This document shows positions 1 through 64,000 of a stretch of 64,000 bases of DNA, piece after piece. Within the stretch, counting starts at the first letter, position 1, and the number at the start of each line of letters is the position of its first letter. The notes below the pieces were generated by a model that saw only the letters and a list, made by a program, of their open reading frames with translations, was not told the origin of the DNA and did no database searches. The stretch spans positions 122,934 through 186,933 of the forward strand of contig DASWNW010000038.1 of NCBI GenBank assembly GCA_036399015.1, read 5' to 3'. Both the position numbers and the translations under genes were made by a program. This stretch comes from Thermoanaerobaculia bacterium. GTDB lineage: Bacteria > Acidobacteriota > Thermoanaerobaculia > Gp7-AA8.

Positions 1-2026
<2,026 letters not shown>

Positions 2027-2043
2027 GGGGAGTGACTGATGGT

Positions 2044-2200
2044 AGCACCGTGGGGGTTTTCTCGGGGTTCCTCGGGTTCCTCGGGGTTCCTCGGGGTTCC
2101 TCGGGTTCCTCGGGGTTCCTCGGGGTTCCTCGGGGTTCCTCGGCGAATGGTGCTGGTCTACCCGAGGAACTCCGAGGAACTCCGAGGAACCCGAGGAACC
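2044..2200. repeat. Family-A hairpin element. About 10 tandem GGGTTCCTCG units, an 18-nt loop, then about 4 tandem CCGAGGAAC units.
   Basis: The units are directly visible. The left arm is the reverse complement of the right arm. It lies between the HK start (2026) and the stop of the upstream NTase gene (2202). Confidence 0.8.
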
Positions 2201-2201
2201 G

Positions 2202-3164
2202 TCAGATCGCAACCCTTTCGCCGGAAACGATCAACTGATCCCGATACTCCCCTTCGGTCAGCGAAACCCCATGCGCGACGATGCAGCGCTCCAGCGTCAC
2301 GCCGGAGGCGATGTGGCAGTCGTCCCAGACGACGGAGTCGCGCACGTCTCCCTCGATCGTCGTGCGCGCGCCGATGACCGAGCGCGCCACGCTGCCGCGC
2401 GCGGTTTCGTGCAGCAGCGAATCGCCGTCGAGCCGCGAGCCGGGGACGGGCGCGAGCGCGCCGCGCAGCGTTTCGTCGAGCAGCGCGCGGGAGGCGGCGA
2501 CGTAGCGCTGCGGCGTCCCGATGTCGAACCAGAGGCCGTCGTCGACGACGCCCGCTAGCTTCTCGCGGCCCGAGTCGGTGAGCGGCATGTACGCGTGCTC
2601 GACGATCCCGGAGAACTCCTTCTCGGGAAGGTGGTCGAAGACGCGCGTGCTGATGACGTGCGACCCGGCGAACATCATCGCCTCGCCGGTGCCCTTGCCG
2701 AAGCCGGTGATCTGCCCCCGGTCGAAGTAGACGGGCGTGAACTTGTCGTTCGGCGGCGGGGTGCGCATCGTCAGCGCGGCGATAGCGTCCATGGCGCGTC
2801 GCGCTTCGCGCAGCGCGTCCCAGCGGGGGAACTGCACGGTGTCGCCGTTGACGAGGAAGAACTCCTCCTCGCCCGCGAGCTGCGGGCGCACGCGCCGGAT
2901 GCCGCCGCCGGTGCCGAGGATCTCCTCCTCGCGGGAGAAGAAGAACTCCGCCCTGCCGGCGTATTCGTCGGCGAGATAGCGCTCCAGCGGCTCGGGGAGG
3001 TGGTGCAGGTTGACGATCAGGTCGCGCACGCCCGCGGCGAGGAACGACTCCACCGCCCAGGCGATCAGCGGCCGGTTGAGCAGCGGCACCATCGGCTTCG
3101 GCAGCGTGTTCGTGACGGGGCGGAGGCGCGTGCCGAAGCCCGCGGCGAGGATCATCCCTTTCAT
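2202..3164 (-). CDS. Sugar-phosphate nucleotidyltransferase (NTP_transferase fold with a C-terminal left-handed beta-helix). It is similar to mannose-1-P guanylyltransferase or MurU.
   Basis: The N-terminal motif is MKGMILAAGFGTRLRPVTNTLPKPMV (G-x-G-T-R-L). The start overlaps the upstream CYTH stop in an ATGA junction. The longer 537-aa ORF is an artefactual N-terminal extension overlapping the CYTH gene. Confidence 0.75.
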   Translation of the reverse strand: MKGMILAAGFGTRLRPVTNTLPKPMVPLLNRPLIAWAVESFLAAGVRDLIVNLHHLPEPLERYLADEYAGRAEFFFSREEEILGTGGGIRRVRPQLAGEEEFFLVNGDTVQFPRWDALREARRAMDAIAALTMRTPPPNDKFTPVYFDRGQITGFGKGTGEAMMFAGSHVISTRVFDHLPEKEFSGIVEHAYMPLTDSGREKLAGVVDDGLWFDIGTPQRYVAASRALLDETLRGALAPVPGSRLDGDSLLHETARGSVARSVIGARTTIEGDVRDSVVWDDCHIASGVTLERCIVAHGVSLTEGEYRDQLIVSGERVAI

Positions 3165-3727
3165 GCGGAGGGGAGCTGCTCCGGCGGGAAGACCATGTGC
3201 TCCGGCAGGTCGGCGCGCGTACGGCGGTGCTGACGGTAGAGATCGGCGTACGACTGCCGGATGCCGCTGTCCATGTTCATCCCCAGTTCGTCCGCGACGG
3301 CGCGGATGACGTCGAGCGGCCCCTCGATCTCGAAGTAGTCGCCGATGGGCGTGCGGTCGAGGACGACTTCCACCTCGCGCACGCGCCAGACCTCGCGGAA
3401 CTTCTGGTAGCGGAAAACCGGCTTGAAGCCGAGGGAGTCGAAGAGCTGGATGGCGAGCTCGAAGCTCTCCACGCCGGTCTGCACTTCCTCGCGCGTCTTC
3501 ACGCCCCCCTCGAACGCCGTCGGCCCCTTGAACGTCGCCAGCGCGTAGCGTCCGAACTTCCGGACGCGCAGGAGCGCGCCGCGCGTGCGCAGCTCGCCCC
3601 GCCGGTCGAGCACGATGTTGTCCTCGAACGTCTCCGCGTACAGCTTCTGCGCCCCGATGTCGTGCAGCCGGCGTACGAGGCCGGGCCGGTCCTTCAGGGC
3701 GAACTTGATCTCGATTTCCTGGGCCAT
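3161..3727 (-). CDS. CYTH-domain protein (CyaB/ThTPase-like triphosphate tunnel metalloenzyme).
   Basis: 188 aa, starting MAQEIEIKFAL with E-x-E-x-K. The size and motif pattern are typical of CYTH. Its stop is coupled 4 bp to the NTase gene. Confidence 0.7.
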   Translation of the reverse strand: MAQEIEIKFALKDRPGLVRRLHDIGAQKLYAETFEDNIVLDRRGELRTRGALLRVRKFGRYALATFKGPTAFEGGVKTREEVQTGVESFELAIQLFDSLGFKPVFRYQKFREVWRVREVEVVLDRTPIGDYFEIEGPLDVIRAVADELGMNMDSGIRQSYADLYRQHRRTRADLPEHMVFPPEQLPSA

Positions 3728-3815
3728 GTAAATTGTGGTCGGTTGTCGGTTGTCGGTTGTCCGCGGTGTCTCGCCTGGTCAAAGCTCCCCAGACAACTGA
3801 CAACTGACAACGCAA

Positions 3816-4997
3816 CTACGTCCTCAGTACCTCCACCCCCGGCAAACTCGCTCCCGAGATGAACTCGAGCGACGCGCCGCCTCCGGTGCTGATGTGCGTG
3901 ATCCGCTCCGCGAAGCCCGAGGCCTTGATCGCCTCGACCGACTCGCCGCCGCCGACGACGGTGATGGCATCGGCCTGCGCGACTGCCTGGGCCATGGCCA
4001 TCGTGCCTTTGGCGAAGACCTCCTTCTCGAAGACGCCCATGGGGCCGTTCCAGAAGATCAGCTTCGCGTCCTTCAGTTGCTGCTCGTAGGTCTTGATGGT
4101 GCGCGGCCCGATATCGAACGCCTTCTCTTCATCGGTGTAGCCGTCGCTCACCTGGGCGTCGTAGTCGATCTCCTGCGGGTCGTCGAGCGAGTCGGCCACG
4201 ACGAGGTCCTCCGGCAGGATCACCTCGGCGCGGAAGTCGCCTTCCATGATCCGCTGCGCGACGTCGAGCGAGTCCTTGTCGACGAGCGACCCGCCCATCG
4301 GCACGCCGCGCGCCGCGAGGAACGTGTTGGCCATGCCGCCGCCGATCAGCACCTTGTCGGCCAGCTTCACCAGCGCCTCCAGCGGCTCGATCTTCCCCGC
4401 GATCTTCGCGCCGCCCATGAGCGCGACGAACGGCCGCTCGCTGATGTTCGTCACCTTCTGCAGGAACTCCAGCTCCTTGGCGAGCAGCAGGCCGCCGGCG
4501 GTGTGGTCGGTCGCGAAGAGCCGCGGCAGCGCGTCGATGGAAGCGTGCGCGCGGTGGCAGGCGCCGAAGGCGTCGTTGACGTAGTAGTCGGCCAGCTTGC
4601 GCAGCTCCTGCGCGAAGGCGGCGTCGTTCTTCTCCTCGCCGGCGTGGAAGCGGAGGTTCTCGACGAGGAGCAGCTCCCCCGCCTGCAGCTTCGACGTGTC
4701 GGCGCCGACGCAGTCGTCCGCCCACTGCACGTCGGCGCCGATCAGCTCCGCGAGCTTCTCCCGCACCGGCTTGAGCGAATACTTCTCCTTCCGCTCCCCC
4801 TTCGGCCGGCCGAGGTGGGAGGCGAGGATCACGGCGGCACCGCGCTCGCGGAGGATGCGCAGCGTCGGCAGCGTCTCCTCGATGCGCGTGGCGTCGCTGA
4901 TGGACGTGCCTTCCAGCGGCACGTTGTAGTCGACGCGATAGAACACGCGCGCGCCTCGCGGAAAGTCGAGCTGATCGAGCGTACGAATCCTGATCAT
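3816..4997 (-). CDS. pgk: Phosphoglycerate kinase.
   Basis: The protein starts MIRIRTLDQLDF and contains the GGGMANTFL and GGGASLEF motifs typical of PGK. The ATG overlaps the gap stop (ATGA). Confidence 0.9.
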   Translation of the reverse strand: MIRIRTLDQLDFPRGARVFYRVDYNVPLEGTSISDATRIEETLPTLRILRERGAAVILASHLGRPKGERKEKYSLKPVREKLAELIGADVQWADDCVGADTSKLQAGELLLVENLRFHAGEEKNDAAFAQELRKLADYYVNDAFGACHRAHASIDALPRLFATDHTAGGLLLAKELEFLQKVTNISERPFVALMGGAKIAGKIEPLEALVKLADKVLIGGGMANTFLAARGVPMGGSLVDKDSLDVAQRIMEGDFRAEVILPEDLVVADSLDDPQEIDYDAQVSDGYTDEEKAFDIGPRTIKTYEQQLKDAKLIFWNGPMGVFEKEVFAKGTMAMAQAVAQADAITVVGGGESVEAIKASGFAERITHISTGGGASLEFISGASLPGVEVLRT

Positions 4998-6019
4998 GCG
5001 TGCTGCAGCGACCCCTTCCTGACGTTCGCTACGTGGGCGATGAGGTCGAGGATCCGGTTCGAGTAGCCCCACTCGTTGTCGTACCACGCCAGCACCTTGT
5101 GCATCTGCGGCGTGACCGAGCGGGTGAAGGTGGTGTCGACGATCGAGGAGTTCGCGTTGTGGTTGAAGTCGATCGAGACGAGCTGCTCGTCCGAGTAGGC
5201 GAGGATGCCTTTCAGCTCGCCGTCGGCCGCCTCGCGCAGGACGCTGTTGATCTCGTCCACGTTCGTCGCCTTCTCGGTGTAGAAGGTGAGGTCGACGAGG
5301 GAGACGTTCGGTGTCGGCACGCGCACCGAGATGCCGTCGAACTTCCCCTTCAGCTCCGGCAGCACGAGCCCGACCGCCTGCGCGGCGCCGGTGCTGGTCG
5401 GGATCATCGACAGCGCCGCCGCACGCCCGCGGCGCAGGTCCTTGTGCGGCAGGTCGAGGATCTCCTGGTCGTTCGTGTACGAGTGGATCGTGGTCATGAT
5501 CCCCATCGTGATCCCGAAGCGCTGGTGCAGCACCTTGGCCACCGGCGCGAGGCAGTTCGTGGTGCACGAGGCGTTGGAGATGATCCGGTGCTTCGCCGGA
5601 TCGTACGAGTCCTCGTTGACGCCCATGCAGAACGTCGCGTCGGCGTCCTTGGAGGGGGCGGAGATGATCACCGTCTCGACGCTCTTCTTGAGGTGGCGCG
5701 AGGCCTTGTCCTTGGTCGTGAAGCGGCCGGACGATTCGACGACGATCTCGGCGCCGAGCTCGTCCCAGGGGATCTCGGCCGGGTCGGGGCTGGAGAAGAC
5801 GCGCAGCTCGTCGCCGTCGATGGAAATGCCGTTGTCGGTCGCCTTGACGTCGTTGGAGATGGTCTTGTGGACGGAGTCGTACTTCAGCAGGTACGCGAGC
5901 GTGGGGGGACCGGTCAGGTCGTTCACCGCCACGAAGTCGATGTCGAGTTTCTTCTCGAGCGCGGCCCGCAGAACGTTGCGGCCGATGCGCCCGAAACCAT
6001 TGATGCCAACCTTCACCAT
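4994..6019 (-). CDS. gap: Glyceraldehyde-3-phosphate dehydrogenase.
   Basis: MVKVGINGFGRIGR and the ASCTTNCLAP active-site motif are present. An RBS (caggagac) lies upstream of ATG 6019. The annotated 375-aa ORF has a spurious N-terminal extension. Confidence 0.9.
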   Translation of the reverse strand: MVKVGINGFGRIGRNVLRAALEKKLDIDFVAVNDLTGPPTLAYLLKYDSVHKTISNDVKATDNGISIDGDELRVFSSPDPAEIPWDELGAEIVVESSGRFTTKDKASRHLKKSVETVIISAPSKDADATFCMGVNEDSYDPAKHRIISNASCTTNCLAPVAKVLHQRFGITMGIMTTIHSYTNDQEILDLPHKDLRRGRAAALSMIPTSTGAAQAVGLVLPELKGKFDGISVRVPTPNVSLVDLTFYTEKATNVDEINSVLREAADGELKGILAYSDEQLVSIDFNHNANSSIVDTTFTRSVTPQMHKVLAWYDNEWGYSNRILDLIAHVANVRKGSLQHA

Positions 6020-6058
6020 TGAACAAGTCTCCTGTACAGGCCGCGCTAGTATATCGGC

Positions 6059-7057
<999 letters not shown>

Positions 7058-7092
7058 TCGCCGCGCTCTGGTTCGGCAGCGCCGTCTTCCTC

Positions 7093-7536
7093 ATGCTCGC
7101 CGCCTCGGCGGCGTTTCGCGCCGCGGGTAACCCGACCGTGGCCGCCGACGTGGTCGGCTCGATGCTCACCCGCTGGCACTACATCGCCCTCGCCGCGCCG
7201 CTCGCGCTCTTCGCGATGGAGCTGCGCCGCGTCCGCCGCGCGCTGCTGATCCTGCTCTTCGCCTCGGTGGTGCTGGCGGCGGCGCAGTCGTTCGTCGACC
7301 TCCGCATCCGCGCGATCCGCAACACCTCGCCGGTGCCGGTCTCGGAGCTCGGCCGCGAAGACCCGGTGCGCCGCCGCTTCGGGATGCTGCACGGGTTATC
7401 GATGATGCTGCTCGCCCTGCAGGCCGTCGCCGCGGGCGTGGTCGTCGCGGCGCCGCACCATCGCCCCGCCGAGAGCAGCGAGCGCGGCGAGGAGCGCGGC
7501 GGTGAGGACGTTCACCCGGAACGCGCTGACGAATGA
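7093..7536 (+). CDS. Small hypothetical integral membrane protein (DUF4149-like, about 4 TM).
   Basis: The hydrophobic helices are in frame immediately after mtnA. The start codon is uncertain. Its 3' end overlaps the convergent MFS gene by about 140 bp, so it may be shorter or spurious. Confidence 0.35.
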   Translation: MLAASAAFRAAGNPTVAADVVGSMLTRWHYIALAAPLALFAMELRRVRRALLILLFASVVLAAAQSFVDLRIRAIRNTSPVPVSELGREDPVRRRFGMLHGLSMMLLALQAVAAGVVVAAPHHRPAESSERGEERGGEDVHPERADE

Positions 7537-8958
7537 CTGCTTCACCGCCCGCTCCACGCGTGTCTTCGTCGCCGCGTCGACGCCCGCGGGCGGACGCGCG
7601 TCGGCGAGCCTGATCGCCTGCGCCTGCATCGCCTGACGCACCGCCGGCGGCGCGGCGCGCAGGTTCCGCTCGAGCTCGCGCCCGAACACGAAAACGGCCA
7701 TCGCGCCGAAGACAGCGATCGACAGCAGCCCCGCCGCACGCGCCACCGCGTTGTTGATCCCCGAGGCGGCGCCGGAGTAGCGCTCGTCTTCGATCGAGGT
7801 CATGACGGTCGCGGTCAGCGGAGCGACGGTCACCGACATACCGATGCCGAGGACCAGCACGCCGGGGAAGAAGGTCGTCCAGTACGTCCCGCCGATCGAC
7901 GGCAGCGCCAGCAGCGCGAATCCGGCCGCGGCGATGAGCGGCCCGGCGATCAGCGGCAGCCGCGCGCCGATTCGATCCGCGAGCGCGCCGGTCCAGCGCG
8001 AGAGCAGCGACATCGTTGCCACGAACGGCAGGAACGCCGCGCCCGCGGCGGCGGGCGAGTAGTCCTGCACCTGGATGAGGTTGAACGGCAGCAGGAACGT
8101 CGCCGCGGAGAGCGCCGCGTAGAGGAGCAGTGTGAGCACGTTCGCCGCGGTGAAGGAGCGCGAGCGGAAGAGCGACAGCGGGACGATCGGATTCGCGGCG
8201 CGGCGCTGCACGAAGACGAACGCGATCAGCGCCGCCACTCCCGCGATCCCCACCACCGGCATGTGCTCGATGACCGCGTACGTCACCGCGCCGAGACCGA
8301 GGGTGATCAGCAGCGTGCCGAGCCAGTCGATGGAGCCGGCGTTCTCCCGCTTCGAAGCCGGCACGTGCCGCCACACCGCCCACAGCACCACCGCGGCGAT
8401 CGGCACGTTGATGTAGAAGACCGCGCGCCACGACCACGACTGCACCAGGAATCCGCCCAGGAGCGGCCCGGCGATGATGGCGAGCGACGTGAGCGCCGAC
8501 CATGTGCCGATGGCGCGGCCGCGCTCCTCGCGCGGGAAGGTCTCGTTGATGATGGCGAGGCTCCCGGGGACGAGCAGCGCCGCGCCGACGCCCTGCAGCG
8601 CTCGCGCGGCGATCAGCGAGAGCGGACCGGGGGCCGCGCCGCACGCGACCGAGGCGACGGCGAACGTGAGCACGCCGAAGGCGAAGACGCGCACGCGTCC
8701 CAGCCGGTCGCCGAGCGAGCCGCCGGCGAGGATGAGCGCGGAGAGGACCAGCAGGTACGAGTCGACGATCCACTGCGCGTCGTCGACGCCGGCGCGCAGC
8801 TCCGTCTGCATCACCGGCAGCGCGACGTTGATCACCGTCGTGTCGATGAACGCCATGGCCGATCCGAGGATCGTTGCCGCCAGCGTCCACCGTTGACGGG
8901 GCGTCGCCGGGTTCCTCGGCGTTCCTCGGAGTTCCTCGGCGACCGCGGTATCGGACAT
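7396..8958 (-). CDS. MFS transporter, DHA2/EmrB-like (14-TM drug:H+ antiporter family).
   Basis: The profile shows 14 TM helices. An MFS motif, LGDRLGRVRVF, is present. The start could instead be 9003. Either way, the first 15-30 codons are the translation of a family-A hairpin repeat. Confidence 0.75.
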   Translation of the reverse strand: MSDTAVAEELRGTPRNPATPRQRWTLAATILGSAMAFIDTTVINVALPVMQTELRAGVDDAQWIVDSYLLVLSALILAGGSLGDRLGRVRVFAFGVLTFAVASVACGAAPGPLSLIAARALQGVGAALLVPGSLAIINETFPREERGRAIGTWSALTSLAIIAGPLLGGFLVQSWSWRAVFYINVPIAAVVLWAVWRHVPASKRENAGSIDWLGTLLITLGLGAVTYAVIEHMPVVGIAGVAALIAFVFVQRRAANPIVPLSLFRSRSFTAANVLTLLLYAALSAATFLLPFNLIQVQDYSPAAAGAAFLPFVATMSLLSRWTGALADRIGARLPLIAGPLIAAAGFALLALPSIGGTYWTTFFPGVLVLGIGMSVTVAPLTATVMTSIEDERYSGAASGINNAVARAAGLLSIAVFGAMAVFVFGRELERNLRAAPPAVRQAMQAQAIRLADARPPAGVDAATKTRVERAVKQSFVSAFRVNVLTAALLAALAALGGAMVRRRDDHARGDGLQGEQHHR

Positions 8959-8996
8959 TCCCGAGGAACCCGAGGAACCCGAGGAACTCCGAGGAA
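8899..8996. repeat. Family-A hairpin element. It has 3 GTTCCTCGG units, a loop, then 4 CCGAGGAAC units.
   Basis: It uses the same unit as 2044-2200 and 32301-32406. It lies at the 5' end of the MFS gene and 10 bp from the stop of the M16 peptidase. Confidence 0.8.
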
Positions 8997-9006
8997 CCTT
9001 CATCGA

Positions 9007-10386
9007 TCAACTCACGGCGAGCATGTTTCCGTCGATGTCCAGCTCGTGCACCGGGAAGCCGAGCGATCCGAGCGGCTCGCGGATCTGCGACGCGTTGCCG
9101 ACGATCACCACCAGCACGCGGTCGGGGTCGAGGTACTTCTCGGCGACGCGGGTGATCTCGTCCTTCGACACCGCGGCGATGTTCTCGCGGTAGCGGTCGA
9201 AGTAGTCCTCCGGCAGGCCGTAGAGCTCCATGTCCACGAGGCGCCCCGCTAGGTCGGCCGCGGTCTGCACCGTGGCCGGGAACACGCCCATGAGGTAGCT
9301 CTTCACGTCGTCCAGCTCGCGGTCCTCGATGTCGCCGGTGCGGATGCGCCGCAGTTCGGACAGCATCTCGTTGACCGACTCGCGCGTCACCTCGTTGCGC
9401 ACCGGAGCGGCGATGACGAACGGGCCGGCCTGGCGGCGGAAGGCGAACTGCGACCGGGCGCCGTAGGTGTAGCCGTGGCGCTCGCGGAGATTGAGGTTGA
9501 TGCGCGAGTTGAAGACGCCGCCGAAGACGGCGTTCATGACCGCGAGCGGGAAGTAGTCCTCGCAGGAGCGCGGCACGCCGAGGTGGCCGACGCGGATTTC
9601 CGACTGCACGGCCTGCGGACGGTCGACGACGTAGATGCGCGACGCGTCGATCGGACGGGGCGCGACGGTCGGGCGCGGCGGCTCGGGGCCGGTCTGCCAG
9701 TCGGCGAGCGCGCGCGTCACCAGCTCGACCGCCGCCGCGGCGTCGATGTCGCCGGAGACAACCACCGAGCTGTGGTTCGGGATGTAGTGCTGGCGGTAGA
9801 ACGTCCGCACGTCGTCCGCCGTGATGCGGGCGACGCTCTCGGCGTTTCCGCCGACGGAGTTGCCGTACGCGCCGTTGCCGTAGAGCAGGCTGGCGAAACG
9901 CTTGCCGGCGATGGCGCCGGGATCGTTGCGCTGCTGGAGGATGTCGTTCAGCCGCTCGGCGCGGACCCGTTCCAGCCCGTCCTCCGGCAGCGTGGCGCGC
10001 GCGGTGACGTCGCCGAAGATCGACATGGCCGGCTCGCTGTTGCGACTGAGGACGTCGAAGGAGATGTAGGTCGCGTCCCAGTCCGCCCCCGTCCCCAGCG
10101 CGCCGCCCAGCAGCCCGACGTCCTCGGCGATCCGGATCGCGTCGCGCGAACCGGCGCCCTCGTCGAGCAGGTCGGCGACGAGCGACGCCAGCCCGGCGCT
10201 CTGCGCGGTGTCGTGGTCGGCGCCGGAGCGGATCAGCGCGCGCAGCGACACCAGCGGCGCGTTCCGGTTCTCCGTGACGAGCACGCGCAGCCCGTTGGGC
10301 AGCGTGGCGCGGGTGATGTGGGGAAAGTGATAGGGGCGCGGGGCGCTCGGCTGAGGGGCGGCGCTACGGTCGATTGTCGTGGTCAT
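9007..10386 (-). CDS. M16-family (pitrilysin/insulinase) peptidase subunit lacking the HxxEH zinc motif. It is a likely non-catalytic partner.
   Basis: 459 aa with the M16 fold pattern. No HxxEH motif was found by eye. It sits in tandem with an HxxEH-containing M16 gene. Confidence 0.8.
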   Translation of the reverse strand: MTTTIDRSAAPQPSAPRPYHFPHITRATLPNGLRVLVTENRNAPLVSLRALIRSGADHDTAQSAGLASLVADLLDEGAGSRDAIRIAEDVGLLGGALGTGADWDATYISFDVLSRNSEPAMSIFGDVTARATLPEDGLERVRAERLNDILQQRNDPGAIAGKRFASLLYGNGAYGNSVGGNAESVARITADDVRTFYRQHYIPNHSSVVVSGDIDAAAAVELVTRALADWQTGPEPPRPTVAPRPIDASRIYVVDRPQAVQSEIRVGHLGVPRSCEDYFPLAVMNAVFGGVFNSRINLNLRERHGYTYGARSQFAFRRQAGPFVIAAPVRNEVTRESVNEMLSELRRIRTGDIEDRELDDVKSYLMGVFPATVQTAADLAGRLVDMELYGLPEDYFDRYRENIAAVSKDEITRVAEKYLDPDRVLVVIVGNASQIREPLGSLGFPVHELDIDGNMLAVS

Positions 10387-10398
10387 TGCGCTCTCAAA

Positions 10399-10455
10399 CG
10401 AATGAAGAAGGGCGTCGCTCCCGATTCGAAATTCTTCATTCGAAATTCTTCATTC
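10399..10455. repeat. Family-B hairpin element. The arms are CGAATGAAGAA and TTCGAAATTCTTCATTCGAAATTCTTCATTC.
   Basis: A perfect inverted repeat is visible between the two M16 genes. It overlaps the last 2 bp of ORF 10454-11707. Confidence 0.75.
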
Positions 10456-11707
10456 AAGCTTCCGGTACGAACAGGCTCGTTACCCGGTTCTCCGGGATGA
10501 GGTACTTCCGCGCCACGTGGGCGAGGTCGTCGGCGGTGGCGTTGCGGTAGGGGTCGAGCCAGCGCTGCACGAGCGACGGGTCGTTGAAGTAGGTCGCCAT
10601 CATCCCGATCAGGTCCGCGCGTGCGTCGAAGGTCTCGAGCTGGTGCGCGTACTCCATCTCGGCGCGGTTCTTGGCGCGCGTCAGCTCGTCGTCGGTGATG
10701 CCTCCGACGCTGATGCGGGCGACCTCCTCGTCGATCGCCGACTCGAGCCTCTCGATGGCCACCCCTTCGCGCGCCGTCGCCTGCAGCAGCAGCAGCCCCG
10801 TCGCCTCGGTCGGCAGGACGTAGGTGGCGACGTCCTGCGCGATCTGCTGCTCGTGCACCAGCGCGCGGTCGAGGCGGCTGGCCTTGTCGGAGGCGAGGAC
10901 CGTCGTCAGCAGGTCGGCGTGCACCCAGTCCGTCTCCCCCATCTTCGGGAGGTGATAGAGACGGTAGATGCGGGGGAGCTGCACCGGCGACGCGAACGTC
11001 TCCCGCACCTCGTGACCGGCCGGCTTGCGCTGCAGGTCGAAGCCGGGGAACAAGCGGCCCGGCTCGAATTCGGAGAAGTAGTGGTCGACGAGCCGGCGCG
11101 CCTCGTCGGCCGCGAAGTCGCCGACGATGGTGAGCGTGCAGTTGTCGGGGCGGTACCAGGTGGCGAAGAACTCGCGGATGTCGTCGAGCGACGCCGCCTC
11201 GAGGTCCTCCATCGACCCGATGGTCGCCCAGTGGTACGAGTACTCGGGATTGAACGCGAGCCGGAGCAGGCGCTCGAACGCGGTGCCGTACGGCACGTTG
11301 TCGTAGCGCTGGCGCCGCTCCTCCTTGACCACCTCGCGCTGGATGTCGAGCTTCTCCTGCGTCAGGGCGGGAAGGAAGAAGCCCATCCGGTCGGACTCGA
11401 GCCAGAGGCCGAGGGCGAGGTAGTTGGAGGGGAGCGTCTCGAAGTAGTTCGTGCGGTCGAAGAAGGTGGTGCCGTTGAGGACCCCGCCCACCGACTGCAC
11501 GTAGCGGAAGTGCTCGTTGTTGCCGACGTGCTGCGAGCCGGAGAAGAGCATGTGCTCGAACAGGTGCGCGAAGCCCGTGCGCCCCGGCCGCTCGTTCTTC
11601 GACCCGACGTGGTACCAGAGGTTGATCGCCACGAGCGGCGCCGAGTGGTCCTCGTTGAGGACGACCCGCAGACCATTGTCGAGGCGGTATTCGGTGAGGT
11701 TGAGCAT
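10454..11707 (-). CDS. M16-family zinc peptidase, catalytic subunit (HLFEHMLF = HxxEH).
   Basis: 417 aa. The inverted zinc-binding motif HxxEH is present near the N-terminus. Confidence 0.85.
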   Translation of the reverse strand: MLNLTEYRLDNGLRVVLNEDHSAPLVAINLWYHVGSKNERPGRTGFAHLFEHMLFSGSQHVGNNEHFRYVQSVGGVLNGTTFFDRTNYFETLPSNYLALGLWLESDRMGFFLPALTQEKLDIQREVVKEERRQRYDNVPYGTAFERLLRLAFNPEYSYHWATIGSMEDLEAASLDDIREFFATWYRPDNCTLTIVGDFAADEARRLVDHYFSEFEPGRLFPGFDLQRKPAGHEVRETFASPVQLPRIYRLYHLPKMGETDWVHADLLTTVLASDKASRLDRALVHEQQIAQDVATYVLPTEATGLLLLQATAREGVAIERLESAIDEEVARISVGGITDDELTRAKNRAEMEYAHQLETFDARADLIGMMATYFNDPSLVQRWLDPYRNATADDLAHVARKYLIPENRVTSLFVPEA

Positions 11708-11734
11708 CGGAGGGGGAGTTCTATCACGACCACA

Positions 11735-11819
11735 CGAATGAAGAATTTCGAATTTCGAATGAAGAATGGGCCCCCGCCGAACGCAACTTCTTCATTCTTC
11801 ATTCGAAATTCTTCATTCG
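11735..11819. repeat. Family-B hairpin element. The arms are CGAATGAAGAATTTCGAATTTCGAATGAAGAA and its reverse complement.
   Basis: It has 32-bp arms and a 21-nt GC-rich loop. It lies in the divergent region between the M16 peptidase start (11707) and the kinase start (11849). Confidence 0.8.
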
Positions 11820-11848
11820 CACGCCTTCTGCCTTTATCCTTTCGCCCC

Positions 11849-12490
11849 GTGAGCTCGCTTCCCTTCCGCCACATCGCGATCGAGGGGCCGATCGGGGTCG
11901 GCAAGACTTCGCTGACCTCGCTGCTGGCGAAGCGGTTCCGGGGGACGCGCGTGCTCGAGGACGTCGACAACCCCTTCCTCGACGACTTCTACAAGGACAA
12001 GCGGGGGGCGGCGTTCCGGACCGAGCTCTTCTTCCTCCTCTCCCGCCACGATCAGCAGCGGCAGGTCGCGCAGCGGGACCTCTTCACGGAGCTCATCCTC
12101 GCCGACTACACCTTCGCCAAGAGCAAGATCTTCGCGTACCTCACCCTCGACGACTCCGAGCTCATGATCTACAACCGGCTCTACGACCTGCTGTGGGAGC
12201 AGGTGCCGAAGCCGGAGCTGGTGATTTACCTCCAGGGGAACCTTGATACACTCCTCAAACGCATAAAAAAGCGTGGGCGTGCCTACGAAAAGGCAATCTC
12301 GTCATCGTATTTGCAGGAGCTCAGTGAGGCGTACTCGCACTACTTTTACCGGTACGACGAGACGCCGCTGCTGGTCGTGAACACGAACGAGATCGATTTC
12401 GTGAACACGCCCGAGCATTTCGAACAGCTCGTGGAGCAGGTTCGGAACGCTCAAAAGGGAACTCAGTACTACGTACCGCTTGGATCCTGA
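11849..12490 (+). CDS. Deoxynucleoside kinase (dAK/dGK family).
   Basis: The P-loop IAIEGPIGVGKTS is present, together with family-typical downstream motifs. The start is assigned to GTG 11849. The upstream in-frame ATGs lie inside the hairpin repeat. Confidence 0.7.
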   Translation: MSSLPFRHIAIEGPIGVGKTSLTSLLAKRFRGTRVLEDVDNPFLDDFYKDKRGAAFRTELFFLLSRHDQQRQVAQRDLFTELILADYTFAKSKIFAYLTLDDSELMIYNRLYDLLWEQVPKPELVIYLQGNLDTLLKRIKKRGRAYEKAISSSYLQELSEAYSHYFYRYDETPLLVVNTNEIDFVNTPEHFEQLVEQVRNAQKGTQYYVPLGS

Positions 12491-12516
12491 GTGAACGGAC
12501 CGGGACGGGGATCGTA

Positions 12517-12598
12517 GGGAACGCGGAACGCTGAACACGGAACGATGAACCGCCCCAAGCGAGAGCTCATCGTTCACCGTTCATCCTTCATCGTTCAC
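12517..12598. repeat. Family-C hairpin element. It has tandem GAACG(A/C)TGAAC units, a loop, then tandem GTTCATCGTTC units.
   Basis: The inverted repeat is visible, with an imperfect inner unit. It sits 30 bp upstream of the panB start. Confidence 0.7.
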
Positions 12599-12629
12599 TC
12601 CGCCCTCTGCTCGTGCCACGGAGGAGTCA

Positions 12630-13514
12630 ATGAACGATAGGAAGAAGGTCACCGTCCCCGCCGTCCGCGCGATGAAGGGCAAGTCCCGCATCGGCATGCT
12701 CACCGCCTACGACTACCCCAGCGCCAAAGTCGCCGACGCGGCCGGCGCGGACGTACTCCTGGTCGGCGATTCCCTCGGCATGGTCGTCCTCGGCTACCCC
12801 GACACGCTGAGCGTCACCGTCGACGACATGCTCCACCACACCAAGGCGGTCGTGCGCGGCACGAAGGCGTCGCTGATCGTCGCCGACATGCCCTACCTCT
12901 CGTACCACGTCTCGGTCGAGGAGTCGGTGCGCAACGCCGGCCGCTTCATCCAGGCCGGCGCGCACGCGGTGAAGATCGAAGGGGCGAAGCCGGGGCGCAT
13001 CAGGACCATTGAGGCGATCCTCGAGGCCGAGATCCCGGTCATGGGGCACATCGGGCTCACCCCGCAGTCGGTCAACGCCCTCGGCGGCTTCAAGCTGCAG
13101 GGGAAGAACGCCGACGACGCCCGCCGCATGATCGACGAGGCGGTCGCGCTCGAGCGCGCCGGCTGCTTCTCCCTCGTCCTCGAATGCGTCCCATCCGAGC
13201 TCGCCGCGATGATCACCGAGCAGCTCACCATCCCCACCATCGGTATCGGCGCCGGCCCCTCGTGCGACGGGCAGGTGCTCGTCTTCCACGACGTCCTCGG
13301 CATCTACGACGGCCACACGCCGAAGTTCGTCCGCCAGTACGCCCACGTCGCGCAGGACATGCAGCAGGCGCTCGAGGGCTACCTCGCCGACGTCCGCAGC
13401 GGCGCCTTCCCCGACGAGGCGAAGGAGTCGTTCCACATGGCCAGCGACGAGGAGCTCAAGCGGCTCTACGCGACGCGCGACGACGGCGGGGTCGTGGTCG
13501 AGATGCCTCGATGA
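12630..13514 (+). CDS. panB: 3-methyl-2-oxobutanoate hydroxymethyltransferase.
   Basis: 294 aa. The family motifs LTAYDYPSA and GHIGLTPQS are present. Confidence 0.9.
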   Translation: MNDRKKVTVPAVRAMKGKSRIGMLTAYDYPSAKVADAAGADVLLVGDSLGMVVLGYPDTLSVTVDDMLHHTKAVVRGTKASLIVADMPYLSYHVSVEESVRNAGRFIQAGAHAVKIEGAKPGRIRTIEAILEAEIPVMGHIGLTPQSVNALGGFKLQGKNADDARRMIDEAVALERAGCFSLVLECVPSELAAMITEQLTIPTIGIGAGPSCDGQVLVFHDVLGIYDGHTPKFVRQYAHVAQDMQQALEGYLADVRSGAFPDEAKESFHMASDEELKRLYATRDDGGVVVEMPR

Positions 13515-14362
13515 ACGTCGCCTGGCGCATCGAGGAAGTCCGTGGCGCGATCCGCAAGGCACGCATGGCCGGCGCCACCGTCGGCCTCGTGCCCACCATG
13601 GGCTTTCTCCACGAGGGACATCTCTCGCTCATCCGCGTGCTGCGCGAGGCAGGCGCCTCGTTCATCGCCGTCTCGATCTTCGTCAACCCGCGGCAGTTCG
13701 GCGCGAATGAAGACTTCGCCCGCTACCCGCGCGACGAGGAGCGGGACGCGGCGCTGCTGGAGAAGGAAGGCGTCGACCTCCTCTTCCTCCCCGCGGTCGA
13801 GACGATGTACGCGGAGGGGGCGAACACGGTCGTGTCGGTAGGGAGCGTGGCGAAGCCGCTGGAAGGCGAGCGCCGCCCCGGCCACTTCGACGGCGTGGCC
13901 ACCGTCGTGGCGAAGCTGTTCAACATCGTGCAAAGTGACCTGGCGGCGTTCGGACGGAAAGACGCGCAGCAGTGCGCCGTCATCGAGCAGATGGTGCGCG
14001 ACCTCGACTTCCCGGTGCGCCTCGTCTTCGGTGAGACGCTGCGCGAGGACGACGGCCTGGCCATGTCGTCGCGCAACGCCTATCTCTCCGCCGACGAGCG
14101 GAAGAAGGCGCCGGTGCTCTACCGCGCCCTGCGTGCCGGCGAGAACGCGATCGCGCACGGCATCCGCGACGCGGCCGCGATCGAGCAGCTCATGCGCCGC
14201 GTCGTGTCGGAAGAGGGTGACGTGGACGTCGACTATCTCGCCGTCGTCGATCCGCTCACGTTCGAGCCGCCCACCCGCTCCACCCGCGACGTGCTGCTGG
14301 CGGGGGCAGTGCGGGTCGGCAAAACGCGCCTGATCGACAACGTGCGGGTGCCGCACGCATGA
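13511..14362 (+). CDS. panC: Pantoate--beta-alanine ligase.
   Basis: The motif LVPTMGFLHEGHLSLI is HIGH-like. It has ATGA overlaps with panB and panD. Confidence 0.9.
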   Translation: MNVAWRIEEVRGAIRKARMAGATVGLVPTMGFLHEGHLSLIRVLREAGASFIAVSIFVNPRQFGANEDFARYPRDEERDAALLEKEGVDLLFLPAVETMYAEGANTVVSVGSVAKPLEGERRPGHFDGVATVVAKLFNIVQSDLAAFGRKDAQQCAVIEQMVRDLDFPVRLVFGETLREDDGLAMSSRNAYLSADERKKAPVLYRALRAGENAIAHGIRDAAAIEQLMRRVVSEEGDVDVDYLAVVDPLTFEPPTRSTRDVLLAGAVRVGKTRLIDNVRVPHA

Positions 14363-14736
14363 TGCGGCGGCTGGTGCGGGCGGCGATCCGCAACGCCACC
14401 GTCACGCGCGGCGACGGCCTCACGCTGCGCCTCGACCCGGTCATCCTCCGCGCCGCGAACATCCTGCCGCTCGAAGAGGTGGAGCTCGTCCATCACGAGA
14501 CCGGTGAACGCTTCACCACCTTCGCCGAGCTCGGAGGCGACGGCGAGGTCCTCGCGCCGCGCATCCGCACCGGCGACGCGGTGAGCATCGTCTCCTGGGG
14601 CACGATGCACGACGGGCAAACGCTGAATCACACGGCGAAGATCGTAACGCTCGACGCCGACAACAGGGTGGTGGCGGTGACGGAAGTCTCAGCGACGCCC
14701 AAAGTCGATGAACCCCCGCTCCACATCCACCCCTAA
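14359..14736 (+). CDS. panD: Aspartate 1-decarboxylase.
   Basis: 125 aa. It is the third gene of the pan operon. The GSV self-cleavage region (VSIVSWG) is present. Confidence 0.85.
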   Translation: MMRRLVRAAIRNATVTRGDGLTLRLDPVILRAANILPLEEVELVHHETGERFTTFAELGGDGEVLAPRIRTGDAVSIVSWGTMHDGQTLNHTAKIVTLDADNRVVAVTEVSATPKVDEPPLHIHP

Positions 14737-16146
14737 CAGCTTCACCTTCGTGCGGTCGCCGATGTCCAGACCCTCCGAGCCGCGCACCACCTTCCCCTCG
14801 ATCGGCGGGTTGAAGATGCGCACCCACGTACCCTTCGCCGACGCGCCGGTGACGACGCCGTCGAACGACTCGCCGACGCGGTTCGCGAGCATGTAAGCCG
14901 CCGCGGTCTTGCGCACCTGGCGCTCGACCTTGTTCGCGGCGTCCTCCTGGTTCGTGCAGTGCTCCGCGAGCTCCGCCAGCTCCTCGACCGTGTACGGCGG
15001 CTCCTCCCCTGCCAGCGCCGCCTTCACCAGCCTGTGCGTGATCAGGTCGGGATAGCGGCGGTTCGGCGCGGTGGAGTGCGTGTAGTCCTTCACCGCCAGC
15101 CCGAAGTGGCCGGCCGGCTTGTCGCCCGCCTCCTCCACGACGTACTCCCCCGCTCCCATCGCCTTCACGATCGACAGCGACAGATCGGGGAAGCGCATCG
15201 GGTCGGCCTTCTTCATCCGCTTGAGGAACTCCTCGAGCGCCTTCGCATCCGGCTCCGGCGGCAGCCGCTCCCCCAGCTCCTCGGCGATGCGCTCGATGCG
15301 GTCCCAACGCTCCGGCGAGCGCACGACGCGGCGGATGCTCGGCAGTTTCTGCCGCGCCAGGTAGCGGGCCGTGACGCCGTTCGCGGCAATCATGAAGTCC
15401 TCGATGAGGAGGCGCGCGTTGTTCCGCCGCGACTGCCGCAGCTCGACCACCTGCCCGTCGCGGATCACCGGACGCGCCTCGATCGTCTCGAGGTCGAGCG
15501 CGCCGTTCTCGTGGCGGAGATCGCGCATCCGGTCGGCGGCGCGGTCCTGCAGCCGCAGCGACTCGGCCAGACCTTCGACGCGGCGCAGCTTCGCCGGCTC
15601 GTCGTCCTCGCCGTCGAGCCAGGCGGCGACGCGGTCGTACGCCAGTTTGGCGTGGTTGTGCACGAGCCCCCGATACAGATCCTCGGCGACGATGTGGCCG
15701 TCGTCGCGCACCGTCAGCTCGATCACCAGGGCGACGCGGTCGTGCCCCTCGTTGAGCGAGGTGAGATCGGTGGAGAGCTTCTCGGGCAGCATCGGAAAGA
15801 TCGTCGCGGCCGTGTACACCGAGGTGGTGTTGTGGCGCGCGTGGCGATCGATGGGGGTGTCCTTCTTCACCAGCGCGTCCACGTCGGCGACGGCGATGAG
15901 GATGCGCACGTTCCCGTCGCCGGCGTCCTCTCCCCATGTGAGCTGGTCGAGATCGCGCGAGTCGTCGTTGTCGATCGAGCACCAGCCCCAGTGCCGGAGG
16001 TCGCGCACCGAGTCGTCGGGAAGCGCGGGACCGCGGATGCCTTCGAGCTGCTTACGAACGTCCTTGTTGAAGTCGGGATCGAGGCCCTTGTCGATCATCG
16101 CCTGACGCGCCAACTCGTCGAGGAGCTCTTCATGCTTGCGATTCAT
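14689..16146 (-). CDS. RNB-domain exoribonuclease (RNase II/R family) with a C-terminal S1 domain.
   Basis: The RNB catalytic region and a C-terminal S1-like region (GKVVRGSEGLDIGDRTKVKL) are present. The start could instead be 16169. Confidence 0.7.
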   Translation of the reverse strand: MNRKHEELLDELARQAMIDKGLDPDFNKDVRKQLEGIRGPALPDDSVRDLRHWGWCSIDNDDSRDLDQLTWGEDAGDGNVRILIAVADVDALVKKDTPIDRHARHNTTSVYTAATIFPMLPEKLSTDLTSLNEGHDRVALVIELTVRDDGHIVAEDLYRGLVHNHAKLAYDRVAAWLDGEDDEPAKLRRVEGLAESLRLQDRAADRMRDLRHENGALDLETIEARPVIRDGQVVELRQSRRNNARLLIEDFMIAANGVTARYLARQKLPSIRRVVRSPERWDRIERIAEELGERLPPEPDAKALEEFLKRMKKADPMRFPDLSLSIVKAMGAGEYVVEEAGDKPAGHFGLAVKDYTHSTAPNRRYPDLITHRLVKAALAGEEPPYTVEELAELAEHCTNQEDAANKVERQVRKTAAAYMLANRVGESFDGVVTGASAKGTWVRIFNPPIEGKVVRGSEGLDIGDRTKVKLLGVDVERGFIDFGRR

Positions 16147-16200
16147 GGCCGCGGACGTTATCACCATGGCGTGAACGGGGTGCCGGCGGGCGACAACGCG

Positions 16201-17385
16201 ATGCTCGTGGAGCTCGGCGACGTGACGGCCGAGGAGCTGCACGCCGCGGCGAGGGAAATGCGGGGGAGGCCGGGTGTGCGGAAGGTCATCCCGGGGCATT
16301 CATCGCTCTACGTGATCTACGGCTCCGGCCCCGACGCGGAGGAATCGCAGCGCGAGCCGCGCGAGCATCGGATCCGTGTGGTGTTCGACGGGCCCGACCT
16401 GCGCATCCCGATCGACGACCTCCTGGCGCGTCTGCCGCTCCGGCTCACGGTGCGCTATCTCGGCTTTCGCGGCGGCTTCGCGTATCTCGACGGCTGGCCG
16501 GAGGAGTGGGCGATGCCGCGACGTCCGACGTCGCGCCCGGTGAAGGCCGGCTCGTTCGCGGTGGCGGGGACGGTGGCGGGGTTCTACCCGATCGACACGC
16601 CCGGCGGATGGAACATCCTCGGCCATACCGATGCGGAGGTGGAGAACGCATTCGTCCCCGGCGACACGATCGTCGTCGTCCCCTGGAGCGGCGGGCTCTC
16701 AGCCCGCCCGGGACGGCCTGAGAGGCCGTCCCTCCAGAGAGCGACGCTCGTCAATTCACCGCTGACCACCATCCTCGGCGTCCCCTTCGACGACGTCGCC
16801 GCGGAGCTGGCACGCAACGCCGTGCGCGGCAACGTCGAGCTCCTCGAATGCGCGATGACCGGCCCGCGGCTCCGCTTCGAGCAGGACGCCGTCATCGCCT
16901 GGTGCCCGCCCGATCTCCGGATCGAGACCCGCCGCGTGCGAGCGGGCGAAGAGGTGTCGTTCGGAAGGATCTCCGGCGGCCTGCGCGCCTACCTCGCCAT
17001 CGGCGACGAAGAAGGGATCGTCGGGAGCATCGAGCGCGGCGACCGCCACGTCATCCGCGCGCTGAAAGGGCCGCACGACACTCCGATCGCAGAAGAGGTC
17101 GAGTGCGAGGTCACGCCGCAGCTCGATCGGGTCGGCATCCGACTGCGTCCACTGCAGGCGCTGCACGTTGCCATCCCCGCAGACCTGAAGTCGATCGGCA
17201 TGCAGCGGGGGACGGTGCAGCTTCATCCCGACGGCTCGCTGGTGGCCATGGGGCCGGATCATCCGGTCACCGGCGGCTATCTGCAGCCGATGACCGTGAT
17301 CGTGTCGGAGAGGTGGAAGCTCGCCCAGCTCGTGCCGGGCGAGCGGGTGGTGCTCAAGACCCGAACTGATAGCCGGAGCGGCTGA
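16201..17385 (+). CDS. Fused carboxyltransferase-domain protein. It resembles 5-oxoprolinase subunits PxpB (AHS1/KipI) and PxpC (AHS2/KipA) fused together.
   Basis: The N-terminal half matches the KipI pattern (LVELGD...VIPGHSSLYVIY). The C-terminal half matches the KipA pattern (RLRFEQDAVIAW...GLRAYLAIG). No pxpA is adjacent. Confidence 0.6.
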   Translation: MLVELGDVTAEELHAAAREMRGRPGVRKVIPGHSSLYVIYGSGPDAEESQREPREHRIRVVFDGPDLRIPIDDLLARLPLRLTVRYLGFRGGFAYLDGWPEEWAMPRRPTSRPVKAGSFAVAGTVAGFYPIDTPGGWNILGHTDAEVENAFVPGDTIVVVPWSGGLSARPGRPERPSLQRATLVNSPLTTILGVPFDDVAAELARNAVRGNVELLECAMTGPRLRFEQDAVIAWCPPDLRIETRRVRAGEEVSFGRISGGLRAYLAIGDEEGIVGSIERGDRHVIRALKGPHDTPIAEEVECEVTPQLDRVGIRLRPLQALHVAIPADLKSIGMQRGTVQLHPDGSLVAMGPDHPVTGGYLQPMTVIVSERWKLAQLVPGERVVLKTRTDSRSG

Positions 17386-18408
17386 CGACCTTGAACTCCG
17401 GGTTGCGCAGCGAGACTTCGACCTTCTGGAACCCACGCTCCCCCTTCGGCTTCTGGGTGCGGTAGGTGAGGAGGTAGTAGCCGGCGTTGGTGTCCTCGAT
17501 GCGGTCGACGGCCGACTTGAAGCTCGTGTTGAACTGGAAGTAGTTGCCGCCGGTCGACTCCGAGATCTCGGAGAGGCGCTGGTGCACGTAGGTGGTCAGG
17601 CGGGCGTCCTGCTGGAGCTGCACGCCGTACACGGAGACGTTCGCCGCGTTGAGCGACTCGAGCATCGGGTCGAGGTACTGGCTGCGGGTGGTGAGGATGT
17701 CGCCGACCAGGCTCGACTCCTCGCGGTCGGCGATGCCGGGCGAGAAGAGCACCAGGTTCTTGCGCGCGCGGATGGGGCGCGTGGCGTCGGCGAGGAGGTC
17801 GAGCGCCTGGTACACCGTGCCGGTCTTGTTGACCATCTTCTTCGTGTCGATGTTGCGGAGGATCGAGGCGGTCTCGCCCGCCGGGGCCTTGGTGATGCCG
17901 CGCCCGAAGCGGGTGGCGTCGGCGAGGGCGCGCTCGAGCTGCCGCTTGTCGCTCGTGAAGTCGGTGTAGACCTTGAGGCGCACGTCGTGGCCGACGATGG
18001 CGACCAGGTCGTTCTCCTTCATGTCGTTGCGGACGAAGTCTTTCACCGCCTCGCGGGCGAGGGTGAGCTGGCTCTGGAACTGCGACGGCTCCATCGGCTT
18101 GTCGAAGAAGAAGATGAAGTAGCGGTCTTCGCGCACCCGCTCCACCTTGAACGGCGCGTTGGCCTCGGTGGCGTCGAGCAGGCGGCGGTTGGTGAAGTAG
18201 TCGACCGAGTCGATCTTCTGCACGGTCCCGTTTTCCTTGACCACGAAGTCGTCCGGGCCGAGGCCGAGGATCTGGTTGCCGCGGGAATCGGTGACGATGA
18301 CGTCGAGGAGGACCGCGTTGACGTCGATCTCCTGCTGGAACGTGCCGGTCTGGGCGAAGGTGGGAAGTGCGAGCGCGAGAAGCGCGATGAGGACTGCGAA
18401 ACGCTTCA
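17354..18408 (-). CDS. Secreted VWA-domain protein (acidobacterial-type VWFA-related domain).
   Basis: A signal peptide (MKRFAVLIALLALALPTFAQ) is followed by the pattern typical of TIGR03436-like proteins. Confidence 0.7.
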
Positions 18409-18567
18409 TAAATGGATCTCCTGTCGTATTTCGCAACGGGGCCCTGCAGGGGGCGATTCCGTGTTCACAGGAATGAACGGAAGGGGTATCCAGTTAGTTT
18501 GACCGCTTGGCGCGAAATCACTAGAATCCGCGCCTCCTGCGGCGAACCCTTCGCGGCAGAAGCAAAT

Positions 18568-18644
18568 CGGGGCATAGCTCAGCCTGGTAGAGCGCACGGT
18601 TCGGGACCGTGAGGTCGGAGGTTCAAGTCCTCTTGCCCCGACCA
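18568..18644 (+). tRNA. tRNA-Pro (anticodon CGG).
   Basis: A cloverleaf can be folded by eye. The acceptor stem is CGGGGCA/TGCCCCG. The anticodon loop is TTCGGGA, the T-loop is GGTTCAAGTCC and the 3' end is CCA. Confidence 0.9.
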
Positions 18645-18761
18645 TCTTTCTTCGAGATGGTCAGTTGCTGGTAGTACGCGTCGAGCCCGCCGGTTCCGCG
18701 TACCTATCTCGTTAAAGACGCATCAGCCAGAACGTCGCTCCCGCAGGGCTATCATCGGTGA

Positions 18762-19199
18762 ATGACTGACCCGGTGCTCACGAGCATCATCTCGGTAGCA
18801 GGCGCGCTTGTCGCCGCGGTCGCAGGATACGTGTTCACGAAGCGCGCGGAGCGAGAGTCGAGATGGCGTGATGAGAAGCTCGCTCACTACAAGGAGTTCA
18901 TGAAGAGCATGAGCGGAATCATCCACGATGAGTCCACTCGCGAGGGACAAATTCGCTTCGCAAAAGCCTGCAACGACATCCTGCTCTTCGCTCCTCAGAA
19001 CGTTCTCGAGCGGCTCCGCGATCTCCAAGACGAGATTTCGGCTTCGAACACGAATAAGAGCAAGGCGCGACATGACGAACTGCTATCGAAACTGCTCCTC
19101 GCCATGCGAAGGGACATCGGAGTACGTCCGGCGGACGATGAGAGGTCGTTTCGCGCAGAGCTGCGCGCGTCAGGAGCACCACCGGAGCGCAAGCTCTAA
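18762..19199 (+). CDS. Hypothetical protein with an N-terminal TM helix, encoded in a lower-GC (~56%) segment right after the tRNA.
   Basis: 145-aa ORF with a clear compositional shift. No family was recognised. Confidence 0.45.
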   Translation: MTDPVLTSIISVAGALVAAVAGYVFTKRAERESRWRDEKLAHYKEFMKSMSGIIHDESTREGQIRFAKACNDILLFAPQNVLERLRDLQDEISASNTNKSKARHDELLSKLLLAMRRDIGVRPADDERSFRAELRASGAPPERKL

Positions 19200-19738
19200 C
19201 GCCGTGTACCTGTCCAGGGCACGTCTTCGACGCCCGCCTCCCGGTTCGCGAACCTCGCCGCCACGAAGAGGTAATCCGACAACCGGTTGAGGTACGCGAT
19301 CGTCGATCGCGTGGCCTCCGACTCGTCCTGCAGCGCCACCACGAGCCGCTCCGCGCGGCGGCAGACCGTCCGCGCCACGTGCAGTTGCGCCGCGGCGAGC
19401 GACCCGGCGGGAAGGATGAAGCTCTTCAGCGGCTCGAGCTCCCGCTCCATGGCGTCGATGGCGAGCTCCAGCTCCTCGATCCGCCGCGCCTCGACGCCGG
19501 CAAAACGGCTGGTGCCGGGCGAGGCGAGATGGGCGCCGACCTCGAAGAGGTCTGACTGCACCTGCCGCAGGATCGCGTCTACGTCTTGCGGGACCGGTGA
19601 CGCGCGGGCGACGCCGACGTGGGAGCTCAGCTCGTCGACCGTGCCGTAGGCCTCGATGCGCGCGTCGTTTTTCGCGACGCGCGCACCACCGAAAAGCGAG
19701 GTCTGGCCGAGGTCGCCGGTGCGGGTGTAGATCTTCAA
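19196..19738 (-). CDS. ATP:cob(I)alamin adenosyltransferase, PduO type.
   Basis: The N-terminus MKIYTRTGDLGQTSLFGG and the rest of the 180-aa protein fit the PduO/MMAB family. Confidence 0.8.
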   Translation of the reverse strand: MKIYTRTGDLGQTSLFGGARVAKNDARIEAYGTVDELSSHVGVARASPVPQDVDAILRQVQSDLFEVGAHLASPGTSRFAGVEARRIEELELAIDAMERELEPLKSFILPAGSLAAAQLHVARTVCRRAERLVVALQDESEATRSTIAYLNRLSDYLFVAARFANREAGVEDVPWTGTRR

Positions 19739-19742
19739 CGCA

Positions 19743-21475
19743 CTAGGCTTCGGACTCGAGCTGGCGGATGCGCTCCTTGACGACCATCTCCGCGAGATCG
19801 GGGATCACTTCCCAGGCGATGTTGCGCACCACCTGGTCCGACATGAGCTCGACGACGCGGCGGGCGATGCGGTCCACCTGATCGTCCGACAGCTCGCCGT
19901 TCCGGGCCGCGATCGCCATCGGCGGCGCGTCGGGCGCAAGGGCAGGCGGCGGCACGACCGGCTCGTCCGGCTCGGCGGCCGCTTCGGCGGCGGCGAGCGG
20001 CGCCCACGACTGCTCCGGCGCCGGGTCGGGCTCCGGCGCGGGCGTGGTGTCGGCCGCGAACGGGAGGTCCTCCGGCATCGGCTCGGCGAACGGCGAGGCA
20101 GCAACCGGCGGCTCATCCTCGGCCGGCTCCGCGGTCGGCGCCCACAGCGACTCGACCGGATCCACTTCACGCGGCGCGAACGGCGAGTCGTCCTCGGCGG
20201 CCGGCTCGCTCCAGGGAGCGGGCTCCGGCGCGGAGAAGTCGGGCACCGGCTCGGGCGACGCCGCCACTTCCGGCTCCGCGGCGGGCGCGGGAGCGGGGGC
20301 GAAGTCGTCGAAACTCAGTTTCGGGAAGGCGCGCGTCTCGCCGCCGAAGGCAGGCGTGTCGTCCGCAACCGGGTCGCCCCAGGGGGCCGGCTCCTGCTCC
20401 GCGGCGGGCGGCGGCGTGGAGGCGGCCATCTGCTGGAGGTCGTCGAAGCTCATCTTCGGGAAGGCGCGCGTCTCGCCGCCGAAGGCAGGCGCGTCCGGCT
20501 CCTCGTCGAAGGGAGAGGGAGCGTCGAAGGGCGACGCGGCAGCTGGCGGCGGCTCGGGCGCCGGCTCCGCGGCAGGAGCGGCGTTCGCCATCTGCTGGAG
20601 GTCGTCGAACGTCATGCGGGGGAAGGCGCGCGTCTCGCCGCTGAACTCCTCGGCGGGCGGCGGCGCGCCGAACGGCGACTCCGCCTCGGGCTCCGGCGCG
20701 GGCGACGCGAAGTCGAACCCGCCGCCTGCCGGCTCGTCCCACGGCGACGCCGCGGGCGCCGGCTCCGGCGCGGGAGGAGGCGGCGGTGCGGCGGCCTCGG
20801 GAATCGAGGCGGGCGACTGCACCGACATCTGCTGCATCTCGTCGAATGTCATGCGCGGGAAGGCGCGCGTCTCACCGCTGAACTCCTCCGCCGGCGGCAG
20901 CTCGAACGGCATCTCCGTCGTCGGTGCGGGAGAGGGGGCGGCGCCGAAGATGTCGGCGTCGTGCGTAAAGGCGTCGGCAGCGGGCGGAGGGGTGTAGGCG
21001 GTGCTGAAGGAGCTCGCCGGCTCGGCGGGCGCGTCATCCATCCACGGCGACACCGCCGGTTCGGCCTCGGGGGCTGCCGCGGCGGGTGCGGCGGAGGCGC
21101 TCTGCGCCTGCGCGATCAGCTCCTCCACCTTGTGGATCAGGCTCTGCGACTCGAACGGCTTGGTGACGACGGCATCGCAGCCGGCCTTCTCGGCGCGATC
21201 CGGATCGAACGGCTCGAACGTGCCGGTCAGCAGCACCACCGGGATGTTGCGAAAGTCGGGATGCGACTTCACGTACTCGCAGACCTCGTAGCCGTTCTTC
21301 TCCGGCATGATGATGTCCGAGAGGATGATGTCGGGCCGCAGGTCGGCGAGTTTCTGCACCGCCTTCGCGCCGTTGTTGACGGCGGTGACCTCGTAATCGC
21401 CGTCGGAAAACGTCAGCTCGACGACCTTCTGGATGGTGATACTGTCGTCCGCGAGAAGGATCTTTTTCGGCATTG
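19743..21475 (-). CDS. Response regulator. It has an N-terminal receiver domain, a long Pro/Ala/Glu-rich linker with four copies of a 17-aa motif, and a short conserved C-terminal helix. It is RomR-like in architecture.
   Basis: The REC motifs are MPKKILLADD and the phospho-acceptor region DIIMPEKNGYEV. Four copies of GETRAFP(R/K)M(T/S)FD(D/E)(L/M)QQM are encoded by DNA repeats at about 20304, 20441, 20601 and 20839. Confidence 0.75.
20300..20900. repeat. Four dispersed direct repeats of about 60 bp (GTCGTCGAA..TCAT..GGGAAGGCGCGCGTCTCGCCGC..GAA) inside the response-regulator CDS.
   Basis: The near-identical segments are visible in the sequence. They encode the repeated peptide motif. Confidence 0.7.
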
Positions 21476-21537
21476 ATCTGGCTCCGTGAATGAGCAGCAA
21501 GCTACCACGGTAGTTTCGAGGGGACAAGAGATTACGG

Positions 21538-22203
21538 ATGGCGGAGCAGTTCCTGATTCTAGGGCATCGCGGCAGTCCGAAACGCTTCCCCGAGAACACG
21601 CTGGCGTCGTTCGAAGAGACGCTGCGCGCGGGCGCCGACGGCTTCGAGACCGACCTCCGCCTGCTCTTCGACCGCACCGCCGTGCTGTACCACGACGACG
21701 AGCTGAATGAAGAGCAGATCGAGTCGCTCAGCTTCACCCAGCTCGCCGAGCGCGGAGCGATGGCGGAGCGGCTCACGAACCTCTCGCGGTTCGCCGGCCG
21801 CGGCATGATGGTGCTCGAGGTGAAGCGTGCGAAGTGGGAGGAGACGCTCATCGAGCACGTGCGCGAATGGCCGGATGCGGTCATCGCGTCCTTCGATCAT
21901 TCGATCCTGGTCGAGCTCCGCCGCCGCGACTTCGCCCTCCCCCTCGGCATCACCTTCCACGGCTACATCGTCGACGTCGCCGCGTACGCCGCGCGCCTCG
22001 GTGCCGCCTGGGCGTTCCCGAACTATCACTTCGTCGACGAGGAGATGGTGCGGTCACTCCACGGCGAGGGAATCCGCGTGATGCCCTGGACGGCGAACCG
22101 GAAGCAGGAGTGGGAGCGGCTGCGGGAGCTCGGCTGCGACGGGGTGATCACCGACTACCCCGCCGAGGCGGTGGAATGGCGCGGCGCGGAGCTTCGTCGC
22201 TGA
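21538..22203 (+). CDS. Glycerophosphodiester phosphodiesterase family protein.
   Basis: The motif LGHRGSPKRFPENTLASFE is HR(G)xxxxxPENT. 221 aa. Confidence 0.8.
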   Translation: MAEQFLILGHRGSPKRFPENTLASFEETLRAGADGFETDLRLLFDRTAVLYHDDELNEEQIESLSFTQLAERGAMAERLTNLSRFAGRGMMVLEVKRAKWEETLIEHVREWPDAVIASFDHSILVELRRRDFALPLGITFHGYIVDVAAYAARLGAAWAFPNYHFVDEEMVRSLHGEGIRVMPWTANRKQEWERLRELGCDGVITDYPAEAVEWRGAELRR

Positions 22204-22269
22204 ATGGCATCCACACTTTGTTACACTTGCCGCGCTCGAGCGTAGCTACGGGAGGGGGAGCCCACGGAC

Positions 22270-22467
22270 ATGAGACTCTGGGAATACAAGATCATCAACG
22301 TCCGGTCGGAGAATTACTCGATGGATCCGCGGCGCGCGGAAGAGCTGAACCGCCTCGGCGACGAGGGATGGGAGCTGGTCAGCATCACCTCGATCAACTT
22401 CAAGACCGGCGCGACCGATCACATCGGGATGGTGTTCAAGAGAGAGAAGCAGGCCGCAACCGCCTAG
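22270..22467 (+). CDS. DUF4177-like small protein.
   Basis: 65 aa starting MRLWEYKII...GWELVSI. The size and motif are typical of DUF4177. Confidence 0.5.
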   Translation: MRLWEYKIINVRSENYSMDPRRAEELNRLGDEGWELVSITSINFKTGATDHIGMVFKREKQAATA

Positions 22468-22564
22468 CCGGCACGGCCGGCGGCGCTGGTTGCTCCGCCG
22501 GTGCACGTACGGCCACTCCGTCGGTGCGTTCTGCCGCGCAGGCTCCTAGCCCTCCGCTCGCGAG

Positions 22565-23010
22565 GTCACCCGACGATCCATTGATCGTCACCCACGTTCA
22601 CCCCATCGCAGGTGATGATCCGCGCATCGCCGCGCGACGATCCGCGCGCGCGTTCCCGACGATCCGGTGGACATCTGCTGATGTCCATCGCCAGGAACCC
22701 GGCGATCGCGTCATCGCGCCGGACGATCCTCCGGTCGTCACGGACGTCGAGCGGATCGTCGCCGGTCGATCCACCCCATCGCCGCCCCTCGATCCACTCA
22801 TCGTCGACCATGTGCTCCCACATCGCCGCCGGCCCCGGTTCGACGACACTCACGATCCGCCGATCGTCGGTTCGCCGCGCCTCGATCGTCGCCTCTCGAT
22901 GCGATGGAGGTGAGGTGATGTCCGCAGGATCGCCGGGCGACCTCGACTTGGGGCGAGGTGGCGATGTGCGGATCGTCGACCGGCGCGACACCGTCGGCAC
23001 GCGACCATCA
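22565..23010. promoter_or_regulatory. Non-coding array of ACGATC-N3-5-GATCGT inverted-repeat motifs. It holds about 17 GATC sites in about 450 bp.
   Basis: Counted by eye: GATC is roughly 10-fold over-represented for this base composition. About 6 imperfect palindromic copies are present, such as CGACGATCCATTGATCGTCA. Confidence 0.5.
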
Positions 23011-23025
23011 CGATAAGATCGCGGA

Positions 23026-23586
23026 GTGATCGAAGCCCTACGGATCGTGGCGCTCCTCGGGTTAGCGCTCACCGCGTGCAGCTCGCTGCCGCCGAATGCG
23101 CTTCGTCCATCAACCCCAGGCGCTCTCCAGCGCGAGTTTCAACGCTCCCACGGACCGGCAACAGAAGCCGAGTACGCGCAGTGTGAGACACCATACGAGA
23201 ACACGACTGGCGTAACCGAAATCGCCATCGAGAGAACGTCCTGCTACGGCTACTGCCCGACCTACACCCTCCAGCTGTTCAGCGATGGCCGCGTTGCGTA
23301 CGTCGGTCAGGCTTCCGTCAGATTCATCGAGCCGCGAAGCGGGAAGCTGGATGAGTACTTGTTCACGAAGCTCGCACGGACGGCGGTTGGAATCGGATTC
23401 TTCGAGTTGCAGGACCGATATACGTGTGCGGTGACCGACAACCCGACTGTCTACGTCGCCGTAGTCCGGAACGGAACGCGAAAGGTCATCGAACACTACG
23501 CGCCCGAATGGACCGGCCCGGCCGCTCTCCGTCTGTTTGAAGAGGCCATCGACAACGTAGAGCCGTACATCGAGTGGGTGAGGTGA
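23026..23586 (+). CDS. Lipoprotein (DUF6438-like), lower GC.
   Basis: A signal peptide with a lipobox (LALTAC) is present. Conserved cysteines occur at ...SCYGYCPTY. Confidence 0.6.
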   Translation: MIEALRIVALLGLALTACSSLPPNALRPSTPGALQREFQRSHGPATEAEYAQCETPYENTTGVTEIAIERTSCYGYCPTYTLQLFSDGRVAYVGQASVRFIEPRSGKLDEYLFTKLARTAVGIGFFELQDRYTCAVTDNPTVYVAVVRNGTRKVIEHYAPEWTGPAALRLFEEAIDNVEPYIEWVR

Positions 23587-23759
23587 CTCCTCGCCGCGCC
23601 GTCATGAAGCGGTGGCCGTTCAACCTCGCCGCCGCGTTCTCGCTGCTGCTGTCGCTCACCATCGCCGCGGCATGGGCGACGAGTTACGCGCAGCCGCGCG
23701 ACTGGCATCTACTCGGACTCGCGCACTCAGCGGGTTTGACGCGGGTTGATCTCGACCGC

Positions 23760-24022
23760 CGCGGGGTCGTCGTGATTCGAGTCGAAGCCGACGTGCGCGA
23801 CCTCCTCGACTACCTCTGCGGCGTATCCGTTCATCAGGAAGTGTTCTTTCTCTGGCGTCCCTTTCTGCGTGACGCCGCGGACGACATGATCGTGGAGTTG
23901 GCGGTTGCCGCGGGTGTGAAGTCATCGTGACGCACAATGTCAGAGACTTCCGCGGTGCCGAACGTTTCGGCCTGCGGATCGTGACGCCAGCCGTTATTTT
24001 CAGGTCAACTTTGAGGTGAACA
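23760..24022 (+). pseudogene. Remnant of a PIN-domain toxin (TIGR00305-like). Only the C-terminal half is present, and it is frameshifted.
   Basis: ...FLWRPFLRDAADDMIVELAVAAGV continues in the -1 frame as VIVTHNVRDFRGAERFGLRIVTPAVIF. No PIN N-terminal aspartates lie upstream. The upstream part of ORF 23574-23930 is unrelated. Confidence 0.5.
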
Positions 24023-24023
24023 G

Positions 24024-24299
24024 ATGGGTGCCTTGAACCTTCGTCTTCCAGAATCTCTTCACCGCAAGCTCAGCGAAGTGGCGGAACGTGAAGGGATTTC
24101 CATCAATCAGCTCATCAATTCCGCAGTCGCTGAAAAGATGTCCGCCTTGATGACAGAGGAGTATCTCGCGGCACGTGCCAAGCGGGGGAGCCGCCGGAAG
24201 TTTGATGCCGTTCTCGCTAAAGTACCGGATGTCGAGCCACATGCAACAGATCGACTTCCCGCGCCCAGTCGGAAGCGGGCTGATAAAAAGGCTGGCTAG
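24024..24299 (+). CDS. HicB-family-like ribbon-helix-helix antitoxin.
   Basis: MGALNLRLPESLHRKLSEVAEREGISINQLINSAVAEKMSALMTEEYL matches the short RHH HicB-like antitoxins. Confidence 0.6.
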   Translation: MGALNLRLPESLHRKLSEVAEREGISINQLINSAVAEKMSALMTEEYLAARAKRGSRRKFDAVLAKVPDVEPHATDRLPAPSRKRADKKAG

Positions 24300-24512
24300 C
24301 GCGGAACCGGCCGCACAGCTGGCGTGAGATCCGTCAGGCGCATAGACCATCGCCCCCCTACACCGGGTCCGGGGGCCGGTCAGTGTGCAGGCGCGGATGA
24401 TCATGTCACCCCACTGGGCGATCGTCCTCCTCGGCCTGCCACTGCCGCTGCTGTGGCTGCGCGTCAGGCGCCGTTCGCGATCGCGACCCGTCAGCCCCCG
24501 TTGAGGGCGCCG

Positions 24513-24722
24513 CTACCGACGTCGTGCCGGCTCGACGCTGTCGGGAACACGCTCCGCGGCTTCTTTCGCGCGCGCGATCCACGCCGGCCGCTTCGACTTG
24601 GACGGCGGCACGGTGACCGGCTCGCCCCACGCGGACGGATCCTGCGCGTCCGCGATCACGAGCTCGTCGAGCTCCGTCTCCGTCAGTTCCGGCTTCTTCG
24701 GGCGTCGTTTCACAGCTGCCAT
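24513..24722 (-). CDS. Putative BrnA-like antitoxin, apparently lacking the C-terminal RHH.
   Basis: It lies immediately downstream of the BrnT-like gene. The ELTETELDELV...RPAWIARAKEAAERV pattern is loosely BrnA-like. Confidence 0.3.
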   Translation of the reverse strand: MAAVKRRPKKPELTETELDELVIADAQDPSAWGEPVTVPPSKSKRPAWIARAKEAAERVPDSVEPARRR

Positions 24723-24729
24723 CCAGTAA

Positions 24730-24993
24730 TTACGCGCATCGTCTGATGCCAGAGACGTGCACGATCAACATGAGAGGACGACCAGCGTCGGTCCGGCCGA
24801 GGAGCTGGTACCGGCTCGCTCCGTGCCGCCTGTGGTTCGGGCGGACAACGAAGCCGTTCCAGATCAACTCTGCCGCCTCCCACGCCTCCACACGATGCGC
24901 CGCGAGCTTGTCAGCATCGTAGTCGATCTCCCATTCGGCGGGGTCGAAGCGATGCCAGTCGACCACGGCCTTAATTAGAGGCGCCAGTTGCAC
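24730..24993 (-). CDS. BrnT-like (DUF497) ribonuclease toxin, possibly C-terminally truncated.
   Basis: The pattern YDADKLAAHRVEAWEAAELIW...LLGRTDAGRPLMLIVHV resembles the DUF497 core. This is a weak by-eye call. Confidence 0.4.
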   Translation of the reverse strand: MQLAPLIKAVVDWHRFDPAEWEIDYDADKLAAHRVEAWEAAELIWNGFVVRPNHRRHGASRYQLLGRTDAGRPLMLIVHVSGIRRCA

Positions 24994-25314
24994 CGGTGGT
25001 ATTCCTCGTGCGTCTCGATCCAGAACCAGAGGATGCCGTCGGGTGCAGTGACGGGTGCTGCGAATTCGCTTTCAACAGCTCGAAGTTCGCACGAGCGAGT
25101 CAGAACTTGAGGGACGCGTGATGACTCAAATCTCGCGCGTCTCACCGCGGCGGTGTTCGGCGACCTGGGTGAATCTTAGAAGAGCGCCGATCGCGCCGGC
25201 TCGGGGGCGGTCGTTGCTGGCGCGACCATCGTCTCGCGCGGCTGCGGCCTCTCCACGTGATTACGTGAGGTGCGGAGGTCCGGCATCGTTCCTTCGGCGG
25301 GTGGGATCGCCCCC

Positions 25315-26844
25315 CTACCCCTCCGGCTCGTGCGCCGGGTCGATGTTGGTCATTTCCGCCATCACCATCGTCTCGCCGGCGGCCTCGTGGGGGCGGGCTT
25401 CGCCCACCTTTCCTTTCGGGATCGTCACGGCGACGCCGAGGGCGAGGGCGACGACGGCGGTGCTGGTCCAGAAGATCGTGCGCAGCGTTCCCTCGAGCGC
25501 TCCCTGCAGCGCGTGCAGTTCGGCGGGGGAGATGCGGGCGCGGGCCTCGGGGTTCACGAGGGCGTTCGGGTCCTGGGAGAACTGGGCGAGGCCGGCGGCG
25601 AGCAGGGCGCCGAGAATCGCGACGCCGAGGGCGCCGCCCATGGAGCGGGAGAACTGGTTGAGTGACGTCGTGATGCCGAGCTGCTCGCGCGGTACGGCGT
25701 GCTGCGAGGCGATGAGCAGCGTGAGCATGGTCAGGCCGAGGCCGGCGCCGATGAGGATCAGCTCGATCATCATGACCATGCGCGGCGTGTCGCGGGTGAA
25801 GGTCGCCAGGGCGGCGAAGCCGCCGAGCATGAGCACGAGCCCGGCGAGCACGAGCGTGCGCGAGCCGAGGCGGATGAGGAGCCGGCCGCCGACGATCGAC
25901 GAGAGCACCCACGCCAGCATGAGCGGTGTGAGGAACGAGCCGGCCTCGGTCGCCGTTGCGCCGAGGACCCCCTGCGCCAGCAGCGGCACGAAGGTGATCG
26001 CCGCGAACATCGCGATGCCGGCGAGGAACCCGACCACGATCGCCACCGTCACCACCCGGTTGCGGAACAGCGCGAACGGCACCACCGGGTCGGCGGCGCG
26101 GTTCTCGATGCGCACGAACGCGACGAGGAGGATCGCGATGGCGAGGATGAGTGCGAGGTTGCGCGGCTGCAGCAGCAGGCGCGGGTCGCTCCCCTCCCCC
26201 AGCACGAGCAGGAGCATCGTCATCGCCAGCGTCAGCACGATCGCGCCGGCGTAGTCGATCGAGGGGCGCGACTCCCGCTTCGGCTCCACGAGCGCGACGC
26301 CGATCAGCACCGCCGCCGCGATCCCGACCGGCAGGTTGATGAGGAAGACCCAGCGCCAGGAGAGCTGGTCGGTGATGAAACCGCCGACGAGCGGCCCGAA
26401 GACGCTGGAGACGCCCCAGACGCCGCTGAAGAGCCCCTGCATCTTCGCCCGCTCCTGCAGCGTGAAGATGTCGCCGATGATGGTCATCGCCAGCGGCACG
26501 AGCGCGCCGGCGCCGAGGCCCTGCACGGCGCGGGAGATGATGAGCTGCGTCATCGTCTGCGAGAAGCCGCACAGCGCCGATCCGAGCAGGAAGACGAAGA
26601 CGCCGATCTGGAAGAGGCGTCTCCGGCCGAAGAGGTCGGAGAGCTTCCCCCAGACCGGCACCGTGACGGTCGAGGTGAGGAGATAGGCCGAGAAGACCCA
26701 GCTGTAATGCGCGAGTCCGCCGAGGGCGGCGACGATGGTCGGCATGGCTGTACCGACGATCGTGGACTCGAGTGCAGCGAGCAGCATCCCGGTCATGACG
26801 CCGCCGGTGACGACCCACCGGCGGCGGGGTGACATCGCGAGCAT
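25315..26844 (-). CDS. MFS transporter, DHA2 family.
   Basis: 14 predicted TM helices and the motif GKLSDLFGRRRLFQIG. The 911-aa ORF is an artefactual extension. Confidence 0.8.
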   Translation of the reverse strand: MLAMSPRRRWVVTGGVMTGMLLAALESTIVGTAMPTIVAALGGLAHYSWVFSAYLLTSTVTVPVWGKLSDLFGRRRLFQIGVFVFLLGSALCGFSQTMTQLIISRAVQGLGAGALVPLAMTIIGDIFTLQERAKMQGLFSGVWGVSSVFGPLVGGFITDQLSWRWVFLINLPVGIAAAVLIGVALVEPKRESRPSIDYAGAIVLTLAMTMLLLVLGEGSDPRLLLQPRNLALILAIAILLVAFVRIENRAADPVVPFALFRNRVVTVAIVVGFLAGIAMFAAITFVPLLAQGVLGATATEAGSFLTPLMLAWVLSSIVGGRLLIRLGSRTLVLAGLVLMLGGFAALATFTRDTPRMVMMIELILIGAGLGLTMLTLLIASQHAVPREQLGITTSLNQFSRSMGGALGVAILGALLAAGLAQFSQDPNALVNPEARARISPAELHALQGALEGTLRTIFWTSTAVVALALGVAVTIPKGKVGEARPHEAAGETMVMAEMTNIDPAHEPEG

Positions 26845-26888
26845 TGGCGCGCGAATTCTGCACGATGCGCGCCTCGGCGCGAAGGCCG

Positions 26889-27701
26889 CTACTTGACCGG
26901 GAAGTAGCCGACCTTCGTCACGAGCTGCTGCCCCTCGGGGCCGGTCGCCCAGTCGATGAACGCCTTCATGTCCTTCGACGGCTTCACGCGCGTGTAGAGA
27001 TAGAGGAAGCGGCTGATCGGGTACGCACCGGTGCGCACGTTCTCGAGCGTCGGCAGGACCGCCGGGCTCTTGTCGTCCTTCTTCACCGCCGCGAACTTGA
27101 TGCCCTTCGCGTAGGCGGCGCCGCCGTAGCCGATGCCGTTCGCGTCCTTCGCCACCGCGTTCACCACCGCCGCGGTTCCCTGCAGCGTCTGCGCGCGGGG
27201 CGCGAAGTCCTTGCCCATGAGCACGTTGTCCTTGAAGTAGGTGTACGTGCCGGACGAGTTCTCGCGCGAGTAGAGGATGATCGCCGCGTCCCGGCCGCCG
27301 ACCTGCTTCCAGTTCGTGATCCGGCCGGCGTAAATGTCGCGGATCTGCGCGAGCGTCAGCTCCTTCACCGGGTTCGCGGTATTGAGGTAGACCGACAGCC
27401 CGTCGCGCGCGATCGGGTAGGCGTAGCCGGTGGTGGCGAAGCGCGACTTCAGCTTGTCGACCTCGCTCGTCTTGATCGGCCGCGACGACGCGGCGATGTC
27501 GGTGGTGCCGTTGATGAGCGACGCGATGCCGACGCCGGAGCCGCCGCCGGTGACCTGGATCTGCGTGTCGGGCTTCTTCGCCATGAACGCCTCGGCGAGC
27601 CGCGCGTTCATGATCACCATCGTGTCGGAGCCTTTGATCGAGATGGGACGGGCGGCGAAGAGAGGAAGGGCGAGAAGCAGCGCTGCGATCAGTTTTTTCA
27701 T
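26889..27701 (-). CDS. pstS: Phosphate-binding protein PstS family (periplasmic substrate-binding protein).
   Basis: A signal peptide and SGVG/TYTYF phosphate-binding motifs are present. 270 aa. Confidence 0.8.
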   Translation of the reverse strand: MKKLIAALLLALPLFAARPISIKGSDTMVIMNARLAEAFMAKKPDTQIQVTGGGSGVGIASLINGTTDIAASSRPIKTSEVDKLKSRFATTGYAYPIARDGLSVYLNTANPVKELTLAQIRDIYAGRITNWKQVGGRDAAIILYSRENSSGTYTYFKDNVLMGKDFAPRAQTLQGTAAVVNAVAKDANGIGYGGAAYAKGIKFAAVKKDDKSPAVLPTLENVRTGAYPISRFLYLYTRVKPSKDMKAFIDWATGPEGQQLVTKVGYFPVK

Positions 27702-27710
27702 TGGGATCCT

Positions 27711-28925
27711 CTAGAAGGAGTACTGGTAGCGGACGGTCAAGACGTTGTCGGCCGGATCGTTCATCTCGTTGTCCGGCTTCTCGTAGGCGAACATCACTTT
27801 GCTGTGGGCGTCCCAGTGGAAGATGTAGGAGCCGCCGATGGTGCGCACCGCGTCGTTCCGGACATCGGCGTTCGGGTCGTACTCGTCGAGGCGCGCGACG
27901 AGCTGGTGGCGCGTGCCGAGGTTCTGGATGGCGTAGAAGTACCAGCCGGCGACGTCGAACGACTCGGTACGCGTGCTGCCGGAGGCCGGCGCCTGCTTGC
28001 CGGTGATGTACTCGCCGCGGACACCGAGGCCGGGGACCGGCGTGACCCATTGGAAGTCGATGCCCTGACGCTCCTTGTCGAACTCGACTCCGGCGGCGTT
28101 GGTGCTCGTGGCGACGAGATCGGAGCCGCGATAGAGCGAGGCGCCGAGGTCGAGCGGGCCGAAGGAGTAGCCGACGCGGCCGACGACGTCCTTCCCTTCA
28201 TTGAGGTCGTCGGAGCGGCCGGTGCCGGTGCCGTTGACCACCGCGACCTGGTAGCGCAGCCGCTCGCCGAGCCCGAGGCCGGAGACCATCACGCCGCGAT
28301 CGCGCTCGCCGGGGAAGAGGGTGCGGATGACGCGCGAGCGCTCCGGCATCTCGCGCGCGCTCGACGAGTACATGATCTCGAAGCCGAACGGCCAGTTGAA
28401 CTGACCCGCGGTGAGCGTGTTCTTCCAGGCGGTCCAGGGCTCGGTGAGCTCGACGTAGCCGTCCTTCAGTGTGACGCCGGAGGAGGTGACGTCGGGCTGC
28501 AGGACGAAGCGGGAGGTGGGGGTGAACTGGTAGGTGAACTTGACGCGCGCGCGGCGGACCGAGAACTGGTCGAGGTTGCGCGTGCCGGTCGTGCCGCCGA
28601 GTGTGTCCTGCGAGCGCTCGTCGTCGACGTACTGCGCCTGCAGGTAACCGGAGAACTTCGTCCGGTTGAGCGCGTCGACGACGTTGCGCATCTCCGTGAA
28701 GGCCTCGCCGAAGCTCTCCATGCGGCCGTTCAGCTCTTCGGCCGACGGCGTGGTGGGGGTTCCCGGCGGGATCTCGTCGGAGCCGGGCTCGGTCTCGGGG
28801 ACCCGCGGCTGTTCCTGCGTCCGCGCGGCCGCGGCGTCGATCGCCTCGCCTGTGATAGTCGGTACTTCGTCTGCAAAGACGGGCAGCGCGAGCAGCAGCG
28901 CCGTGCCGATCCACTTCAGTTTCAT
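27711..28925 (-). CDS. Phosphate-selective porin O/P family outer-membrane protein.
   Basis: A signal peptide, a beta-barrel pattern and C-terminal ...VRYQYSF (terminal aromatic) are present. It is adjacent to pstS. Confidence 0.75.
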   Translation of the reverse strand: MKLKWIGTALLLALPVFADEVPTITGEAIDAAAARTQEQPRVPETEPGSDEIPPGTPTTPSAEELNGRMESFGEAFTEMRNVVDALNRTKFSGYLQAQYVDDERSQDTLGGTTGTRNLDQFSVRRARVKFTYQFTPTSRFVLQPDVTSSGVTLKDGYVELTEPWTAWKNTLTAGQFNWPFGFEIMYSSSAREMPERSRVIRTLFPGERDRGVMVSGLGLGERLRYQVAVVNGTGTGRSDDLNEGKDVVGRVGYSFGPLDLGASLYRGSDLVATSTNAAGVEFDKERQGIDFQWVTPVPGLGVRGEYITGKQAPASGSTRTESFDVAGWYFYAIQNLGTRHQLVARLDEYDPNADVRNDAVRTIGGSYIFHWDAHSKVMFAYEKPDNEMNDPADNVLTVRYQYSF

Positions 28926-29006
28926 GCGAGTTTTCTCCTGCGCGCAGTCTGGGCAGCGGGAGAAAAGCGTTGAAGCAGACGGTGTAAAGAGAAGGTGAAG
29001 CGGGCG

Positions 29007-32000
29007 TCAGGAAGCGAGCGTGCCGACCGGCAGCCGCATCGTGAACGTCGACCCGGAGCCCTCTTCGCTCTCGACGGTGATCTCGCCGTCGTGCGCCTCG
29101 ACGATCGCGCGCGCGATGTACAGGCCGAGCCCCAGGCCGCCGTAGTAGCGGCTGGAGACGTTGCGCGCGCGGTGGAAGCGCTCGAAGAGCTGCGGGATCT
29201 CGTCGCGCGGGATGCCGATGCCGTGGTCGGTCACCGACGTGGCCACGTGGCTGTCTTCACTCACCACGCGCACGTCGATGTCGCTCCCCTCGGGCGAGTA
29301 CTTCAGCGCGTTCGAGAGGAGGTTGTCGACGACCTGCCGCATGCGGTCGGGGTCGGCCACCACCGTCGTCTCCGGCGCGTTGACGTCGAAATGGATGAGG
29401 CGCGCCGGATGCTGCACGCGGAAGGCGGAGATGCGCCCCTCGATGAACGGCAGCCACTGGATCGTCTGCGGGTGGATCTGCAGGCGATTGGTCTCGATGC
29501 GCGAGACGTCGAGCAGCTCGGAGATGAGCCCCATCATCCGCTCGATCTCGCCGAGGACGGCGTTGATGTAGGTGGCGCGCTCGTGCGGCTCGAGGTCGTC
29601 CACGGTCTGCGCGAGGAGTTGCGTGTAGCCCTTGATGGTGGTGAGCGGCGTGCGCAGCTCGTGCGAGGCGACGGACAGGAACTCGTCCTTCTTGCGGTCG
29701 AGCTCCTGCAGCGCGGTGATGTCGCGGATGACGAGGACCGCGCCGACGATGCCGCGGCTTTCGATCGGGGCCGCCGCGATGGAGAGGTCGAGGTCGCGGC
29801 CGGTGATGAGGTGCTTGGCCACGGCGAGGTAGTCGGGGACGGTCTGCCCCGCCAGCGCACGCGCGTACGGCATGTCGCTGCGCGGCACGGCGCGCCCCTC
29901 GGCGTCGCGGAAGTGCAGGCGCTCGAACGACCCATGCTCGATCGCCTCGGCGCGCGAGGCGAGGCCGAACATGTTCAGCGCGGCCTGGTTGACGTCGACG
30001 ACCGTGCCGTCGCCGTCGTAGACCCAGAGGCCGTCCGTCATCGAGCCGAGGATGGAGTCGAGGCGGGCGGAGCGCTCGGCCATCAGCGTGGCGAGGTTCT
30101 CGATCTCGCGGCGGGCGCGCACCTGCTCGGTGACGTCCTGCACGAGCACGGTCAGGCTCTGCGTGATGCCGGAGAAGCGGCCGCGCGCGGCGGAGATGAT
30201 CCGGTTGACGTACGCCTCGCCGACGAGCAGCTCCTCGTCGACGCGCGGCTCGCCCGACTCGGCGACCTGCTTGAGGATCTTCTCGACCTCGGCCGGCAGC
30301 ACTTCCGCGGCGCGCAGGCCGATCAGCTTCGTGTCGAACGAGATGCGGCCGAACTGCGAGACGTAGTCGATGAAGCGGGCGTTGGCGAGCTCGAAGCGGA
30401 GCTCGTCCGCGGAGATGACGGCGATGCCGATGGGGGCGCTCTCGAGCACGCCCTCGAACCGGACGCGCGCGTCGACCTCACGGCGCGCGAGCTCCTCGGC
30501 GGCGCGGTGGCCGTCCTGCGCGATCGTCGTCAGGCGGTGGATGTGGCTGGCCGCACCAATGCGCTCGGAGACGGCGCGGGCGAACTCGAGGTCCTCCGCG
30601 TCGAAGTTCCGCCGGGGGTCGGACTGCGAGATCACCACCGCGCCGATGCGCTCGCCCCACGACTCGATCGGATAGGCGATCAGGCTCTGCTCGCGCAGCT
30701 CGCGCTTCACCGCCCGCTCTTCCTCATCGCGCGCGAAGTCGAGCAGCGCATCGCCGCGGACCTCGTAGAACAGCAGCGGGCGGCCGATCTGGAACACCGT
30801 GCCGGCCAGCCCCTCACCGGGACGGAAGGGGCGGGCGGCGAAGAACGGACGGTACTGCGCGAGCGCCTGGTCGACGCTGGCGTAGCCGACCATCTCGAGC
30901 ATGCCGGTCGTGGAGTGATAGAGGTAGATGCGGACGGTGCCGGCGACCGCCTGGGCGATGCGGGCGGCGGGGTCGTCGAGGTTGTCGAAGCTCGGCGCCA
31001 TCGCGACCATCTCGAGGCCGAGGTTGGCGAGGCACTCCGCGCGGCGACGGCGCCACGACTCGCGCTCGGCGCTCTGGCGCTCCTCGGTCACGTCGCGCGA
31101 GAGCACGACCGAGCCGATGATGCGCGCCTTGTCGTCGCGGATCGGCGCGGCCTTGAGGTTCACGACCCGGTCGTCGTCGGTGCGGGAGTCGTGGACGAGG
31201 TAGTCGGACTTGACGACGTCGCCCTGCAGGGCGCGCATCGAGGGCAGCTCGTCGGTCGACAGCGGACTGCCGTCGATGTAGCGGTGCTGCATGTTGCGCA
31301 GCCGCCCCTCGGGGTCGGGCGTGAAAAGCACCGACGGCTCGCGCTGCGCCGCGGCGTTCATCCGCTCGAGCTTTCCGGCGGCGTCGTAGATCGCCGCGGC
31401 TTCCGGGATCTGATCGAGGATGGCGTTCACCTTCGCCATCTCGCGGATGGCGCGGTTGTGGAGCAGCGTGTTGTTCAGCGCGAGCGTGGCGTAGCGGCCG
31501 ATCTCCGCGAAGAGCGCGATCTCCTCCTCGGTCCAGTCGCGCAGCGCGTCGCACTGGTGGATGCCGAACGCCCACGGCTCTTCCTCGCGCGGGCGGAGGA
31601 CCTGGATGAGCGCCGACTTGATGCGAAAGCGCTTCGCGAGCTCCGGATCGAGCGCCGGATCGCCGTCCGCGATCGGCACCGGCCGCGGCGACTCCATCGC
31701 GCGGCGGATCAGCGCCTGCGAGGCGTCGAGCCGCACCGGCCCCTTGTCGGCGATCTGTTCTTCGAAGCCGGGGGCGGCGACGGTGAAGGCGACCTTCGCG
31801 TACTCCGCCTGCTCGTGCACCGGATGGAGGAGCCACGCGCGGTCGGCGCCGAACTCCTCGCGCGTCACCGCGACGATGCGCCGCAGCACCTCGCGCAGCT
31901 CGAGCGTGCCGGTGAAGGTCTCCAGGATTTTCGAGAGGAAGCGGTAGCGCTCCTCGGTCGTGAAGCGGGCGCGGTCGGACGAAGCCGGCGCGAGGTAACG

Positions 32001-32273
32001 CACCATCAGCCGGCGGATCGCGGCATCGTCATGCGGGACGTCGGGCAGCTCGAGCAGGCGCGCCATCGGCTGCTTGCTCTCGGCCGCGCCGCGCAGGCGC
32101 TGCAGGGCGGCGTAACCGCTCACCGCGATGAGGTGGAAACGCTCGCGATCGAGCAGGTCGACCGCCTCCTCCTCGGAGCCTGCAACCACCGGTGTGAAGC
32201 TGAGCGAGCGCGCGACGTCCGCCGGCGTCCGTGCTGCGTTCTCGCCAGCGACGATGAGGACCTGATTGACCAT
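29007..32273 (-). CDS. Multi-sensor hybrid-type histidine kinase. It has an N-terminal receiver-like domain, GAF, several PAS, GAF, HisKA and HATPase_c.
   Basis: H-box LSVASHELRTPL and G-box GGLGLGLYIARAIVEAHDGEITVESEEGSGSTF are present. 1088 aa. The plus-strand 1151-aa ORF is antisense. Confidence 0.85.
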   Translation of the reverse strand: MVNQVLIVAGENAARTPADVARSLSFTPVVAGSEEEAVDLLDRERFHLIAVSGYAALQRLRGAAESKQPMARLLELPDVPHDDAAIRRLMVRYLAPASSDRARFTTEERYRFLSKILETFTGTLELREVLRRIVAVTREEFGADRAWLLHPVHEQAEYAKVAFTVAAPGFEEQIADKGPVRLDASQALIRRAMESPRPVPIADGDPALDPELAKRFRIKSALIQVLRPREEEPWAFGIHQCDALRDWTEEEIALFAEIGRYATLALNNTLLHNRAIREMAKVNAILDQIPEAAAIYDAAGKLERMNAAAQREPSVLFTPDPEGRLRNMQHRYIDGSPLSTDELPSMRALQGDVVKSDYLVHDSRTDDDRVVNLKAAPIRDDKARIIGSVVLSRDVTEERQSAERESWRRRRAECLANLGLEMVAMAPSFDNLDDPAARIAQAVAGTVRIYLYHSTTGMLEMVGYASVDQALAQYRPFFAARPFRPGEGLAGTVFQIGRPLLFYEVRGDALLDFARDEEERAVKRELREQSLIAYPIESWGERIGAVVISQSDPRRNFDAEDLEFARAVSERIGAASHIHRLTTIAQDGHRAAEELARREVDARVRFEGVLESAPIGIAVISADELRFELANARFIDYVSQFGRISFDTKLIGLRAAEVLPAEVEKILKQVAESGEPRVDEELLVGEAYVNRIISAARGRFSGITQSLTVLVQDVTEQVRARREIENLATLMAERSARLDSILGSMTDGLWVYDGDGTVVDVNQAALNMFGLASRAEAIEHGSFERLHFRDAEGRAVPRSDMPYARALAGQTVPDYLAVAKHLITGRDLDLSIAAAPIESRGIVGAVLVIRDITALQELDRKKDEFLSVASHELRTPLTTIKGYTQLLAQTVDDLEPHERATYINAVLGEIERMMGLISELLDVSRIETNRLQIHPQTIQWLPFIEGRISAFRVQHPARLIHFDVNAPETTVVADPDRMRQVVDNLLSNALKYSPEGSDIDVRVVSEDSHVATSVTDHGIGIPRDEIPQLFERFHRARNVSSRYYGGLGLGLYIARAIVEAHDGEITVESEEGSGSTFTMRLPVGTLAS

Positions 32274-32300
32274 GAATGTCAGCGCGTCATGCTAGCAGAA

Positions 32301-32406
32301 GGGTTCCTCGGAGTTCCTCGGTTCCTCGGAGTTCCTCGGGGCCGCCGCCGAGCTCGCAGCACGCGCCGAGGAACTCCGAGGAACCCCGAGGAACTCCCGA
32401 GGAACC
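32301..32406. repeat. Family-A hairpin element (GTTCCTCGG units, 26-nt loop, CCGAGGAAC units).
   Basis: It lies in the divergent region between the HK start (32273) and the mazG ATG (32411). The right arm ends 4 bp before the mazG ATG. Confidence 0.8.
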
Positions 32407-32410
32407 TACA

Positions 32411-33202
32411 ATGCGCCCCATGTCGAAACGCACCTTCGATGAGCTCGTAAAACTCATGACGCGATTGCGCGCCCCCGGCGGCTGTCCCTGGGACCGCAAG
32501 CAGACGCTTCCGGACCTGAAGGCGTACGTCATCGAGGAGGCCTACGAGGTCGTCGACGCCATCGACCAGGACGACCGGCGCGCGCTGGCGGAGGAGCTCG
32601 GCGATTTCCTGCTGCAGGCGGTGTTCCTCGCCGAGATCACGCGCGAAGAGGGGACGTTCGACATCTACGACTCCATCACCGCCATCCACGACAAGCTGGT
32701 GCGCCGCCACCCGCACGTCTTCGGCGACGTCGAAGCGAACGACGCGGAACAGGTCCTGGTGAACTGGGAGAAGCTGAAGCAGGACGAGCGGAAGGCGGAG
32801 AACAAGAGCGTGCTCTCGGGCGTGCCGCAGTCGATGCCGGCGCTGCTGAAGGCGTCGCGGCTCACCGAAAAGGCGGCGCGTGTCGGATTCGACTGGCGCC
32901 GCACCGAGGACGTCTTCGACAAGATCGACGAAGAACTGGCCGAGCTGCGGGAGGCGGTCGCGAACGGCGACACCGCGCACATCCATGAGGAGATCGGCGA
33001 CCTGCTCTTCACGGTGGCGAACATCGCGCGCAAGGTGAACGTGAACCCCGAAGAGGCGCTGCAGTCGACGAACCGCAAATTCATGAGCCGGTTCGGGTCG
33101 ATGGAGTCGCGGGTGCGCGAGCGGGGGCAGAATCTCGACCAGCTCGAGCTCGAGGAGATGGACAAGCTGTGGGACGAGGCAAAAGCGGCGGAACGCGCCT
33201 GA
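32411..33202 (+). CDS. mazG: Nucleoside triphosphate pyrophosphohydrolase MazG.
   Basis: The motifs LRAPGGCPWDRKQT and EExYEV and the tandem MazG EEIGDLLF motif are present. Confidence 0.85.
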   Translation: MRPMSKRTFDELVKLMTRLRAPGGCPWDRKQTLPDLKAYVIEEAYEVVDAIDQDDRRALAEELGDFLLQAVFLAEITREEGTFDIYDSITAIHDKLVRRHPHVFGDVEANDAEQVLVNWEKLKQDERKAENKSVLSGVPQSMPALLKASRLTEKAARVGFDWRRTEDVFDKIDEELAELREAVANGDTAHIHEEIGDLLFTVANIARKVNVNPEEALQSTNRKFMSRFGSMESRVRERGQNLDQLELEEMDKLWDEAKAAERA

Positions 33203-33498
33203 GAAAGCTCACCACCTACGCGCTGCTGTTCGTGCTGGTGATCGCGCTGCACGACTTCTTCGCGCCGCACGGCCGCGGCTACGCCGCGCGCGGCGCCATC
33301 TTCGTCATCGACGAGTACCGCGCCCACGTCTCGCCGCGCCTGAAGGGGCGCGTGACCTGCCGCTTCACCCCTTCCTGCTCGGCGTACGGCCGCGAGGCGA
33401 TCCGGAAGTACGGGTTCGCGGAGGGGGCTTCGAAGGCGGCGTGGCGGATCGCCCGCTGCGGCCCCTGGACGAAGCAGGGGACGCGGGAGCTGCCGTAG
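33169..33498 (+). CDS. yidD: Membrane protein insertion efficiency factor YidD.
   Basis: The motif CRFTPSCSAYGREAI is present. The start is uncertain because it overlaps the mazG 3' end. Confidence 0.6.
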   Translation: MGRGKSGGTRLRKLTTYALLFVLVIALHDFFAPHGRGYAARGAIFVIDEYRAHVSPRLKGRVTCRFTPSCSAYGREAIRKYGFAEGASKAAWRIARCGPWTKQGTRELP

Positions 33499-34144
33499 CG
33501 GCGGCGGGCAGGTCGGCGCTCGGGCAGATGTCGTTGAGGACGCAGTTCGGGCAGTCGGGCTTGCGCGCGATGCAGACGCGGCGTCCGTGAAGGATGAGCC
33601 GGTTCGCGAAGGCGGTCCACTCGTCGCGCGGCACGATCTTCATGAGGTCCTGCTCGATGTCGACCGGGTCGGCGTGCCTGGTGAAGGCGAGGCGGCCGGA
33701 GAGGCGGGTCACGTGCGTGTCGACGATCACCCCGGCGTTGATGCCGTGCGCGTTGCCGAGGATCACGTTCGCCGTCTTGCGTCCGACGCCCGGCAACTCG
33801 ACCAGCTCCTCCATCGTGCGCGGCACCTCGCCGCCGTGCTTCTCGACGAGCGCCTTCGAGCAGGCGATGACCGCCTTCGCCTTGTTGCGGAAGAAGCCGG
33901 TCTGCTTCACGTCGGTCTCCATCGCCACCTGCGACGCCTCGGCAAACGCCCGCGGGTTCGGGTACTTGCGGAAGAGCGACTTGGTGACGATGTTCACCCG
34001 CGCGTCGGTCGACTGCGCGGCGAGGATCGTGGCGATCAGCAGCTCGAACGCGTTGTTGAAGTCGAGCTCGATCTTCGCGTCGGGGTACGCGTTCTTCAGC
34101 CGCGCATTGACCTCGGCGGCACGTTGCTTCCTCTGGGTCGACAC
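33365..34144 (-). CDS. nth: Endonuclease III (Nth), carrying a low-complexity Pro/Ser/Arg-rich C-terminal tail.
   Basis: The HhH-GPD motif LPGVGRKTANVIL and the 4Fe-4S cysteines C-x6-C-x2-C-x5-C are present. The tail overlaps yidD on the opposite strand. Confidence 0.85.
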   Translation of the reverse strand: MSTQRKQRAAEVNARLKNAYPDAKIELDFNNAFELLIATILAAQSTDARVNIVTKSLFRKYPNPRAFAEASQVAMETDVKQTGFFRNKAKAVIACSKALVEKHGGEVPRTMEELVELPGVGRKTANVILGNAHGINAGVIVDTHVTRLSGRLAFTRHADPVDIEQDLMKIVPRDEWTAFANRLILHGRRVCIARKPDCPNCVLNDICPSADLPAAATAAPASPASSRGRSGRSATPPSKPPPRTRTSGSPRGRTPSRKG

Positions 34145-34269
34145 GCGTGGGATTCTAAGCCGGAGTGGCCGGTTGCTCGTTGCTGGTTGCTGGTTTCCTG
34201 CGAGGCAGTGCCTCCGGCGGAAGCCGTCGAGTCACGAGCAACCAGCAACGGCAATAGAATCCACCCACC

Positions 34270-35934
<1,665 letters not shown>

Positions 35935-36064
35935 TGGAGCGGTGCCCGCTCTCGGGCACCGGGGTCGGCGGCCGAAGCGGCCGCCGCTCCACTCCAGAAA
36001 GCACCACCGCCCGGGTAGGGACAACACCTCGGCAGTACACTCCTCCTCACAGGAGACCGAGACG

Positions 36065-38335
36065 ATGTCCAACTGGACGCGCAGGAAGTTCATCACCGTC
36101 ACTACCGTCGCCGGTGTCGCCGCCACGGAGATCGCGGCGCAGACGCCGCGGCGCTCCTCGAAGCCGGGAGCGACGCGCTACGCGGTCCATCCCTCGGTCG
36201 GCGTGGCGCGGCTCGGCAACAGCCCGGATGAGTTCTACCTCGAGCCGGAGTCGATCGGCGGCCTCCCGATCGAATGCACGCCGGACGGCACGCCGCGCAC
36301 GAAAGACGGCAAGCCGGTCTTCGTCCGGAAGTTCAAGGACGCCGAGGGGCGCATCAAGCGGCAGGGGGCGCAGTTCCGCGTCTACGCGTTCGACTCGAAC
36401 GATCCGTACGACCCCGGCCGCGAGATCACGCTCGACTCGCCCGAGGTGGAGTCGATCGAGTGGACGGTGCACCTCGCGAACAAGAAGGCCGTCTGGTACA
36501 ACAACGACCAGTTCATCGGGAACACCTACCTCGCCGGCGATCCGAACGCGGTGCAGGAGGATGCGAACTACTACCCGAACCCCAACACCCCACCCACGCC
36601 GACCGTCGACGCGAGCCTCCGCAACTGGTACATCCAGAAAGAGGATGACCGGCAGCGGATGCTGATCATCGACCCGGGACCGCGCAAGGTCAGCCGTCCG
36701 GGACAGAAGGCGGCGTTCTCGCGCGACACCATCCCGCCGGACTACACGAAAGGCGCGTTCCCCCCGATCGACCCGGAGAACCGGCGCGTGCCGTACGAGA
36801 TCGACACGCTCGGCGACATGATGATGTCGCGCTCCGGCCGGCTGGTCGTGCTGGGCGGCTTCGGCAGGGCCGGCGGGCAGGTGCCGATCGCGACCTACAC
36901 CGGCGCCGACACCTGGTACGACGACATCTCCGACGGCCCCGTCTGGTGCCGCCTCAAGCTGAAGGGGCAGGCAGAGCCGATCGTGCTGACCGCGTGGGCG
37001 CTGGTCGGCTCGCCGAAGTACGCGCCGGAGCTGCGCAGCATCTCGACTCTCGACGACATCATGTTCGACGTCGGCACCCGCTTCTACAACCTCGTCCCGG
37101 AGCTGTACGACGAGGGGCGGTACCGCGACGGCGGCTACAACCCGAACTACGAGGCCAACTACGCGCGCGACGTGGAGCCGATCCTCGAGCGCATCGGCGA
37201 CTACATCTGGGTCGCCAACGTGCAGTCGATGGTCGCGTTCATCTCCCCCCGCTTCAACCCGCGCGACAACTCCGAGGCGAACCGGAAGAACCGGGAAACG
37301 TTCTTCTCCTACTTCCGCGACTCCTCGAAGAACGAGCTCTCCGCGCCGCGCCAGCAGCTCTTCCACAACCGCGTCCCCATGGTCCCGCTCAACTCCGGGT
37401 CGAACTCGGTGACGAACGAGAACCAGGACAAGTACATGGGGCTCACGCGCACGCAGTACTTCCTCCTCGGGCAGTGGGCGAAGGGGAAGTTCACGACCGG
37501 GACGGTGAAGCCGTGGCCGAACCGCGTCCATCCGCTCGACCGCGCGTCCGCCGGCAACTGCGTCGGCCACCCGATGTCGCCCGGGATCGAGGTGACGTGG
37601 TCGGTGCGCAACCCGGTCATCTACAGCGAGCCGTATCGCATCAAGATCCACAAGGACGAGGCGTGGTATCGCGAGAAGGGCCTGAGCACGCTCGGCGACG
37701 AGACCGGCACGTATTTCGCGCGATTCCCGAAGCCGGGCGTCACGCCGCCGGCGTGGCTGGTGGTGCAGGACGGCTGCGAGCCGGGCGACCTCACCAAGCG
37801 CATGTCCGGACCCTGGATGTCGGACTTCTACCAGTGCTCGGTCGAGTATGTGAACTTCAGCGACCCGCCCGCGACGTCGCAGCCGAACACCACCGCCATC
37901 ACCGAGATCCCGACGCCGCCGACGTACTACACCTACTGGTGGCCGCCGCAGGCGCCGATGCACGTGCTCACCGGCGCGATGACGGCGCAGGAACAGGCGG
38001 ACGCCGGCGTCCCGGCCGGGTTCCAGGTCTATTACACGCGCGGCGCGAACAACATCGGGAACCTCGTCATCAGCTGGTCGTACATGGGCTTCATCGTCAA
38101 CGAGAACGAGTCGGACGAGGGGCGGATGTACCCCTACTTCGTCGAGAAGGAGCGGAACCACGACCGCTTCGTCGCGGCGGCGGTGGCGGTCGGAAGCCCG
38201 ATCAACCAGATGTCCGCGACCGGCAGTTACGCGCAGCCGACGAACTACTTCACGCTCGCCTGGTTCATGAAGGACGAGGCGGCCATCGCGGCGTGCGACG
38301 GCGTCCCGCCCGATGACCCGAGATGCAGGGACTGA
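36065..38335 (+). CDS. Candidate LodA/GoxA-family quinoprotein amino-acid oxidase (cysteine tryptophylquinone-dependent) with a Tat signal.
   Basis: The twin-arginine motif TRRKFITV is present. A Cys (GNCVGHP) and a Trp (PPAW) lie exactly 65 residues apart, as in LodA Cys516/Trp581. A LodB-like flavoprotein gene follows. The RBS is caggagac. Confidence 0.55.
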   Translation: MSNWTRRKFITVTTVAGVAATEIAAQTPRRSSKPGATRYAVHPSVGVARLGNSPDEFYLEPESIGGLPIECTPDGTPRTKDGKPVFVRKFKDAEGRIKRQGAQFRVYAFDSNDPYDPGREITLDSPEVESIEWTVHLANKKAVWYNNDQFIGNTYLAGDPNAVQEDANYYPNPNTPPTPTVDASLRNWYIQKEDDRQRMLIIDPGPRKVSRPGQKAAFSRDTIPPDYTKGAFPPIDPENRRVPYEIDTLGDMMMSRSGRLVVLGGFGRAGGQVPIATYTGADTWYDDISDGPVWCRLKLKGQAEPIVLTAWALVGSPKYAPELRSISTLDDIMFDVGTRFYNLVPELYDEGRYRDGGYNPNYEANYARDVEPILERIGDYIWVANVQSMVAFISPRFNPRDNSEANRKNRETFFSYFRDSSKNELSAPRQQLFHNRVPMVPLNSGSNSVTNENQDKYMGLTRTQYFLLGQWAKGKFTTGTVKPWPNRVHPLDRASAGNCVGHPMSPGIEVTWSVRNPVIYSEPYRIKIHKDEAWYREKGLSTLGDETGTYFARFPKPGVTPPAWLVVQDGCEPGDLTKRMSGPWMSDFYQCSVEYVNFSDPPATSQPNTTAITEIPTPPTYYTYWWPPQAPMHVLTGAMTAQEQADAGVPAGFQVYYTRGANNIGNLVISWSYMGFIVNENESDEGRMYPYFVEKERNHDRFVAAAVAVGSPINQMSATGSYAQPTNYFTLAWFMKDEAAIAACDGVPPDDPRCRD

Positions 38336-39441
38336 ATGAGTACGACGTCGCGGCCGCCGAGTACGACGTTGCCGTCGTGGGCGGCGGGCCGGCCGGGTCC
38401 GCCGCCGCGCTGACGCTGCTGCGCTACTCGAAGCTGCGGCCCGTCGTCGTCGAACGCTCGTCGTACGACGGCTGGCGCGTCGGCGAGACGCTCTCCCCCG
38501 GCGTCTTCCCGCTGCTGACCTACCTCGGCGCGGAGTCGCTGCTGCCCGGACAGGGGCAGCGCCGCGCGTACGCCACCAGCGCGGCGTGGGGCAGCGCCGA
38601 CGTCGTGTCGCGCGACTTCCTCTTCACCGGCGGCGGCGACGCGTGGCATCTCGATCGCGCCCGCTTCGACGCCTCGCTCGCGCGGCTCGTCTCCGAACGC
38701 GGCGGCACGCTGCTCTCCGGCACGGTCGTGGAGAAGGTCGAGCCGCGCTGGACGCTGATCACCAGCCGCGGTGCGATCTCCGCCCGCTTCGTCATCGACG
38801 CGACCGGCCGCCACGCGGCGTTCGCCCGGACGCAGGGGGCGCGCGCCGCATCCGACGATCACCTGACCGGCCTCGTGGGGTTGTTCGAGGGCGGCGACGG
38901 CGCGCAGACGGCGACGCTGGTCGAGGCGGTGGAGGACGGCTGGTGGTATTCGGCGCACCTGCCGGAGAACCGCACGGTCGTTGCCTTCATGACGGACGCC
39001 GACATCGTGCGCGCCGGCCGCCTGCACGAGGAGGACGCCTGGCTGGAGCGCCTCGGCGGCACGCGCGCGACGCGGCCGCGCACGGCGAACGCGCGGCTCG
39101 CGGAGGGGCCGATCGCCGCGCCGGCACACTCACAGATCCTCTACCCGGTGACCGGCGACGGCTGGATCAGCGCCGGCGATGCGGCGGCGGGATTCGATCC
39201 GCTGTCGTCGATGGGGATCGGCTACGCGATCGCCTCCGGCATCCAGGCGGCACGCGTCGCCGCCAGCTCGCTGTCCGGCGCAAGCGAGCACGCGCGTCTC
39301 TTCGCGCTCGACGTGCGGCGCCACTACGACGCCTACCTCGCGCGGCGGCAGGCGTACTACGAGATCGAGCAGCGCTGGCCGCGGTCGCCGTTCTGGGCGC
39401 GCAGGCACGGCGCGGGCGCGGTGTCATACTCCGCCGGATGA
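38323..39441 (+). CDS. LodB-like FAD-dependent flavoprotein, the putative CTQ-biogenesis partner.
   Basis: The N-terminal Rossmann motif is YDVAVVGGGPAGSAAALTL. It is 372 aa and overlaps the upstream gene by 13 bp. Confidence 0.55.
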   Translation: MQGLNEYDVAAAEYDVAVVGGGPAGSAAALTLLRYSKLRPVVVERSSYDGWRVGETLSPGVFPLLTYLGAESLLPGQGQRRAYATSAAWGSADVVSRDFLFTGGGDAWHLDRARFDASLARLVSERGGTLLSGTVVEKVEPRWTLITSRGAISARFVIDATGRHAAFARTQGARAASDDHLTGLVGLFEGGDGAQTATLVEAVEDGWWYSAHLPENRTVVAFMTDADIVRAGRLHEEDAWLERLGGTRATRPRTANARLAEGPIAAPAHSQILYPVTGDGWISAGDAAAGFDPLSSMGIGYAIASGIQAARVAASSLSGASEHARLFALDVRRHYDAYLARRQAYYEIEQRWPRSPFWARRHGAGAVSYSAG

Positions 39442-40208
39442 CGCAGCACGCCACCTCGTCTTCCTCGCCGCAGCCGGGATCGGAGCCGTCACACGCGGAG
39501 CGGGTGCGCACGCTGCTCGTGAGCGAGCGCGTCGGCACACTCGCCACACACTCCGCGCGGCACCCTGGCTGGCCGTTCGCCTCGGTCATGCCGTACGCGC
39601 TCGACGACGGCGCCTCGCCGCTCTTCCTCATCAGCGGCATGGCCATCCACACGCAGAACGCGCTCGCCGATCCGCGCGCGAGCCTCCTCGTCATGCAGAG
39701 CGGCGCCGACGCCGACCCGCTCGGCTCCCCTCGCGCCACGCTCCTCGGCCACGTGCGGCGCGTCGAGGCGCCGTCGGAGGCGTTGCGCAACGCCTATCTC
39801 GAGCGCCATCCGTCGGCCCGCTACTGGATCGACTTCTCCGACTTCGCGTTCTTCCGCCTCGAGGTCACCGACGTCTACTTCGTCGGCGGCTTCGGCGTCA
39901 TGGGCTGGGTGACGGCGGACGACTACCGCGCCGCGGAGGCCGACCCGCTCGTCGACAGCGCGGCGATGATCATCGAGCACATGAACGCCGATCACGCAGA
40001 CGCGCTGCGCGGCATCACCCGCCACTTCGGCGGCCTGGAGGCGGAGGAGGCGACGATGGTCTCCTGCGACCGCCTCGGCTTCGTCGTGCGCGCGCGGACG
40101 GCGGAGGGGATGAAGGGGGCGCGCATCCAGTTCCCGGAGCCGGTCCGCTCGCGCGAGGACGCGCGCCGGGTGCTCGTGGCCATGACGCGCGCCTCGCGGG
40201 GGGAGTGA
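39438..40208 (+). CDS. HugZ/HutZ-like protein (pyridoxamine-5'-phosphate-oxidase-like split barrel plus DUF2470).
   Basis: The domain pattern was recognised by eye. It has an ATGA overlap with the lodB-like gene. Confidence 0.5.
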   Translation: MTQHATSSSSPQPGSEPSHAERVRTLLVSERVGTLATHSARHPGWPFASVMPYALDDGASPLFLISGMAIHTQNALADPRASLLVMQSGADADPLGSPRATLLGHVRRVEAPSEALRNAYLERHPSARYWIDFSDFAFFRLEVTDVYFVGGFGVMGWVTADDYRAAEADPLVDSAAMIIEHMNADHADALRGITRHFGGLEAEEATMVSCDRLGFVVRARTAEGMKGARIQFPEPVRSREDARRVLVAMTRASRGE

Positions 40209-40226
40209 CGGCGGGCCGGAGCCCGC
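40209..40226. terminator. GC hairpin GCGGGC-CGGA-GCCCGC between convergent genes.
   Basis: The inverted repeat lies 1 bp after the HugZ-like stop and 16 bp from the stop of the giant minus-strand gene. There is no U-tract. Confidence 0.3.
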
Positions 40227-40241
40227 CGCCACTGCATCTCA

Positions 40242-43200
40242 TCAGCTCAACCGCATCCGGGTGACCGCGGCCGCCGCGAGCAGGCCCGCCAGGATCATCA
40301 GGCCCCACTCCGACGCCGTCGGGACCGCCGCGACGTGCGCCGAGGCGACGACCACCGACGCGCTGGAGGAGTTGTTGGACGTCACCGCCTCCGACTCGTC
40401 GCTGTCGACGGTGGCGACGTTCATCATCGTGCCCACGCCCATGGCGCGGCCGGTCATCGTGATCGTGATCGAAGCGCCGTTCAGCATCGTGCCGAGCGCG
40501 CACGTCACCGTCGTGGTTCCGCTGCACGTGCCCAGCGTCGACGTGACGCCGGTCAACTGGAAGTTCGCCGGCAGCGGGTCGTTGAGCACCACGTTCGTCG
40601 CGGTGTCGGGGCCGTTGTTGGTGACGACCAGCGTGAAGTTGAACGTGTCGCCGACCAGCATGCTGGTGAGGGAGGCCGACTTCACGATGCCCAGGTCGAC
40701 CACCGGTCCGCCGGCGTCGCCGCCGTTGCCGTCGTCGTCGGTGTTGTCGTCGACGTCGGGGTCGGGCTCGGTCGCAGTGACCGTGGCCACGTTGTCGAAC
40801 GCGCCGGCGGCGTCGATCGTCGCCGTGACCGTTATGGTGGTGCTCGCACCGACGGCAAGGCTGGCGATGGTGCACGGCAGCGCGGCGCAGCCGCTGCCGC
40901 TCACGCCGGTGATGGTGAGGTTCGTCGGCGTGTCGGTCACCTGGATGTTCGTCGCCGGGGACGGTCCGGCGTTCGCGACCACGAGCGTGTAAGTGAGCTC
41001 CTGGCCGAGGCCGAACGGTCCGGGGGTGACGAGGGTCTTGACCACCGAGACGTCGGCCGAGGGGCCGGTGAAGCCGCCGTTGTCGTCCTCGTCGTCGTTG
41101 TCCTCGCCGTCGGGGTCGGGCTCGGTGGCGGTGGCCGCGGCCACGTTGTCGAACGCGCCGGCGGCGTCGATGGTCGCCGTCACGGTGATGGTGGTGCTCG
41201 CTCCCATGGCGAGGCTGGCGATGGTGCACGGCAGCGCGGCGCAGCCGCTGCCGCTCACGCCGGTGATGGTGAGGTTCGTCGGCGTGTCGGTCACCTGGAT
41301 GTTCGTCGCCGCCGACGGTCCGGCGTTCGCGACCACGAGCGTGTACTGGATCGATTGACCGATGCTGAAGGGGCCGACGGTGATCAGCGTCTTCACCAGC
41401 GAAACGTCCGCCGAGGGGCCGGCGATGTCGCCGTCGTCATCGGTGTTGTCGTCCACGTCGGGGTCAGGCTCGGTCGCCGTCGCGGTCGCGGTGTTGCTGA
41501 ACGCGCCGGCGGCGTTGACTGTCGCCGTCACGTTGATGGTGGCGTTCGCGCCCATGGCGATGCTGGGGATGGTGCACGGCAGCGCCGCACAGCCGCTGCC
41601 GCTCACGCCGGTGATGGTCATGTTCGCCGGCGTGTCTGTCACGGTGACGCTCGTGGCGGTTGAGGGGCCGGCGTTCGCCACGATGAGGGTGTACTGGATC
41701 GCCTGACCGATGCTGAACGGGCCGGCGGTGATCAGTGTCTTCACCAGTGAGACATCCGCCGAGGGGCCGGCGATGTCGCCGTCGTCATCGGTGTTGTCGT
41801 CCACGTCGGGGTCAGGCTCGTTCGCCGTCGCGGTCGCGGTGTTGCTGAACGCGCCGGCGGCGTTGACGGTCGCCGTCACGTTGACGGTGGCGCTCGCGCC
41901 CATGGCGATGCTGGGGATGGTGCACGGCAGCGCGGCGCAGCCGCTGCCGCTGACGGCGGTGACGGTCATGTTCGACGGCGTGTCCGTCACCTCGACCGAC
42001 GTGGCCGTGGAGGGGCCGGCGTTCGCCACGACGAGCGTGTACTGGATCGACTGACCGACGCTGAAGGGGCCGGCGGTGATCAGCGTCTTCACCAGCGAAA
42101 CGTCCGCGGACGGACCAGCGATGTCGCCGTCGTCATCGGTGTTGTCGTCCACGTCGGGGTCAGGCTCGGTCGCCGTCGCGGTCGCGGTGTTGCTGAACGC
42201 GCCGGCGGCGTTGAGCGTCGCCGTGACGTTGATGGTCGCGTTCGCGCCCATGGCGATGCTGGGGATGGTGCACGGCAGCGCGGCACAGCCGCTGCCGCTG
42301 ACGCTGGTGATGGTCATGTTCGACGGCGTGTCCGTCACCTCGACCTTGGTGGCGACGGAGGGGCCGGCGTTGGCCACTACGAGCGTGTACTGGATCGACT
42401 GGCCGGGGATGAAGGGGCCGGCAGTGATCAGCGTCTTCACCAGCGAGACGTCGGCCGAGGGGCCGGCGATGTCGCCGTCGTCATCGGTGTTGTCGTCCAC
42501 GTCGGGGTCAGGCTCGTCCGCGGTCGCGGTGGCGGTGTTGCTGAACGCGCCAGCGGCGTTGACCGTCGCCGTGACGTTGATGGTGGCGCTCGCGCCCATG
42601 GCGATGCTGGGGATGGTGCACGGCAGCGCGGCGCAGCCGCTGCCGCTGACGGCGGTGATGGTCATGTTCGCCGGCACGTCGGTCACGGCGACGCTCGTGG
42701 CCGTGGAGGGGCCGGCGTTCGCCATGACGAGGGTGTACTGGATCGCCTGACCGATGCTGAACGGGCCGGCGGTGATCAGTGTCTTCACCAGTGAGACATC
42801 CGCCGAGGGGCCGGCGATGTCGCCGTCATCATCGGTGTTGTCGTCCACGTCAGGGTCAGGCTCGTCGGCTGTCGCGGTGGCGGTGTTGCTGAACGCGCCG
42901 GCGGCGTTGACGGTCGCCGTCACGTTGATGGTGGCGCTCGCTCCCATGGCGATGCTGGGGATGGTGCAGGGCAGCGCGGCGCAGCCGCTGCCGCTCACGC
43001 TGGTGATGGTCATGTTCGCCGGCACGTCCGTCACCTCGACCGACGTGGCCGTGGAGGGGCCGGCGTTCGACACGACGAGCGTGTACTGAATCGACTGACC
43101 GACGGTGAAGGGGGCGGCGGTGATGAGCGTCTTCACCAGCGAGACGTCGGCCGAGGGGCCGGCGATGCCGCCGTCGTCATCGGTGTTGTCGTCCACGTCG

Positions 43201-46200
43201 GGGTCAGGCTCGTCGGCGGTCGCGGTGGCGGTGTTGCTGAACGCGCCGGCGGCGTCGATCGTTGCCGTCACGTTGATGGTGGTGCTTGCTCCCATGGCAA
43301 GGCTGGGGATGGTGCACGGCAGCGCGGCACAGCCGCTGCCGCTGACGCTCGTGATGGTGAGGTTCGTGTCGGTGTCGGTCACCTCGACGTTCGTCGCGGT
43401 GGACAGGCCGGCGTTCGAGACGACGATCGTGAAGTTCACCGTGTCGCCGGTGGTGAACGGTCCGGCGGTGGTCAGCGTCTTCACGACCGAGACGTCGGCG
43501 AACGGACCGGCGATGCCGGTGTCGTCGTCGGTGTTGTTGTCAACGTCGGGATCCGGCTCGTCGGCAGTGGCCGTGGCGGTGTTGCCGAAAACGCCGTCCG
43601 CGTCGATGGTGCCGGTGACGGTGATGGTCGTATCCGCGCCGGCGGCGATGCTCGCGATGGTGCAAGGCAAGGCGGCGCAGCCGCTGCCGCTGACGGTGGC
43701 GATCGTGAAGTTCGACGGGGTGTCCGTCACCTCCACGTTCGTCGCGGACGACAGCCCGTCATTCGCCACCAGGATCGAGAACGTCACTTCGTCGCCGACG
43801 CTGTACGGGCCGGCCGTGGTGAGCGTCTTCACGACCGAGACGTCCGCAAACGGGCCGGCGATGCCGGTGTCGTCGTCGGTGTTGTCGTCCGGGTCGGGAT
43901 CCGGCTCGTCCGCCGTGGCCGTCGCGGAGTTCTCGAAGAGACCGTCCGCGCCGATGGTGCCGGTGACGGTGACGGTCGTATTCGCATTGACGGCGAGCGT
44001 TGGGATCGTGCAGGGCAAGGCCGTGCAGCCGCTGCCGGCGACGCTGGTGATGGTGAAGTTGGCCGGCGTATCCGTCACGTCGATCGAAGTGGCCGGCGAC
44101 GGACCGGCGTTCGCGACCAGGATCGAGAAGCTGACCGTGTCGCCGACGCTGTGCGGCCCGGCGGTGGTGAGCGTCTTCACGACCGAGACGTCGGCCGAGG
44201 GTCCGGCGATGTCGCCGTCGTCGTCGGTGTTGTTGCCGGGCGTGGGGTCGGGCTGGTCGCCGTCGGCCGTGGCCTCGTTTTCAAACGCGCCGGCCGCGTC
44301 GATGGTGGCGGTGACGGTGATGGTCGTGTCGGCGTCGTCCGACAGCGCCGCGATCGTGCAGGGCAGTGCGGCGCAGCCGCTGCCACTCACGCCGGTAATG
44401 GTCAGGTTCGTGTCGACGTCCGTCACCTGGATGTTGGTGGCCGTGGACGGGCCGTCGTTCCTGACCACGATGTTGAAAGTCACCGTGTCGCCCACGGTGT
44501 AGGGGCCGGCGGTGGTCAGGGTCTTCGTCAGCGAGACGTCAGCCGAGACCGCGGTGTCCCCGTCATCGTCGGTGTTGTTGCCGGGCGTCGGGTCCGGCTG
44601 GTCGCCGTCGGCCGTGGCCTCGTTCTCGAACGGTCCGGCCGCGTCGATGGTCGCGGTGACGCTGATGGTGGTCTCGGTGTCGTCCGAGAGCGCCGCGATC
44701 GTGCAGGGCAACGCCGCGCAGCCGCTGCCGCTCACGCCGGTGATGGTCAGGTTCGTGTCGACGTCCGTCACCTGGATGTTCGTGGCCGTGGACGGGCCGT
44801 CGTTCCGGACCACGATATCGAAGGTCACCGTGTCGCCCGCTTCGAAGGGACCGGTGGTGGTGAGGGTCTTGGTGAGGGACACGTCGGCCGAGTCGGCGGT
44901 GCCGCCGTCGTCGTCGGTGTTGTTGCCAGGGGTCGGGTCCGGCTGGTCGCCGTCGGCCGTGGCCTCGTTTTCAAACGCACCGGCCGCGTCGATGGTGGCG
45001 GTGACGCTGATCGTGGTCTCGGTGTCGTCCGACAGCGCCGCGATCGTGCAGGGCAGTGCCGCGCAGCCGCTGCCGCTGACGCCGGTGATGGTGAGGTTCG
45101 TGTCGACGTCGGTCACCTGGATGTTGGTGGCCGTGGACGGGCCGTCGTTCCTGACCACGATGTTGAAAGTCACCGTGTCGCCCGCCTCGAAGGGACCGGT
45201 GGTGGTGAGCGTCTTGGTGAGGGACACGTCGGCCGAGTCGGCGGTGTCGCCGTCGTCGTCGGTGTTGTTGCCGGGGGTCGGGTCCGGCTGGTCGCCGTCG
45301 GCGGTGGCTTCGTTCGAGAAGGCTCCCGCCGCGTCGATCGTCGCCGTGACGCTGATGGTGGTCTCGGTGTCGTCCGACAGCGCCGCGATCGTGCAGGGCA
45401 GTGCGGCGCAGCCGCTGCCACTCACGCCGGTGATGGTCAGGTTCGTATCGACGTCCGTCACCTGGATGTTGGTGGCCGTGGACGGGCCGTCGTTCCTGAC
45501 CACGATGTCGAAGGTCACCGTGTCGCCCACGGTGTAGGGGCCGGCGGTGGTCAGGGTCTTCGTCAGCGAGACGTCAGCCGAGACCGCGGTGTCCCCGTCG
45601 TCGTCGGTGTTGTTGCCGGGCGTGGGGTCCGGCTGGTCGCCGTCGGCCGTGGCTTCATTCGAGAAGGCTCCGGCCGCGTCGATCGTCGCGGTGACGGTGA
45701 TGGTCGTCTCGGCGTCGTCTGCCAGCGCCGCGATCGTGCAGGGCAGTGCCGCGCAGCCGCTGCCGCTCACGCCGGTGATGGTCAGGTTCGTGTCGACGTC
45801 GGTCACCTGAACGTTCGTGGCCGTGGACGGGCCGTCGTTTCTGACCACGATGTTGAAAGTCACCGTGTCGCCCGCCTCGAAGGGACCGGTGGTGGTGAGC
45901 GTCTTGGTGAGGGACACGTCGGCCGAGTCGGCGGTGTCGCCGTCGTCGTCGGTGTTGTTGCCGGGCGTCGGGTCCGGCTGGTCGCCGTCGGCCGTGGCTT
46001 CATTCGAGAAGGCTCCGGCCGCGTCGATGGTGGCGGTGACGGTGATGGTGGTCTCGGCGTCGTCCGACAGCGCCGCGATCGTGCAGGGCAGTGCCGCGCA
46101 GCCGCTGCCACTCACGCCGGTAATGGTCAGGTTCGTGTCGACGTCCGTCACCTGGATGTTGGTGGCCGTGGACGGGCCGTCGTTCCTGACCACGATGTTG

Positions 46201-49200
46201 AAAGTCACCGTGTCGCCCGCCTCGAAGGGGCCGGTGGTGGTGAGCGTCTTGGTGAGGGACACGTCAGCCGAGTCGGCGGTGTCGCCGTCGTCGTCGGTGT
46301 TGTTGCCGGGCGTGGGGTCGGGCTGGTCGCCGTCGGCCGTGGCCTCGTTTTCAAACGCCCCGGCCGCGTCGATGGTCGCGGTGACGCTGATGGTGGTCTC
46401 GGCGTCGTCCGACAGCGCCGCGATCGTGCAGGGCAGAGCCGCGCAGCCGCTGCCGCTGACGCCGGTGATGGTCAGGTTCGTGTCGACGTCGGTGACCTGA
46501 ACGTTGGTGGCCGTGGACGGGCCGTCGTTCCTGACCACGATGTTGAAAGTCACCGTGTCGCCCGCCTCGAAGGGACCGGTGGTGGTCAGGGTCTTCGTCA
46601 GCGAGACATCGGCCGAGGCGTCGGCGGTGTTGCCGTCGCTGCCGGTGTTGTTGCCGGGCGTCGGGTCCGGCTGGTCGCCGTCGGCGGTGGCCTCGTTTTC
46701 AAACGCGCCGGCCGCGTCGATGGTCGCGGTGACGCTGATGGTGGTCTCGGCGTCGTCCGACAGCGCCGCGATCGTGCAGGGCAGCGCCGCGCAGCCGCTG
46801 CCGCTTACGCCGGTGATGGTGAGGTTCGTGTCGACGTCCGTCACCTGGATGTTCGTGGCCGTCGACGGGCCGTCGTTTCTGACCACGATGTTGAAAGTCA
46901 CCGTGTCGCCGACGGTGTAGGGACCGGCGGTGGTCAGGGTCTTCGTCAGCGACACGTCGGCCGAGGAGGTGCTGAAGACGGTCTCGCTGTCGCTGTTCGA
47001 GGTGACGCCGTCCGCCGTGGCGGTGGCGGTGTTGGTGACGAAGCCGACCGTGACGTCGGCGGCGGTGGCGAGGTACGCGCCGGTGCAGGTCACCGCCTCG
47101 CCGGTCTCGAGGAAGTTGTCGGAGTCGCCGGCGGTGGTCACTGCCGCGCAGGAGACCGACGCGATCTTGTCGTCGGTGACGGCGACCGGTCCCTCGAGCG
47201 GCGCGACGCCGCTGTTGCTGACCTGGTAGGTGTAGTCGATCTGGTCGCCGGCGCTCGTGAAGGTGTCGGTGGAGGACTTGACGAGCGTGAGCTCGGTGGT
47301 GGCGTAGGTCGCGCTGGAAGGACCCGACGTGACGGGAGTGGCGCCGAACATCGCCTCCGCCGTCGCGGTGTTGACCTGCTCCTCGAGGGTCACCAGCACC
47401 GGGCCGGTGACGCAGGTGACGATGTGGTCGTCGTCGTTCGCGTCGGCGACCGGCAGGGTGACGCCGGAGAACGACGCGTTGCAGGTGGCGACGCTCAGCT
47501 TGTCGTCCTCGATCTCGACCGAGTCGAGCGGCACGTCGCCCGTGTTCTCCACCGTGAAGCGGTAGTGGACGGAGTCGCCGGCGGAGACGGCGGCGAAAGA
47601 GGACCAGGGGCCGGTGGCGCTGGTGCCGACCTGTTTGAGGAGGGCGATGCCGGGGTTCGGCGGATTGACCTGCAGCGAGTCGCTGGCCGTGTTCCCGTTC
47701 ACCGTGGCCGCGTTGACGACGTGCGAGACGTTGCCGCTGGTGTTGTTGTACGTGCCGGCGGTGGGCGCCGTCACGTCGACCGTGACGGTGCAGGTGCCGC
47801 CCGCGGCGATGGTGCCGCCGGAGAAGGAGATCGAGCCGGAGCCGGCCGACGGCGAGAACGTCGGAGCGCCGCAGCCGCTGATCGACGCGTTCGGAACGGG
47901 CGCCACCTTCATCGCGCCGGGCGCCACCGGGAAGGTGTCGGAGAAGGCGACGCCGGAGAGGGCGTTGTCCTGGTTCGGATTGGAGAGGGTGAAGGTGAGC
48001 GTCGACGTGCCGCCGGGGAGGACCGGCGACGGCGCGAACTGCTTGGCGATGACGGGCGGGAGGACGGCCGTGAGGGTGTCGGTGGCGACGCTGTCGCTGG
48101 CGGTGCCGCTCTCGGTCGTGACGAGGAAGCCGCTGACGTTCCCGTGCGGACCGGCGGTGGTGGCGGTCACGTTCACCGTGACCGTGCAGGAGCCGTTCGC
48201 CGGGATGGTCGCGCCGGTGGTCTGACCGAAATTGAGCGTCGTCGCACCGGCCGTGGGGGCCCACGACGGCGAGCCGCCGCAGGTCGTGCTCGCGGCCGGC
48301 GTGGCCGCGACCTGGACGCCCGTGGGAAGGGAGTCGGTGAACTTGGCGCCGGTGAGCTGCACGCTGTTCGAGTTCGTGAGGGTGAACGTGAGCGTCGACG
48401 TGCCGTTCACCGCGATCGGGTCGGGAGAGAACGACTTGCTGAGGATCGGGTCGATGGCCGTCGCGCAGGCGGTGAAGAGCACGTTGTCGATGCTGAGGTC
48501 GGCGCCGGGGGCGGTGTTGTTGGCGGCGTACCCGTAGATCCGGAAGAACGTCGGCCCCGAGGGATTGAGGCCGGTGGTGAAGGTGTGGCTGAAGTTCACC
48601 CACGTGGTGGCGGCCGGCAGCGCGTTACTGCCGGCGTCGAACGCCTGCGTGCCCGGCGGCGTCGCCGACGTGCTGGAGAAGACCGCGATACCGCGCGCGC
48701 CGTTGTTGGTGCGGAACGCGTCGAAGCTCATCGACACCGAGATCAGCCCGGTCGTGTCGATTGCGAACTCGAAGTAGTCGTTGTTGATCGTGTCGAGCGT
48801 CGCGCTGGTGGCGATGCCGCCGTTCGACCGCCACGAGATCGTGCCGGCGGGCGAGCCGGTGTTGTCGGCGGTACCGGTCTGCGAGGTGATCCCTGCGCCC
48901 GGCGACGCGCTGGCGGTGACGTTCGCGACGGTCGGCGCGGGCGAGGCGGTGTTGAAGCCGGAGGCGAAGAGCCACTGCGCCAGCGTCGTGCCGCAGATGC
49001 CGGCTCCCGGCGTGTCGGTATTCACGGTGAGCGAGGCGCTGGCGTCGTCGCCGGTGTCGATCGTCCCGACGAAGAGGTTCTCGGTCGTGTTGTTGAACGT
49101 GCCGGTCGCCGTGGGAGTGACGTTGACGGTGAAGACGCAGTTGCTGTTGGCGGCGAGCGTGCCGTTCGAGAAGCTGATGGTGCCGGACCCGGCGGTCGCG

Positions 49201-50351
49201 GAGACGGTCGGCGTGCCGCAGCCGCTCGTCGAGACGGCGGGAGTGCTCGCCACCTCGAGGTTGGCGGGGAGGTTGTCGACGAAGTTGTAGCCGCCGAGCG
49301 TGCCGCCGTTCGGGTTCGTGAGCGTGAAGGTGAGCACCGCGACGCCGTCCACCTGCGCCGGGTTGGGGTTGAAGCTCTTGCTGATCGTCGCGCTGGCGGG
49401 ATCGATGATGTGGGCGATGCGGGCGCCGGTGCCGAAGTCGGCGTTGTAGTGGTAGCTGCTGCCCGAGAAGTCGTAGAGGAGGGTGGTCAGCGCCTCGCTG
49501 GTGCCGCCGCCGGCGACGATCTTGATGGTGTAGGTGGTGACGACGTCCTGGCCGCCGGACTTGAAGTCGCCGCCGACGCATTCGCGGTACGTCGGGCTGT
49601 TCGGATCGTTGTCCCAGCCGCAGGCGTCGGCGTAGAGCTGGTCGTGCAGGGCGGGAGCGGGACCGCCGACGTTCGGCGAGTCGTTGGCCGAGTAGGAGGT
49701 CTCGACGTCGAGGATCTGGAAGATGGTGTTCGGGAAGTTGATGAACGCCTCGAACTGGTTGTAGCCCTGCGTCGCGGTGCCGCCGAGGAGCTGGATGGTG
49801 TAGGTGTTGCCGACCACGAGCGACATCGCGCCGCCCGGTGCGACCGACTCGAGGTTCAGCGGGTCGAGCCCGTACTTGACGTCGGTCACAGCGTTACGGC
49901 TCTGGGAGATGAGGTGCTCGACGTAGACCTCGCGCGGCGTGGTCGTGGAGACGTTCCCCGAGGCGTCGGTGGCGGTGATGTGGTAGCGGCGGGTGGTGTC
50001 GAACGCCGCCGGATCCTTGTCGATCTCCACCTCGAAATAGGCGTCGGCGCAGCCGCCGGCGGGGATCGAGGCGATCGTGACGGCGTCGAGGGATCCGGGC
50101 CGGAGATCGACGAAGGAGTTGGGCGTGTCCCACTCGAACTCGACGAGGACGTTGGTCGTCGCCACGGTGCTGCAGACGCGCGCACCGATGGGAAAGCGGT
50201 TCGGGCCGCTCGCAACGTCATTGCTGTCGAGGCCGATGACGTTCCAGGTGATCGGCTCGATCGTCAGGCTCGCCGACGCCGCGAAAAGCGGCACGGTGCC
50301 GAGCAGGACAATCAATGAAAAGAGACGCCGAGCCACGCTGCGTGCAGGCAT
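40242..50351 (-). CDS. Giant (3369 aa) secreted cell-surface protein. About 20 tandem DUF11-like (conserved repeat domain) repeats fill the C-terminal two thirds. The C-terminal tail is IPTL-CTERM-like (VPTASEWGLMILAGLLAAAAVTRMRLS).
   Basis: A signal peptide (MPARSVARRLFSLIVLLGTVPLFAASA) is present. The repeat unit is about 110 aa (...VSLTKTLTT.GP...GDTVTFNIVV.NDGPSTATN..VTD...NLTIT.VSGSGCAALPCTIA...ITVTATIDAAGAF.N.ATA..D.PDP...NNTDDDG..), with near-identical DNA copies about 335 bp long. The C-terminal motif is followed by a TM helix and a basic tail. Confidence 0.85.
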   Translation of the reverse strand: MPARSVARRLFSLIVLLGTVPLFAASASLTIEPITWNVIGLDSNDVASGPNRFPIGARVCSTVATTNVLVEFEWDTPNSFVDLRPGSLDAVTIASIPAGGCADAYFEVEIDKDPAAFDTTRRYHITATDASGNVSTTTPREVYVEHLISQSRNAVTDVKYGLDPLNLESVAPGGAMSLVVGNTYTIQLLGGTATQGYNQFEAFINFPNTIFQILDVETSYSANDSPNVGGPAPALHDQLYADACGWDNDPNSPTYRECVGGDFKSGGQDVVTTYTIKIVAGGGTSEALTTLLYDFSGSSYHYNADFGTGARIAHIIDPASATISKSFNPNPAQVDGVAVLTFTLTNPNGGTLGGYNFVDNLPANLEVASTPAVSTSGCGTPTVSATAGSGTISFSNGTLAANSNCVFTVNVTPTATGTFNNTTENLFVGTIDTGDDASASLTVNTDTPGAGICGTTLAQWLFASGFNTASPAPTVANVTASASPGAGITSQTGTADNTGSPAGTISWRSNGGIATSATLDTINNDYFEFAIDTTGLISVSMSFDAFRTNNGARGIAVFSSTSATPPGTQAFDAGSNALPAATTWVNFSHTFTTGLNPSGPTFFRIYGYAANNTAPGADLSIDNVLFTACATAIDPILSKSFSPDPIAVNGTSTLTFTLTNSNSVQLTGAKFTDSLPTGVQVAATPAASTTCGGSPSWAPTAGATTLNFGQTTGATIPANGSCTVTVNVTATTAGPHGNVSGFLVTTESGTASDSVATDTLTAVLPPVIAKQFAPSPVLPGGTSTLTFTLSNPNQDNALSGVAFSDTFPVAPGAMKVAPVPNASISGCGAPTFSPSAGSGSISFSGGTIAAGGTCTVTVDVTAPTAGTYNNTSGNVSHVVNAATVNGNTASDSLQVNPPNPGIALLKQVGTSATGPWSSFAAVSAGDSVHYRFTVENTGDVPLDSVEIEDDKLSVATCNASFSGVTLPVADANDDDHIVTCVTGPVLVTLEEQVNTATAEAMFGATPVTSGPSSATYATTELTLVKSSTDTFTSAGDQIDYTYQVSNSGVAPLEGPVAVTDDKIASVSCAAVTTAGDSDNFLETGEAVTCTGAYLATAADVTVGFVTNTATATADGVTSNSDSETVFSTSSADVSLTKTLTTAGPYTVGDTVTFNIVVRNDGPSTATNIQVTDVDTNLTITGVSGSGCAALPCTIAALSDDAETTISVTATIDAAGAFENEATADGDQPDPTPGNNTGSDGNTADASADVSLTKTLTTTGPFEAGDTVTFNIVVRNDGPSTATNVQVTDVDTNLTITGVSGSGCAALPCTIAALSDDAETTISVTATIDAAGAFENEATADGDQPDPTPGNNTDDDGDTADSADVSLTKTLTTTGPFEAGDTVTFNIVVRNDGPSTATNIQVTDVDTNLTITGVSGSGCAALPCTIAALSDDAETTITVTATIDAAGAFSNEATADGDQPDPTPGNNTDDDGDTADSADVSLTKTLTTTGPFEAGDTVTFNIVVRNDGPSTATNVQVTDVDTNLTITGVSGSGCAALPCTIAALADDAETTITVTATIDAAGAFSNEATADGDQPDPTPGNNTDDDGDTAVSADVSLTKTLTTAGPYTVGDTVTFDIVVRNDGPSTATNIQVTDVDTNLTITGVSGSGCAALPCTIAALSDDTETTISVTATIDAAGAFSNEATADGDQPDPTPGNNTDDDGDTADSADVSLTKTLTTTGPFEAGDTVTFNIVVRNDGPSTATNIQVTDVDTNLTITGVSGSGCAALPCTIAALSDDTETTISVTATIDAAGAFENEATADGDQPDPTPGNNTDDDGGTADSADVSLTKTLTTTGPFEAGDTVTFDIVVRNDGPSTATNIQVTDVDTNLTITGVSGSGCAALPCTIAALSDDTETTISVTATIDAAGPFENEATADGDQPDPTPGNNTDDDGDTAVSADVSLTKTLTTAGPYTVGDTVTFNIVVRNDGPSTATNIQVTDVDTNLTITGVSGSGCAALPCTIAALSDDADTTITVTATIDAAGAFENEATADGDQPDPTPGNNTDDDGDIAGPSADVSVVKTLTTAGPHSVGDTVSFSILVANAGPSPATSIDVTDTPANFTITSVAGSGCTALPCTIPTLAVNANTTVTVTGTIGADGLFENSATATADEPDPDPDDNTDDDTGIAGPFADVSVVKTLTTAGPYSVGDEVTFSILVANDGLSSATNVEVTDTPSNFTIATVSGSGCAALPCTIASIAAGADTTITVTGTIDADGVFGNTATATADEPDPDVDNNTDDDTGIAGPFADVSVVKTLTTAGPFTTGDTVNFTIVVSNAGLSTATNVEVTDTDTNLTITSVSGSGCAALPCTIPSLAMGASTTINVTATIDAAGAFSNTATATADEPDPDVDDNTDDDGGIAGPSADVSLVKTLITAAPFTVGQSIQYTLVVSNAGPSTATSVEVTDVPANMTITSVSGSGCAALPCTIPSIAMGASATINVTATVNAAGAFSNTATATADEPDPDVDDNTDDDGDIAGPSADVSLVKTLITAGPFSIGQAIQYTLVMANAGPSTATSVAVTDVPANMTITAVSGSGCAALPCTIPSIAMGASATINVTATVNAAGAFSNTATATADEPDPDVDDNTDDDGDIAGPSADVSLVKTLITAGPFIPGQSIQYTLVVANAGPSVATKVEVTDTPSNMTITSVSGSGCAALPCTIPSIAMGANATINVTATLNAAGAFSNTATATATEPDPDVDDNTDDDGDIAGPSADVSLVKTLITAGPFSVGQSIQYTLVVANAGPSTATSVEVTDTPSNMTVTAVSGSGCAALPCTIPSIAMGASATVNVTATVNAAGAFSNTATATANEPDPDVDDNTDDDGDIAGPSADVSLVKTLITAGPFSIGQAIQYTLIVANAGPSTATSVTVTDTPANMTITGVSGSGCAALPCTIPSIAMGANATINVTATVNAAGAFSNTATATATEPDPDVDDNTDDDGDIAGPSADVSLVKTLITVGPFSIGQSIQYTLVVANAGPSAATNIQVTDTPTNLTITGVSGSGCAALPCTIASLAMGASTTITVTATIDAAGAFDNVAAATATEPDPDGEDNDDEDDNGGFTGPSADVSVVKTLVTPGPFGLGQELTYTLVVANAGPSPATNIQVTDTPTNLTITGVSGSGCAALPCTIASLAVGASTTITVTATIDAAGAFDNVATVTATEPDPDVDDNTDDDGNGGDAGGPVVDLGIVKSASLTSMLVGDTFNFTLVVTNNGPDTATNVVLNDPLPANFQLTGVTSTLGTCSGTTTVTCALGTMLNGASITITMTGRAMGVGTMMNVATVDSDESEAVTSNNSSSASVVVASAHVAAVPTASEWGLMILAGLLAAAAVTRMRLS
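40330..46950. repeat. About 20 tandem coding repeats of about 312-348 bp inside the giant gene. Many are more than 90% identical at the DNA level.
   Basis: The periodicity is visible in the plus-strand ORF track. For example, 41362-41706 and 41710-42054 are near-identical, and three repeats sit within 44512-45537. Confidence 0.8.
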
Positions 50352-50520
50352 TAAGTGTCCTCGCTGGAGTTATTTACGTACTCAATTGGACCGGTACGTG
50401 GCCTGATCGTAGCCGGACGGGACAAAAAGCGTGAGAGAAATTCGTCAGAAGTACGCGAAATCCCACTCACGACCGATGACTTTCAACGCCCTCCGCCGTC
50501 CATGAATGAGGAGGAAAGAC

Positions 50521-51414
50521 ATGGAAAAGATCACTCCCCATCTCTGGTTCGACAACGAGGCGAAGGAAGCGGGGACGTTCTACACGTCGCTCTTCGAGGG
50601 CTCGCGCGTCAAGAGCACGACCACGCTGCACGACACGCCGTCCGGGTCGGTCGACATCGTCACGATCGAGCTCGCGGGGCAGGAGCTCACGCTCCTCTCC
50701 GCCGGCCCGCTGTTCAAGTTCACGCCGGCGATCTCCTTCCTCGTCTCGTGCACCAGCATCGAGGAAGTGGACCGGTTATGGAGCGGGCTCTCGCACGGCG
50801 GCTCGGTGCTCATGGAGCTCGGCTCGTATCCGTTCAGCGAGCGGTACGGATGGACGCAGGACCGCTACGGCCTCTCCTGGCAGGTGCTCTACGCGGGAAA
50901 CCGGCCGATCCGTCAGAAGATCACGCCGACGCTGATGTTCACGGAGAAGCAGAGCGGCAAGGCCGAAGAGGCGATGACGTTCTACGCGTCGGTATTCCAC
51001 GACGCGCGGATCGACTCGATCAACCGCTACGGAGCGGGCGAAGAGCCCGATCGCGAGGGGACGGTCCGGCATGCCGTCTTCACGCTCGAGGGGCAGGAGT
51101 TCGCCGCGATGGACAGCGCGCACGCGCACGGCTTCGGCTTCAACGAGGCGATCTCGCTGATGGTGCACTGCCGGACGCAGGAGGAGATCGACTATTACTG
51201 GGACCGGCTCTCCTCCGATCCCGCCGCGGAGCAGTGCGGCTGGCTGAAGGACAAGTACGGCCTGGCGTGGCAGATCGTGCCGGACGAGATGGACGCGATG
51301 CTCGCGAGCGCCGACCAGGCGACGGTCGCGCGCGTCACCGAGGCGTTCCTGAAGATGAAGAAGTTCGACCTGGCGAAGCTGAGGGAGGCGGCGGCGGGGA
51401 GACCACAATCATGA
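50521..51414 (+). CDS. VOC/glyoxalase-fold family protein with duplicated PhnB/3-demethylubiquinone-9 3-methyltransferase-like domains.
   Basis: The two halves have the same pattern (ITPHLWF...YGLSWQV and ITPTLMF...YGLAWQI). The RBS gaggagg lies upstream of ATG 50521. Confidence 0.65.
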   Translation: MEKITPHLWFDNEAKEAGTFYTSLFEGSRVKSTTTLHDTPSGSVDIVTIELAGQELTLLSAGPLFKFTPAISFLVSCTSIEEVDRLWSGLSHGGSVLMELGSYPFSERYGWTQDRYGLSWQVLYAGNRPIRQKITPTLMFTEKQSGKAEEAMTFYASVFHDARIDSINRYGAGEEPDREGTVRHAVFTLEGQEFAAMDSAHAHGFGFNEAISLMVHCRTQEEIDYYWDRLSSDPAAEQCGWLKDKYGLAWQIVPDEMDAMLASADQATVARVTEAFLKMKKFDLAKLREAAAGRPQS

Positions 51415-52668
51415 AGACACTCGCGCTGCTCCTCTTCTCGATGACGCTGTACGGCTGCGCGTCGACGGGCGCCGTGCAGCGCGAGATGCAGGCAGCCATC
51501 GACGCGTCGATCGAAGCCGACCGGCGGCGCGACGTCGCCACGGTGGACACGAACCAGCACCTCGTGCGGACGGTGCGCGGTCGGGAGGAAACCCGGTCGA
51601 GCGCATCAGCAATATCCGTCACCGGGAGACGTGGGTGCGTACGCCCGGCGGCTGGAAGACGCGGCGGGTCGAGGAGACGGAGCAGGGGCCCGTCACGGTG
51701 GCCGGCGCCCCGGTGCCGTTCGACGCGGCGGGTACGGCGTTCGTCCGCAAGATCCGCATGGAAGGGATCGCGGCGGCGGTGGCGGCATTCGAGGCGGAGC
51801 GCAGCCGCAACGCGGACGCCGTTCCGTTCGAAGAGCGGACGCTCAACGCCGCCGGCTACCGGCTGATGGCGGAGGGACGAAAAACGGACGCCATCGAGGT
51901 GTTCAAGCTGAACGTGCGGGCGTATCCGCAATCGACGAACGTCTACGACAGCCTGGCCGAGGCGCATCTGGAGACGGGAGACGAAGCGGCGGCGGCGATG
52001 GGTGCCACCGGACGTCGAGCTGCGGCCGGACCTCGTCTACACGACGCGGCCACGAGTGCTGCGCATGCGCGTCCTCCTGCCGCGCAACGGCGCCGCCGCC
52101 GTGAATGCTCGATCGAGTACCGGCTCTCCGGCGAGGCGCTCTTCCCCGCGCAGACGACGTCCGGGCGGCCATCGAGTATCTCCGCTCGCATGCGGGTGAG
52201 CTGGGAATCGATCCGCGGCGGGTGGCGGTCTGGGGGCAGTCTGCGGGCGGGCAGCTCGCCGCGCTCGCCGGAGCGAGCCTCGAAGGCGCGGCACGCGCCG
52301 ACGCGGTGATCGACTGGAACGGACCGGCGGACTTTCTCGAGCCGGCGGAGCTCGCGCGGCTGGAGCGGAAAGCGGAGCAGAAGCAGCCGACGACGGCCAT
52401 GGAGCGCCTCCTCGGCGGACCAGTGAACGAACGCCGCGAGCTCGCCCTCGCCGCCAGCCCCGTCCGGTGGGTCACGCCGGGCGATCCGCCGTTCCTCATC
52501 CTGCACGGAAGTGCCGACCAGGAGGTCTCGCTCGCGAAGGCGGGCGTCGAGGTGACGCTCCAGGTCTTTCCCGGTGAAGGGCACTTCGGCGTCGGACCGC
52601 AGCCGTTTCCCGACAAGTACTGCGCGCCGATGGATGCGTTCCTCGACAGGCACTTCGGCCGGCCGTAG
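51411..52668 (+). pseudogene. Degraded lipoprotein alpha/beta-hydrolase (esterase, fold-3/HSL-like). It has at least two frameshifts and an internal deletion.
   Basis: A lipoprotein signal (MKTLALLLFSMTLYGCAS) is followed by frame switches near 51590 and 52150. The IEYRLSGEALFPAQ and DDVRAAIEYLRSHAGELGIDPRRVAVWGQSAGG motifs are in different frames. The HGGG oxyanion region is missing. Confidence 0.45.
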
Positions 52669-52701
52669 CTCCTTCCCCTCACCCGCTACAATGCAGCGAC
52701 C

Positions 52702-53496
52702 ATGTCCTCCCCTCAGGTCGTTGCGGAAGCAGTCGTGCGGGGGATCGAGGTGCGCGAGCTCGTCTACCACGGCGGGCTGATTCCCCGCCACGCGCATGCG
52801 ACCGCCGGCTTCTGCCTCGTCCTCGACGGACAGTACGAGGAGCGCTACACCGTCCGCACGCTGGCGTGTGCGGCGCGCACGGTGACGTTCAGCCCCGCCG
52901 GAGAGGAGCACGAGAACGTCTTCGCCGCCACCCGCTCGCACTGCCTCACGGTCGACGTGCCGGAGAGCTGGGTGGACCGGCTGGAGGGAAACCGCGCGCG
53001 GCTGCGCGAGCCGTTCGAGACGCGCGGCGGCACGCTCGCCACGCTGGCCGGGCGGCTGCTGCACGAGCTGCGCGGCGGCGACGACACGGCCCGCCTCATC
53101 ATCGAAGGCACCGTCCTCGAGCTCCTCGGCCACGCGGCCCGCAGCAGCGCCGCCCGCCGTCGCGAAGCGCAGATCAGCCCCGCCATCCGCCGCACCTACG
53201 AGCTGCTGCAGGCGAGCTACCGGCAGCCGGTCTCCCTCGGCAACCTCGCCGCGGCCACCGGGCGCCATCCCGCCTACATCGCCACCGCCTTCCGCGAGGC
53301 GTACGGCGAGACGGTCGGCGACTGCCTGCGCCGCCTTCGCGTCAACGACGCCTCACGGTCCCTCGGCCAGAGCGACCTGCCGATCGCCGAGGTCGCGCTC
53401 GCGTCCGGCTTCGCCAACCAGAGCCATCTCACGCGCGTCTTCAAACGCGCCACCGGCGTCACGCCGGCCGAGTACCGCCGCCGCCGGCAGGGCTGA
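52702..53496 (+). CDS. AraC-family transcriptional regulator.
   Basis: The C-terminal HTH_AraC signature is ...ASGFANQSHLTRVFKRATGVTPAEYRRR. Confidence 0.8.
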   Translation: MSSPQVVAEAVVRGIEVRELVYHGGLIPRHAHATAGFCLVLDGQYEERYTVRTLACAARTVTFSPAGEEHENVFAATRSHCLTVDVPESWVDRLEGNRARLREPFETRGGTLATLAGRLLHELRGGDDTARLIIEGTVLELLGHAARSSAARRREAQISPAIRRTYELLQASYRQPVSLGNLAAATGRHPAYIATAFREAYGETVGDCLRRLRVNDASRSLGQSDLPIAEVALASGFANQSHLTRVFKRATGVTPAEYRRRRQG

Positions 53497-53568
53497 AGCT
53501 GAATCGGGGACAAAGGACCTGAATCGGGAGAAAGACGCCTCGCGCGGGGCGCTGGTACCGTCGCGCGC

Positions 53569-56500
53569 ATGACCCGCCTCCTCCTCGTCCTGTTCGCCGC
53601 GATGACGCTCACGGCGGACGACGCCCCGACGCGCCTCCTCCGCTACCCCGAGCTCCACGGCGATCGCCTCGTCTTCACCTACGCCGGCGATCTCTGGAGC
53701 GTCTCCGCCGCCGGCGGCGATGCGTACCGTCTCACCGCGCACGAGGGCAACGAGTACCTCCCCCGCATCGCGCCCGGCGGCCAGTGGATCGCCTTCAGCG
53801 CCGAGTACGAGGGGAACATGGACGTCTACGTCATGCCGGCGGCCGGCGGCGAGCCGCGGCGCCTGACCTGGCACCCGACGGCCGACCGCGTCATCACCTG
53901 GACGCCGGACGGGAAGATCGTCTTCCGCTCGAAGCGGAGCAGCGTGGTGCAGTCGTACGACCGGCTCTTCACCATCGCCGCCACCGGAGGCGTCCCCGAA
54001 GAGCTGCCGCTGCCCGCGGCGGGGATGAGCTCCTTCTCCCCCGACGGGAAGAAGATCACATTCAATCCGATCGCCACCGAATCGCAGTACTGGAAGCGCT
54101 ATCGCGGCGGGACGCAGTCGCACATCGCCATCTACGACTTCGTTTCGAAGCAGTACGAGGAGGTGCCGCACACCGACGCCGGCGACCTCTTTCCGATGTG
54201 GTCCGGCGGCGCGATCTACTTTGTCTCGGATCGTGACGGCGTGATGAATCTCTACCGCTACGACCTCGCCTCGCGCGCGATCGTCCAGCTCACCCGTCAC
54301 ACGGAGTACGACGTGAAGTGGCCGAGCCTCGCCGCGGACGGCTCGGGACGCATCGCCTACACCAGCGGCGGCACGCTCTACATCTACGATGTCGCCAAGG
54401 CCGCGGCCGCGCCGGTCGCGATCCGGGTCCGCAGCGACGCACCCGCGACACGCGTCACGGCGGTCAACGCACAGAAGTGGCTGCAGACCGTCGGGCTCTC
54501 GCCGTCCGGCGTGCGCGCGCTGGTCGGCGCGCGCGGCGAGGTCTTCACCGTGCCGGCGAAAGAGGGAGAGATCCGCAACCTCACGCAGACCTCGGGCGCG
54601 CGCGAGCTCTGGCCGGCGTGGTCGCCCGACGGCAAATGGATCGCCTACGCCTCCGACCGGAGCGGCGAGTACGAGCTCTACGTCCGCCCGCAGGACGGCA
54701 GTGGCGCCGAGCGCCGCCTCACCTCCCTCGGCCCCGGCTTCCGCTCCGCGCTGACGTGGTCGCCCGACTCGAAGAAGATCGCCTTCGCCGAGCTGTCGCA
54801 GGCGCTCGCGTACGTCGACGTCGACAGCGGCAAGGTGACGACGATCGACCGCTCCGACTACGGCAGCATCGACGAGCTCGACTGGTCGCCCGACAGCCGC
54901 TGGCTGGTCTACGCGAAGCCGGGCGCCAATCTCCTCCGGCAGCTCTTCGCGCGTGCGCTCGACGGCGACCGGCCCATCCCGCTCACCGACGGCCGCACCG
55001 ACGACAGCGATCCCCAGTTCGACGACGACGGCCGCTACGTCTGGTTCCTCTCGAAGCGGACGTTCACCCCCCGCTTCAGCGACTTCGAGAAGACCTTCAA
55101 CTTCAACGCGTCGACCGGGATCTACGCACTGCCGCTGCGCCGCGACGTTCCCTCGCCGTTCGCGCCGAAGTCGGACGAGGAGAATGCGCCGAAACGCGCC
55201 GAAGCGGAGAAGCCGGTGGTCGTGCGGATCGACGCCGGCGTCGTGCAGAACCGGGTCGTCCCGGTAGCGGTCGATGCGGGCGATTACGACCAGCTCCGCT
55301 TCTCGAAGGGGCGCCTCTTCTATCTCGCCGGCACCGAGGACGCGAAGACGCTGCGCGCGTACGACGTCGCGGAGCGGAGCGAGCGGACGGCGATCGAGAA
55401 GATCTCCGCCTATGACCTCAGCGAGAACGGCGAGCGGCTGATCTACCGCACCGGCACCTCGGCCGGCATCATCGACGCCGGCGCAAGCGGCAAGGCGGGA
55501 GACGGCGCGCTGCGCTTCGACAACCTCACCATGCGTCTGGACCGCCGCGCGGAGTGGAAGCAGATCTTCGACGAGGCGTGGCGGATGTTGCGCGACAACT
55601 TCTACGACCCGACCATGCGCGGCGTCGACTGGACGGCCATGAAACGCCGCTACGAGGCGGAGCTGCCGTACGTGGCGCTGCGCTCGGACCTCAACTTCCT
55701 GATCGGCGAGATGCACGCGGAGCTCGGCGTCTCCCACATCACCGCCTCCGGCGGCGACACGCTCGACCTGCGCCGCACGGCCGCGGGTCTCCTCGGCGCC
55801 GACTTCGACGTCGCGGACGGCTGCTATCGCATCCGCCGCATCTATCGCGGCGACAACACGATGCCCGAGGCGCGGGCGCCGCTGGCGGACGCCGGGATCG
55901 ACGTGCGCGAGGGGGACTACATCCTGGCCGTGAACGGCCGCCCGCTGCGGGCGCCGGAGTCGCTGTTCGCCGCGTTCGAGGAGACGGCGGGGAAGCAGGT
56001 GACGCTGCAGGTGAACGACAAGCCGCAGCAGAGCGGCGCGCGCACGGTGGTCGTCGTCCCGGTGGCGAGCGACGCGACGCTGCGCTACCTCGACTGGACC
56101 GCCACGAATCGCCGCAAGGTGGAGGAGGCGACGCAGGGCCGCTGTGCCTACGTGCATCTGCCCAGCACCGCGCATGAGGGGATCGCCGCGTTCGGCCGCC
56201 AGTTCTACGCGCAGAGCGATCGCGACTGCCTCCTGCTCGACGCCCGCTGGAACACCGGCGGCTTCATCCCCGACTTTTTCTTCGAGCGCCTCGCGCGGCG
56301 GCACCTCGAGTACGACGCTCCCCGTTACGGCGCCGACGAGCATCACCAGCGCCCTGCCATCCTCGGACCGAAGGTGCTGGTCATCAACGAATACGCGGGC
56401 TCCGGCGGCGACTCGGTCGCCGACTACTTCCGCAAGTACGCGCTCGGGCCGATCGTCGGGAAGCGCACCTGGGGCGGTCTGATGGGCATCGGGAGCGAGC

Positions 56501-56745
56501 TGCCGATGATCGACCACGGCCGCGTGACCGTCCCGAACATCTCCGCCTGGGACGTGGTCGACGGCAAGAGCACCTGGATCGTCGAGAACCGCGGCGTCGA
56601 GCCCGACATCGAGGTCGACAACCGCCCCGACCTGGTGATGCAGGGACGCGACCCGCAACTCGAACGGGGCATCACCATCCTCGTCGAGACGCTGGCGAAG
56701 CATCCGCCGGTGAAGCCGCAACGTCCGCCCTACGGCGGCAACTAG
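53569..56745 (+). CDS. Tricorn protease homologue (S41 peptidase with beta-propeller and PDZ domains).
   Basis: 1058 aa. It has an N-terminal signal, repeated TolB/WD-like propeller motifs (WSPDGKWIAY), and a C-terminal S41 catalytic region with GSGGD. Confidence 0.85.
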   Translation: MTRLLLVLFAAMTLTADDAPTRLLRYPELHGDRLVFTYAGDLWSVSAAGGDAYRLTAHEGNEYLPRIAPGGQWIAFSAEYEGNMDVYVMPAAGGEPRRLTWHPTADRVITWTPDGKIVFRSKRSSVVQSYDRLFTIAATGGVPEELPLPAAGMSSFSPDGKKITFNPIATESQYWKRYRGGTQSHIAIYDFVSKQYEEVPHTDAGDLFPMWSGGAIYFVSDRDGVMNLYRYDLASRAIVQLTRHTEYDVKWPSLAADGSGRIAYTSGGTLYIYDVAKAAAAPVAIRVRSDAPATRVTAVNAQKWLQTVGLSPSGVRALVGARGEVFTVPAKEGEIRNLTQTSGARELWPAWSPDGKWIAYASDRSGEYELYVRPQDGSGAERRLTSLGPGFRSALTWSPDSKKIAFAELSQALAYVDVDSGKVTTIDRSDYGSIDELDWSPDSRWLVYAKPGANLLRQLFARALDGDRPIPLTDGRTDDSDPQFDDDGRYVWFLSKRTFTPRFSDFEKTFNFNASTGIYALPLRRDVPSPFAPKSDEENAPKRAEAEKPVVVRIDAGVVQNRVVPVAVDAGDYDQLRFSKGRLFYLAGTEDAKTLRAYDVAERSERTAIEKISAYDLSENGERLIYRTGTSAGIIDAGASGKAGDGALRFDNLTMRLDRRAEWKQIFDEAWRMLRDNFYDPTMRGVDWTAMKRRYEAELPYVALRSDLNFLIGEMHAELGVSHITASGGDTLDLRRTAAGLLGADFDVADGCYRIRRIYRGDNTMPEARAPLADAGIDVREGDYILAVNGRPLRAPESLFAAFEETAGKQVTLQVNDKPQQSGARTVVVVPVASDATLRYLDWTATNRRKVEEATQGRCAYVHLPSTAHEGIAAFGRQFYAQSDRDCLLLDARWNTGGFIPDFFFERLARRHLEYDAPRYGADEHHQRPAILGPKVLVINEYAGSGGDSVADYFRKYALGPIVGKRTWGGLMGIGSELPMIDHGRVTVPNISAWDVVDGKSTWIVENRGVEPDIEVDNRPDLVMQGRDPQLERGITILVETLAKHPPVKPQRPPYGGN

Positions 56746-56752
56746 ACCAACG

Positions 56753-57765
56753 TCAGTGGAGGCACGGCCGCGCGCGATCTTCGAGCCACGCTAAGACCGT
56801 CGTGGCGACGGAGCGTGTGAACTCCCCCTCGACGAAGTGATCCATCCCCGGCACGACCACCAGGCGGGCCGCGCCGGGATGGCGGCGGTTGACCATGGCC
56901 ACGATCCGTTCGTGGTCGTCGCCGCTCATGATCCAGTCGCGATCGCCCCAGATGACGAGCGTGGGCGCCGAGACCTTCGACCAGGCGCCGGCGAGGTTGA
57001 GGTCCTGGAGCTGGTGGTAGAACGCCGCCGGCCTTCCGTACTGGCGTGCCGGGTCGCCTTCCCAGAGACCCGCGAGGTGCGGCTTCTGGCGGATGACGTC
57101 GCCGGGAAGCTTCTTCTCCAGGAGATAGCCGGAGTAGAGCTCCGCGTAGCCGCGCATCCGGTCGGCGACGTCGCCCGGCGACAGCTGCCGGCGCTCGGCG
57201 TCGCGGCGCAGCAGCTCCATCATGTGCTCGAACCAGGTCTTCGACCAGCCGTTGACGACGACGTAGCCGGCGACGCGCTGGTCTCCCGCGACGACGGGCA
57301 GAATGCCGCCGCCGTTGCTCATGCCGACGAGAAAGACGCGGTCCGGATCGACCCATGGGTGCTGCCTCAGCATCTCCAGGCCGGCGCGGTAGCCGGCGAG
57401 CTCCGTCGCAAAGTCGGCGTCGGCGCATTTCGGTCCCTCGCTCGCGCCGAGGCCGGGCTTCTCGACGCGCAGCATGACCATGCCGGATTCGCGCGCGAGC
57501 TGCCGCGTCAGGGTGAGCATGCCGTCGAGCTCCGCGGCGCGCACCTCCACGCCGTCGCAACTGAGCCACGGCACGAGCATGAGCGCCGGCAGGCGGCCGC
57601 TCGTGCCGGAGGGGCGCGTCAGGATGGTCTGCACGCGAAAGCCGCGGCCGTTGGGGAGGAGGCCGTGTACCGTCTCCAGGCCTTCCAGAGCCTCGGTCGC
57701 GGGAGGCGCCTGCGCGAGGGCCGAGGCGGCGGCGAGGAGGAGGAGCAGCGCGGTCATTCGTCTCA
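56753..57765 (-). CDS. Secreted alpha/beta-hydrolase (dienelactone-hydrolase/S9-like).
   Basis: A signal peptide (MRRMTALLLLLAAASALA) and a nucleophile elbow (GMSNGG) are present. Confidence 0.7.
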
Positions 57766-57785
57766 TGCGGATGGGACGGAGCACT

Positions 57786-57816
57786 CGCCCTTTTTCTTCC
57801 ATGGAAGAAAAGCGGG
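57786..57816. promoter_or_regulatory. AT-rich perfect 18-bp palindrome TTTCTTCCATGGAAGAAA (extended imperfect arms) in the divergent promoter region.
   Basis: It lies between the hydrolase start (57765) and the ECF sigma start (57853). It is a conspicuous AT-rich dyad in a 70% GC background. Confidence 0.4.
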
Positions 57817-57852
57817 GCACCCTGCGTCCAATCCGGCCAGAAGCGCGCCGAC

Positions 57853-58455
57853 TTGCTGATGCGGAGCGAACCCCAACCCACCGTGCAGACCGGCGATGCG
57901 GCCGGTCCGGAGGAGGTGTCGGTCCGCCGGCTGATCGAGTCGTGTCAGGCGGGCGACCGGGCGGCGCTGGAGCTTTTTTTCGAGAGGTATCGCGACGAGG
58001 TGTTCACGATGGCGGTCAGTCTGTGCGGCGACGAGGTGCTGGCGGGCGACATCGCCCAGGACGTGTTCCTGAAAGTCATGACGCGCATCCGGCAGTTCCG
58101 CTTCGACGCGGGGGTCACGACCTGGCTGTACCGGATCGTCCTGAACACGTTCCTCGATCACCGCCGCTCGCGGCGCCACGAGAACCTCGCGTTCGAGGAG
58201 CTGATGGTCGCGCACGCGGCCACGCAGCACGCCGACGTGGAACGGCGCGAGACGGCGCGCCTCGTTCGCGCCGCCATCACGACGCTCCGCCCCAAGCTGC
58301 GGATGCCGCTCGTCCTGCGATACGTCTCCGGGCTCTCGTACGAGGAGAGCGCCGCCGTCCTCGGCATCGCGGTCGGCACCGTGGCCTCGCGTCTGAGCAG
58401 GGCGCATGCGGCTCTGGCGGACAAACTGCGGCCTCTCGTGGAGCGGGAACGATGA
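57853..58455 (+). CDS. ECF-subfamily RNA polymerase sigma-70 factor.
   Basis: Region 2 (...VFLKVMTRIRQFRF.....TWLYRIVLNTFLDHRR) and region 4 (LSYEESAAVLGIAVGTVASRLSRA) are present. Confidence 0.85.
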   Translation: MLMRSEPQPTVQTGDAAGPEEVSVRRLIESCQAGDRAALELFFERYRDEVFTMAVSLCGDEVLAGDIAQDVFLKVMTRIRQFRFDAGVTTWLYRIVLNTFLDHRRSRRHENLAFEELMVAHAATQHADVERRETARLVRAAITTLRPKLRMPLVLRYVSGLSYEESAAVLGIAVGTVASRLSRAHAALADKLRPLVERER

Positions 58456-59273
58456 TCGGCGGACATGTGGAGCGCGAGCTGGTGGCGTATCACGACGGCG
58501 AACTGCCCGAGGCGGAACGCCAGCGCGTGGAGGCTCACGTCACGCGTTGTGCGCGATGCCGCCGCCGTTCCGAGGCGATCGCGCTGTCGAGGGAGTTCGT
58601 CGCCGCGCTCCCGCCGCGGCAGATGCCGGCGGAGCGGGCCGAGGCCATCCGCGCGTCGCTGCGCCGCGGCGAGGTACGCGCGACAAGGTTCCCGCGCGTG
58701 CGCTGGATGGCCGCCGCGGCGTCAGTCGCGGTGGCGGTCGCGTGCACGTATCTGCTGTTGCAGCCGCGCGTGAGCTTCGTTCCTCCCGCGGCGTCGCCGC
58801 GGTCGATCGAGCGGCGGGCGATGGCGCTGCACCGGGAGTGGGCGGGAGGAACGTTCGCCCTCGCCTATCGCTCCACCTCGCCCGCGGAGGTCCGCACGTT
58901 CGTGCGAACGGGTCTCGGCGTCGCGGCGAATCTCCCCCTCCAGGTGCCGTCGCGCCGGCACGAGCTGTTCGGCGCCTCACCGGTCGCGATCGACGGCGGG
59001 CGCGGCGCCGCCATCGCCTACCGCATCGCAAACCAGCCGGTACTGCTGCTCACGTCGACCGAGTTGCGCGACCCGCCGCGCAACCCGCGCATCGCCAAAC
59101 GGGTGGAGGTGCGGCGGGAGCCGTCCGGCGCACGGATCCTCACCTGGGCGGGGAGCGACGAGACGTACACGCTCGTCGTCCCGCGCGGCGTCGCCGCGGC
59201 GGAAGCATGCGCGATGTGTCACCGCGACCGCGAGCGCCTCGCGCTCATCCGCCGCGCCGCGTCGGGTGTGTAG
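58452..59273 (+). CDS. Anti-sigma factor (zinc-finger type) with one TM helix.
   Basis: It has an ATGA overlap with the sigma gene. The HVTRCARCR zinc motif is present. A TM segment (AAASVAVAVACTYLLL) is present. Confidence 0.65.
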   Translation: MIGGHVERELVAYHDGELPEAERQRVEAHVTRCARCRRRSEAIALSREFVAALPPRQMPAERAEAIRASLRRGEVRATRFPRVRWMAAAASVAVAVACTYLLLQPRVSFVPPAASPRSIERRAMALHREWAGGTFALAYRSTSPAEVRTFVRTGLGVAANLPLQVPSRRHELFGASPVAIDGGRGAAIAYRIANQPVLLLTSTELRDPPRNPRIAKRVEVRREPSGARILTWAGSDETYTLVVPRGVAAAEACAMCHRDRERLALIRRAASGV

Positions 59274-59282
59274 CCCGCGCGA

Positions 59283-60167
59283 TCACCGGCAGACTTCGCG
59301 AACGCAGCCGCGCAGCCAGCGGTGCGCGGCGTCGGCGTCGAGGCGCGGGTGCCAGAGCAGCGAGACCGTGACCTCCTCCAGCGCGACCGGGAGCGCGAAG
59401 GTGTGCAGGCCGTTGCGAAGGTGGCCGGTATGCCGCTCCGGCACGCTCGCGATCAGGTCCGACCCGCGGGCGAGCGCGAGCGCGGCGGAGAAGCCGCTGA
59501 CGATCGCGGAGATGGTCCGTTCGCGGCCGGCACGCGCCAGCGCCTCGTCGATGAGCCCCCGTTCGCCGAGGCGCGACACCAGAACGTGGCGGGCGGCTGC
59601 ATAGCGGGCGAGCGTCACTTTCGCGCGGCTCAGCGGATGTCCCTTGCGGACCACCCCGACGAAGCAATCGCGAAAGAGCGCCTGCGCGCGCAGCTCGGGG
59701 CCGGTCGTCTGCTCCACGACACCCGTCTCCAGGTCGACGGCCGCCTCACGAAGCGGCGCGGCGTCTTTGTCGAGTTTCTGCACGAAACGCAGCCGCACGC
59801 CCGGCGCGTCCCTGGCCACGCGCGCGAGCAGCGCCGGACCGAAGTTCTCGACGAAGCCGTCGCTCGTGCGGAGGGTGAACGTGCGCGCGAGCTGCCGGAG
59901 GTCGAGCTTGTCCGCGGGACGGAGGACGCCGCGCGCCGCGTCGACCAGCGGCCCGACCTCACCGCGCAGCTCGAGCGCGCGCGGCGTCGGCACGAGGCCG
60001 CGGCCGGCGCGGACGAGGAGCGGATCACCCGTCGTCTGCCGCAGCCGCGCGAGCGTCCGGCTCATCGCGGACGGGCTCAGACGCAGGCGCGCCGCCGCGC
60101 GGGCGACGTTCCCCTCGGCGAGCAGCACGTCGAGCGCGACGAGCAGATTCAGGTCGGGATCGGACAT
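59283..60167 (-). CDS. LysR-family transcriptional regulator.
   Basis: An N-terminal HTH (LNLLVALDVLLAEGNVARAAARLRLSPSAMSRTLARLR) is followed by a LysR substrate-binding region. Confidence 0.8.
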   Translation of the reverse strand: MSDPDLNLLVALDVLLAEGNVARAAARLRLSPSAMSRTLARLRQTTGDPLLVRAGRGLVPTPRALELRGEVGPLVDAARGVLRPADKLDLRQLARTFTLRTSDGFVENFGPALLARVARDAPGVRLRFVQKLDKDAAPLREAAVDLETGVVEQTTGPELRAQALFRDCFVGVVRKGHPLSRAKVTLARYAAARHVLVSRLGERGLIDEALARAGRERTISAIVSGFSAALALARGSDLIASVPERHTGHLRNGLHTFALPVALEEVTVSLLWHPRLDADAAHRWLRGCVREVCR

Positions 60168-60258
60168 CGGCCGCACCGTAACACATGGCGTGCGGTGCAC
60201 GAGTAGAGTGCAATTCGTGCGTCTTCCGCCCTGACCGCCACGGCCCTATGTTCGGAAC

Positions 60259-61611
60259 ATGACACGCGCTCTTCCCGCTCTCGCAGCCCTTTCGCTCTGC
60301 ATTCTCCTCTCCGCCCTCGGCACCAGCATCGCCAACGTCGCGCTGCCGGCGGTCGCGGCGACGTTCGGCGTCTCGATCCAGCAGGTGCAGTGGATCGTGC
60401 TCGCCTACCTGCTGTCGATCACGACGCTGATCGTGAGCGTGGGACGTCTCGCCGATCTCGCGGGGCGGCGCCGCATGCTTCTCGCCGGGATCGCGCTCTT
60501 CGTCGTCGCGTCGATCGCATGCGGCCTCGCCCCGACCCTCGGCGCGCTCATCGCGGCCCGCGCCGTTCAGGGTCTCGGCGCGGCGGCGATGATGGCGCTG
60601 GCGATGCCGTTCGTCGCCGACACGGTGGCGAAGGAAAAGTCCGGCAGCGCGATGGGGCTTCTCGGCACCACCTCCGCCGTCGGCACGGCCCTCGGCCCGT
60701 CGCTCGGCGGAGTCCTGATCGCGCAGCTCGGGTGGCGGGCCGTCTTCCTCGCGCCGGTTCCGCTCGCGCTGCTCGCCGGCGTCCTCGCCTGGCGCACGCT
60801 TCCCGCCGACCGCGCGGTAGCCTCGCAGCGCGAACGCTTCGACGCAGCGGGAACGCTCCTGCTGGCGGTGACGCTGGCCTCGTACGCGCTGGCCATGTCA
60901 GGACGCACGAGTCTCTTCCTCGCCGCGTTCGCCGGACTGGCGCTTTTCATCCGTGTCGAAGCGAAAGCCGAGTCGCCCCTGCTGCGTCTCGAGCTGTTCG
61001 CGGACCGCGCCCGCTCCGCGGCCTTTGCGACGAACGCGCTCGTCACGACGGTGGTCATGGCGACGCTGGTCGTCGGACCGTTCTACCTCGCCGACGCGCT
61101 CGCTCTCGACGCCGCGCGCATCGGGCTCGTGCTCTCCGCCGGTCCGGTCGTCGCGGCGCTCGCCGGCGTCCCTTCCGGCGCGATGGTGGACCGCTTCGGC
61201 ACGCGCCGGACGACGATCGCCGCCCTCGGCATCATGATGACCGGCTGCGCCGTCCTCTCCCAGATGCCCCCGCGATTCGGCATTCCGGGCTATCTCGCGC
61301 CCCTCGTCACCATCACCGCAGGCTACGCCCTCTTCCAGGCCGCGAACAACACGGCCGTCATGGCGGACGTGCCCGGCGATCGACGCGGCGTCGTCTCAGG
61401 CATGCTCAACCTCTCCCGCAACCTCGGCCTCATCACCGGCGCCTCCCTCATGGCCGCGATCTTCGGCGCCGCGGGCATGCGCGTGACATTCGCCGTGGCG
61501 GCGGGTATGGCCGGCCTCGCTCTCGGCGTCGCGTACTGGGAGAACGGGAGAATCAGGCAAGACGTTGGTCGTTCCGTGCAACGGTTTCCGAGGGTCCGGG
61601 CGTTATCTTGA
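60259..61611 (+). CDS. MFS transporter (12-14 TM), divergent from the LysR regulator.
   Basis: The MFS motifs GRLADLAGRRRM and GPSLGG are present. The exact C-terminal extent is uncertain. Confidence 0.75.
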   Translation: MTRALPALAALSLCILLSALGTSIANVALPAVAATFGVSIQQVQWIVLAYLLSITTLIVSVGRLADLAGRRRMLLAGIALFVVASIACGLAPTLGALIAARAVQGLGAAAMMALAMPFVADTVAKEKSGSAMGLLGTTSAVGTALGPSLGGVLIAQLGWRAVFLAPVPLALLAGVLAWRTLPADRAVASQRERFDAAGTLLLAVTLASYALAMSGRTSLFLAAFAGLALFIRVEAKAESPLLRLELFADRARSAAFATNALVTTVVMATLVVGPFYLADALALDAARIGLVLSAGPVVAALAGVPSGAMVDRFGTRRTTIAALGIMMTGCAVLSQMPPRFGIPGYLAPLVTITAGYALFQAANNTAVMADVPGDRRGVVSGMLNLSRNLGLITGASLMAAIFGAAGMRVTFAVAAGMAGLALGVAYWENGRIRQDVGRSVQRFPRVRALS

Positions 61612-61630
61612 TCGACGAAACGGAACCGAC

Positions 61631-62554
61631 ATGGTGAACGAACCTGACACGACCGAACTGGCGAAACTCCTGAGCGCCTACACCCCGTACGACGGTGAGT
61701 TCGCGCTGCGCCTCCCGGGTGTTTTCGCGGTGCGCGTCTCCCAGCGAGGCAGCGAGGCGAGCCACGGCATCCAGCAGCCGGCCGCGTGCCTCGTCGTCAG
61801 TGGCGCGAAGAACGTCCATATCGGGGAGGACGTGTACGACTACCAGGCGGGCGAAGTCGCGGTTTTCTCCGTCGATATCCCGCTCTCCTGGCAGATCACC
61901 CGCGCCAGCCAGTCCGAGCCATACCTGGTCCTCAAAATCGCGCTGCGTGCCGAACGGATCGTGGAGCTCGCGGCGAGGGTGTTCCCTCACGGCGTTCCGC
62001 AGCCGAAGGACAGCCGGGCGCTGTACGTCACCGGCGCGGATGCGCACCTGCTCGATGCGGCGCGACGCCTCGTGGGGTCGATGAGCAACTCCGCGGATGC
62101 AGAGCTCCTCGGGCCGCTGGCCGTCGACGAAATCCTCATCCGTCTGCTCCGGAGCCCGATGGGAAGCCGCATCGCGCAGCTCGGCCAGGCCGAGTCGATC
62201 CTGCATCGCGTCGGGACGGCCGTCGCGTGGCTGCGCGAGAACTTCGACCAGACGGTGAACGTCGACGAGCTCGCGAAGCGCGCGAACATGAGCGGAACGA
62301 ACTTCCACCGGCAATTCAAGCTCGTCACGTCGATGAGTCCTCTGCAATACCAGAAAGCGCTGCGGCTGCAGGAGGCTCGTCGTCTGATGCTGACGCGCAT
62401 GATCGACGCCGGCACGGCGGGCCGCCACGTCGGCTACGCGAGCGCATCGCAGTTCACGCGCGAGTACGGACGTTTCTTCGGCAGCCCGCCCGCGAAGGAC
62501 ATCCAGCGGCTGCGCGAACACGGTCTCGCTGCATCCGAGGCCACACCAAACTAG
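61631..62554 (+). CDS. AraC-family transcriptional regulator with an N-terminal AraC_N-like effector domain.
   Basis: The C-terminal HTH_AraC region is (LAKRANMSGTNFHRQFKLVTSMSPLQYQKALRLQEARRLM). Confidence 0.75.
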   Translation: MVNEPDTTELAKLLSAYTPYDGEFALRLPGVFAVRVSQRGSEASHGIQQPAACLVVSGAKNVHIGEDVYDYQAGEVAVFSVDIPLSWQITRASQSEPYLVLKIALRAERIVELAARVFPHGVPQPKDSRALYVTGADAHLLDAARRLVGSMSNSADAELLGPLAVDEILIRLLRSPMGSRIAQLGQAESILHRVGTAVAWLRENFDQTVNVDELAKRANMSGTNFHRQFKLVTSMSPLQYQKALRLQEARRLMLTRMIDAGTAGRHVGYASASQFTREYGRFFGSPPAKDIQRLREHGLAASEATPN

Positions 62555-62654
62555 CGGCATAGCGACAACAAACGTCACGAGACCTCGGGCAGAAGCGCGA
62601 GTCCAGCGATAGCTCTGCCTCGAATCGAACGCAACCAACGACAGGAGAACCGAA

Positions 62655-63677
62655 ATGCGTGGAGTGATGATGTACACCGCAGGCGACGTACGCGTGGTGG
62701 AGCGTGAGGATCCGAGGATCGTCGCGCCGACGGACGCGATCGTTCGCCTCGCTGCAACTTGTATCTGCGGATCGGATCTGTGGCCGTACCGCGGGATCGA
62801 GCCGGTCGACCATCAGGTCATGGGTCACGAATACGCCGGCATCGTCGAGGAGATCGGCAGCGCCGTGAAGACGATCAAGCCCGGCGACTTCGTCGTCGGC
62901 TCGTTCGTCATCTCCGACAACACGTGCGAGATCTGCCGGTCCGGGTATCCGTCGAAGTGCGTGCACGCGGAGTTCGTTTCCCAGACGATCGGCACGCAGG
63001 CCGAGAAGGCGCGCATCCCGTACGCGGACGGCACGCTCGTGGCGACACCGGGCCCGCCCGATCCGGAGTTGATCCCGTCGCTGCTCGCGGCTTCCGACGT
63101 GCTGGGGACCGGCTGGTTCGCCGCCGTTGCCGCCGAGGCGGGACCGGGGAAGACGGTCGCCGTCGTGGGTGACGGCGCGGTCGGCTTGATGGCGGTGCTC
63201 GCCGCGAAGCAACTCGGCGCGGAACGGATCATCGCCATGTCGCGCCACCCGGAACGGCAGAAGCTCGCCCGTTTCTACGGCGCAACCGACATCGTCGAGG
63301 AACGGGGCGACGAGGGTGTCGCGCGGGTCAAGGAGCTGACGAACGGGCTCGGCGCGCACTCCGTCGTGGAGGCGGTCGGGACGCAGGAGGCGATGATGCA
63401 GGCGATCAACGCCACTCGCGGCGGCGGGCACATGGGGTACGTCGGTGTGCCGTACGAGGCGTCCATCCCCGCACTCCCACTGTTCTTCAGCGGGATTCAC
63501 CTGCACGGCGGCCCCGCGCCTGTGCGCCGTTTCCTGCCGGAACTGATTCAGCTCATCTGGGATCGCAGGATCGACCCCGGCAAAGTCTTCGACCAGACGC
63601 TTCCCCTCGACCGCGCCGCGGAAGGCTACAAGGCGATGGATGAGCGTCGTGCGATCAAAACACTGCTGACGCTGTAA
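62655..63677 (+). CDS. Zinc-dependent alcohol dehydrogenase family (MDR) oxidoreductase.
   Basis: The zinc motifs GHEYAG and C-x2-C-x2-C-x7-C and the Rossmann motif VAVVGDGAVG are present. Confidence 0.85.
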   Translation: MRGVMMYTAGDVRVVEREDPRIVAPTDAIVRLAATCICGSDLWPYRGIEPVDHQVMGHEYAGIVEEIGSAVKTIKPGDFVVGSFVISDNTCEICRSGYPSKCVHAEFVSQTIGTQAEKARIPYADGTLVATPGPPDPELIPSLLAASDVLGTGWFAAVAAEAGPGKTVAVVGDGAVGLMAVLAAKQLGAERIIAMSRHPERQKLARFYGATDIVEERGDEGVARVKELTNGLGAHSVVEAVGTQEAMMQAINATRGGGHMGYVGVPYEASIPALPLFFSGIHLHGGPAPVRRFLPELIQLIWDRRIDPGKVFDQTLPLDRAAEGYKAMDERRAIKTLLTL

Positions 63678-63697
63678 GGACGAATGAGAACCAAACC

Positions 63698-64000
63698 ATG
63701 ACAAACACCATTCGTAACGGATTCAGACAAAGTGCCCTGCTCGTCGGCATGGCGCTCCTCACGGCGTGCGCGGACGTGCAGGAATGGGACAAGACCTTTC
63801 GCCGCAGCGGGCAGGTCGATCATCAGAAGGTCACGTTCAAAAACCGCTATGGCATCACCCTGGCGGCCGACCTGTACCTGCCGAAAAACCGGGGCGGAAA
63901 ACGGCTGCCGGCGCTTGCCGTCAGCGGACCGTTCGGCGCGGTGAAGGAACAGGCCTCCGGTCTCTACGCGCAGGCCATGGCTGAACGGGGATTCGTGACG
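63698..64000 (+). CDS. Lipoprotein alpha/beta-hydrolase family protein, partial (runs off the window).
   Basis: A signal peptide with a lipobox (LLTAC) is present. The ...LPALAVSGPFGAVKEQ.. pattern is typical of dienelactone-hydrolase-like proteins. Confidence 0.45.
   Translation, partial: MTNTIRNGFRQSALLVGMALLTACADVQEWDKTFRRSGQVDHQKVTFKNRYGITLAADLYLPKNRGGKRLPALAVSGPFGAVKEQASGLYAQAMAERGFVT

What the first reader, a model, noticed from the sequence alone, without database searches (positions are those of the whole stretch)
2044..2200. Family-A hairpin elements built from tandem GGTTCCTCG units (3 copies in the window), some overlapping annotated start codons
The same architecture occurs three times: at 2044-2200, 8899-8996 and 32301-32406. 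Each copy has 3-10 tandem GGTTCCTCG units, an 18-26 nt GC-rich loop, and then 4 tandem CGAGGAACC units. It is a perfect hairpin of 30-90 bp arms, always with the pyrimidine arm first. All three copies sit at gene 5' ends. These are the two sensor-kinase starts and the MFS/mazG starts. The element is translated as the first 15-30 codons of the MFS ORF (MKVPRSSSGSSGSSG..EELRGTPRNP) and of the long mazG ORF. The real start codons may therefore lie downstream. The purine arm contains GAGGAA, which resembles a Shine-Dalgarno sequence. The structure is not a CRISPR array because it has no spacers. It also lacks the organisation of REP/BIME or MITE elements. It may be an undescribed class of structured intergenic repeat. 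Possible roles include regulation, acting as a recombination or transposase target, or an RNA element.
Basis: seen in the sequence. Interest (0 to 1): 0.65.

Follow-up and report, generated by a model that had tools for sequence, protein, structure and literature searches.

The report
Dispersed hairpin repeats behind stop codons
The three hairpins belong to a repeat family scattered through the genomes of uncultured soil Acidobacteria (class Thermoanaerobaculia); copies sit right after stop codons or in frame inside proteins, like the selfish REP elements of E. coli, rather than being switches for the neighbouring sensor-kinase genes.

Summary
GTTCCTCGG occurs 27 times in the window (about 1 expected), all in three clusters. 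Each cluster is a tandem array, a unique 18-26 nt loop, then the inverted array.

A pattern scan found the same architecture at more than 100 loci in 11 Thermoanaerobaculia species genomes:
- The order is always GTTCCTCGG arm, loop, CCGAGGAAC arm. The commonest form is 4+4 units, and unit spacing is 8, 9 or 10 nt.
- The two arms vary independently. Loops are unrelated between copies. There is no target-site duplication and no U-tract.
- Orthologous sites are filled in one species and empty in another.
- Copies sit a median of 5 nt after the adjacent gene's stop codon.
- About 14% lie in frame inside genes, for example in MetH and Mfd.

There is no special link to sensor kinases or to gene 5' ends. 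Families built of 7-nt units with the same architecture share the window.

Best reading: a selfish dispersed palindromic repeat that lives like REP/REPIN and Rickettsia palindromic elements. Its arms have the tandem-unit build already reported in Xanthomonas and Geobacter. How it spreads is unknown. I call it a new variant of a known kind, of moderate interest.

The parts
2056..2143 (.). Element 1, F arm: one degenerate unit (GTTTTCTCGG) plus 8 exact GTTCCTCGG units, spaced 9-10 nt
2144..2161 (.). Element 1, unique loop (18 nt)
2162..2199 (.). Element 1, R arm: 4 CCGAGGAAC units. It ends 2 nt from the stop codon (2202-2204, minus strand) of the NTP-transferase gene
2024..2026 (-). ATG of the GAF histidine kinase, 29 nt beyond element 1. 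The start is confirmed by the orthologue in L152
8911..8939 (.). Element 2, F arm: 3 GTTCCTCGG units
8940..8960 (.). Element 2, unique loop (21 nt). It contains an in-frame ATG (8956-8958, minus strand), which the JGI gene call uses as the MFS start
8961..8997 (.). Element 2, R arm: 4 CCGAGGAAC units, 9 nt from the stop codon (9007-9009, minus strand) of the M16 peptidase gene
9001..9003 (-). ATG just outside element 2, in frame with the MFS gene through the whole element. It is one of the two possible MFS starts
32303..32339 (.). Element 3, F arm: 4 GTTCCTCGG units. It lies 29 nt from the ATG (32271-32273, minus strand) of the PAS/GAF histidine kinase
32340..32365 (.). Element 3, unique loop (26 nt)
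32366..32405 (.). Element 3, R arm: 4 CCGAGGAAC units. The last GAGGAA lies 7 nt upstream of the mazG ATG
32411..32413 (+). Likely real mazG start codon, 5 nt after element 3

Best explanation
The three hairpins are copies of a dispersed, non-coding, selfish repeat family of Thermoanaerobaculia (Acidobacteriota).

Build (shown). A copy is two arrays of a 9-10 nt module, (A/G)GTTCCTCGG, in inverted orientation around a short unique centre.

Dynamics (shown unless marked).
- Copies are gained and lost at individual sites during species divergence.
- Array lengths change locally. I infer replication slippage, because variant units are duplicated next to each other.
- Copies survive only where they do little harm: directly after stop codons, or after terminator T-runs; in the rest of the intergenic space; and, in frame, in tolerant linkers of proteins.

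Effect (inferred by analogy with E. coli REP elements). A copy is transcribed with its neighbours and folds into a long hairpin at the 3' end of the upstream reading frame. There it can protect the upstream mRNA, attenuate read-through, or stall terminating ribosomes. Some copies have been absorbed into genes. Element 2 supplies the start codon and the N-terminal extension of the MFS transporter. Element 3 supplies a Shine-Dalgarno-like GAGGAA for mazG.

Spread (not shown). The enzyme that moves the copies is not identified. The absence of a target-site duplication and the hairpin form fit an enzyme that acts on single-stranded DNA, of the REP-associated or IS200 type, better than a classical cut-and-paste (DDE) transposase.
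For: The window's own genome and two further metagenome contigs also carry copies.

Conserved architecture: 121 of 121 clusters run F arm, loop, R arm, and 4+4 units is the commonest form. Unit spacing is 8, 9 or 10 nt (88, 164 and 298 cases). Loops have a median of 22 nt and range 0-50.

Gain and loss at orthologous sites:
- L078 is filled where L092 is empty, and the reverse holds at a second site 2 kb away.
- L125 is filled where L042 is empty.
- The site of element 1 is a 52-nt empty spacer in the syntenic relative L152.
- The MetH linker is filled in 4 of 121 orthologues.

Propagation within genomes: each genome has its own variant unit spread over many loci (GTACCTCGG in U12109, GTGCCTCGG in U3224 and U3271). 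GTACCTCGG co-occurs in both arms of an element (Fisher p = 5e-5 overall, 0.023 within U12109).

No gene-specific role: copies fall in co-directional, divergent and convergent spacers at 48, 22 and 17, against 53%, 30% and 17% of the intergenic bases.

In-frame copies: 14 lie inside continuous reading frames. Six of these are verified single-protein architectures: MetH, Mfd, a Ser/Thr kinase, ABC_tran_2, a GT2 glycosyltransferase and LigD PrimPol.

Position after stop codons:
- The distance to an adjacent 3' gene end has a median of 5 nt (interquartile range 3-9), and 68 of 79 are within 15 nt.
- In co-directional spacers, 41 of 47 copies are nearer the upstream stop than the downstream start (p = 2e-7).
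- Convergent spacers with a copy have a median of 11.5 nt left over, against 40 nt in copy-free ones.
- In E. coli, about half of REPs lie within 15 nt of a stop codon and stall ribosomes there (PMC12306157, citing its reference 17).

Strong folds.
Against: - No transposase, REP-associated or otherwise, was found in the window, next to half-elements, or recurring among about 740 predicted proteins in 1.1 Mb of flanks.
- Loops are unrelated between copies. Only 1 related pair was found among 2620 comparisons, which is unlike any normal copy-and-paste element.
- Arm lengths correlate weakly (r = 0.20). Unit spacings are mirrored between arms no more often than chance (43% against 40%). This is odd if whole elements are copied.
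- The module is not itself a palindrome and carries no GTAG, so it is not a classical REP.
- Nothing here shows transcription, hairpin formation in the cell, or any effect on expression.
- The gene contexts rest on my own crude gene caller. Stop codons are exact; start codons are approximate.
Confidence: 0.68

Rival explanations
1. The arrays are binding-site arrays for a DNA-binding protein, either a global regulator or a nucleoid protein. This was proposed, without experiments, for the paired tandem repeats of Geobacter metallireducens. Each unit would bind one protein and the two arrays would bend or bridge the DNA.
For: Exact units are kept while loops and flanks are free to vary. The commonest spacing is 10 nt, close to one helical turn. 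Geobacter offers a precedent (PMC2700814). Several unit families coexist in the window, as one might expect for several regulators.
Against: Spacings of 8, 9 and 10 nt are mixed within single arrays, so helical phasing is not kept. Copies show no preference for promoter-bearing spacers and hug stop codons instead. Fourteen percent lie inside reading frames. Sites are filled or empty between close species, and a syntenic relative lacks all families.
Confidence: 0.1
2. The hairpins are host-selected RNA elements: U-tract-less transcription terminators or 3'-end stabilisers. They would be kept because they work, with their repetitiveness secondary.
For: They sit 2-10 nt after stop codons. In convergent gene pairs they make up almost the whole spacer, and 12 of 16 have both stop codons within 12 nt. 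Predicted stems are very stable. The same spacers hold a hairpin repeat of another family in other species.
Against: There is no U-tract: 12 of 218 outward flanks have 5 or more T in the first 10 nt. Where a canonical terminator exists, the element lies beyond its T-run (L042, L063, L078). A quarter of copies lie between divergent genes, where no 3' end exists. In-frame copies cannot be terminators. Orthologous sites are often empty. This reading does not explain how one 9-mer reaches hundreds of sites. It is best seen as a secondary use, not an origin.
Confidence: 0.2
3. [quoted passage not shown]
For: The copies have inverted arms, are about 90 bp long and are dispersed.
Against: Direct repeats at the borders are no more frequent than in shuffled flank pairs. 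There is no conserved interior. Arm lengths are variable and unequal. No related insertion sequence with these ends was seen.
Confidence: 0.04
4. The arrays are scars of templated synthesis at DNA breaks. Both 3' ends of a break are extended with tandem modules copied from a short template, and the ends are then joined through filler DNA that becomes the loop.
For: The order of arms is fixed. Unit counts and spacings are independent in the two arms. Loops are unrelated. There is no target-site duplication. One-armed arrays exist. At the site of element 1, about 27 nt present in the empty orthologue are missing. Several module families occur together, and none occurs in a close relative.
Against: Variant units are duplicated in tandem and shared between the two arms of one element, which points to local slippage and co-inheritance of arms. 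The inner ends are semi-conserved, AGGGG...CCCCT. No reverse transcriptase or template locus was seen. No bacterial precedent is known to me.
Confidence: 0.07
5. It is an assembly artefact or chimeric joins at repeats.
For: Short-read contigs often break at these elements (L149, and several locus ends).
Against: The sequence is identical in independent JGI and ENA assemblies, with syntenic genes on both sides. The same architecture appears in more than 100 loci from many projects. In-frame copies keep long reading frames intact.
Confidence: 0.01

Closest known systems
REP / REPIN / BIME elements of Enterobacteria and Pseudomonas (REPIN: PMC3116915; position relative to stop codons: PMC12306157)
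   Same: They are short, very abundant, non-coding and mostly extragenic. The functional unit is an inverted doublet that folds into a hairpin, with a less conserved spacer. Copies are spread over extragenic space without regard to gene function. Many lie within 15 nt of a stop codon. No target-site duplication is expected.
   Different: A REP is itself a 20-40 nt imperfect palindrome with a conserved GTAG foot. Here the module is 9-10 nt, is not palindromic and is repeated in tandem. REPIN spacing is fixed (71 bp for the GI group), whereas here the loop is 0-50 nt and unrelated between copies. No REP-associated transposase was found. Fourteen percent of copies are inside genes.
Inverted pairs of tandem heptamer arrays in Xanthomonas (GGGAATC; Rehm et al. 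2015, PMC4692102)
   Same: The architecture is the same: a tandem array of a short unit on one strand and a second array on the other strand close by, in convergent orientation. There are 70-75 such pairs per genome. They are mostly intergenic and their function is unknown.
   Different: The unit is 7 nt and G-rich, and was studied as a quadruplex former. Many arrays there are unpaired. In-frame protein insertions and stop-codon adjacency were not reported.
Paired tandem-repeat sites of Geobacter metallireducens, classes 1-3 (Aklujkar et al. 2009, PMC2700814)
   Same: These are pairs of sites on opposite strands. Each site has 3-5 tandem repeats of 7-9 nt (TCTCCGTS[Y], MTYCTGA), and the distance between the two sites varies. 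There are tens of copies, and they are specific to one species of the genus. The same paper reports another multicopy heptanucleotide-repeat family both within and between genes.
   Different: They were interpreted, without tests, as IHF/HU-type regulator sites. Insertion sequences sit at a fixed distance from some of them, which was not seen here.
Rickettsia palindromic elements (Ogata et al. 2000; from my own knowledge, not read here)
   Same: They are palindromic repeats that insert in frame into protein-coding genes and are translated as extra peptide segments at tolerated positions.
   Different: They have a conserved full-length consensus of about 100-150 bp, not tandem modules with a free centre. 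They are AT-rich and occur in intracellular bacteria.
Foldback transposons of Drosophila and other eukaryotes (Galileo/Foldback: PMC3573991 title and abstract only; details from my own knowledge)
   Same: Their terminal inverted repeats are built of short tandem subrepeats. Arm lengths vary and are unequal, and the middle is variable.
   Different: They are eukaryotic and kilobase-sized. They have a known transposase and make target-site duplications.
TAACTGA direct heptamer repeats of Beggiatoaceae and cyanobacteria (PMC4679880)
   Same: They are short tandem units dispersed over many intergenic regions, and they are lineage-restricted.
   Different: They are direct arrays only (1 inverted case in 170), oriented towards the downstream start codon. 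Many singletons exist.

Membership tests
REP / REPIN (moved by a REP-associated tyrosine transposase) | The unit is a 20-40 nt imperfect palindrome with a conserved GTAG-type foot | tested here: not met
   The unit is 9-10 nt and not self-complementary. TAG-type triplets near the borders are explained by the neighbours' stop codons. They show at most a slight excess at 5'-facing flanks (36% against 24%, p = 0.013) and none at intragenic flanks (21% against 16%).
REP / REPIN (moved by a REP-associated tyrosine transposase) | An inverted doublet forms a hairpin, and the spacer is less conserved than the ends | tested here: met
REP / REPIN (moved by a REP-associated tyrosine transposase) | A cognate transposase gene flanked by the repeats exists in the same genome | tested here: inconclusive
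   None was found in the window or in 1.1 Mb of flanks. Such a gene is usually single-copy, and whole genomes could not be searched.
REP / REPIN (moved by a REP-associated tyrosine transposase) | Extragenic, and spread over extragenic space without regard to gene function | tested here: met
   Context classes follow the intergenic bases available. However, 14 of about 100 copies are intragenic.
MITE (DDE transposase) | Target-site duplication of fixed length | tested here: not met
   Border direct repeats equal the shuffled expectation. Filled-versus-empty pairs show none.
MITE (DDE transposase) | Conserved internal sequence and a related autonomous element | tested here: not met
   Loops are unrelated. 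No insertion sequence lies between split arms.
Inverted tandem short-unit arrays (Xanthomonas, Geobacter type) | A tandem array of a 7-9 nt unit, with a second array of the same unit on the opposite strand nearby at variable distance | tested here: met
   definitions from PMC4692102 and PMC2700814. The unit here is 9-10 nt. Heptamer families with the same build also occur in the window.
Rickettsia-type palindromic elements | In-frame insertion into protein-coding genes | tested here: met
   MetH, Mfd, a Ser/Thr kinase, ABC_tran_2, GT2 and LigD
Rickettsia-type palindromic elements | Conserved full-length consensus | tested here: not met
   Only the module is conserved.
Intrinsic (Rho-independent) terminator | A GC-rich hairpin followed by a U-tract | tested here: not met
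   12 of 218 outward flanks are T-rich. The scan around element 3 finds no terminator-like site at the element.
CRISPR array | Direct repeats separated by unique spacers of similar length | tested here: not met
   The units are contiguous and in two inverted blocks.
DNA uptake sequences | Mostly single copies scattered through genes and spacers | tested here: not met
   There are no singletons in 64 kb; all 27 copies are in arrays.
Known RNA families (Rfam 15) | A match at gathering score | tested here: not met
   Only one tRNA in the window reaches threshold.

The most novel reading that the evidence does not exclude
The hairpins are not transposed as whole elements. They would be made on the spot by a process not yet described in bacteria. 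An enzyme extends both 3' ends of a DNA break, or of an opened hairpin, with tandem 9-10 nt modules copied from a short template, in the manner of a telomerase, reverse transcriptase or primase-polymerase. The two arrays are then joined through filler DNA, which becomes the loop.

One such machinery working with several templates would explain:
- the fixed order of arms;
- the independent unit numbers and spacings of the two arms;
- the unrelated loops;
- the lack of a target-site duplication;
- the one-armed copies;
- the coexistence of several module families in one genome, and their complete absence from a syntenic relative.
Probability: 0.08. Interest if true: 0.9.

Novelty: new variant of a known kind. 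Interest (0 to 1): 0.5.

Why it matters
For annotation:
- These elements break short-read assemblies.
- They create false N-terminal extensions (mazG) and real ones (the MFS transporter).
- They add 25-65 residue low-complexity inserts to core enzymes such as methionine synthase and Mfd in Thermoanaerobaculia genomes.

For biology:
- The family combines three things usually discussed separately: REP-like residence just after stop codons, Rickettsia-like in-frame colonisation of proteins, and the tandem-unit inverted arrays noted but never explained in Xanthomonas and Geobacter.
- Exact modules with completely unrelated centres and independent arms do not fit ordinary copy-and-paste. The family, with its heptamer-based relatives in the same genomes, is therefore a good system for asking how short palindromic repeats without a known transposase spread.

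Tried and rejected
- Viral contigs: 41 loci, all one-armed arrays with 9- or 12-nt spacing or single pairs, typical of coding repeats. None has the hairpin build.
- Strain-level variation in unit number: every contig that encodes the window's own proteins is 100% identical to the window. A 21-mer from the flank of element 1 found nothing in the metagenome collection. This test could not be done.
- Reverse arm order (CCGAGGAAC arm first): 1 hit in the metagenome collection.
- My first gene caller was wrong where spurious 5' extensions overlapped real genes. It was replaced by best-suffix start choice.
- Target-site duplication, complementarity between the two flanks, and T-tracts are all at the shuffled expectation. 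Two or three copies are exceptions because they sit between two terminators.
- A stop-like triplet as target motif: rejected, because 5'-facing flanks show only a slight excess and intragenic flanks none.
- Loop derived from target DNA: the filled-versus-empty pairs are too diverged (about 80-89%) to decide.
- A recurrent neighbouring gene as candidate transposase: the recurrent families are NtrC-type regulators, MacB/HlyD/ABC transport parts, ECF sigma factors, TonB and the like.
- Arm-length asymmetry relative to the direction of transcription: none.
- Rfam: no family matches.

Full report
**1. The observation.**
The three elements are as described. GTTCCTCGG occurs 27 times on both strands of the window, against 0.98 expected from dinucleotide-preserving shuffles, and every copy lies in one of three clusters. 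Tandem Repeats Finder reports the arrays with periods of 9-10.

| Element | F arm | Loop | R arm |
|---|---|---|---|
| 1 | 2056-2143 (1 degenerate + 8 exact units) | 2144-2161 (18 nt) | 2162-2199 (4 units) |
| 2 | 8911-8939 (3 units) | 8940-8960 (21 nt) | 8961-8997 (4 units) |
| 3 | 32303-32339 (4 units) | 32340-32365 (26 nt) | 32366-32405 (4 units) |

Predicted RNA folds are -102, -71 and -90/-92 kcal/mol, with z-scores of -5.9 to -10.2. The stems are not perfect. The best complementary arms are 21-41 nt at 95-100%. Because unit spacing differs between the arms, the stems carry bulges.

The window is 100% identical to a 244,790-bp JGI metagenome contig and to an independent ENA assembly. A Logan contig breaks inside element 2. 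The elements are therefore not chimeric joins.

**2. Gene context in the window.**
- Element 1 lies between the stop codon of an NTP-transferase gene (2202-2204, minus strand, 2 nt away) and the ATG of a GAF histidine kinase (2026).
- Element 2 lies 9 nt after the stop codon of an M16 peptidase gene (9007-9009) and ahead of an MFS transporter gene.
- Element 3 lies between a divergent PAS/GAF histidine kinase (ATG 32273) and mazG.

No transposase, reverse transcriptase or other mobility gene is present in the 64 kb, which holds housekeeping and regulatory genes. Rfam finds only a tRNA.

**3. The family elsewhere.**
I scanned one genome per species with the pattern of two F units, an 8-38 nt gap and one R unit. 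All came from Thermoanaerobaculia/Acidobacteriota metagenome-assembled genomes of 11 species. The window's own genome is not among them; the best flank match is 79%.

In these loci and the window:
- All 121 clusters of three or more exact units have the order F array, loop, R array.
- The commonest form is 4+4 units, with 1-12 units per arm.
- The module is (A/G)GTTCCTCGG, with spacing of 10 (298 cases), 9 (164) or 8 nt (88).
- Loops have a median of 22 nt (range 0-50). They often begin AGGGG and end CCCCT.
- Beyond three bases the flanks are random.

Viral contigs hold only one-armed coding repeats of the same 9-mer.

**4. What kind of repeat it is.**
- *The arms are nearly independent.* Unit numbers correlate weakly (r = 0.20). 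Spacings are mirrored in 43% of positions, against 40% expected.
- *Loops are unrelated.* One related pair was found in 2620 comparisons, both members from one genome.
- *Borders are plain.* There is no target-site duplication, no excess of flank complementarity and no T-tract.
- *One-armed copies exist but are rare*.
- *Each genome has its own variant unit spread over many loci:* GTACCTCGG in SMAG_U12109, GTGCCTCGG in U3224 and U3271. Variants are often duplicated side by side. GTACCTCGG tends to occur in both arms of the same element.

This pattern shows continuing propagation or homogenisation within genomes. It also points to local slippage and to some co-inheritance of the two arms.

**5. 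Gain and loss.**
Orthologous sites differ between species.
- L078 carries a copy where L092 has none, and the reverse holds 2 kb away.
- L125 is filled where L042 is empty.
- In the syntenic relative L152 (M16 peptidase 89% identical), the NTP-transferase and kinase genes are separated by 52 nt with no element. That 21-kb stretch carries no short-unit array of any family.
- The spacers that hold element 2 and its neighbours in the window hold palindromic repeats of other families in other species (L151, L153).

**6. Copies inside genes.**
Fourteen copies lie in continuous reading frames with coding signal on both sides. Pfam shows that six of these are ordinary single proteins interrupted at a linker or within a domain:
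- methionine synthase, between the homocysteine and pterin domains;
- Mfd;
- a Ser/Thr kinase, just after the kinase domain;
- an ABC_tran_2 protein;
- a GT2 glycosyltransferase, with a 66-residue insert;
- LigD primase-polymerase.

I compared 120 close MetH homologues with the L089 query.
- Most have the short linker TPESN.
- Four sequences, counting the L089 query, carry this family there.
- About 35 carry other palindromic families at the same spot.

The DNA of a filled and an empty MetH gene shows no duplication at the junction. The module has no stop codon in any of its six frames. About 89% of the window is called coding, yet only about 14% of copies lie in genes.

**7. Position relative to genes.**
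Copies occur in co-directional, divergent and convergent spacers (48, 22, 17) roughly as the intergenic bases are shared out (53%, 30%, 17%). There is thus no tie to sensor kinases or to promoters.

Within a spacer the position is far from random.
- Where a copy faces a gene's 3' end, the stop codon is a median of 5 nt away (interquartile range 3-9; 68 of 79 within 15 nt).
- In co-directional spacers, 41 of 47 copies are nearer the upstream stop (median 5 nt) than the downstream start (median 42 nt; p = 2e-7).
- In convergent spacers the sequence left beside the copy has a median of 11.5 nt, against 40 nt in copy-free ones.
- Where a canonical terminator is present, the copy follows its T-run.
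- Stop-like triplets are not significantly enriched at intragenic flanks, and only slightly at 5'-facing flanks. This is therefore not a target motif carried by the element.

Elements 1 and 2 of the window fit this rule. In E. coli about half of REPs lie within 15 nt of a stop codon, where they stall terminating ribosomes (PMC12306157).

**8. Start codons.**
MFS orthologues start MTSQQRWTLTATILGSAMAF. The window encodes ATPRQRWTLAATILGSAMAF directly after element 2, with no start codon at that place. The start must therefore be ATG 9003, before the F arm, or the ATG in the loop (8958, which the JGI call uses). At least the R arm is translated.

For mazG, the ATG at 32411, 5 nt after element 3, fits the ENA gene call and the Pfam domain position. 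GAGGAA lies 7 nt upstream of it but is predicted to be paired in the stem.

**9. Other families with the same build.**
The window holds five further elements made of tandem 7-nt units, a unique loop and the inverted array:
- 3733-3811 (GGTTGTC);
- 34168-34255 (GGTTGCT);
- 10398-10455 and 11733-11820 (GAATGAA/GAATTTC);
- 12515-12600 (GATGAAC-like).

The phenomenon is therefore wider than this one family.

**10. Comparison with what is known.**
- The architecture has been reported twice without explanation. Xanthomonas has 70-75 convergent pairs of GGGAATC arrays per genome (PMC4692102). Geobacter metallireducens has paired sites of 3-5 tandem 7-9 nt repeats at variable distance (PMC2700814).
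- The lifestyle matches REP/REPIN elements: an inverted doublet, a less conserved spacer and a random spread in extragenic space (PMC3116915).
- The in-frame copies recall the Rickettsia palindromic elements (my own knowledge).
- The family fails the defining tests for REP (no palindromic unit, no GTAG), MITE (no duplication, no conserved interior), intrinsic terminators (no U-tract), CRISPR and uptake sequences.
- A full-text search for the unit returned only unrelated papers among the 15 listed.

**11. Verdict.**
This is a real, abundant, lineage-wide selfish repeat family. It persists behind stop codons and in protein linkers, and it probably acts, where it acts at all, as an RNA hairpin at the 3' end of the upstream message. 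The way it spreads is unknown and does not look like ordinary copy-and-paste. That is the part worth following up.

I rate it a new variant of a known kind, interest 0.5.

Noticed in passing
window 3733-3811: Another hairpin repeat of the same build, made of heptamers: (GGTTGTC)x3-4, a loop of about 30 nt, then (GACAACT)x3. It fills the whole spacer between the PGK stop codon (3816) and the start of the CYTH gene (3727). The syntenic relative L152 has 40 nt there and no repeat.
   Followed up: partly
window 34168-34255: A related heptamer family (GGTTGCT ... AGCAACC) around a unique loop of about 40 nt, between the divergent HhH-GPD glycosylase and urocanase genes.
   Followed up: no
window 10398-10455 and 11733-11820: Two copies of an AT-richer heptamer family (GAATGAA/GAATTTC, then TTCATTC/GAAATTC) flank the upstream M16 peptidase gene. 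In L151 the orthologue of the first spacer holds a GTTCCTCGG element instead.
   Followed up: partly
window 12515-12600: A fourth heptamer-based inverted array (GGAACGC/TGAACAC ... TCATCGT/TCACCGT) between the deoxynucleoside kinase and panB genes.
   Followed up: no
window 40242-50315 (minus strand): A 3358-residue reading frame containing 18 tandem copies of a 348-bp unit (85% matches). The part scanned, residues 1-1000 of the frame, matches DUF7933/DUF11-type repeat domains. It is probably a giant surface protein.
   Followed up: partly
window 7396-9003 compared with L152 11375-11900: The MFS transporter gene that follows element 2 is absent from the otherwise syntenic relative L152. So the gene itself has been gained or lost next to the repeat.
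   Followed up: no
MetH interdomain linker (L089 3234-3327; proteins P0001-P0120): The linker between the homocysteine and pterin domains of methionine synthase is a hotspot. About a third of close homologues carry inserts from several different palindromic repeat families there: VILSREDGEGS...ILRSAQDD, SLGMTRG repeats, and in P0029 five tandem 10-residue repeats followed by inverted ones.
   Followed up: partly
L151 3880-4115 and L153 2749-2868: The spacer orthologous to the site of element 2 contains other palindromic repeats: a long GTCATCC...GGATGAC-type palindrome in L151, and tandem GGTGTCA / TGACACC arrays in L153.
   Followed up: no
window 22470-25310: A stretch of about 3 kb in which my gene caller finds only three short, low-scoring reading frames, two of them without a Pfam match. 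It was not examined further.
   Followed up: no
L048 844-877: A one-armed array lies in frame in the C-terminal tail of a TatA/B-family protein.
   Followed up: partly

What the first reader, a model, noticed from the sequence alone, without database searches (positions are those of the whole stretch)
10399..11819. Family-B hairpin elements (GAATGAAGAA/TTCGAAATTC units) bracketing the catalytic M16 peptidase gene
There are two copies of a second element with the same design (tandem unit arm, about 16-21 nt GC loop, complementary arm) but an unrelated unit sequence. One is at 10399-10455, between the two M16 peptidase genes and touching the stop of the catalytic one. The other is at 11735-11819, between that gene's start and the divergent deoxynucleoside-kinase gene. 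A family-A copy lies at the far end of the peptidase pair (8899-8996). The M16 pair is therefore flanked and separated by three such hairpins. The family-B copy at 11735-11819 provides in-frame ATGs (MKNFEFRMKNG). These would be mis-called as the kinase start.
Basis: seen in the sequence. Interest (0 to 1): 0.55.

Follow-up and report, generated by a model that had tools for sequence, protein, structure and literature searches.

The report
Hypervariable heptamer-repeat hairpins at gene boundaries
The two "family-B hairpins" around the M16 peptidase gene are real, but they belong to a widespread, fast-changing class of intergenic palindromes built from 7-base repeats in Acidobacteriota and Gemmatimonadota, and are not a control device specific to this gene.

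Summary
The sequence facts hold. B2 (11735-11819) is a strong hairpin: 32-nt arms, 91% complementary, RNA z about -7 to -9. B1 (10399-10455) shares a 24-nt exact string with B2 but folds only into a 10-bp stem.

The true unit is a heptamer (GAATGAA/GAATTTC). The window, from a Thermoanaerobaculia MAG, holds nine hairpins of this design with at least five unrelated unit sequences.

A multi-register detector finds such hairpins in relatives:
- 21 in 387 kb of Acidobacteriota loci
- 10 in 728 kb of Gemmatimonadota loci
- 0 in 209 kb of other phyla, and 0 in shuffles
- 7-nt register in 23 of 31

At orthologous sites the hairpins are present or absent among close relatives, and the units change while the two arms stay complementary. 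A strain with a 98.8% identical kinase gene carries different units at the B2 site. There is no sense-strand G·U signature, no U-tract terminator, no Rfam match and no clear target-site duplication.

Best reading: these are DNA-level palindromic simple-sequence repeats. They are remodelled by 7-nt slippage and templated arm-to-arm or neighbour copying, and tolerated only at gene boundaries. Their effects here are side effects: a stop codon for M16A, uncoupling of M16A from M16B, and spurious ATGs.

Closest known: the Xanthomonas GGGAATC inverted heptamer arrays and cyanobacterial STRRs. This is a new variant of a known kind, of moderate interest.

The parts
11735..11819 (.). B2: heptamer-repeat palindrome. 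The 5' arm is 11735-11766 (GAATGAA GAATTTC GAATTTC GAATGAA GAA), the loop is 11767-11787 and the 3' arm is 11788-11819. It lies between the divergent M16A and dNK kinase starts.
   Evidence: sequence; I6 (32-nt arms, 91% complementary); (z -7.1 and -9.0); orthologous site filled in L001, L002, L203, L204, L205, L207, L212, L213 and empty in L202, L210.
10399..10455 (.). B1: asymmetric, partly decayed or incomplete copy of the same family. The short arm is 10399-10409, the loop 10410-10424, and the long arm 10425-10455 (2 x 14 nt). It lies between the M16A stop and the M16B start.
   Evidence: period 14, 2.3 copies, 100%; 24-nt identity with B2; only a 10-bp stem; site empty (ATGA, TGATG or TAAATG) in 9 of 11 close relatives.
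11822..11832 (.). Remnant of GAAGGCA-type units (rc GGCAGAAGGCG). This is the unit that fills the B2 site in L204 and L001. It has no complementary partner on the other side of B2.
   Evidence: alignment of the B2 site.
11833..11839 (+). Conserved TTTATCC motif (-10-like), which ends 9 nt before the kinase GTG. It is the left boundary of the B2 site in all relatives.
   Evidence: GGATAAA conserved in every orthologous locus. Its function as a promoter is inferred, not shown; one search finds no consensus sigma-70 promoter.
11718..11728 (-). Conserved CGTGATAGAAC motif (extended -10-like), 10 nt before the M16A ATG. It is the right boundary of the B2 site.
   Evidence: CGTGATA[GA]AAC in all relatives; only 5 nt from GGATAAA in L210. 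Promoter role is inferred.
10454..11707 (-). M16A: catalytic M16 peptidase (HxxEH in FAHLFEHM). Its stop codon TGA is supplied by the first unit of B1.
9007..10386 (-). M16B: non-catalytic M16 partner. It is separated from M16A by B1, whereas relatives have a stop/start overlap.
11849..12490 (+). Deoxynucleoside kinase, true start GTG 11849. The in-frame ATGs at 11738 and 11759 inside B2 are spurious.
   Evidence: 213 aa in the window source, L202 and L204; the dNK domain starts at residue 9.
8899..8998 (.). A2: same design with 9-10-nt units GTTCCTCGG / CCGAGGAAC, between the M16B stop and the MFS transporter start.
   Evidence: z -6.1.
2054..2200 (.). A1: family-A hairpin (about 8.5 against 4 units) between the NTP-transferase stop and the GAF histidine-kinase start.
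   Evidence: Empty site in L203 (TGACGGTGCTACCATC) and in L202.
3737..3815 (.). D: heptamer hairpin GTCGGTT / GACAACT between the pgk stop and the CYTH start.
   Evidence: z -5.3. Same type in L203, GAACGAT type in L003, empty in L002 and L202.
12513..12602 (.). C: heptamer hairpin (GAACGNN / NNCGTTC units, arms 75% complementary) between the kinase stop and the panB start.
   Evidence: I8; z -3.0. The L207 strain has the same arms but a different apex. Single-unit mini-hairpins occupy this site in L211 and L212.
32301..32406 (.). A3: family-A hairpin between the divergent PAS/GAF histidine kinase and MazG genes.
34171..34255 (.). E: heptamer hairpin GGTTGCT / AGCAACC between the divergent nth and hutU genes. 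It is flanked by inverted TAGAAT boxes (34150-34262).

Best explanation
B1 and B2 are two members of a lineage-wide class of intergenic palindromic simple-sequence repeats. Each has a tandem array of 7-nt units, a short unrelated GC-rich spacer, and the complementary array.

Proposed mechanism (inferred, not shown):
1. Arrays gain and lose units in 7-nt steps by replication slippage.
2. The two arms are kept complementary, and units are homogenised, by templated copying between arms (quasi-palindrome template switching or gene conversion).
3. Copying also occurs between nearby copies. This is why B1 carries the same units as B2 1.3 kb away, and why each genome's pair matches itself rather than its orthologue.
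4. The apex is repeatedly rebuilt.
5. Copies persist only where insertion is tolerated: right after stop codons, between a stop and the next start, or between back-to-back promoter-proximal motifs.

The effects on the M16 locus are by-products:
- The purine-rich arm (GAATGAA) carries TGA and ATG in all three frames. It therefore provides M16A's stop codon and creates spurious in-frame ATGs upstream of the kinase.
- B1 splits an ancestrally overlapping M16A/M16B stop-start pair.
- If transcribed, B1 adds an intercistronic stem-loop without a U-tract.
- B2 places an 85-bp cruciform-prone palindrome between two divergent promoter-proximal motifs.
For: 1. Class, not a singleton.
- The window holds nine hairpins of the same design with at least 5 unit sequences.
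- The strict detector finds 21 in 387 kb of Acidobacteriota loci, 10 in 728 kb of Gemmatimonadota loci, 0 in 209 kb of other phyla and 0 in shuffles. The 7-nt register dominates in 23 of 31.

2. Gain, loss and turnover.
- The B2 site is empty in L202 (17-nt spacer) and in L210 (5-nt spacer).
- Elsewhere it is filled with GAATGAA/GAATTTC (window), GAAGGCA (L204, L001), GAACGCA (L205, L207, L213), GAATGTT (L203, L002) or CAGCTNN (L212).
- Unit types do not follow the M16A tree.
- Strain L207 has a kinase 98.8% identical to the window's, yet has different B2 units and a different apex in C.

3. Arms co-vary. In the six genomes compared at this site, a genome's own 5' arm scores highest against its own 3' arm in every case.

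4. In-situ size change. Site C runs from single-unit mini-hairpins (L211, L212) to arrays of 4-5 units. At D, one arm of the window copy is homogenised to GTTGTCA without compensation on the other arm.

5. Local copying.
- B1 and B2 share a 24-mer.
- In L204 and L001, B1 and B2 both use GAAGGCA.
- In L204, panBCD is bracketed by two GAACGAT/GAAGGAT hairpins.

6. DNA-level rather than sense-RNA-level signature. In 22 co-directional contexts there are 33 sense against 50 antisense G·U pairs. The sense strand is the more stable in 9 of 22 (Wilcoxon p = 0.31).

7. No terminator tails and no consensus promoters. No Rfam match.

8. Decay. B1 and C in the window are degraded hairpins.

9. Permissive site. 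In L211 the B2 site instead holds an IS4 element inside a REP-like palindrome.

10. Precedent. Heptamers are the commonest long SSR in bacteria and are attributed to polymerase slippage. Xanthomonas has 70-75 inverted pairs of GGGAATC arrays (PMC4692102; PMC4679880 citing Mrazek 2007).
Against: - Slippage and template switching are inferred from patterns. No read-level or experimental data were available.
- The same two-unit combination (GAATTTC + GAATGAA) recurs at unrelated loci in other Thermoanaerobaculia contigs. A mobile family explains this more easily than independent in-situ growth.
- L204 and L001 share both units and loop at B1, although closer relatives lack B1. This needs recombination or several precise losses.
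- Hairpins are enriched between divergent genes over convergent genes: 11 against 2, with 18 tandem. A purely neutral insertion model does not predict this, so promoter-side targeting or function is possible.
- Gene orientation came from a crude GC3 ORF caller.
- Persistence of a hairpin at the B2 site in 8 of 11 relatives could reflect selection.
Confidence: 0.55

Rival explanations
1. The hairpins are non-autonomous mobile elements (MITE- or REPIN-like). A transposase encoded elsewhere, for example a RAYT/IS200-IS605-type enzyme that recognises hairpins, moves them in trans. Unit families would then be element families, and B1 a local hop from B2.
For: - The same unit combination occurs at unrelated loci and in different Thermoanaerobaculia lineages: L095, L120, L124, L142, L181.
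- Family A has three dispersed copies in the window.
- Filled and empty sites have sharp boundaries, with a possible 2-3-bp duplication at A1 (CG/CGG) and an ATGA(T) duplication at the L002 site near window position 5000.
- Same-family copies cluster locally.
Against: - Loops are unrelated between copies of one family, so there is no conserved element body.
- There are many unit families per genome.
- Ends are not fixed, and copy size varies in 7-nt steps down to a single unit.
- No target-site duplication is seen at B2 when it is compared with the empty sites in L202 and L210.
- No GTAG/CGTC tag is part of the elements.
- No transposase was seen next to any copy. The only one found, the IS4 in L211, has its own different inverted ends.
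Confidence: 0.17
2. The hairpins are selected RNA stem-loops. They would act as intercistronic or 3'-end structures that stabilise upstream mRNA, attenuate read-through, or set relative expression of neighbouring genes, as REP/BIME elements do in enterobacteria.
For: - Five of the nine window copies start 0-22 nt after a stop codon of a co-directional upstream gene: A1, D, A2, B1, C.
- They fold very stably.
- The arms remain complementary despite unit turnover.
- Most Xanthomonas heptamer repeats are reported to be transcribed (PMC4692102).
Against: - There is no sense-strand G·U bias or stability bias.
- There are no U-tracts and no Rfam family.
- Three of the nine window copies (B2, A3, E) lie between divergent starts, directly upstream of -10-like motifs, where they would not be transcribed from those promoters.
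- Presence or absence varies among close relatives, and copies decay.
- They are rare between convergent genes.
Confidence: 0.15
3. The hairpins are promoter-region tuning devices acting on DNA. They could be heptamer arrays bound by a protein. Alternatively they could be cruciforms that absorb the negative supercoiling generated between divergent promoters, with 7-nt copy-number changes acting as a contingency switch for expression.
For: - The hairpins abut conserved -10-like motifs: B2 on both sides, A1 (TGCTACCAT), A3 (TACAAT, TGCTAGCAT) and E (TAGAAT on both sides).
- Divergent contexts outnumber convergent ones, 11 against 2.
- 7-bp promoter repeats tune hmw1A expression in Haemophilus (PMC8262952).
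- Deleting heptamer repeats changes the response of the recO promoter in Nostoc constructs (bioRxiv 10.1101/2022.06.06.494920).
Against: - Unit sequences are too diverse for one sequence-specific binder.
- The B2 site works with only a 5-nt or 17-nt spacer in L210 and L202, so no upstream element is required.
- Many copies are not near promoters, for example B1 and D.
- There are no expression data.
Confidence: 0.1

Closest known systems
Xanthomonas GGGAATC (and Nostoc GGGGA(C/T)T) heptameric intergenic repeats, including inverted pairs (Rehm et al. 2015, PMC4692102)
   Same: - Tandem 7-nt units that are strongly intergenic and close to ORF ends.
- In 70-75 cases per Xanthomonas genome, two arrays lie on opposite strands close together and could form stem-loops.
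- Length and sequence vary extensively between close species.
- No function has been found.
   Different: - There is one G-rich, G-quadruplex-forming unit per genome. Here at least five unrelated units occur in 64 kb, mostly not G-rich.
- Repeats are under-represented between divergent ORFs there. Here divergent sites are common and convergent sites rare.
- The phyla differ.
- Here almost every heptamer array is paired into a hairpin.
Cyanobacterial STRR / contiguous heptamer repeats (three Calothrix heptanucleotides cited in PMC4692102; Nostoc TTTTGAA repeats, bioRxiv 10.1101/2022.06.06.494920)
   Same: - Dispersed tandem heptamers near start codons and promoters.
- Several unit families within one genome.
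- Function unresolved for decades.
   Different: - They are described mainly as direct arrays, not as complementary paired arms.
- The unit sequences and the taxa differ.
TAACTGA direct repeats of marine Beggiatoaceae, some Cyanobacteria and Bacteroidetes (MacGregor 2015, PMC4679880)
   Same: - Heptamer arrays lie immediately upstream of start codons.
- Stop codons in the unit limit overlap with ORF ends.
- Indels occur in 7-nt steps between strains.
- It is an open question there whether the arrays are mobile or grow in situ.
   Different: - There is a single unit sequence, with orientation-specific direct repeats and only one inverted case in 170.
- They are proposed to be binding sites in single-stranded RNA, whereas the elements here are double-armed hairpins.
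REP / BIME / REPIN elements (PMC3733652, PMC3116915)
   Same: - Abundant extragenic palindromes at gene boundaries.
- Presence or absence varies between relatives.
- They form hairpins in mRNA or DNA.
- Some are doublets that form long hairpins.
   Different: - REPs have a conserved 20-40-nt sequence with GTAG/CGTC tags and a cognate RAYT, lack internal tandem periodicity, and favour 3' ends and convergent regions.
- The window also carries a separate REP-like family (GTGGAGCGG...CCGCTCCAC at 35933-35993), which is distinct from the heptamer hairpins.
Quasi-palindrome template-switch mutagenesis and palindrome instability (own knowledge: Ripley 1982; work from the Lovett and Leach laboratories)
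   Same: It gives a known route by which one arm of an imperfect inverted repeat is corrected against the other, and by which palindrome centres are broken and rebuilt. This matches the co-varying arms and hypervariable loops seen here.
   Different: It is a mutational process described in E. coli, not an element family. Its operation here is inferred only.

Membership tests
Heptameric intergenic SSRs arranged as inverted pairs (Xanthomonas type, PMC4692102) | Tandem repeats with a 7-nt unit | tested here: met
   TRF gives period 7 or 14 at B1, B2, C, D and E. Register spacing is 7 in 23 of 31 hairpins. Family A is an exception, with 9-10-nt units.
Heptameric intergenic SSRs arranged as inverted pairs (Xanthomonas type, PMC4692102) | Two arrays on opposite strands in close proximity, able to form a stem-loop | tested here: met
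Heptameric intergenic SSRs arranged as inverted pairs (Xanthomonas type, PMC4692102) | G-rich unit (GGGAATC / GGGGAYT) able to form G-quadruplexes | tested here: not met
   The units are GAATGAA, GAATTTC, GAACGAT, GTTGTCN, GGTTGCT and GTTCCTCGG. None has G-tracts.
Heptameric intergenic SSRs arranged as inverted pairs (Xanthomonas type, PMC4692102) | Strong bias to intergenic DNA next to ORF ends | tested here: met
   All nine window copies are intergenic and lie 0-50 nt from a start or stop codon.
REP / REPIN | Conserved 20-40-nt palindromic sequence shared by many copies, with a GTAG or CGTC tag | tested here: not met
   Only the repeat units are shared. Loops and lengths differ among copies. 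No tag belongs to the elements: the GTAG next to D is the conserved pgk stop region and is also present at empty sites.
REP / REPIN | Cognate RAYT transposase in the genome | not testable with these tools
   Only a 64-kb window and flanks of fetched loci were available.
MITE | Fixed terminal inverted repeats, a conserved internal sequence and a target-site duplication | tested here: inconclusive
   - Internal sequences are not conserved.
- A possible 2-3-bp duplication occurs at A1, and an ATGA(T) duplication at the L002 site near window position 5000.
- No duplication is seen at B2.
Intrinsic (Rho-independent) terminator | GC-rich stem followed by a U-tract on the transcribed strand | tested here: not met
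   The scan finds no terminator-like site at any hairpin between 8700 and 12800. The flanks read TTTGAG, CCCCCACGG and ACAATTT.
Any curated RNA family (Rfam 15) | Match to a covariance model | tested here: not met
   (gathering threshold: only tRNA-Pro). (E <= 1: only a chance miRNA hit inside the M16A coding region).
Phase-variable contingency locus (SSR in a promoter) | Unit-number polymorphism within a population that switches expression | not testable with these tools
   Only one near-identical strain fragment (L207) was found, and it differs in unit type rather than only in number. There are no expression data.

The most novel reading that the evidence does not exclude
The hairpins are products of a dedicated machinery that has not been described. 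Candidates are a heptad-reading nucleic-acid-binding or copying activity shared by Acidobacteriota and Gemmatimonadota, perhaps related to whatever generates the Xanthomonas and cyanobacterial heptamer arrays. Alternatively they are a transposase-independent, self-copying palindromic repeat that seeds new copies at nearby gene boundaries by templated synthesis. On this reading the promoter-side bias and the same-family bracketing of transcription units (M16A here and in L204 and L001; panBCD in L204) would reflect function, such as insulation of neighbouring transcription units.
Probability: 0.2. Interest if true: 0.75.

Novelty: new variant of a known kind. Interest (0 to 1): 0.5.

Why it matters
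Heptamers are the most over-represented long simple repeats in bacteria, and cyanobacterial STRRs have been known since 1990. Neither their origin nor their role is settled.

This lineage offers an unusually informative case:
- Many unrelated unit sequences share one architecture within one genome.
- Orthologous sites can be compared in filled, empty, single-unit and replaced states across closely related metagenome lineages.
- Turnover is visible at about 1-2% nucleotide divergence.

This makes slippage plus templated copying, mobility, and function testable against each other.

There are also practical consequences. The elements supply stop codons, break translational coupling, create in-frame ATGs that extend gene calls (L203 kinase, 239 aa against 213 aa), and coincide with short-read contig ends (L207, L209).

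Tried and rejected
- First detector. Exact periodic arrays plus an exact reverse-complement k-mer were too strict and missed most elements. A k=9 cluster version was too noisy, giving 15-22 hits in shuffles. It was replaced by the multi-register seed detector.
- Rfam at gathering and E <= 1 thresholds: nothing relevant.
- Consensus promoter and terminator scan: no sites at the hairpins.
- Sense-strand RNA signature (G·U pairs, MFE asymmetry): none.
- Strain-level variants from exact-protein look-ups. M16A and CYTH returned only identical sequence. Only the kinase gave a 98.8% strain fragment.
- M16A C-terminal length (417 against 419-420 aa) as a proxy for B1 occupancy across 120 homologues. 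This was rejected: four 417-aa alleles (L210-L213) have no hairpin, only TGATG or TAAATG junctions.
- Microhomology (ATGAAGA at the M16B start against the GAATGAA unit) as the seed for B1. It is suggestive for L203/L205-type junctions but not demonstrable, because the window lineage may derive from a TGATG/TAAATG junction.
- A shared target motif or target-site duplication across insertion sites: none was consistent.
- Literature searches for heptamer hairpins in Acidobacteria or Gemmatimonadetes found no description.
- The collections of phages, plasmids and E. coli genomes, structure prediction and fold search were not used, as they are not relevant to a non-coding repeat.
Full report
**The observation**

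- B2 (11735-11819) has 32-nt arms that are 91% complementary around a 21-nt GC-rich loop.
- As RNA, B2 folds to -47.6 kcal/mol on the - strand and -41.3 on the + strand. The z-scores are -7.1 and -9.0, and none of 200 shuffles folds as well.
- B1 (10399-10455) is asymmetric. One GAATGAAGAA unit faces two 14-nt double units across a 15-nt loop. It forms only a 10-bp stem (z -1.4 and -2.0), so as a hairpin alone it is unremarkable.
- B1 is nevertheless clearly related to B2. The two share an exact 24-mer, with 0 expected by chance. All eight exact GAATGAAGAA hits in the window lie in B1 or B2.
- The basic unit is a heptamer (GAATGAA, GAATTTC), not 10 or 14 nt.
- The M16A stop codon (10454-10456) overlaps the last unit of B1. 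M16B starts at 10386, M16A at 11707, and the kinase at GTG 11849.

**The same design elsewhere in the window**

The window holds nine hairpins built as a tandem-unit arm, a GC-rich loop and a complementary tandem arm:

| Family | Units | Copies in the window |
|---|---|---|
| A | GTTCCTCGG / CCGAGGAAC | 2054-2200, 8899-8998, 32301-32406 |
| B | GAATGAA, GAATTTC | B1 and B2 |
| C | GAACGNN | 12513-12602 |
| D | GTCGGTT / GACAACT | 3737-3815 |
| E | GGTTGCT / AGCAACC | 34171-34255 |

All nine are intergenic. Public gene calls on an identical contig (L081) and Pfam give their contexts.

- A1, D, A2, B1 and C lie between co-directional genes. They start 0-22 nt after the upstream stop codon.
- B2, A3 and E lie between divergent starts.

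Rfam finds nothing. A consensus scan finds neither sigma-70 promoters nor U-tract terminators at these sites.

**Organism and spread**

- The M16A protein is 100% identical to a "Thermoanaerobaculia bacterium" MAG protein.
- The nearest genome loci are Acidobacteriota/Thermoanaerobaculia MAGs.
- A detector that requires inverted seeds in at least three registers found 21 hairpins in 387 kb of Acidobacteriota loci and 10 in 728 kb of Gemmatimonadota loci.
- It found none in 209 kb from other phyla and none in shuffled sequence.
- The dominant register is 7 nt in 23 of 31.
- Among GC-rich contigs, L095, L120, L124, L142 and L181 carry two-armed hairpins made of the same two units (GAATTTC outside, GAATGAA inside). 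They sit at unrelated loci and each has a different loop.
- L124 is also Thermoanaerobaculia.

**Orthologous sites**

The relatives are L202-L205 and L210-L213, at 84-95% amino-acid identity.

B2 site:
- It is bounded in every genome by two conserved motifs: GGATAAA (reverse complement TTTATCC, which ends 9 nt before the kinase start) and CGTGATA[GA]AAC (10 nt before the M16A ATG).
- The site is empty in L210 (5-nt spacer) and L202 (17-nt spacer).
- In L211 it holds an IS4 element inside a REP-like palindrome.
- Elsewhere it holds a hairpin of GAAGGCA units (L204, L001), GAACGCA/GAATGAA units (L205, L207, L213), GAATGTT units (L203, L002), CAGCTNN units (L212), or GAATGAA/GAATTTC units (window).
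- The window also keeps a one-sided remnant of GAAGGCA units at 11822-11832.
- Unit types do not follow the M16A tree.
- In the six genomes compared, a genome's own 5' arm scores highest against its own 3' arm in every case.

B1 site:
- It is filled only in the window, L204 and L001.
- In nine other close relatives M16A and M16B overlap or abut (ATGA, TGATG, TAAATG).
- Each filled B1 uses the units of its own B2.
- L204 and L001 share even the loop at B1.

Sites C, D and A1:
- They show the same mix of empty, filled and replaced states.
- At C, L211 and L212 have single-unit mini-hairpins where the other genomes with a filled site have 4-5 units per arm.

Other cases:
- In L204 the panBCD operon is bracketed by two GAACGAT/GAAGGAT hairpins.
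- The strain fragment L207 has a kinase 98.8% identical to the window's. It carries GAACGCA-type units at B2 and a different apex in C.

**What this says about mechanism**

Several patterns fit simple-sequence-repeat dynamics acting on DNA, with templated copying between arms and between neighbouring copies:
- size changes in 7-nt steps at fixed sites
- within-arm homogenisation (D in the window: GTTGTCA three times against GACAACC, an A·C mismatch in every unit)
- co-variation of arms
- hypervariable apices
- same-family neighbours
- decayed copies (B1 and C in the window)

A sense-RNA constraint would tolerate G·U on the transcribed strand. In 22 co-directional contexts there are 33 sense against 50 antisense G·U pairs. 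The sense strand is the more stable in only 9 of 22 (p = 0.31).

Among 31 hairpins classifiable with a crude ORF caller, 18 are in tandem, 11 in divergent and 2 in convergent contexts. This argues against a terminator role. It is also not what a purely neutral insertion model predicts, so promoter-side targeting or function stays open.

Mobility in trans is not excluded, because one unit combination recurs at unrelated loci. Against it, loops are unrelated between copies, ends are not fixed, target-site duplications are inconsistent, and no transposase is associated with any copy.

**Consequences at the M16 locus (direct from sequence)**

- The purine-rich arm GAATGAA contains TGA and ATG. Since 7 is not a multiple of 3, both appear in all three frames within three units.
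- This explains why M16A's stop codon lies in B1. It also explains why B2 offers in-frame ATGs to the kinase.
- The public call for this contig is correct at 213 aa. The L203 kinase is over-extended to 239 aa, into its hairpin.
- B1 separates two genes that overlap or abut in most relatives.
- Two Logan contigs end inside hairpins (L207 in B2, L209 in A1). This is consistent with assembly breaks at these repeats.

**Comparison with what is known**

- Rehm et al. (PMC4692102) describe GGGAATC heptamer arrays in Xanthomonas. In 70-75 cases they are paired on opposite strands. They vary strongly between species and have no known function. Those authors also note that heptamers are the most over-represented long simple repeats, a fact attributed to polymerase slippage.
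- MacGregor (PMC4679880) describes TAACTGA direct arrays next to start codons, with 7-nt indels between strains.
- Nostoc heptamer arrays lie near promoters (bioRxiv 10.1101/2022.06.06.494920).
- Five literature searches found no description of heptamer hairpins in Acidobacteriota or Gemmatimonadota.
- The present elements differ in four ways. They have many unrelated, non-G-rich units per genome. Their arrays are almost always paired. Their context bias runs the opposite way. Their turnover is documented at very small divergence.

I therefore rate them a new variant of a known kind.

**Verdict**

- The finding is real.
- The specific reading, a hairpin trio organising the M16 operon, is not supported.
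- The elements belong to a genome-wide and phylum-wide class of hypervariable palindromic heptamer repeats.
- The most likely mechanism is DNA-level slippage plus templated copying (confidence 0.55).
- The rivals are a mobile-element model (0.17), a selected RNA stem-loop model (0.15) and a promoter or supercoiling device model (0.10).
- Interest is moderate (0.5).

Noticed in passing
window 35933-35993; L001 2761-2831; L211 about 8490-8540 and 9930-9990: A separate REP-like palindrome family with conserved ends, GTGGAGCGG...CCGCTCCAC. In the window it sits right after the hutU stop. In L211 a copy at the B2 site has an IS4-family element inserted inside it. GTGGAGCGG occurs 7 times in the window against 1.7 expected.
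   Followed up: partly
window 40242-50369 (- strand): A giant ORF of about 3376 aa that contains 18 tandem copies of a 348-nt (116-aa) repeat at 85% identity. It is probably a repetitive surface or adhesin-type protein.
   Followed up: no
window 22571-23049: About 480 nt dense in short direct and inverted repeats built on CGACGATCC / GATCGTCG / TCGATCCAC motifs, including a 23-nt tandem unit. There is no Rfam hit, and the coding status is unclear.
   Followed up: no
L001 18545-18977 (orthologous to the window A1 site): A 21-nt (3 x 7) minisatellite of about 20 copies (GATTTGATGGACCATGGTGTT) fills the intergenic region. It is flanked by short complementary arrays (CCTCCAAG/CCTCCTGG ... GGAGGCTGG), like a hairpin whose centre has expanded.
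   Followed up: partly
window 11718-11728, 11833-11839, about 2030-2045, 32405-32420, 34150-34160 and 34252-34262: Conserved -10-like motifs (TGATAGAAC, TTTATCC, TGCTACCAT, TACAAT, TAGAAT) lie 7-12 nt upstream of start codons that have no Shine-Dalgarno sequence. This suggests that many genes here are leaderless or nearly so. Other genes, such as panB and gap, do have GGAGG-type sites.
   Followed up: partly
L203 8462-9181 and L210 9314-10063: Public gene calls extend the deoxynucleoside kinase to 239 and 249 aa, against 213 aa elsewhere. In L203 the extension runs into the B2-site hairpin.
   Followed up: partly
L207 position 1 and L209 end (window B2 and A1): Short-read (Logan) contigs start or end inside the hairpin arms, which suggests these repeats fragment assemblies.
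   Followed up: no
L005 9780-9975 and 8366-8586: Several different pyrimidine-rich heptamer arrays lie in series (CTCTGGC, TGACCTN, CTCGCCT). The complementary GGCGAGA-type array is about 1.4 kb away, on the other side of an extra stretch of DNA. This may be a hairpin split by an insertion.
   Followed up: no
window 18568-18644: tRNA-Pro (CGG), the only Rfam or ARAGORN hit in the window.
   Followed up: yes

What the first reader, a model, noticed from the sequence alone, without database searches (positions are those of the whole stretch)
12517..12598. Family-C hairpin element (GAACGATGAAC units) in the panB leader
This is a third unit sequence with the same architecture (tandem unit arm, 16-nt GC loop, complementary arm). 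It lies 30 bp upstream of the panBCD operon start. Three distinct sequence families share one structural design within 30 kb. That suggests a common generating mechanism or a common function. It could be a terminator or attenuator for the upstream kinase gene, or a protein-binding element. The panB ATG is itself followed by a GAACGAT unit.
Basis: seen in the sequence. Interest (0 to 1): 0.5.

Follow-up and report, generated by a model that had tools for sequence, protein, structure and literature searches.

The report
Heptamer-repeat palindrome in panB leader
The hairpin upstream of panB is real, but it is one worn copy of a lineage-wide class of intergenic palindromes whose arms are tandem 7-base units; it is probably not a pan-specific switch or a classical terminator, and the known regulatory-type RNA of this leader (a pan-motif hairpin) lies just upstream of it.

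Summary
Positions 12517-12598 form an interrupted stem-loop. Its 5' arm is four to five GGAACGC/GATGAAC-type heptamers and its 3' arm is the complementary TCATCGT-type heptamers. It lies between a deoxynucleoside-kinase gene and panBCD.

It is not unique. The window holds eight such tandem-arm hairpins. Related Thermoanaerobaculia (Acidobacteriota) genomes carry 1.4 per 10 kb, against 0.09 per 10 kb in other phyla. Period 7 dominates. Exact (GATGAAC)3 arrays occur in at least 120 metagenome contigs, and about 40 of them are hairpins.

At the same pan-leader site most relatives have such a hairpin but with different units, and 17 base pairs covary. Some relatives have a plain GC hairpin there. 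Five have nothing, and the pan motif then abuts the Shine-Dalgarno sequence.

As a class, the elements:
- come and go at orthologous spacers;
- share units between sites of one genome;
- occur in all intergenic contexts;
- lack U-tracts;
- show no sense-strand wobble signature.

Best reading: a REP-like or STRR-like repeat palindrome maintained at the DNA level and co-transcribed as a passive stem-loop. It sits between a pan-motif hairpin (12476-12508) and a hairpin that masks the Shine-Dalgarno sequence (12597-12627). It is a new variant of a known kind, of moderate interest.

The parts
12517..12550 (+). 5' arm of the family-C palindrome: heptamers GGAACGC, GGAACGC, TGAACAC, GGAACGA, TGAAC (RCGGAAC/GATGAAC types). 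G exceeds C.
12551..12566 (+). Unique GC-rich centre (loop) CGCCCCAAGCGAGAGC, with a small internal 3-4 bp stem.
   Evidence: Centres of class members are unrelated between copies and richer in GC than the arms (0.57 against 0.48).
12567..12598 (+). 3' arm: heptamers TCATCGT, TCACCGT, TCATCCT, TCATCGT, TCAC, the complement of GATGAAC-type units.
12476..12508 (+). pan-motif-like hairpin CCGCUUGGAUCC-UGAGUGAAC-GGACCGGGACGG with two bulged A. The dNK stop codon TGA (12488-12490) lies in its loop.
   Evidence: cmscan RF01749: 20.2 bits at 12434-12512, gathering score 36.2; 29 bits in L028. Invariant in 40 relatives. 10 pairs, 98.9% paired, only pair-preserving changes.
12597..12627 (+). Hairpin masking the Shine-Dalgarno sequence: ACUCC..CC pairs with GG..GGAGU. 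SD GGAGGAG is at 12620-12626 and the panB ATG at 12630.
   Evidence: the SD is at least 80% paired in 26 of 30 pan leaders, against 36 of 122 other genes.
11849..12490 (+). Deoxynucleoside kinase gene (PF01712), the upstream gene of the operon.
12630..14736 (+). panB (12630-13514), panC (13511-14362) and panD (14359-14736).
11733..11818 (.). Class member, family B (GAATGAAGAAT/TTCGAAT units), in the divergent spacer between an M16 peptidase gene and dNK. Relatives have a hairpin at this site with other units.
10390..10455 (.). Class member, family B, filling the 67-nt spacer between two M16 peptidase genes. The site is empty in L001, L007, L009 and L011.
2054..2200 (.). Class member, family A (GGGGTTCCTC / CCGAGGAAC, period 9-10).
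8911..8998 (.). Class member, family A.
32303..32405 (.). Class member, family A, in a divergent spacer.
3738..3811 (.). Class member, family D (GTCGGTT / GACAACT). The site is empty in L001, L009 and L011, and holds a degenerate copy in L007.
34171..34250 (.). Class member, family E (GGTTGCT / AGCAACC), in a divergent spacer.

Best explanation
The element is one partly decayed copy of a dispersed class of non-coding palindromes found in Thermoanaerobaculia. The arms of these palindromes are tandem arrays of a short unit, usually 7 nt, with the G-rich version always in the 5' arm on both strands. The centre is unique local sequence.

I infer three things about how the class behaves.
- It is generated and maintained at the DNA level. 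Arrays change by 7-nt slippage. One arm is copied from the other by intrastrand templating. Units are copied or converted between nearby sites of the same genome.
- It is tolerated in very short spacers because the insert folds on itself.
- At this locus it is co-transcribed within the dNK-panBCD mRNA as a stem-loop between two other hairpins: a pan-motif hairpin that straddles the dNK stop codon, and a hairpin that masks the panB Shine-Dalgarno sequence.

Its likely effect is generic and modest. It may act as a structural spacer, and possibly as a barrier to 3' exonucleases or an RNase III site. It is not the sensor or the terminator of the pan leader.

Shown here: the anatomy, class membership, turnover at orthologous sites, covariation, context statistics, and the absence of terminator features.

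Inferred, not shown: transcription of the element, maintenance at the DNA level, and low functional impact.
For: - Class and lineage. There are 79 tandem-arm hairpins in 577 kb of Thermoanaerobaculia loci, against 5 chance-like hits in 583 kb of other phyla. Period 7 accounts for 63 of 91. The window has 8.
- Family C is real. GATGAAC-type hairpins occur at the pan site of L001, L004, L005, L011 and L019. They also occur at other sites: L001:3538, L011:3428, L019:3059 and 9110, L021:1328, L029:2590.
- Exact (GATGAAC)3 occurs in at least 120 metagenome contigs. About 40 of these are hairpins with conserved arms and unrelated centres. There are 0 cases of the opposite arm order.
- Turnover. Orthologous spacers are filled in some genomes and empty in others. 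Where empty, the genes abut or overlap. Units differ at about 80% nucleotide identity.
- Local copying. Unit sharing is three times higher between sites of one genome than between genomes (15.6% against 5.1%). The window and L010 each gained a hairpin between the M16 genes, and each matches its own neighbouring element.
- Polarity. G exceeds C in the 5' arm in 71 of 77 elements. The arms are AT-rich (0.48) compared with the genome (0.65).
- Not pan-specific and not a terminator. All four intergenic contexts occur. Convergent spacers are the poorest, at 3 of 39. There is no U-tract and no terminator call. Five relatives have no hairpin and eight have plain GC hairpins at the site.
- No RNA-type wobble signature. 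In sense strands there are 18 G.U-type mismatches against 30 A.C-type. Fold energies show no sense-strand bias.
- In the window copy the two arms carry different unit variants, so pairing is weak.
Against: - The hairpin is retained at the pan site in most relatives. 17 pairs change on both sides, and 93.5% of cells are paired against 79.9% in shuffles (0 of 500 shuffles reach the observed value). That is what selection on an RNA structure would also give.
- UGA is conserved at 7-nt spacing in these leaders. This could be a recognition motif.
- Where the hairpin is lost, another hairpin often replaces it.
- No transcript data were available, so co-transcription and the absence of termination are inferred.
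- No transposase, target duplication or other spreading mechanism was found.
- Many loci are orthologous sites, so the counts are not independent.
Confidence: 0.55

Rival explanations
1. Attenuator or partial terminator. The hairpin stops or modulates read-through from the kinase gene into panBCD, perhaps under control of the adjacent pan motif.
For: - It lies between co-directional genes, 27 nt after the stop codon and directly after a pan-motif hairpin.
- A hairpin of some kind is kept at this position in most relatives, with covariation.
- Canonical copies of the family end in CGUUU(U/Y) and start with AAAC, like weak bidirectional terminators.
Against: - The window copy has no U-tract (CUCCGCCC follows) and there is no terminator call.
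- Five relatives have no hairpin and only 3-11 nt between the pan hairpin and the ATG.
- The tested alternative pairing between the pan 3' half and the anti-SD region is no better than shuffles (mean z -0.3; window z +1.9).
- The class is equally frequent in divergent spacers and rarest in convergent ones.
Confidence: 0.15
2. Periodic protein-binding array. The UGA-N4 repeats of the 5' arm, or the UCA-N4 repeats of the 3' arm, bind a multimeric single-strand-binding protein. It would work like HutP on UAG-N4 repeats, TRAP on (G/U)AG repeats, or cold-shock proteins on heptamers, and so control whether the hairpin forms.
For: - Strict 7-nt periodicity.
- U, G and A of each unit are conserved across 19 leaders while the other positions vary.
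- Arms are conserved and loops are free among copies.
- One paper proposes that cold-shock proteins may bind heptamer repeats (PMC4679880).
Against: - Several unrelated unit families coexist in one genome (A to E within 35 kb). About 60% of the unit families I tallied by eye carry no stop-like triplet. One factor therefore cannot read them all.
- UGA conservation at the pan site may be shared ancestry.
- No candidate protein was identified.
Confidence: 0.1
3. A DNA-level functional element: a cruciform or hairpin in single-stranded DNA that serves nucleoid organisation, supercoiling, replication or recombination, as proposed for some REP/BIME elements.
For: - Strand-symmetric design with the G-rich arm 5' on both strands.
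- No sense-strand bias in pairing.
- Present in promoter-containing divergent spacers.
Against: - Presence or absence varies between close species at the same spacers.
- Density is uneven: none in 35-64 kb of the window or in 16 kb of flanks.
- There is no direct test.
Confidence: 0.1
4. A chance inverted repeat or an isolated simple-sequence repeat with no family relationship.
For: - With flanks, the + strand fold is no better than shuffles (z 0.03).
- Only one C-type copy was found in about 80 kb of this genome.
Against: - The isolated element has z -3.6 to -4.5.
- There are orthologous and paralogous copies in relatives and metagenomes.
- Window-wide, 5 strict hits against 0.48 expected.
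Confidence: 0.02

Closest known systems
Xanthomonas GGGAATC heptamer repeats arranged as inverted pairs (Rehm et al. 2015, PMC4692102)
   Same: Intergenic tandem heptamers. 70-75 cases per genome occur as two arrays in convergent orientation that could form stem-loops. The type of repeat is usually preserved between species while its length varies. Many are transcribed. The polarity is the same: the G-rich array comes first.
   Different: Xanthomonas has one unit family, which forms G-quadruplexes. Here there are well over a dozen unit families by eye (not formally clustered). Most cannot form G4. Repertoires are genome-specific and units are replaced at orthologous sites. The phylum is Acidobacteriota.
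Cyanobacterial STRR heptanucleotide repeats and Beggiatoaceae/cyanobacterial TAACTGA repeats (MacGregor 2015, PMC4679880)
   Same: Intergenic tandem 7-mers in several families, often just upstream of start codons. Function is unknown. Mosaic arrays of different heptamers occur.
   Different: Those are almost always direct arrays: one inverted case among 170 sets in BOGUAY. Here the inverted, hairpin-forming arrangement is the rule.
REP / REPIN / BIME elements (Di Nocera 2013, PMC3733652)
   Same: Dispersed extragenic palindromes with several families per genome. Stems are conserved and loops vary. They are species-specific, sit in operon spacers and after stop codons, and are proposed to act as RNA hairpins or to be selfish DNA.
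   Different: REP stems are 5-13 bp without internal periodicity and carry a GTAG or CGTC tag. Here the arms have a median length of 28 nt, are built of tandem units, and lack the tag (8 of 118 flanks). No RAYT association was examined.
pan motif, Rfam RF01749 (Weinberg 2010, PMC2864571)
   Same: It is found upstream of panB/panC/panD. The neighbouring hairpin at 12476-12508 matches its consensus, including both bulged A.
   Different: The family-C hairpin itself has no resemblance to it. The neighbouring hairpin is single rather than tandem, scores below the gathering threshold, overlaps a coding 3' end, and comes from a phylum not listed for the motif.
Intrinsic (Rho-independent) terminators
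   Same: A stem-loop after a stop codon. Canonical copies of the family have an A-rich 5' foot and a U-rich 3' foot.
   Different: The stem is long and interrupted, the loop is 16 nt, and this copy has no U-tract. It lies inside an operon. The class is not enriched at gene ends that face each other.

Membership tests
Intergenic heptamer tandem-repeat arrays (STRR-like), inverted-pair form | Unit of 7 nt repeated at least 2-3 times head to tail. | tested here: met
   TRF gives period 7/14, with 3.9 and 4.4 copies in the two arms. Period 7 accounts for 63 of 91 class members.
Intergenic heptamer tandem-repeat arrays (STRR-like), inverted-pair form | A second array of the complementary unit close by, in convergent orientation. 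| tested here: met
   For GATGAAC arrays in metagenomes, 32 scored arrays have the partner downstream and 0 upstream.
Intergenic heptamer tandem-repeat arrays (STRR-like), inverted-pair form | Intergenic location and many copies in the lineage. | tested here: met
   All 8 window elements are intergenic. Density is 1.37 per 10 kb in relatives.
REP / REPIN | Conserved GTAG or CGTC tag next to the palindrome. | tested here: not met
   GTAG is within 14 nt of the foot in 8 of 118 non-pan flanks (3% in random 17-mers). CGTC is in 2 of 118 (14% in random 17-mers).
REP / REPIN | Short imperfect palindrome, stem 5-13 bp. | tested here: not met
   Median arm length is 28 nt, with internal 7-nt periodicity.
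REP / REPIN | Associated RAYT (Y1 transposase) gene flanked by the repeats. | not tested
   Only 10 window proteins were scanned and none was a transposase.
Intrinsic terminator | U-rich tract directly after a GC-rich stem. | tested here: not met
   The tail is CUCCGCCCUCUG. There is no terminator call at the site.
Intrinsic terminator | Sits at the end of a transcription unit. | tested here: not met
   Relatives without the hairpin have 3-11 nt between the pan hairpin and the panB ATG. The class is rarest in convergent spacers.
Intrinsic terminator | Transcript 3' ends at the site. | not testable with these tools
   No transcript data were available.
pan motif RF01749 (asked of the family-C hairpin) | Stem with two conserved bulged A and the GGAUC...GGACCGGGAC consensus. 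| tested here: not met
   cmscan places the only pan match at 12434-12512, upstream of the element. The element itself gives only noise hits.
pan motif RF01749 (asked of the neighbouring hairpin 12476-12508) | Consensus stem with two bulged A, upstream of panB; score at or above the gathering threshold; usually in tandem. | tested here: inconclusive
   Stem, both bulged A and position are met. The score is 20.2 bits (29 in L028), below 36.2. Only one hairpin matches well.
Riboswitch-type expression platform (alternative pairing) | A segment that can pair either with the sensor or with the anti-SD. | tested here: not met
   Duplexes of the pan 3' half with the pre-SD region were compared with shuffles. 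Mean z is -0.3, median empirical p 0.36, and the window z is +1.9.
MITE | Terminal inverted repeats plus a target-site duplication. | tested here: not met
   Filled and empty sites were compared at three spacers and no duplication was seen. The whole element is one palindrome.

The most novel reading that the evidence does not exclude
The heptamer palindromes are written by a dedicated machinery rather than by passive slippage. An enzyme would add or copy a genome-specific, G-rich 7-nt unit in the 5'-to-3' direction towards a nick or small hairpin from both sides. The product would resemble a head-to-head fusion of telomere-like arrays.

This would explain four observations at once:
- the near-strict polarity, with the G-rich arm 5' on both strands (71 of 77, and 32 to 0 for GATGAAC);
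- conserved arms around unique centres;
- AT-rich arms in a 65-68% GC genome;
- unit repertoires shared between sites of one genome but differing between species.
Probability: 0.08. Interest if true: 0.8.

Novelty: new variant of a known kind. Interest (0 to 1): 0.45.

Why it matters
Heptameric tandem repeats are over-represented in many bacterial genomes, and their origin and role are unexplained. In this lineage they appear in an unusually orderly form. They are hairpins with a fixed arm polarity and many unit families. They change fast at orthologous sites, and units are shared between sites within a genome. That makes it a good natural system for asking how such repeats arise and spread.

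For annotation, the lesson is practical. A long hairpin in a leader of these genomes should not be read as a terminator or riboswitch without comparison. Here the real leader elements are the pan-motif hairpin and the hairpin that masks the Shine-Dalgarno sequence.

The compact leaders of some relatives, where the pan hairpin abuts the Shine-Dalgarno sequence, suggest that the orphan pan motif acts on translation. This can be tested.

Tried and rejected
1. Three-helix switch (pan 3' half GGACCGAG pairing with CUCGGUCC just 5' of the SD). MFE folds suggested it. Against shuffled pan halves it is not better than chance in 34 leaders, and it is worse than chance in the window. Rejected as a general feature.
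2. Wobble signature in the sense strand. G.U-type mismatches number 18 against 30 A.C-type, and sense and antisense fold energies are split about evenly. There is no evidence for RNA-level selection.
3. REP membership through the GTAG/CGTC tag: not met. The CGTAG before the pan-site hairpins is orthologous conservation.
4. Target-site duplications at filled against empty sites: none seen.
5. Stop codons in all three frames as the reason for period 7. UGA is conserved in pan-site units. But by my own tally of unit families, only about 40% contain a stop triplet, near my rough expectation from composition. This was not a computed test and is not a general rule.
6. Rfam. Nothing reaches gathering score except a tRNA. 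Class members give sub-threshold hits to miRNA-precursor models on both strands, which is generic long-hairpin noise.
7. More copies of family C in the same genome. The source contig was located, but the 16 kb reachable beyond the window holds no further elements.
8. Literature. No paper on such hairpins in Acidobacteriota or Thermoanaerobaculia was found.
9. Assembly artefact. Rejected, because the elements occur at orthologous sites in independent assemblies made by different projects, including one deposited as a complete chromosome (OY970380.1).

Full report
**What is at the coordinates.**
Positions 12517-12598 read GGGAACGC GGAACGC TGAACAC GGAACGA TGAAC, then CGCCCCAAGCGAGAGC, then TCATCGT TCACCGT TCATCCT TCATCGT TCAC. 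Tandem Repeats Finder lists both arms as period-7/14 arrays. The isolated 82 nt fold into one interrupted stem-loop. As + strand RNA it gives -29.3 kcal/mol (z -3.6), as - strand RNA -38.6 (z -4.5), and as DNA -15.9 (z -2.9). With flanks included the + strand is no better than shuffles. Pairing is mostly between the GAAC and GTTC cores. This is because the 5' arm consists largely of the variant unit RCGGAAC, while the 3' arm is the complement of GATGAAC.

The element lies between a deoxynucleoside-kinase gene (11849-12490, PF01712) and panB (ATG at 12630), followed by panC and panD.

**The shared design is real and lineage-wide.**
The window holds eight hairpins whose arms are tandem short units:
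- 2054-2200, 8911-8998 and 32303-32405: GTTCCTCGG type, period 9-10.
- 10390-10455 and 11733-11818: GAATGAAGAAT type.
- 3738-3811: GTCGGTT.
- 34171-34250: GGTTGCT.
- 12517-12598: the element under study.

A mechanical search finds 5 strict cases against 0.48 expected.

A scan with the panB protein shows the organism is an Acidobacteriota of the class Thermoanaerobaculia. The best relative has 92% identity. In 577 kb from 42 such genomes the same search finds 79 elements (1.37 per 10 kb). In 583 kb from other phyla that carry panB it finds 5 chance-like hits. Period 7 accounts for 63 of 91. The elements occur at orthologous sites in independent assemblies from different projects, including one deposited as a complete chromosome. 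They are not assembly artefacts.

**Family C has relatives.**
GATGAAC-type hairpins occupy the same pan-leader site in L001, L004, L005, L011 and L019. They also occupy other spacers in L001, L011, L019, L021 and L029.

About 40 of the arrays are hairpins of the form (GATGAAC)n, centre, (GTTCATC)n. Their arms are nearly identical and their centres unrelated. None has the opposite arm order. The remaining arrays are direct, and are often mosaics with other heptamers.

A variant unit (GTTCCGY in one arm, RCGGAAC when read on the other strand) recurs in many copies. It dominates the 5' arm of the window copy.

Within the roughly 80 kb of this genome that could be read, C is a single copy.

**The homologous pan leaders.**
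All 40 relatives with a readable leader keep the invariant sequence CCGCTTGGATCC-loop-GGACCGRGACG, with the kinase stop codon in the loop. cmscan identifies this as the pan motif, RF01749. It scores 20.2 bits in the window and 29 bits in L028, against a gathering score of 36.2. Both bulged A are present. The few substitutions all keep the pairs.

Downstream, most relatives have a tandem-heptamer hairpin, but the units differ: GATGAAC, GGATGAA, GTGAAGA, GTGCTGA, GGACTGA, GATCGCA and the 8-mer TAGTGGAT. Eight relatives have plain GC hairpins instead. Five (L024, L028, L034, L036, L042) have nothing, and there the pan hairpin abuts the Shine-Dalgarno sequence or the ATG.

I aligned 19 hairpin-bearing leaders. 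The hairpin has 25 pairs and 17 of them change on both sides. 93.5% of cells are paired, against 79.9% in shuffles (0 of 500 shuffles reach this) and 35-47% when the partners are slid. U, G and A of each heptamer are conserved and the other positions covary.

Just before the ATG nearly all long leaders have a CUCCUC...GGAGGAG hairpin. The Shine-Dalgarno sequence is masked in 26 of 30 pan leaders, against 36 of 122 other genes. In the window this hairpin is at 12597-12627.

**Behaviour of the class.**
I aligned the window with five relatives at about 80% nucleotide identity and printed the junctions. Three spacers are informative.
- CYTH|PGK spacer. The window has family D here. The site is empty in three relatives, where stop and start abut or overlap.
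- The junction at window 4994-4997. Here the window's genes overlap (ATGA). L001, L011 and L007 carry a 110-140 nt insert with a GATGAAC or GGATGAA hairpin.
- The spacer between the two M16 peptidase genes. It is filled only in the window and in L010. In each case the unit matches that genome's own neighbouring element 1.3 kb away.

Hairpin pairs from one genome share 7-mers three times more often than pairs from different genomes (15.6% against 5.1%). No target duplication was seen.

The elements fill short spacers and often start within about 10 nt of a stop codon. Their contexts, with the background count of spacers of at least 40 nt, are:

| Context | Elements | Background spacers |
|---|---|---|
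| Co-directional | 50 | 205 |
| Divergent | 22 | 92 |
| Convergent | 3 | 39 |

The 5' arm has more G than C in 71 of 77 elements. The exceptions are families with periods 8-11. The arms are AT-rich (0.48), against 0.57 for the centres and 0.65 for the loci overall.

**How it most likely works.**
The evidence favours a repeat palindrome maintained at the DNA level and carried passively in the transcript.

Four points argue against a terminator:
- there is no U-tract and no terminator call;
- relatives have only 3-11 nt between the pan hairpin and the ATG;
- the elements occur in divergent spacers;
- they are scarce in convergent spacers.

A riboswitch-like platform is also unlikely. The only plausible alternative pairing, pan 3' half with the pre-SD region, is no better than shuffles and is worse than shuffles in the window.

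Selection on a sense-strand RNA structure is not supported either. A.C-type mismatches (30) are not rarer than G.U-type (18), and sense and antisense energies are split evenly.

The covariation at the pan site is strong. But some of it probably reflects replacement or homogenisation of whole elements from copies in the same genome. In L013, L018, L023 and L030 (and more weakly L019) the pan-site units equal those of the element 0.8 kb upstream. The covariation therefore does not by itself prove an RNA function.

I conclude that the hairpin is a member of a REP-like or STRR-like class. At this site it is a self-folding insert between the pan-motif hairpin and the SD-masking hairpin. Its effect is likely generic, as a spacer or as a barrier or processing site, and not pan-specific. 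Confidence is about 0.55. The main rivals are an attenuator (0.15), a periodic protein-binding array (0.10) and a DNA-level structural role (0.10).

**Comparison with what is known.**
- The closest precedent is the Xanthomonas GGGAATC heptamer repeat. About 70-75 sets per genome occur as inverted pairs with the same polarity (PMC4692102).
- Cyanobacterial and Beggiatoaceae heptamer repeats are mostly direct arrays (PMC4679880).
- REP elements share the ecology of these elements. They differ in stem length and internal periodicity, and they carry a GTAG/CGTC tag, which is absent here (PMC3733652).

No description of these hairpins in Acidobacteriota was found.

I therefore rate the finding as a new variant of a known kind. 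What is new is the combination of many unit families, near-strict polarity, dominance of the hairpin form, and fast turnover at orthologous sites.

**Limits.**
- No transcript data were available and a whole genome could not be read.
- Gene calls come from my own codon-likelihood script.
- Many counted elements are orthologues of two sites, so the statistics overstate independence.
- The taxonomic origin of the metagenome copies is unknown.

Noticed in passing
window 12476-12508 (cmscan match 12434-12512): A pan-motif-like hairpin (RF01749) straddles the stop codon of the dNK gene. It is invariant in 40 Thermoanaerobaculia leaders. It is single rather than tandem, scores below the gathering threshold, and comes from a phylum not listed for the motif in the 2010 description. 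In five relatives it directly abuts the Shine-Dalgarno sequence or the ATG of panB, which suggests the orphan motif acts on translation.
   Followed up: partly
window 12597-12627: A hairpin masks the Shine-Dalgarno sequence just before panB (CUCC...GGAG). It is conserved, with compensatory variants, in 26 of 30 pan leaders, against 30% of other genes.
   Followed up: partly
window 11708-11849; same site in L001, L009-L011, L013, L018, L019, L021, L023, L029, L030, L033: The hairpin upstream of dNK is flanked by conserved sequences: (G)n..TATCAC(G/A) on the left and TTATCCTTCC on the right. MFE folds pair these around the variable hairpin. They may be a conserved 5'-UTR or promoter structure that hosts the repeat at its tip.
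   Followed up: no
L113, L096:6609, L130, L160, L134, L137, L139, L124, L108, L157 (metagenome contigs): Mosaic arrays in which GATGAAC repeats are followed directly by tandem arrays of other, unrelated heptamers, such as CCCCTTCA, CTTGTCA, CTCTTAA and GGTCGTT. L157 has one hairpin nested inside another.
   Followed up: no
L084, L085, L101, L115, L120, L123, L128, L011:3436, L021:1329; window 12517-12550: The same variant unit (GTTCCGY in one arm, RCGGAAC on the other strand) recurs in one arm of many independent GATGAAC hairpins and gives a fixed two-base mismatch. In 5 of 6 co-directional cases the variant lies in the 5' arm of the sense strand.
   Followed up: partly
window 40242-50315 (- strand): A giant ORF of about 3,350 codons contains roughly 18 tandem copies of a 348-nt unit (TRF 40728-46966, 85% matches). 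It is a very large repetitive protein gene.
   Followed up: no
whole window; L201, L204: In JGI sample 3300034145 the left part of the window lies on contig Ga0334963_000013 (244,790 bp). The part at 60-62 kb lies on a different contig (Ga0334963_000081, 70,701 bp). The window therefore comes from an assembly that joins them, possibly across the repetitive giant gene.
   Followed up: partly
L019:1460-1515 and 14219-14268; L033 and L039 pan leaders: A different kind of GC-rich palindrome recurs in relatives (GCCGGCTCTCAGCCGGC...GCCGGCTGAGAGCCGGC, and GGCGGGCTTCAGCCCGCC). It looks more like a classical REP.
   Followed up: no
L015:734-795, L006:3506-3578, L015:4324-4423: Class members give sub-threshold cmscan hits to animal and plant miRNA-precursor models on both strands. 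This is a generic long-hairpin artefact and worth knowing when annotating these genomes.
   Followed up: yes
window 35000-64000 and 16 kb of flanks (L201:13165-20963, L204:12371-20924): No tandem-arm hairpins occur here, against eight in the first 35 kb. The elements are unevenly distributed along the genome.
   Followed up: partly
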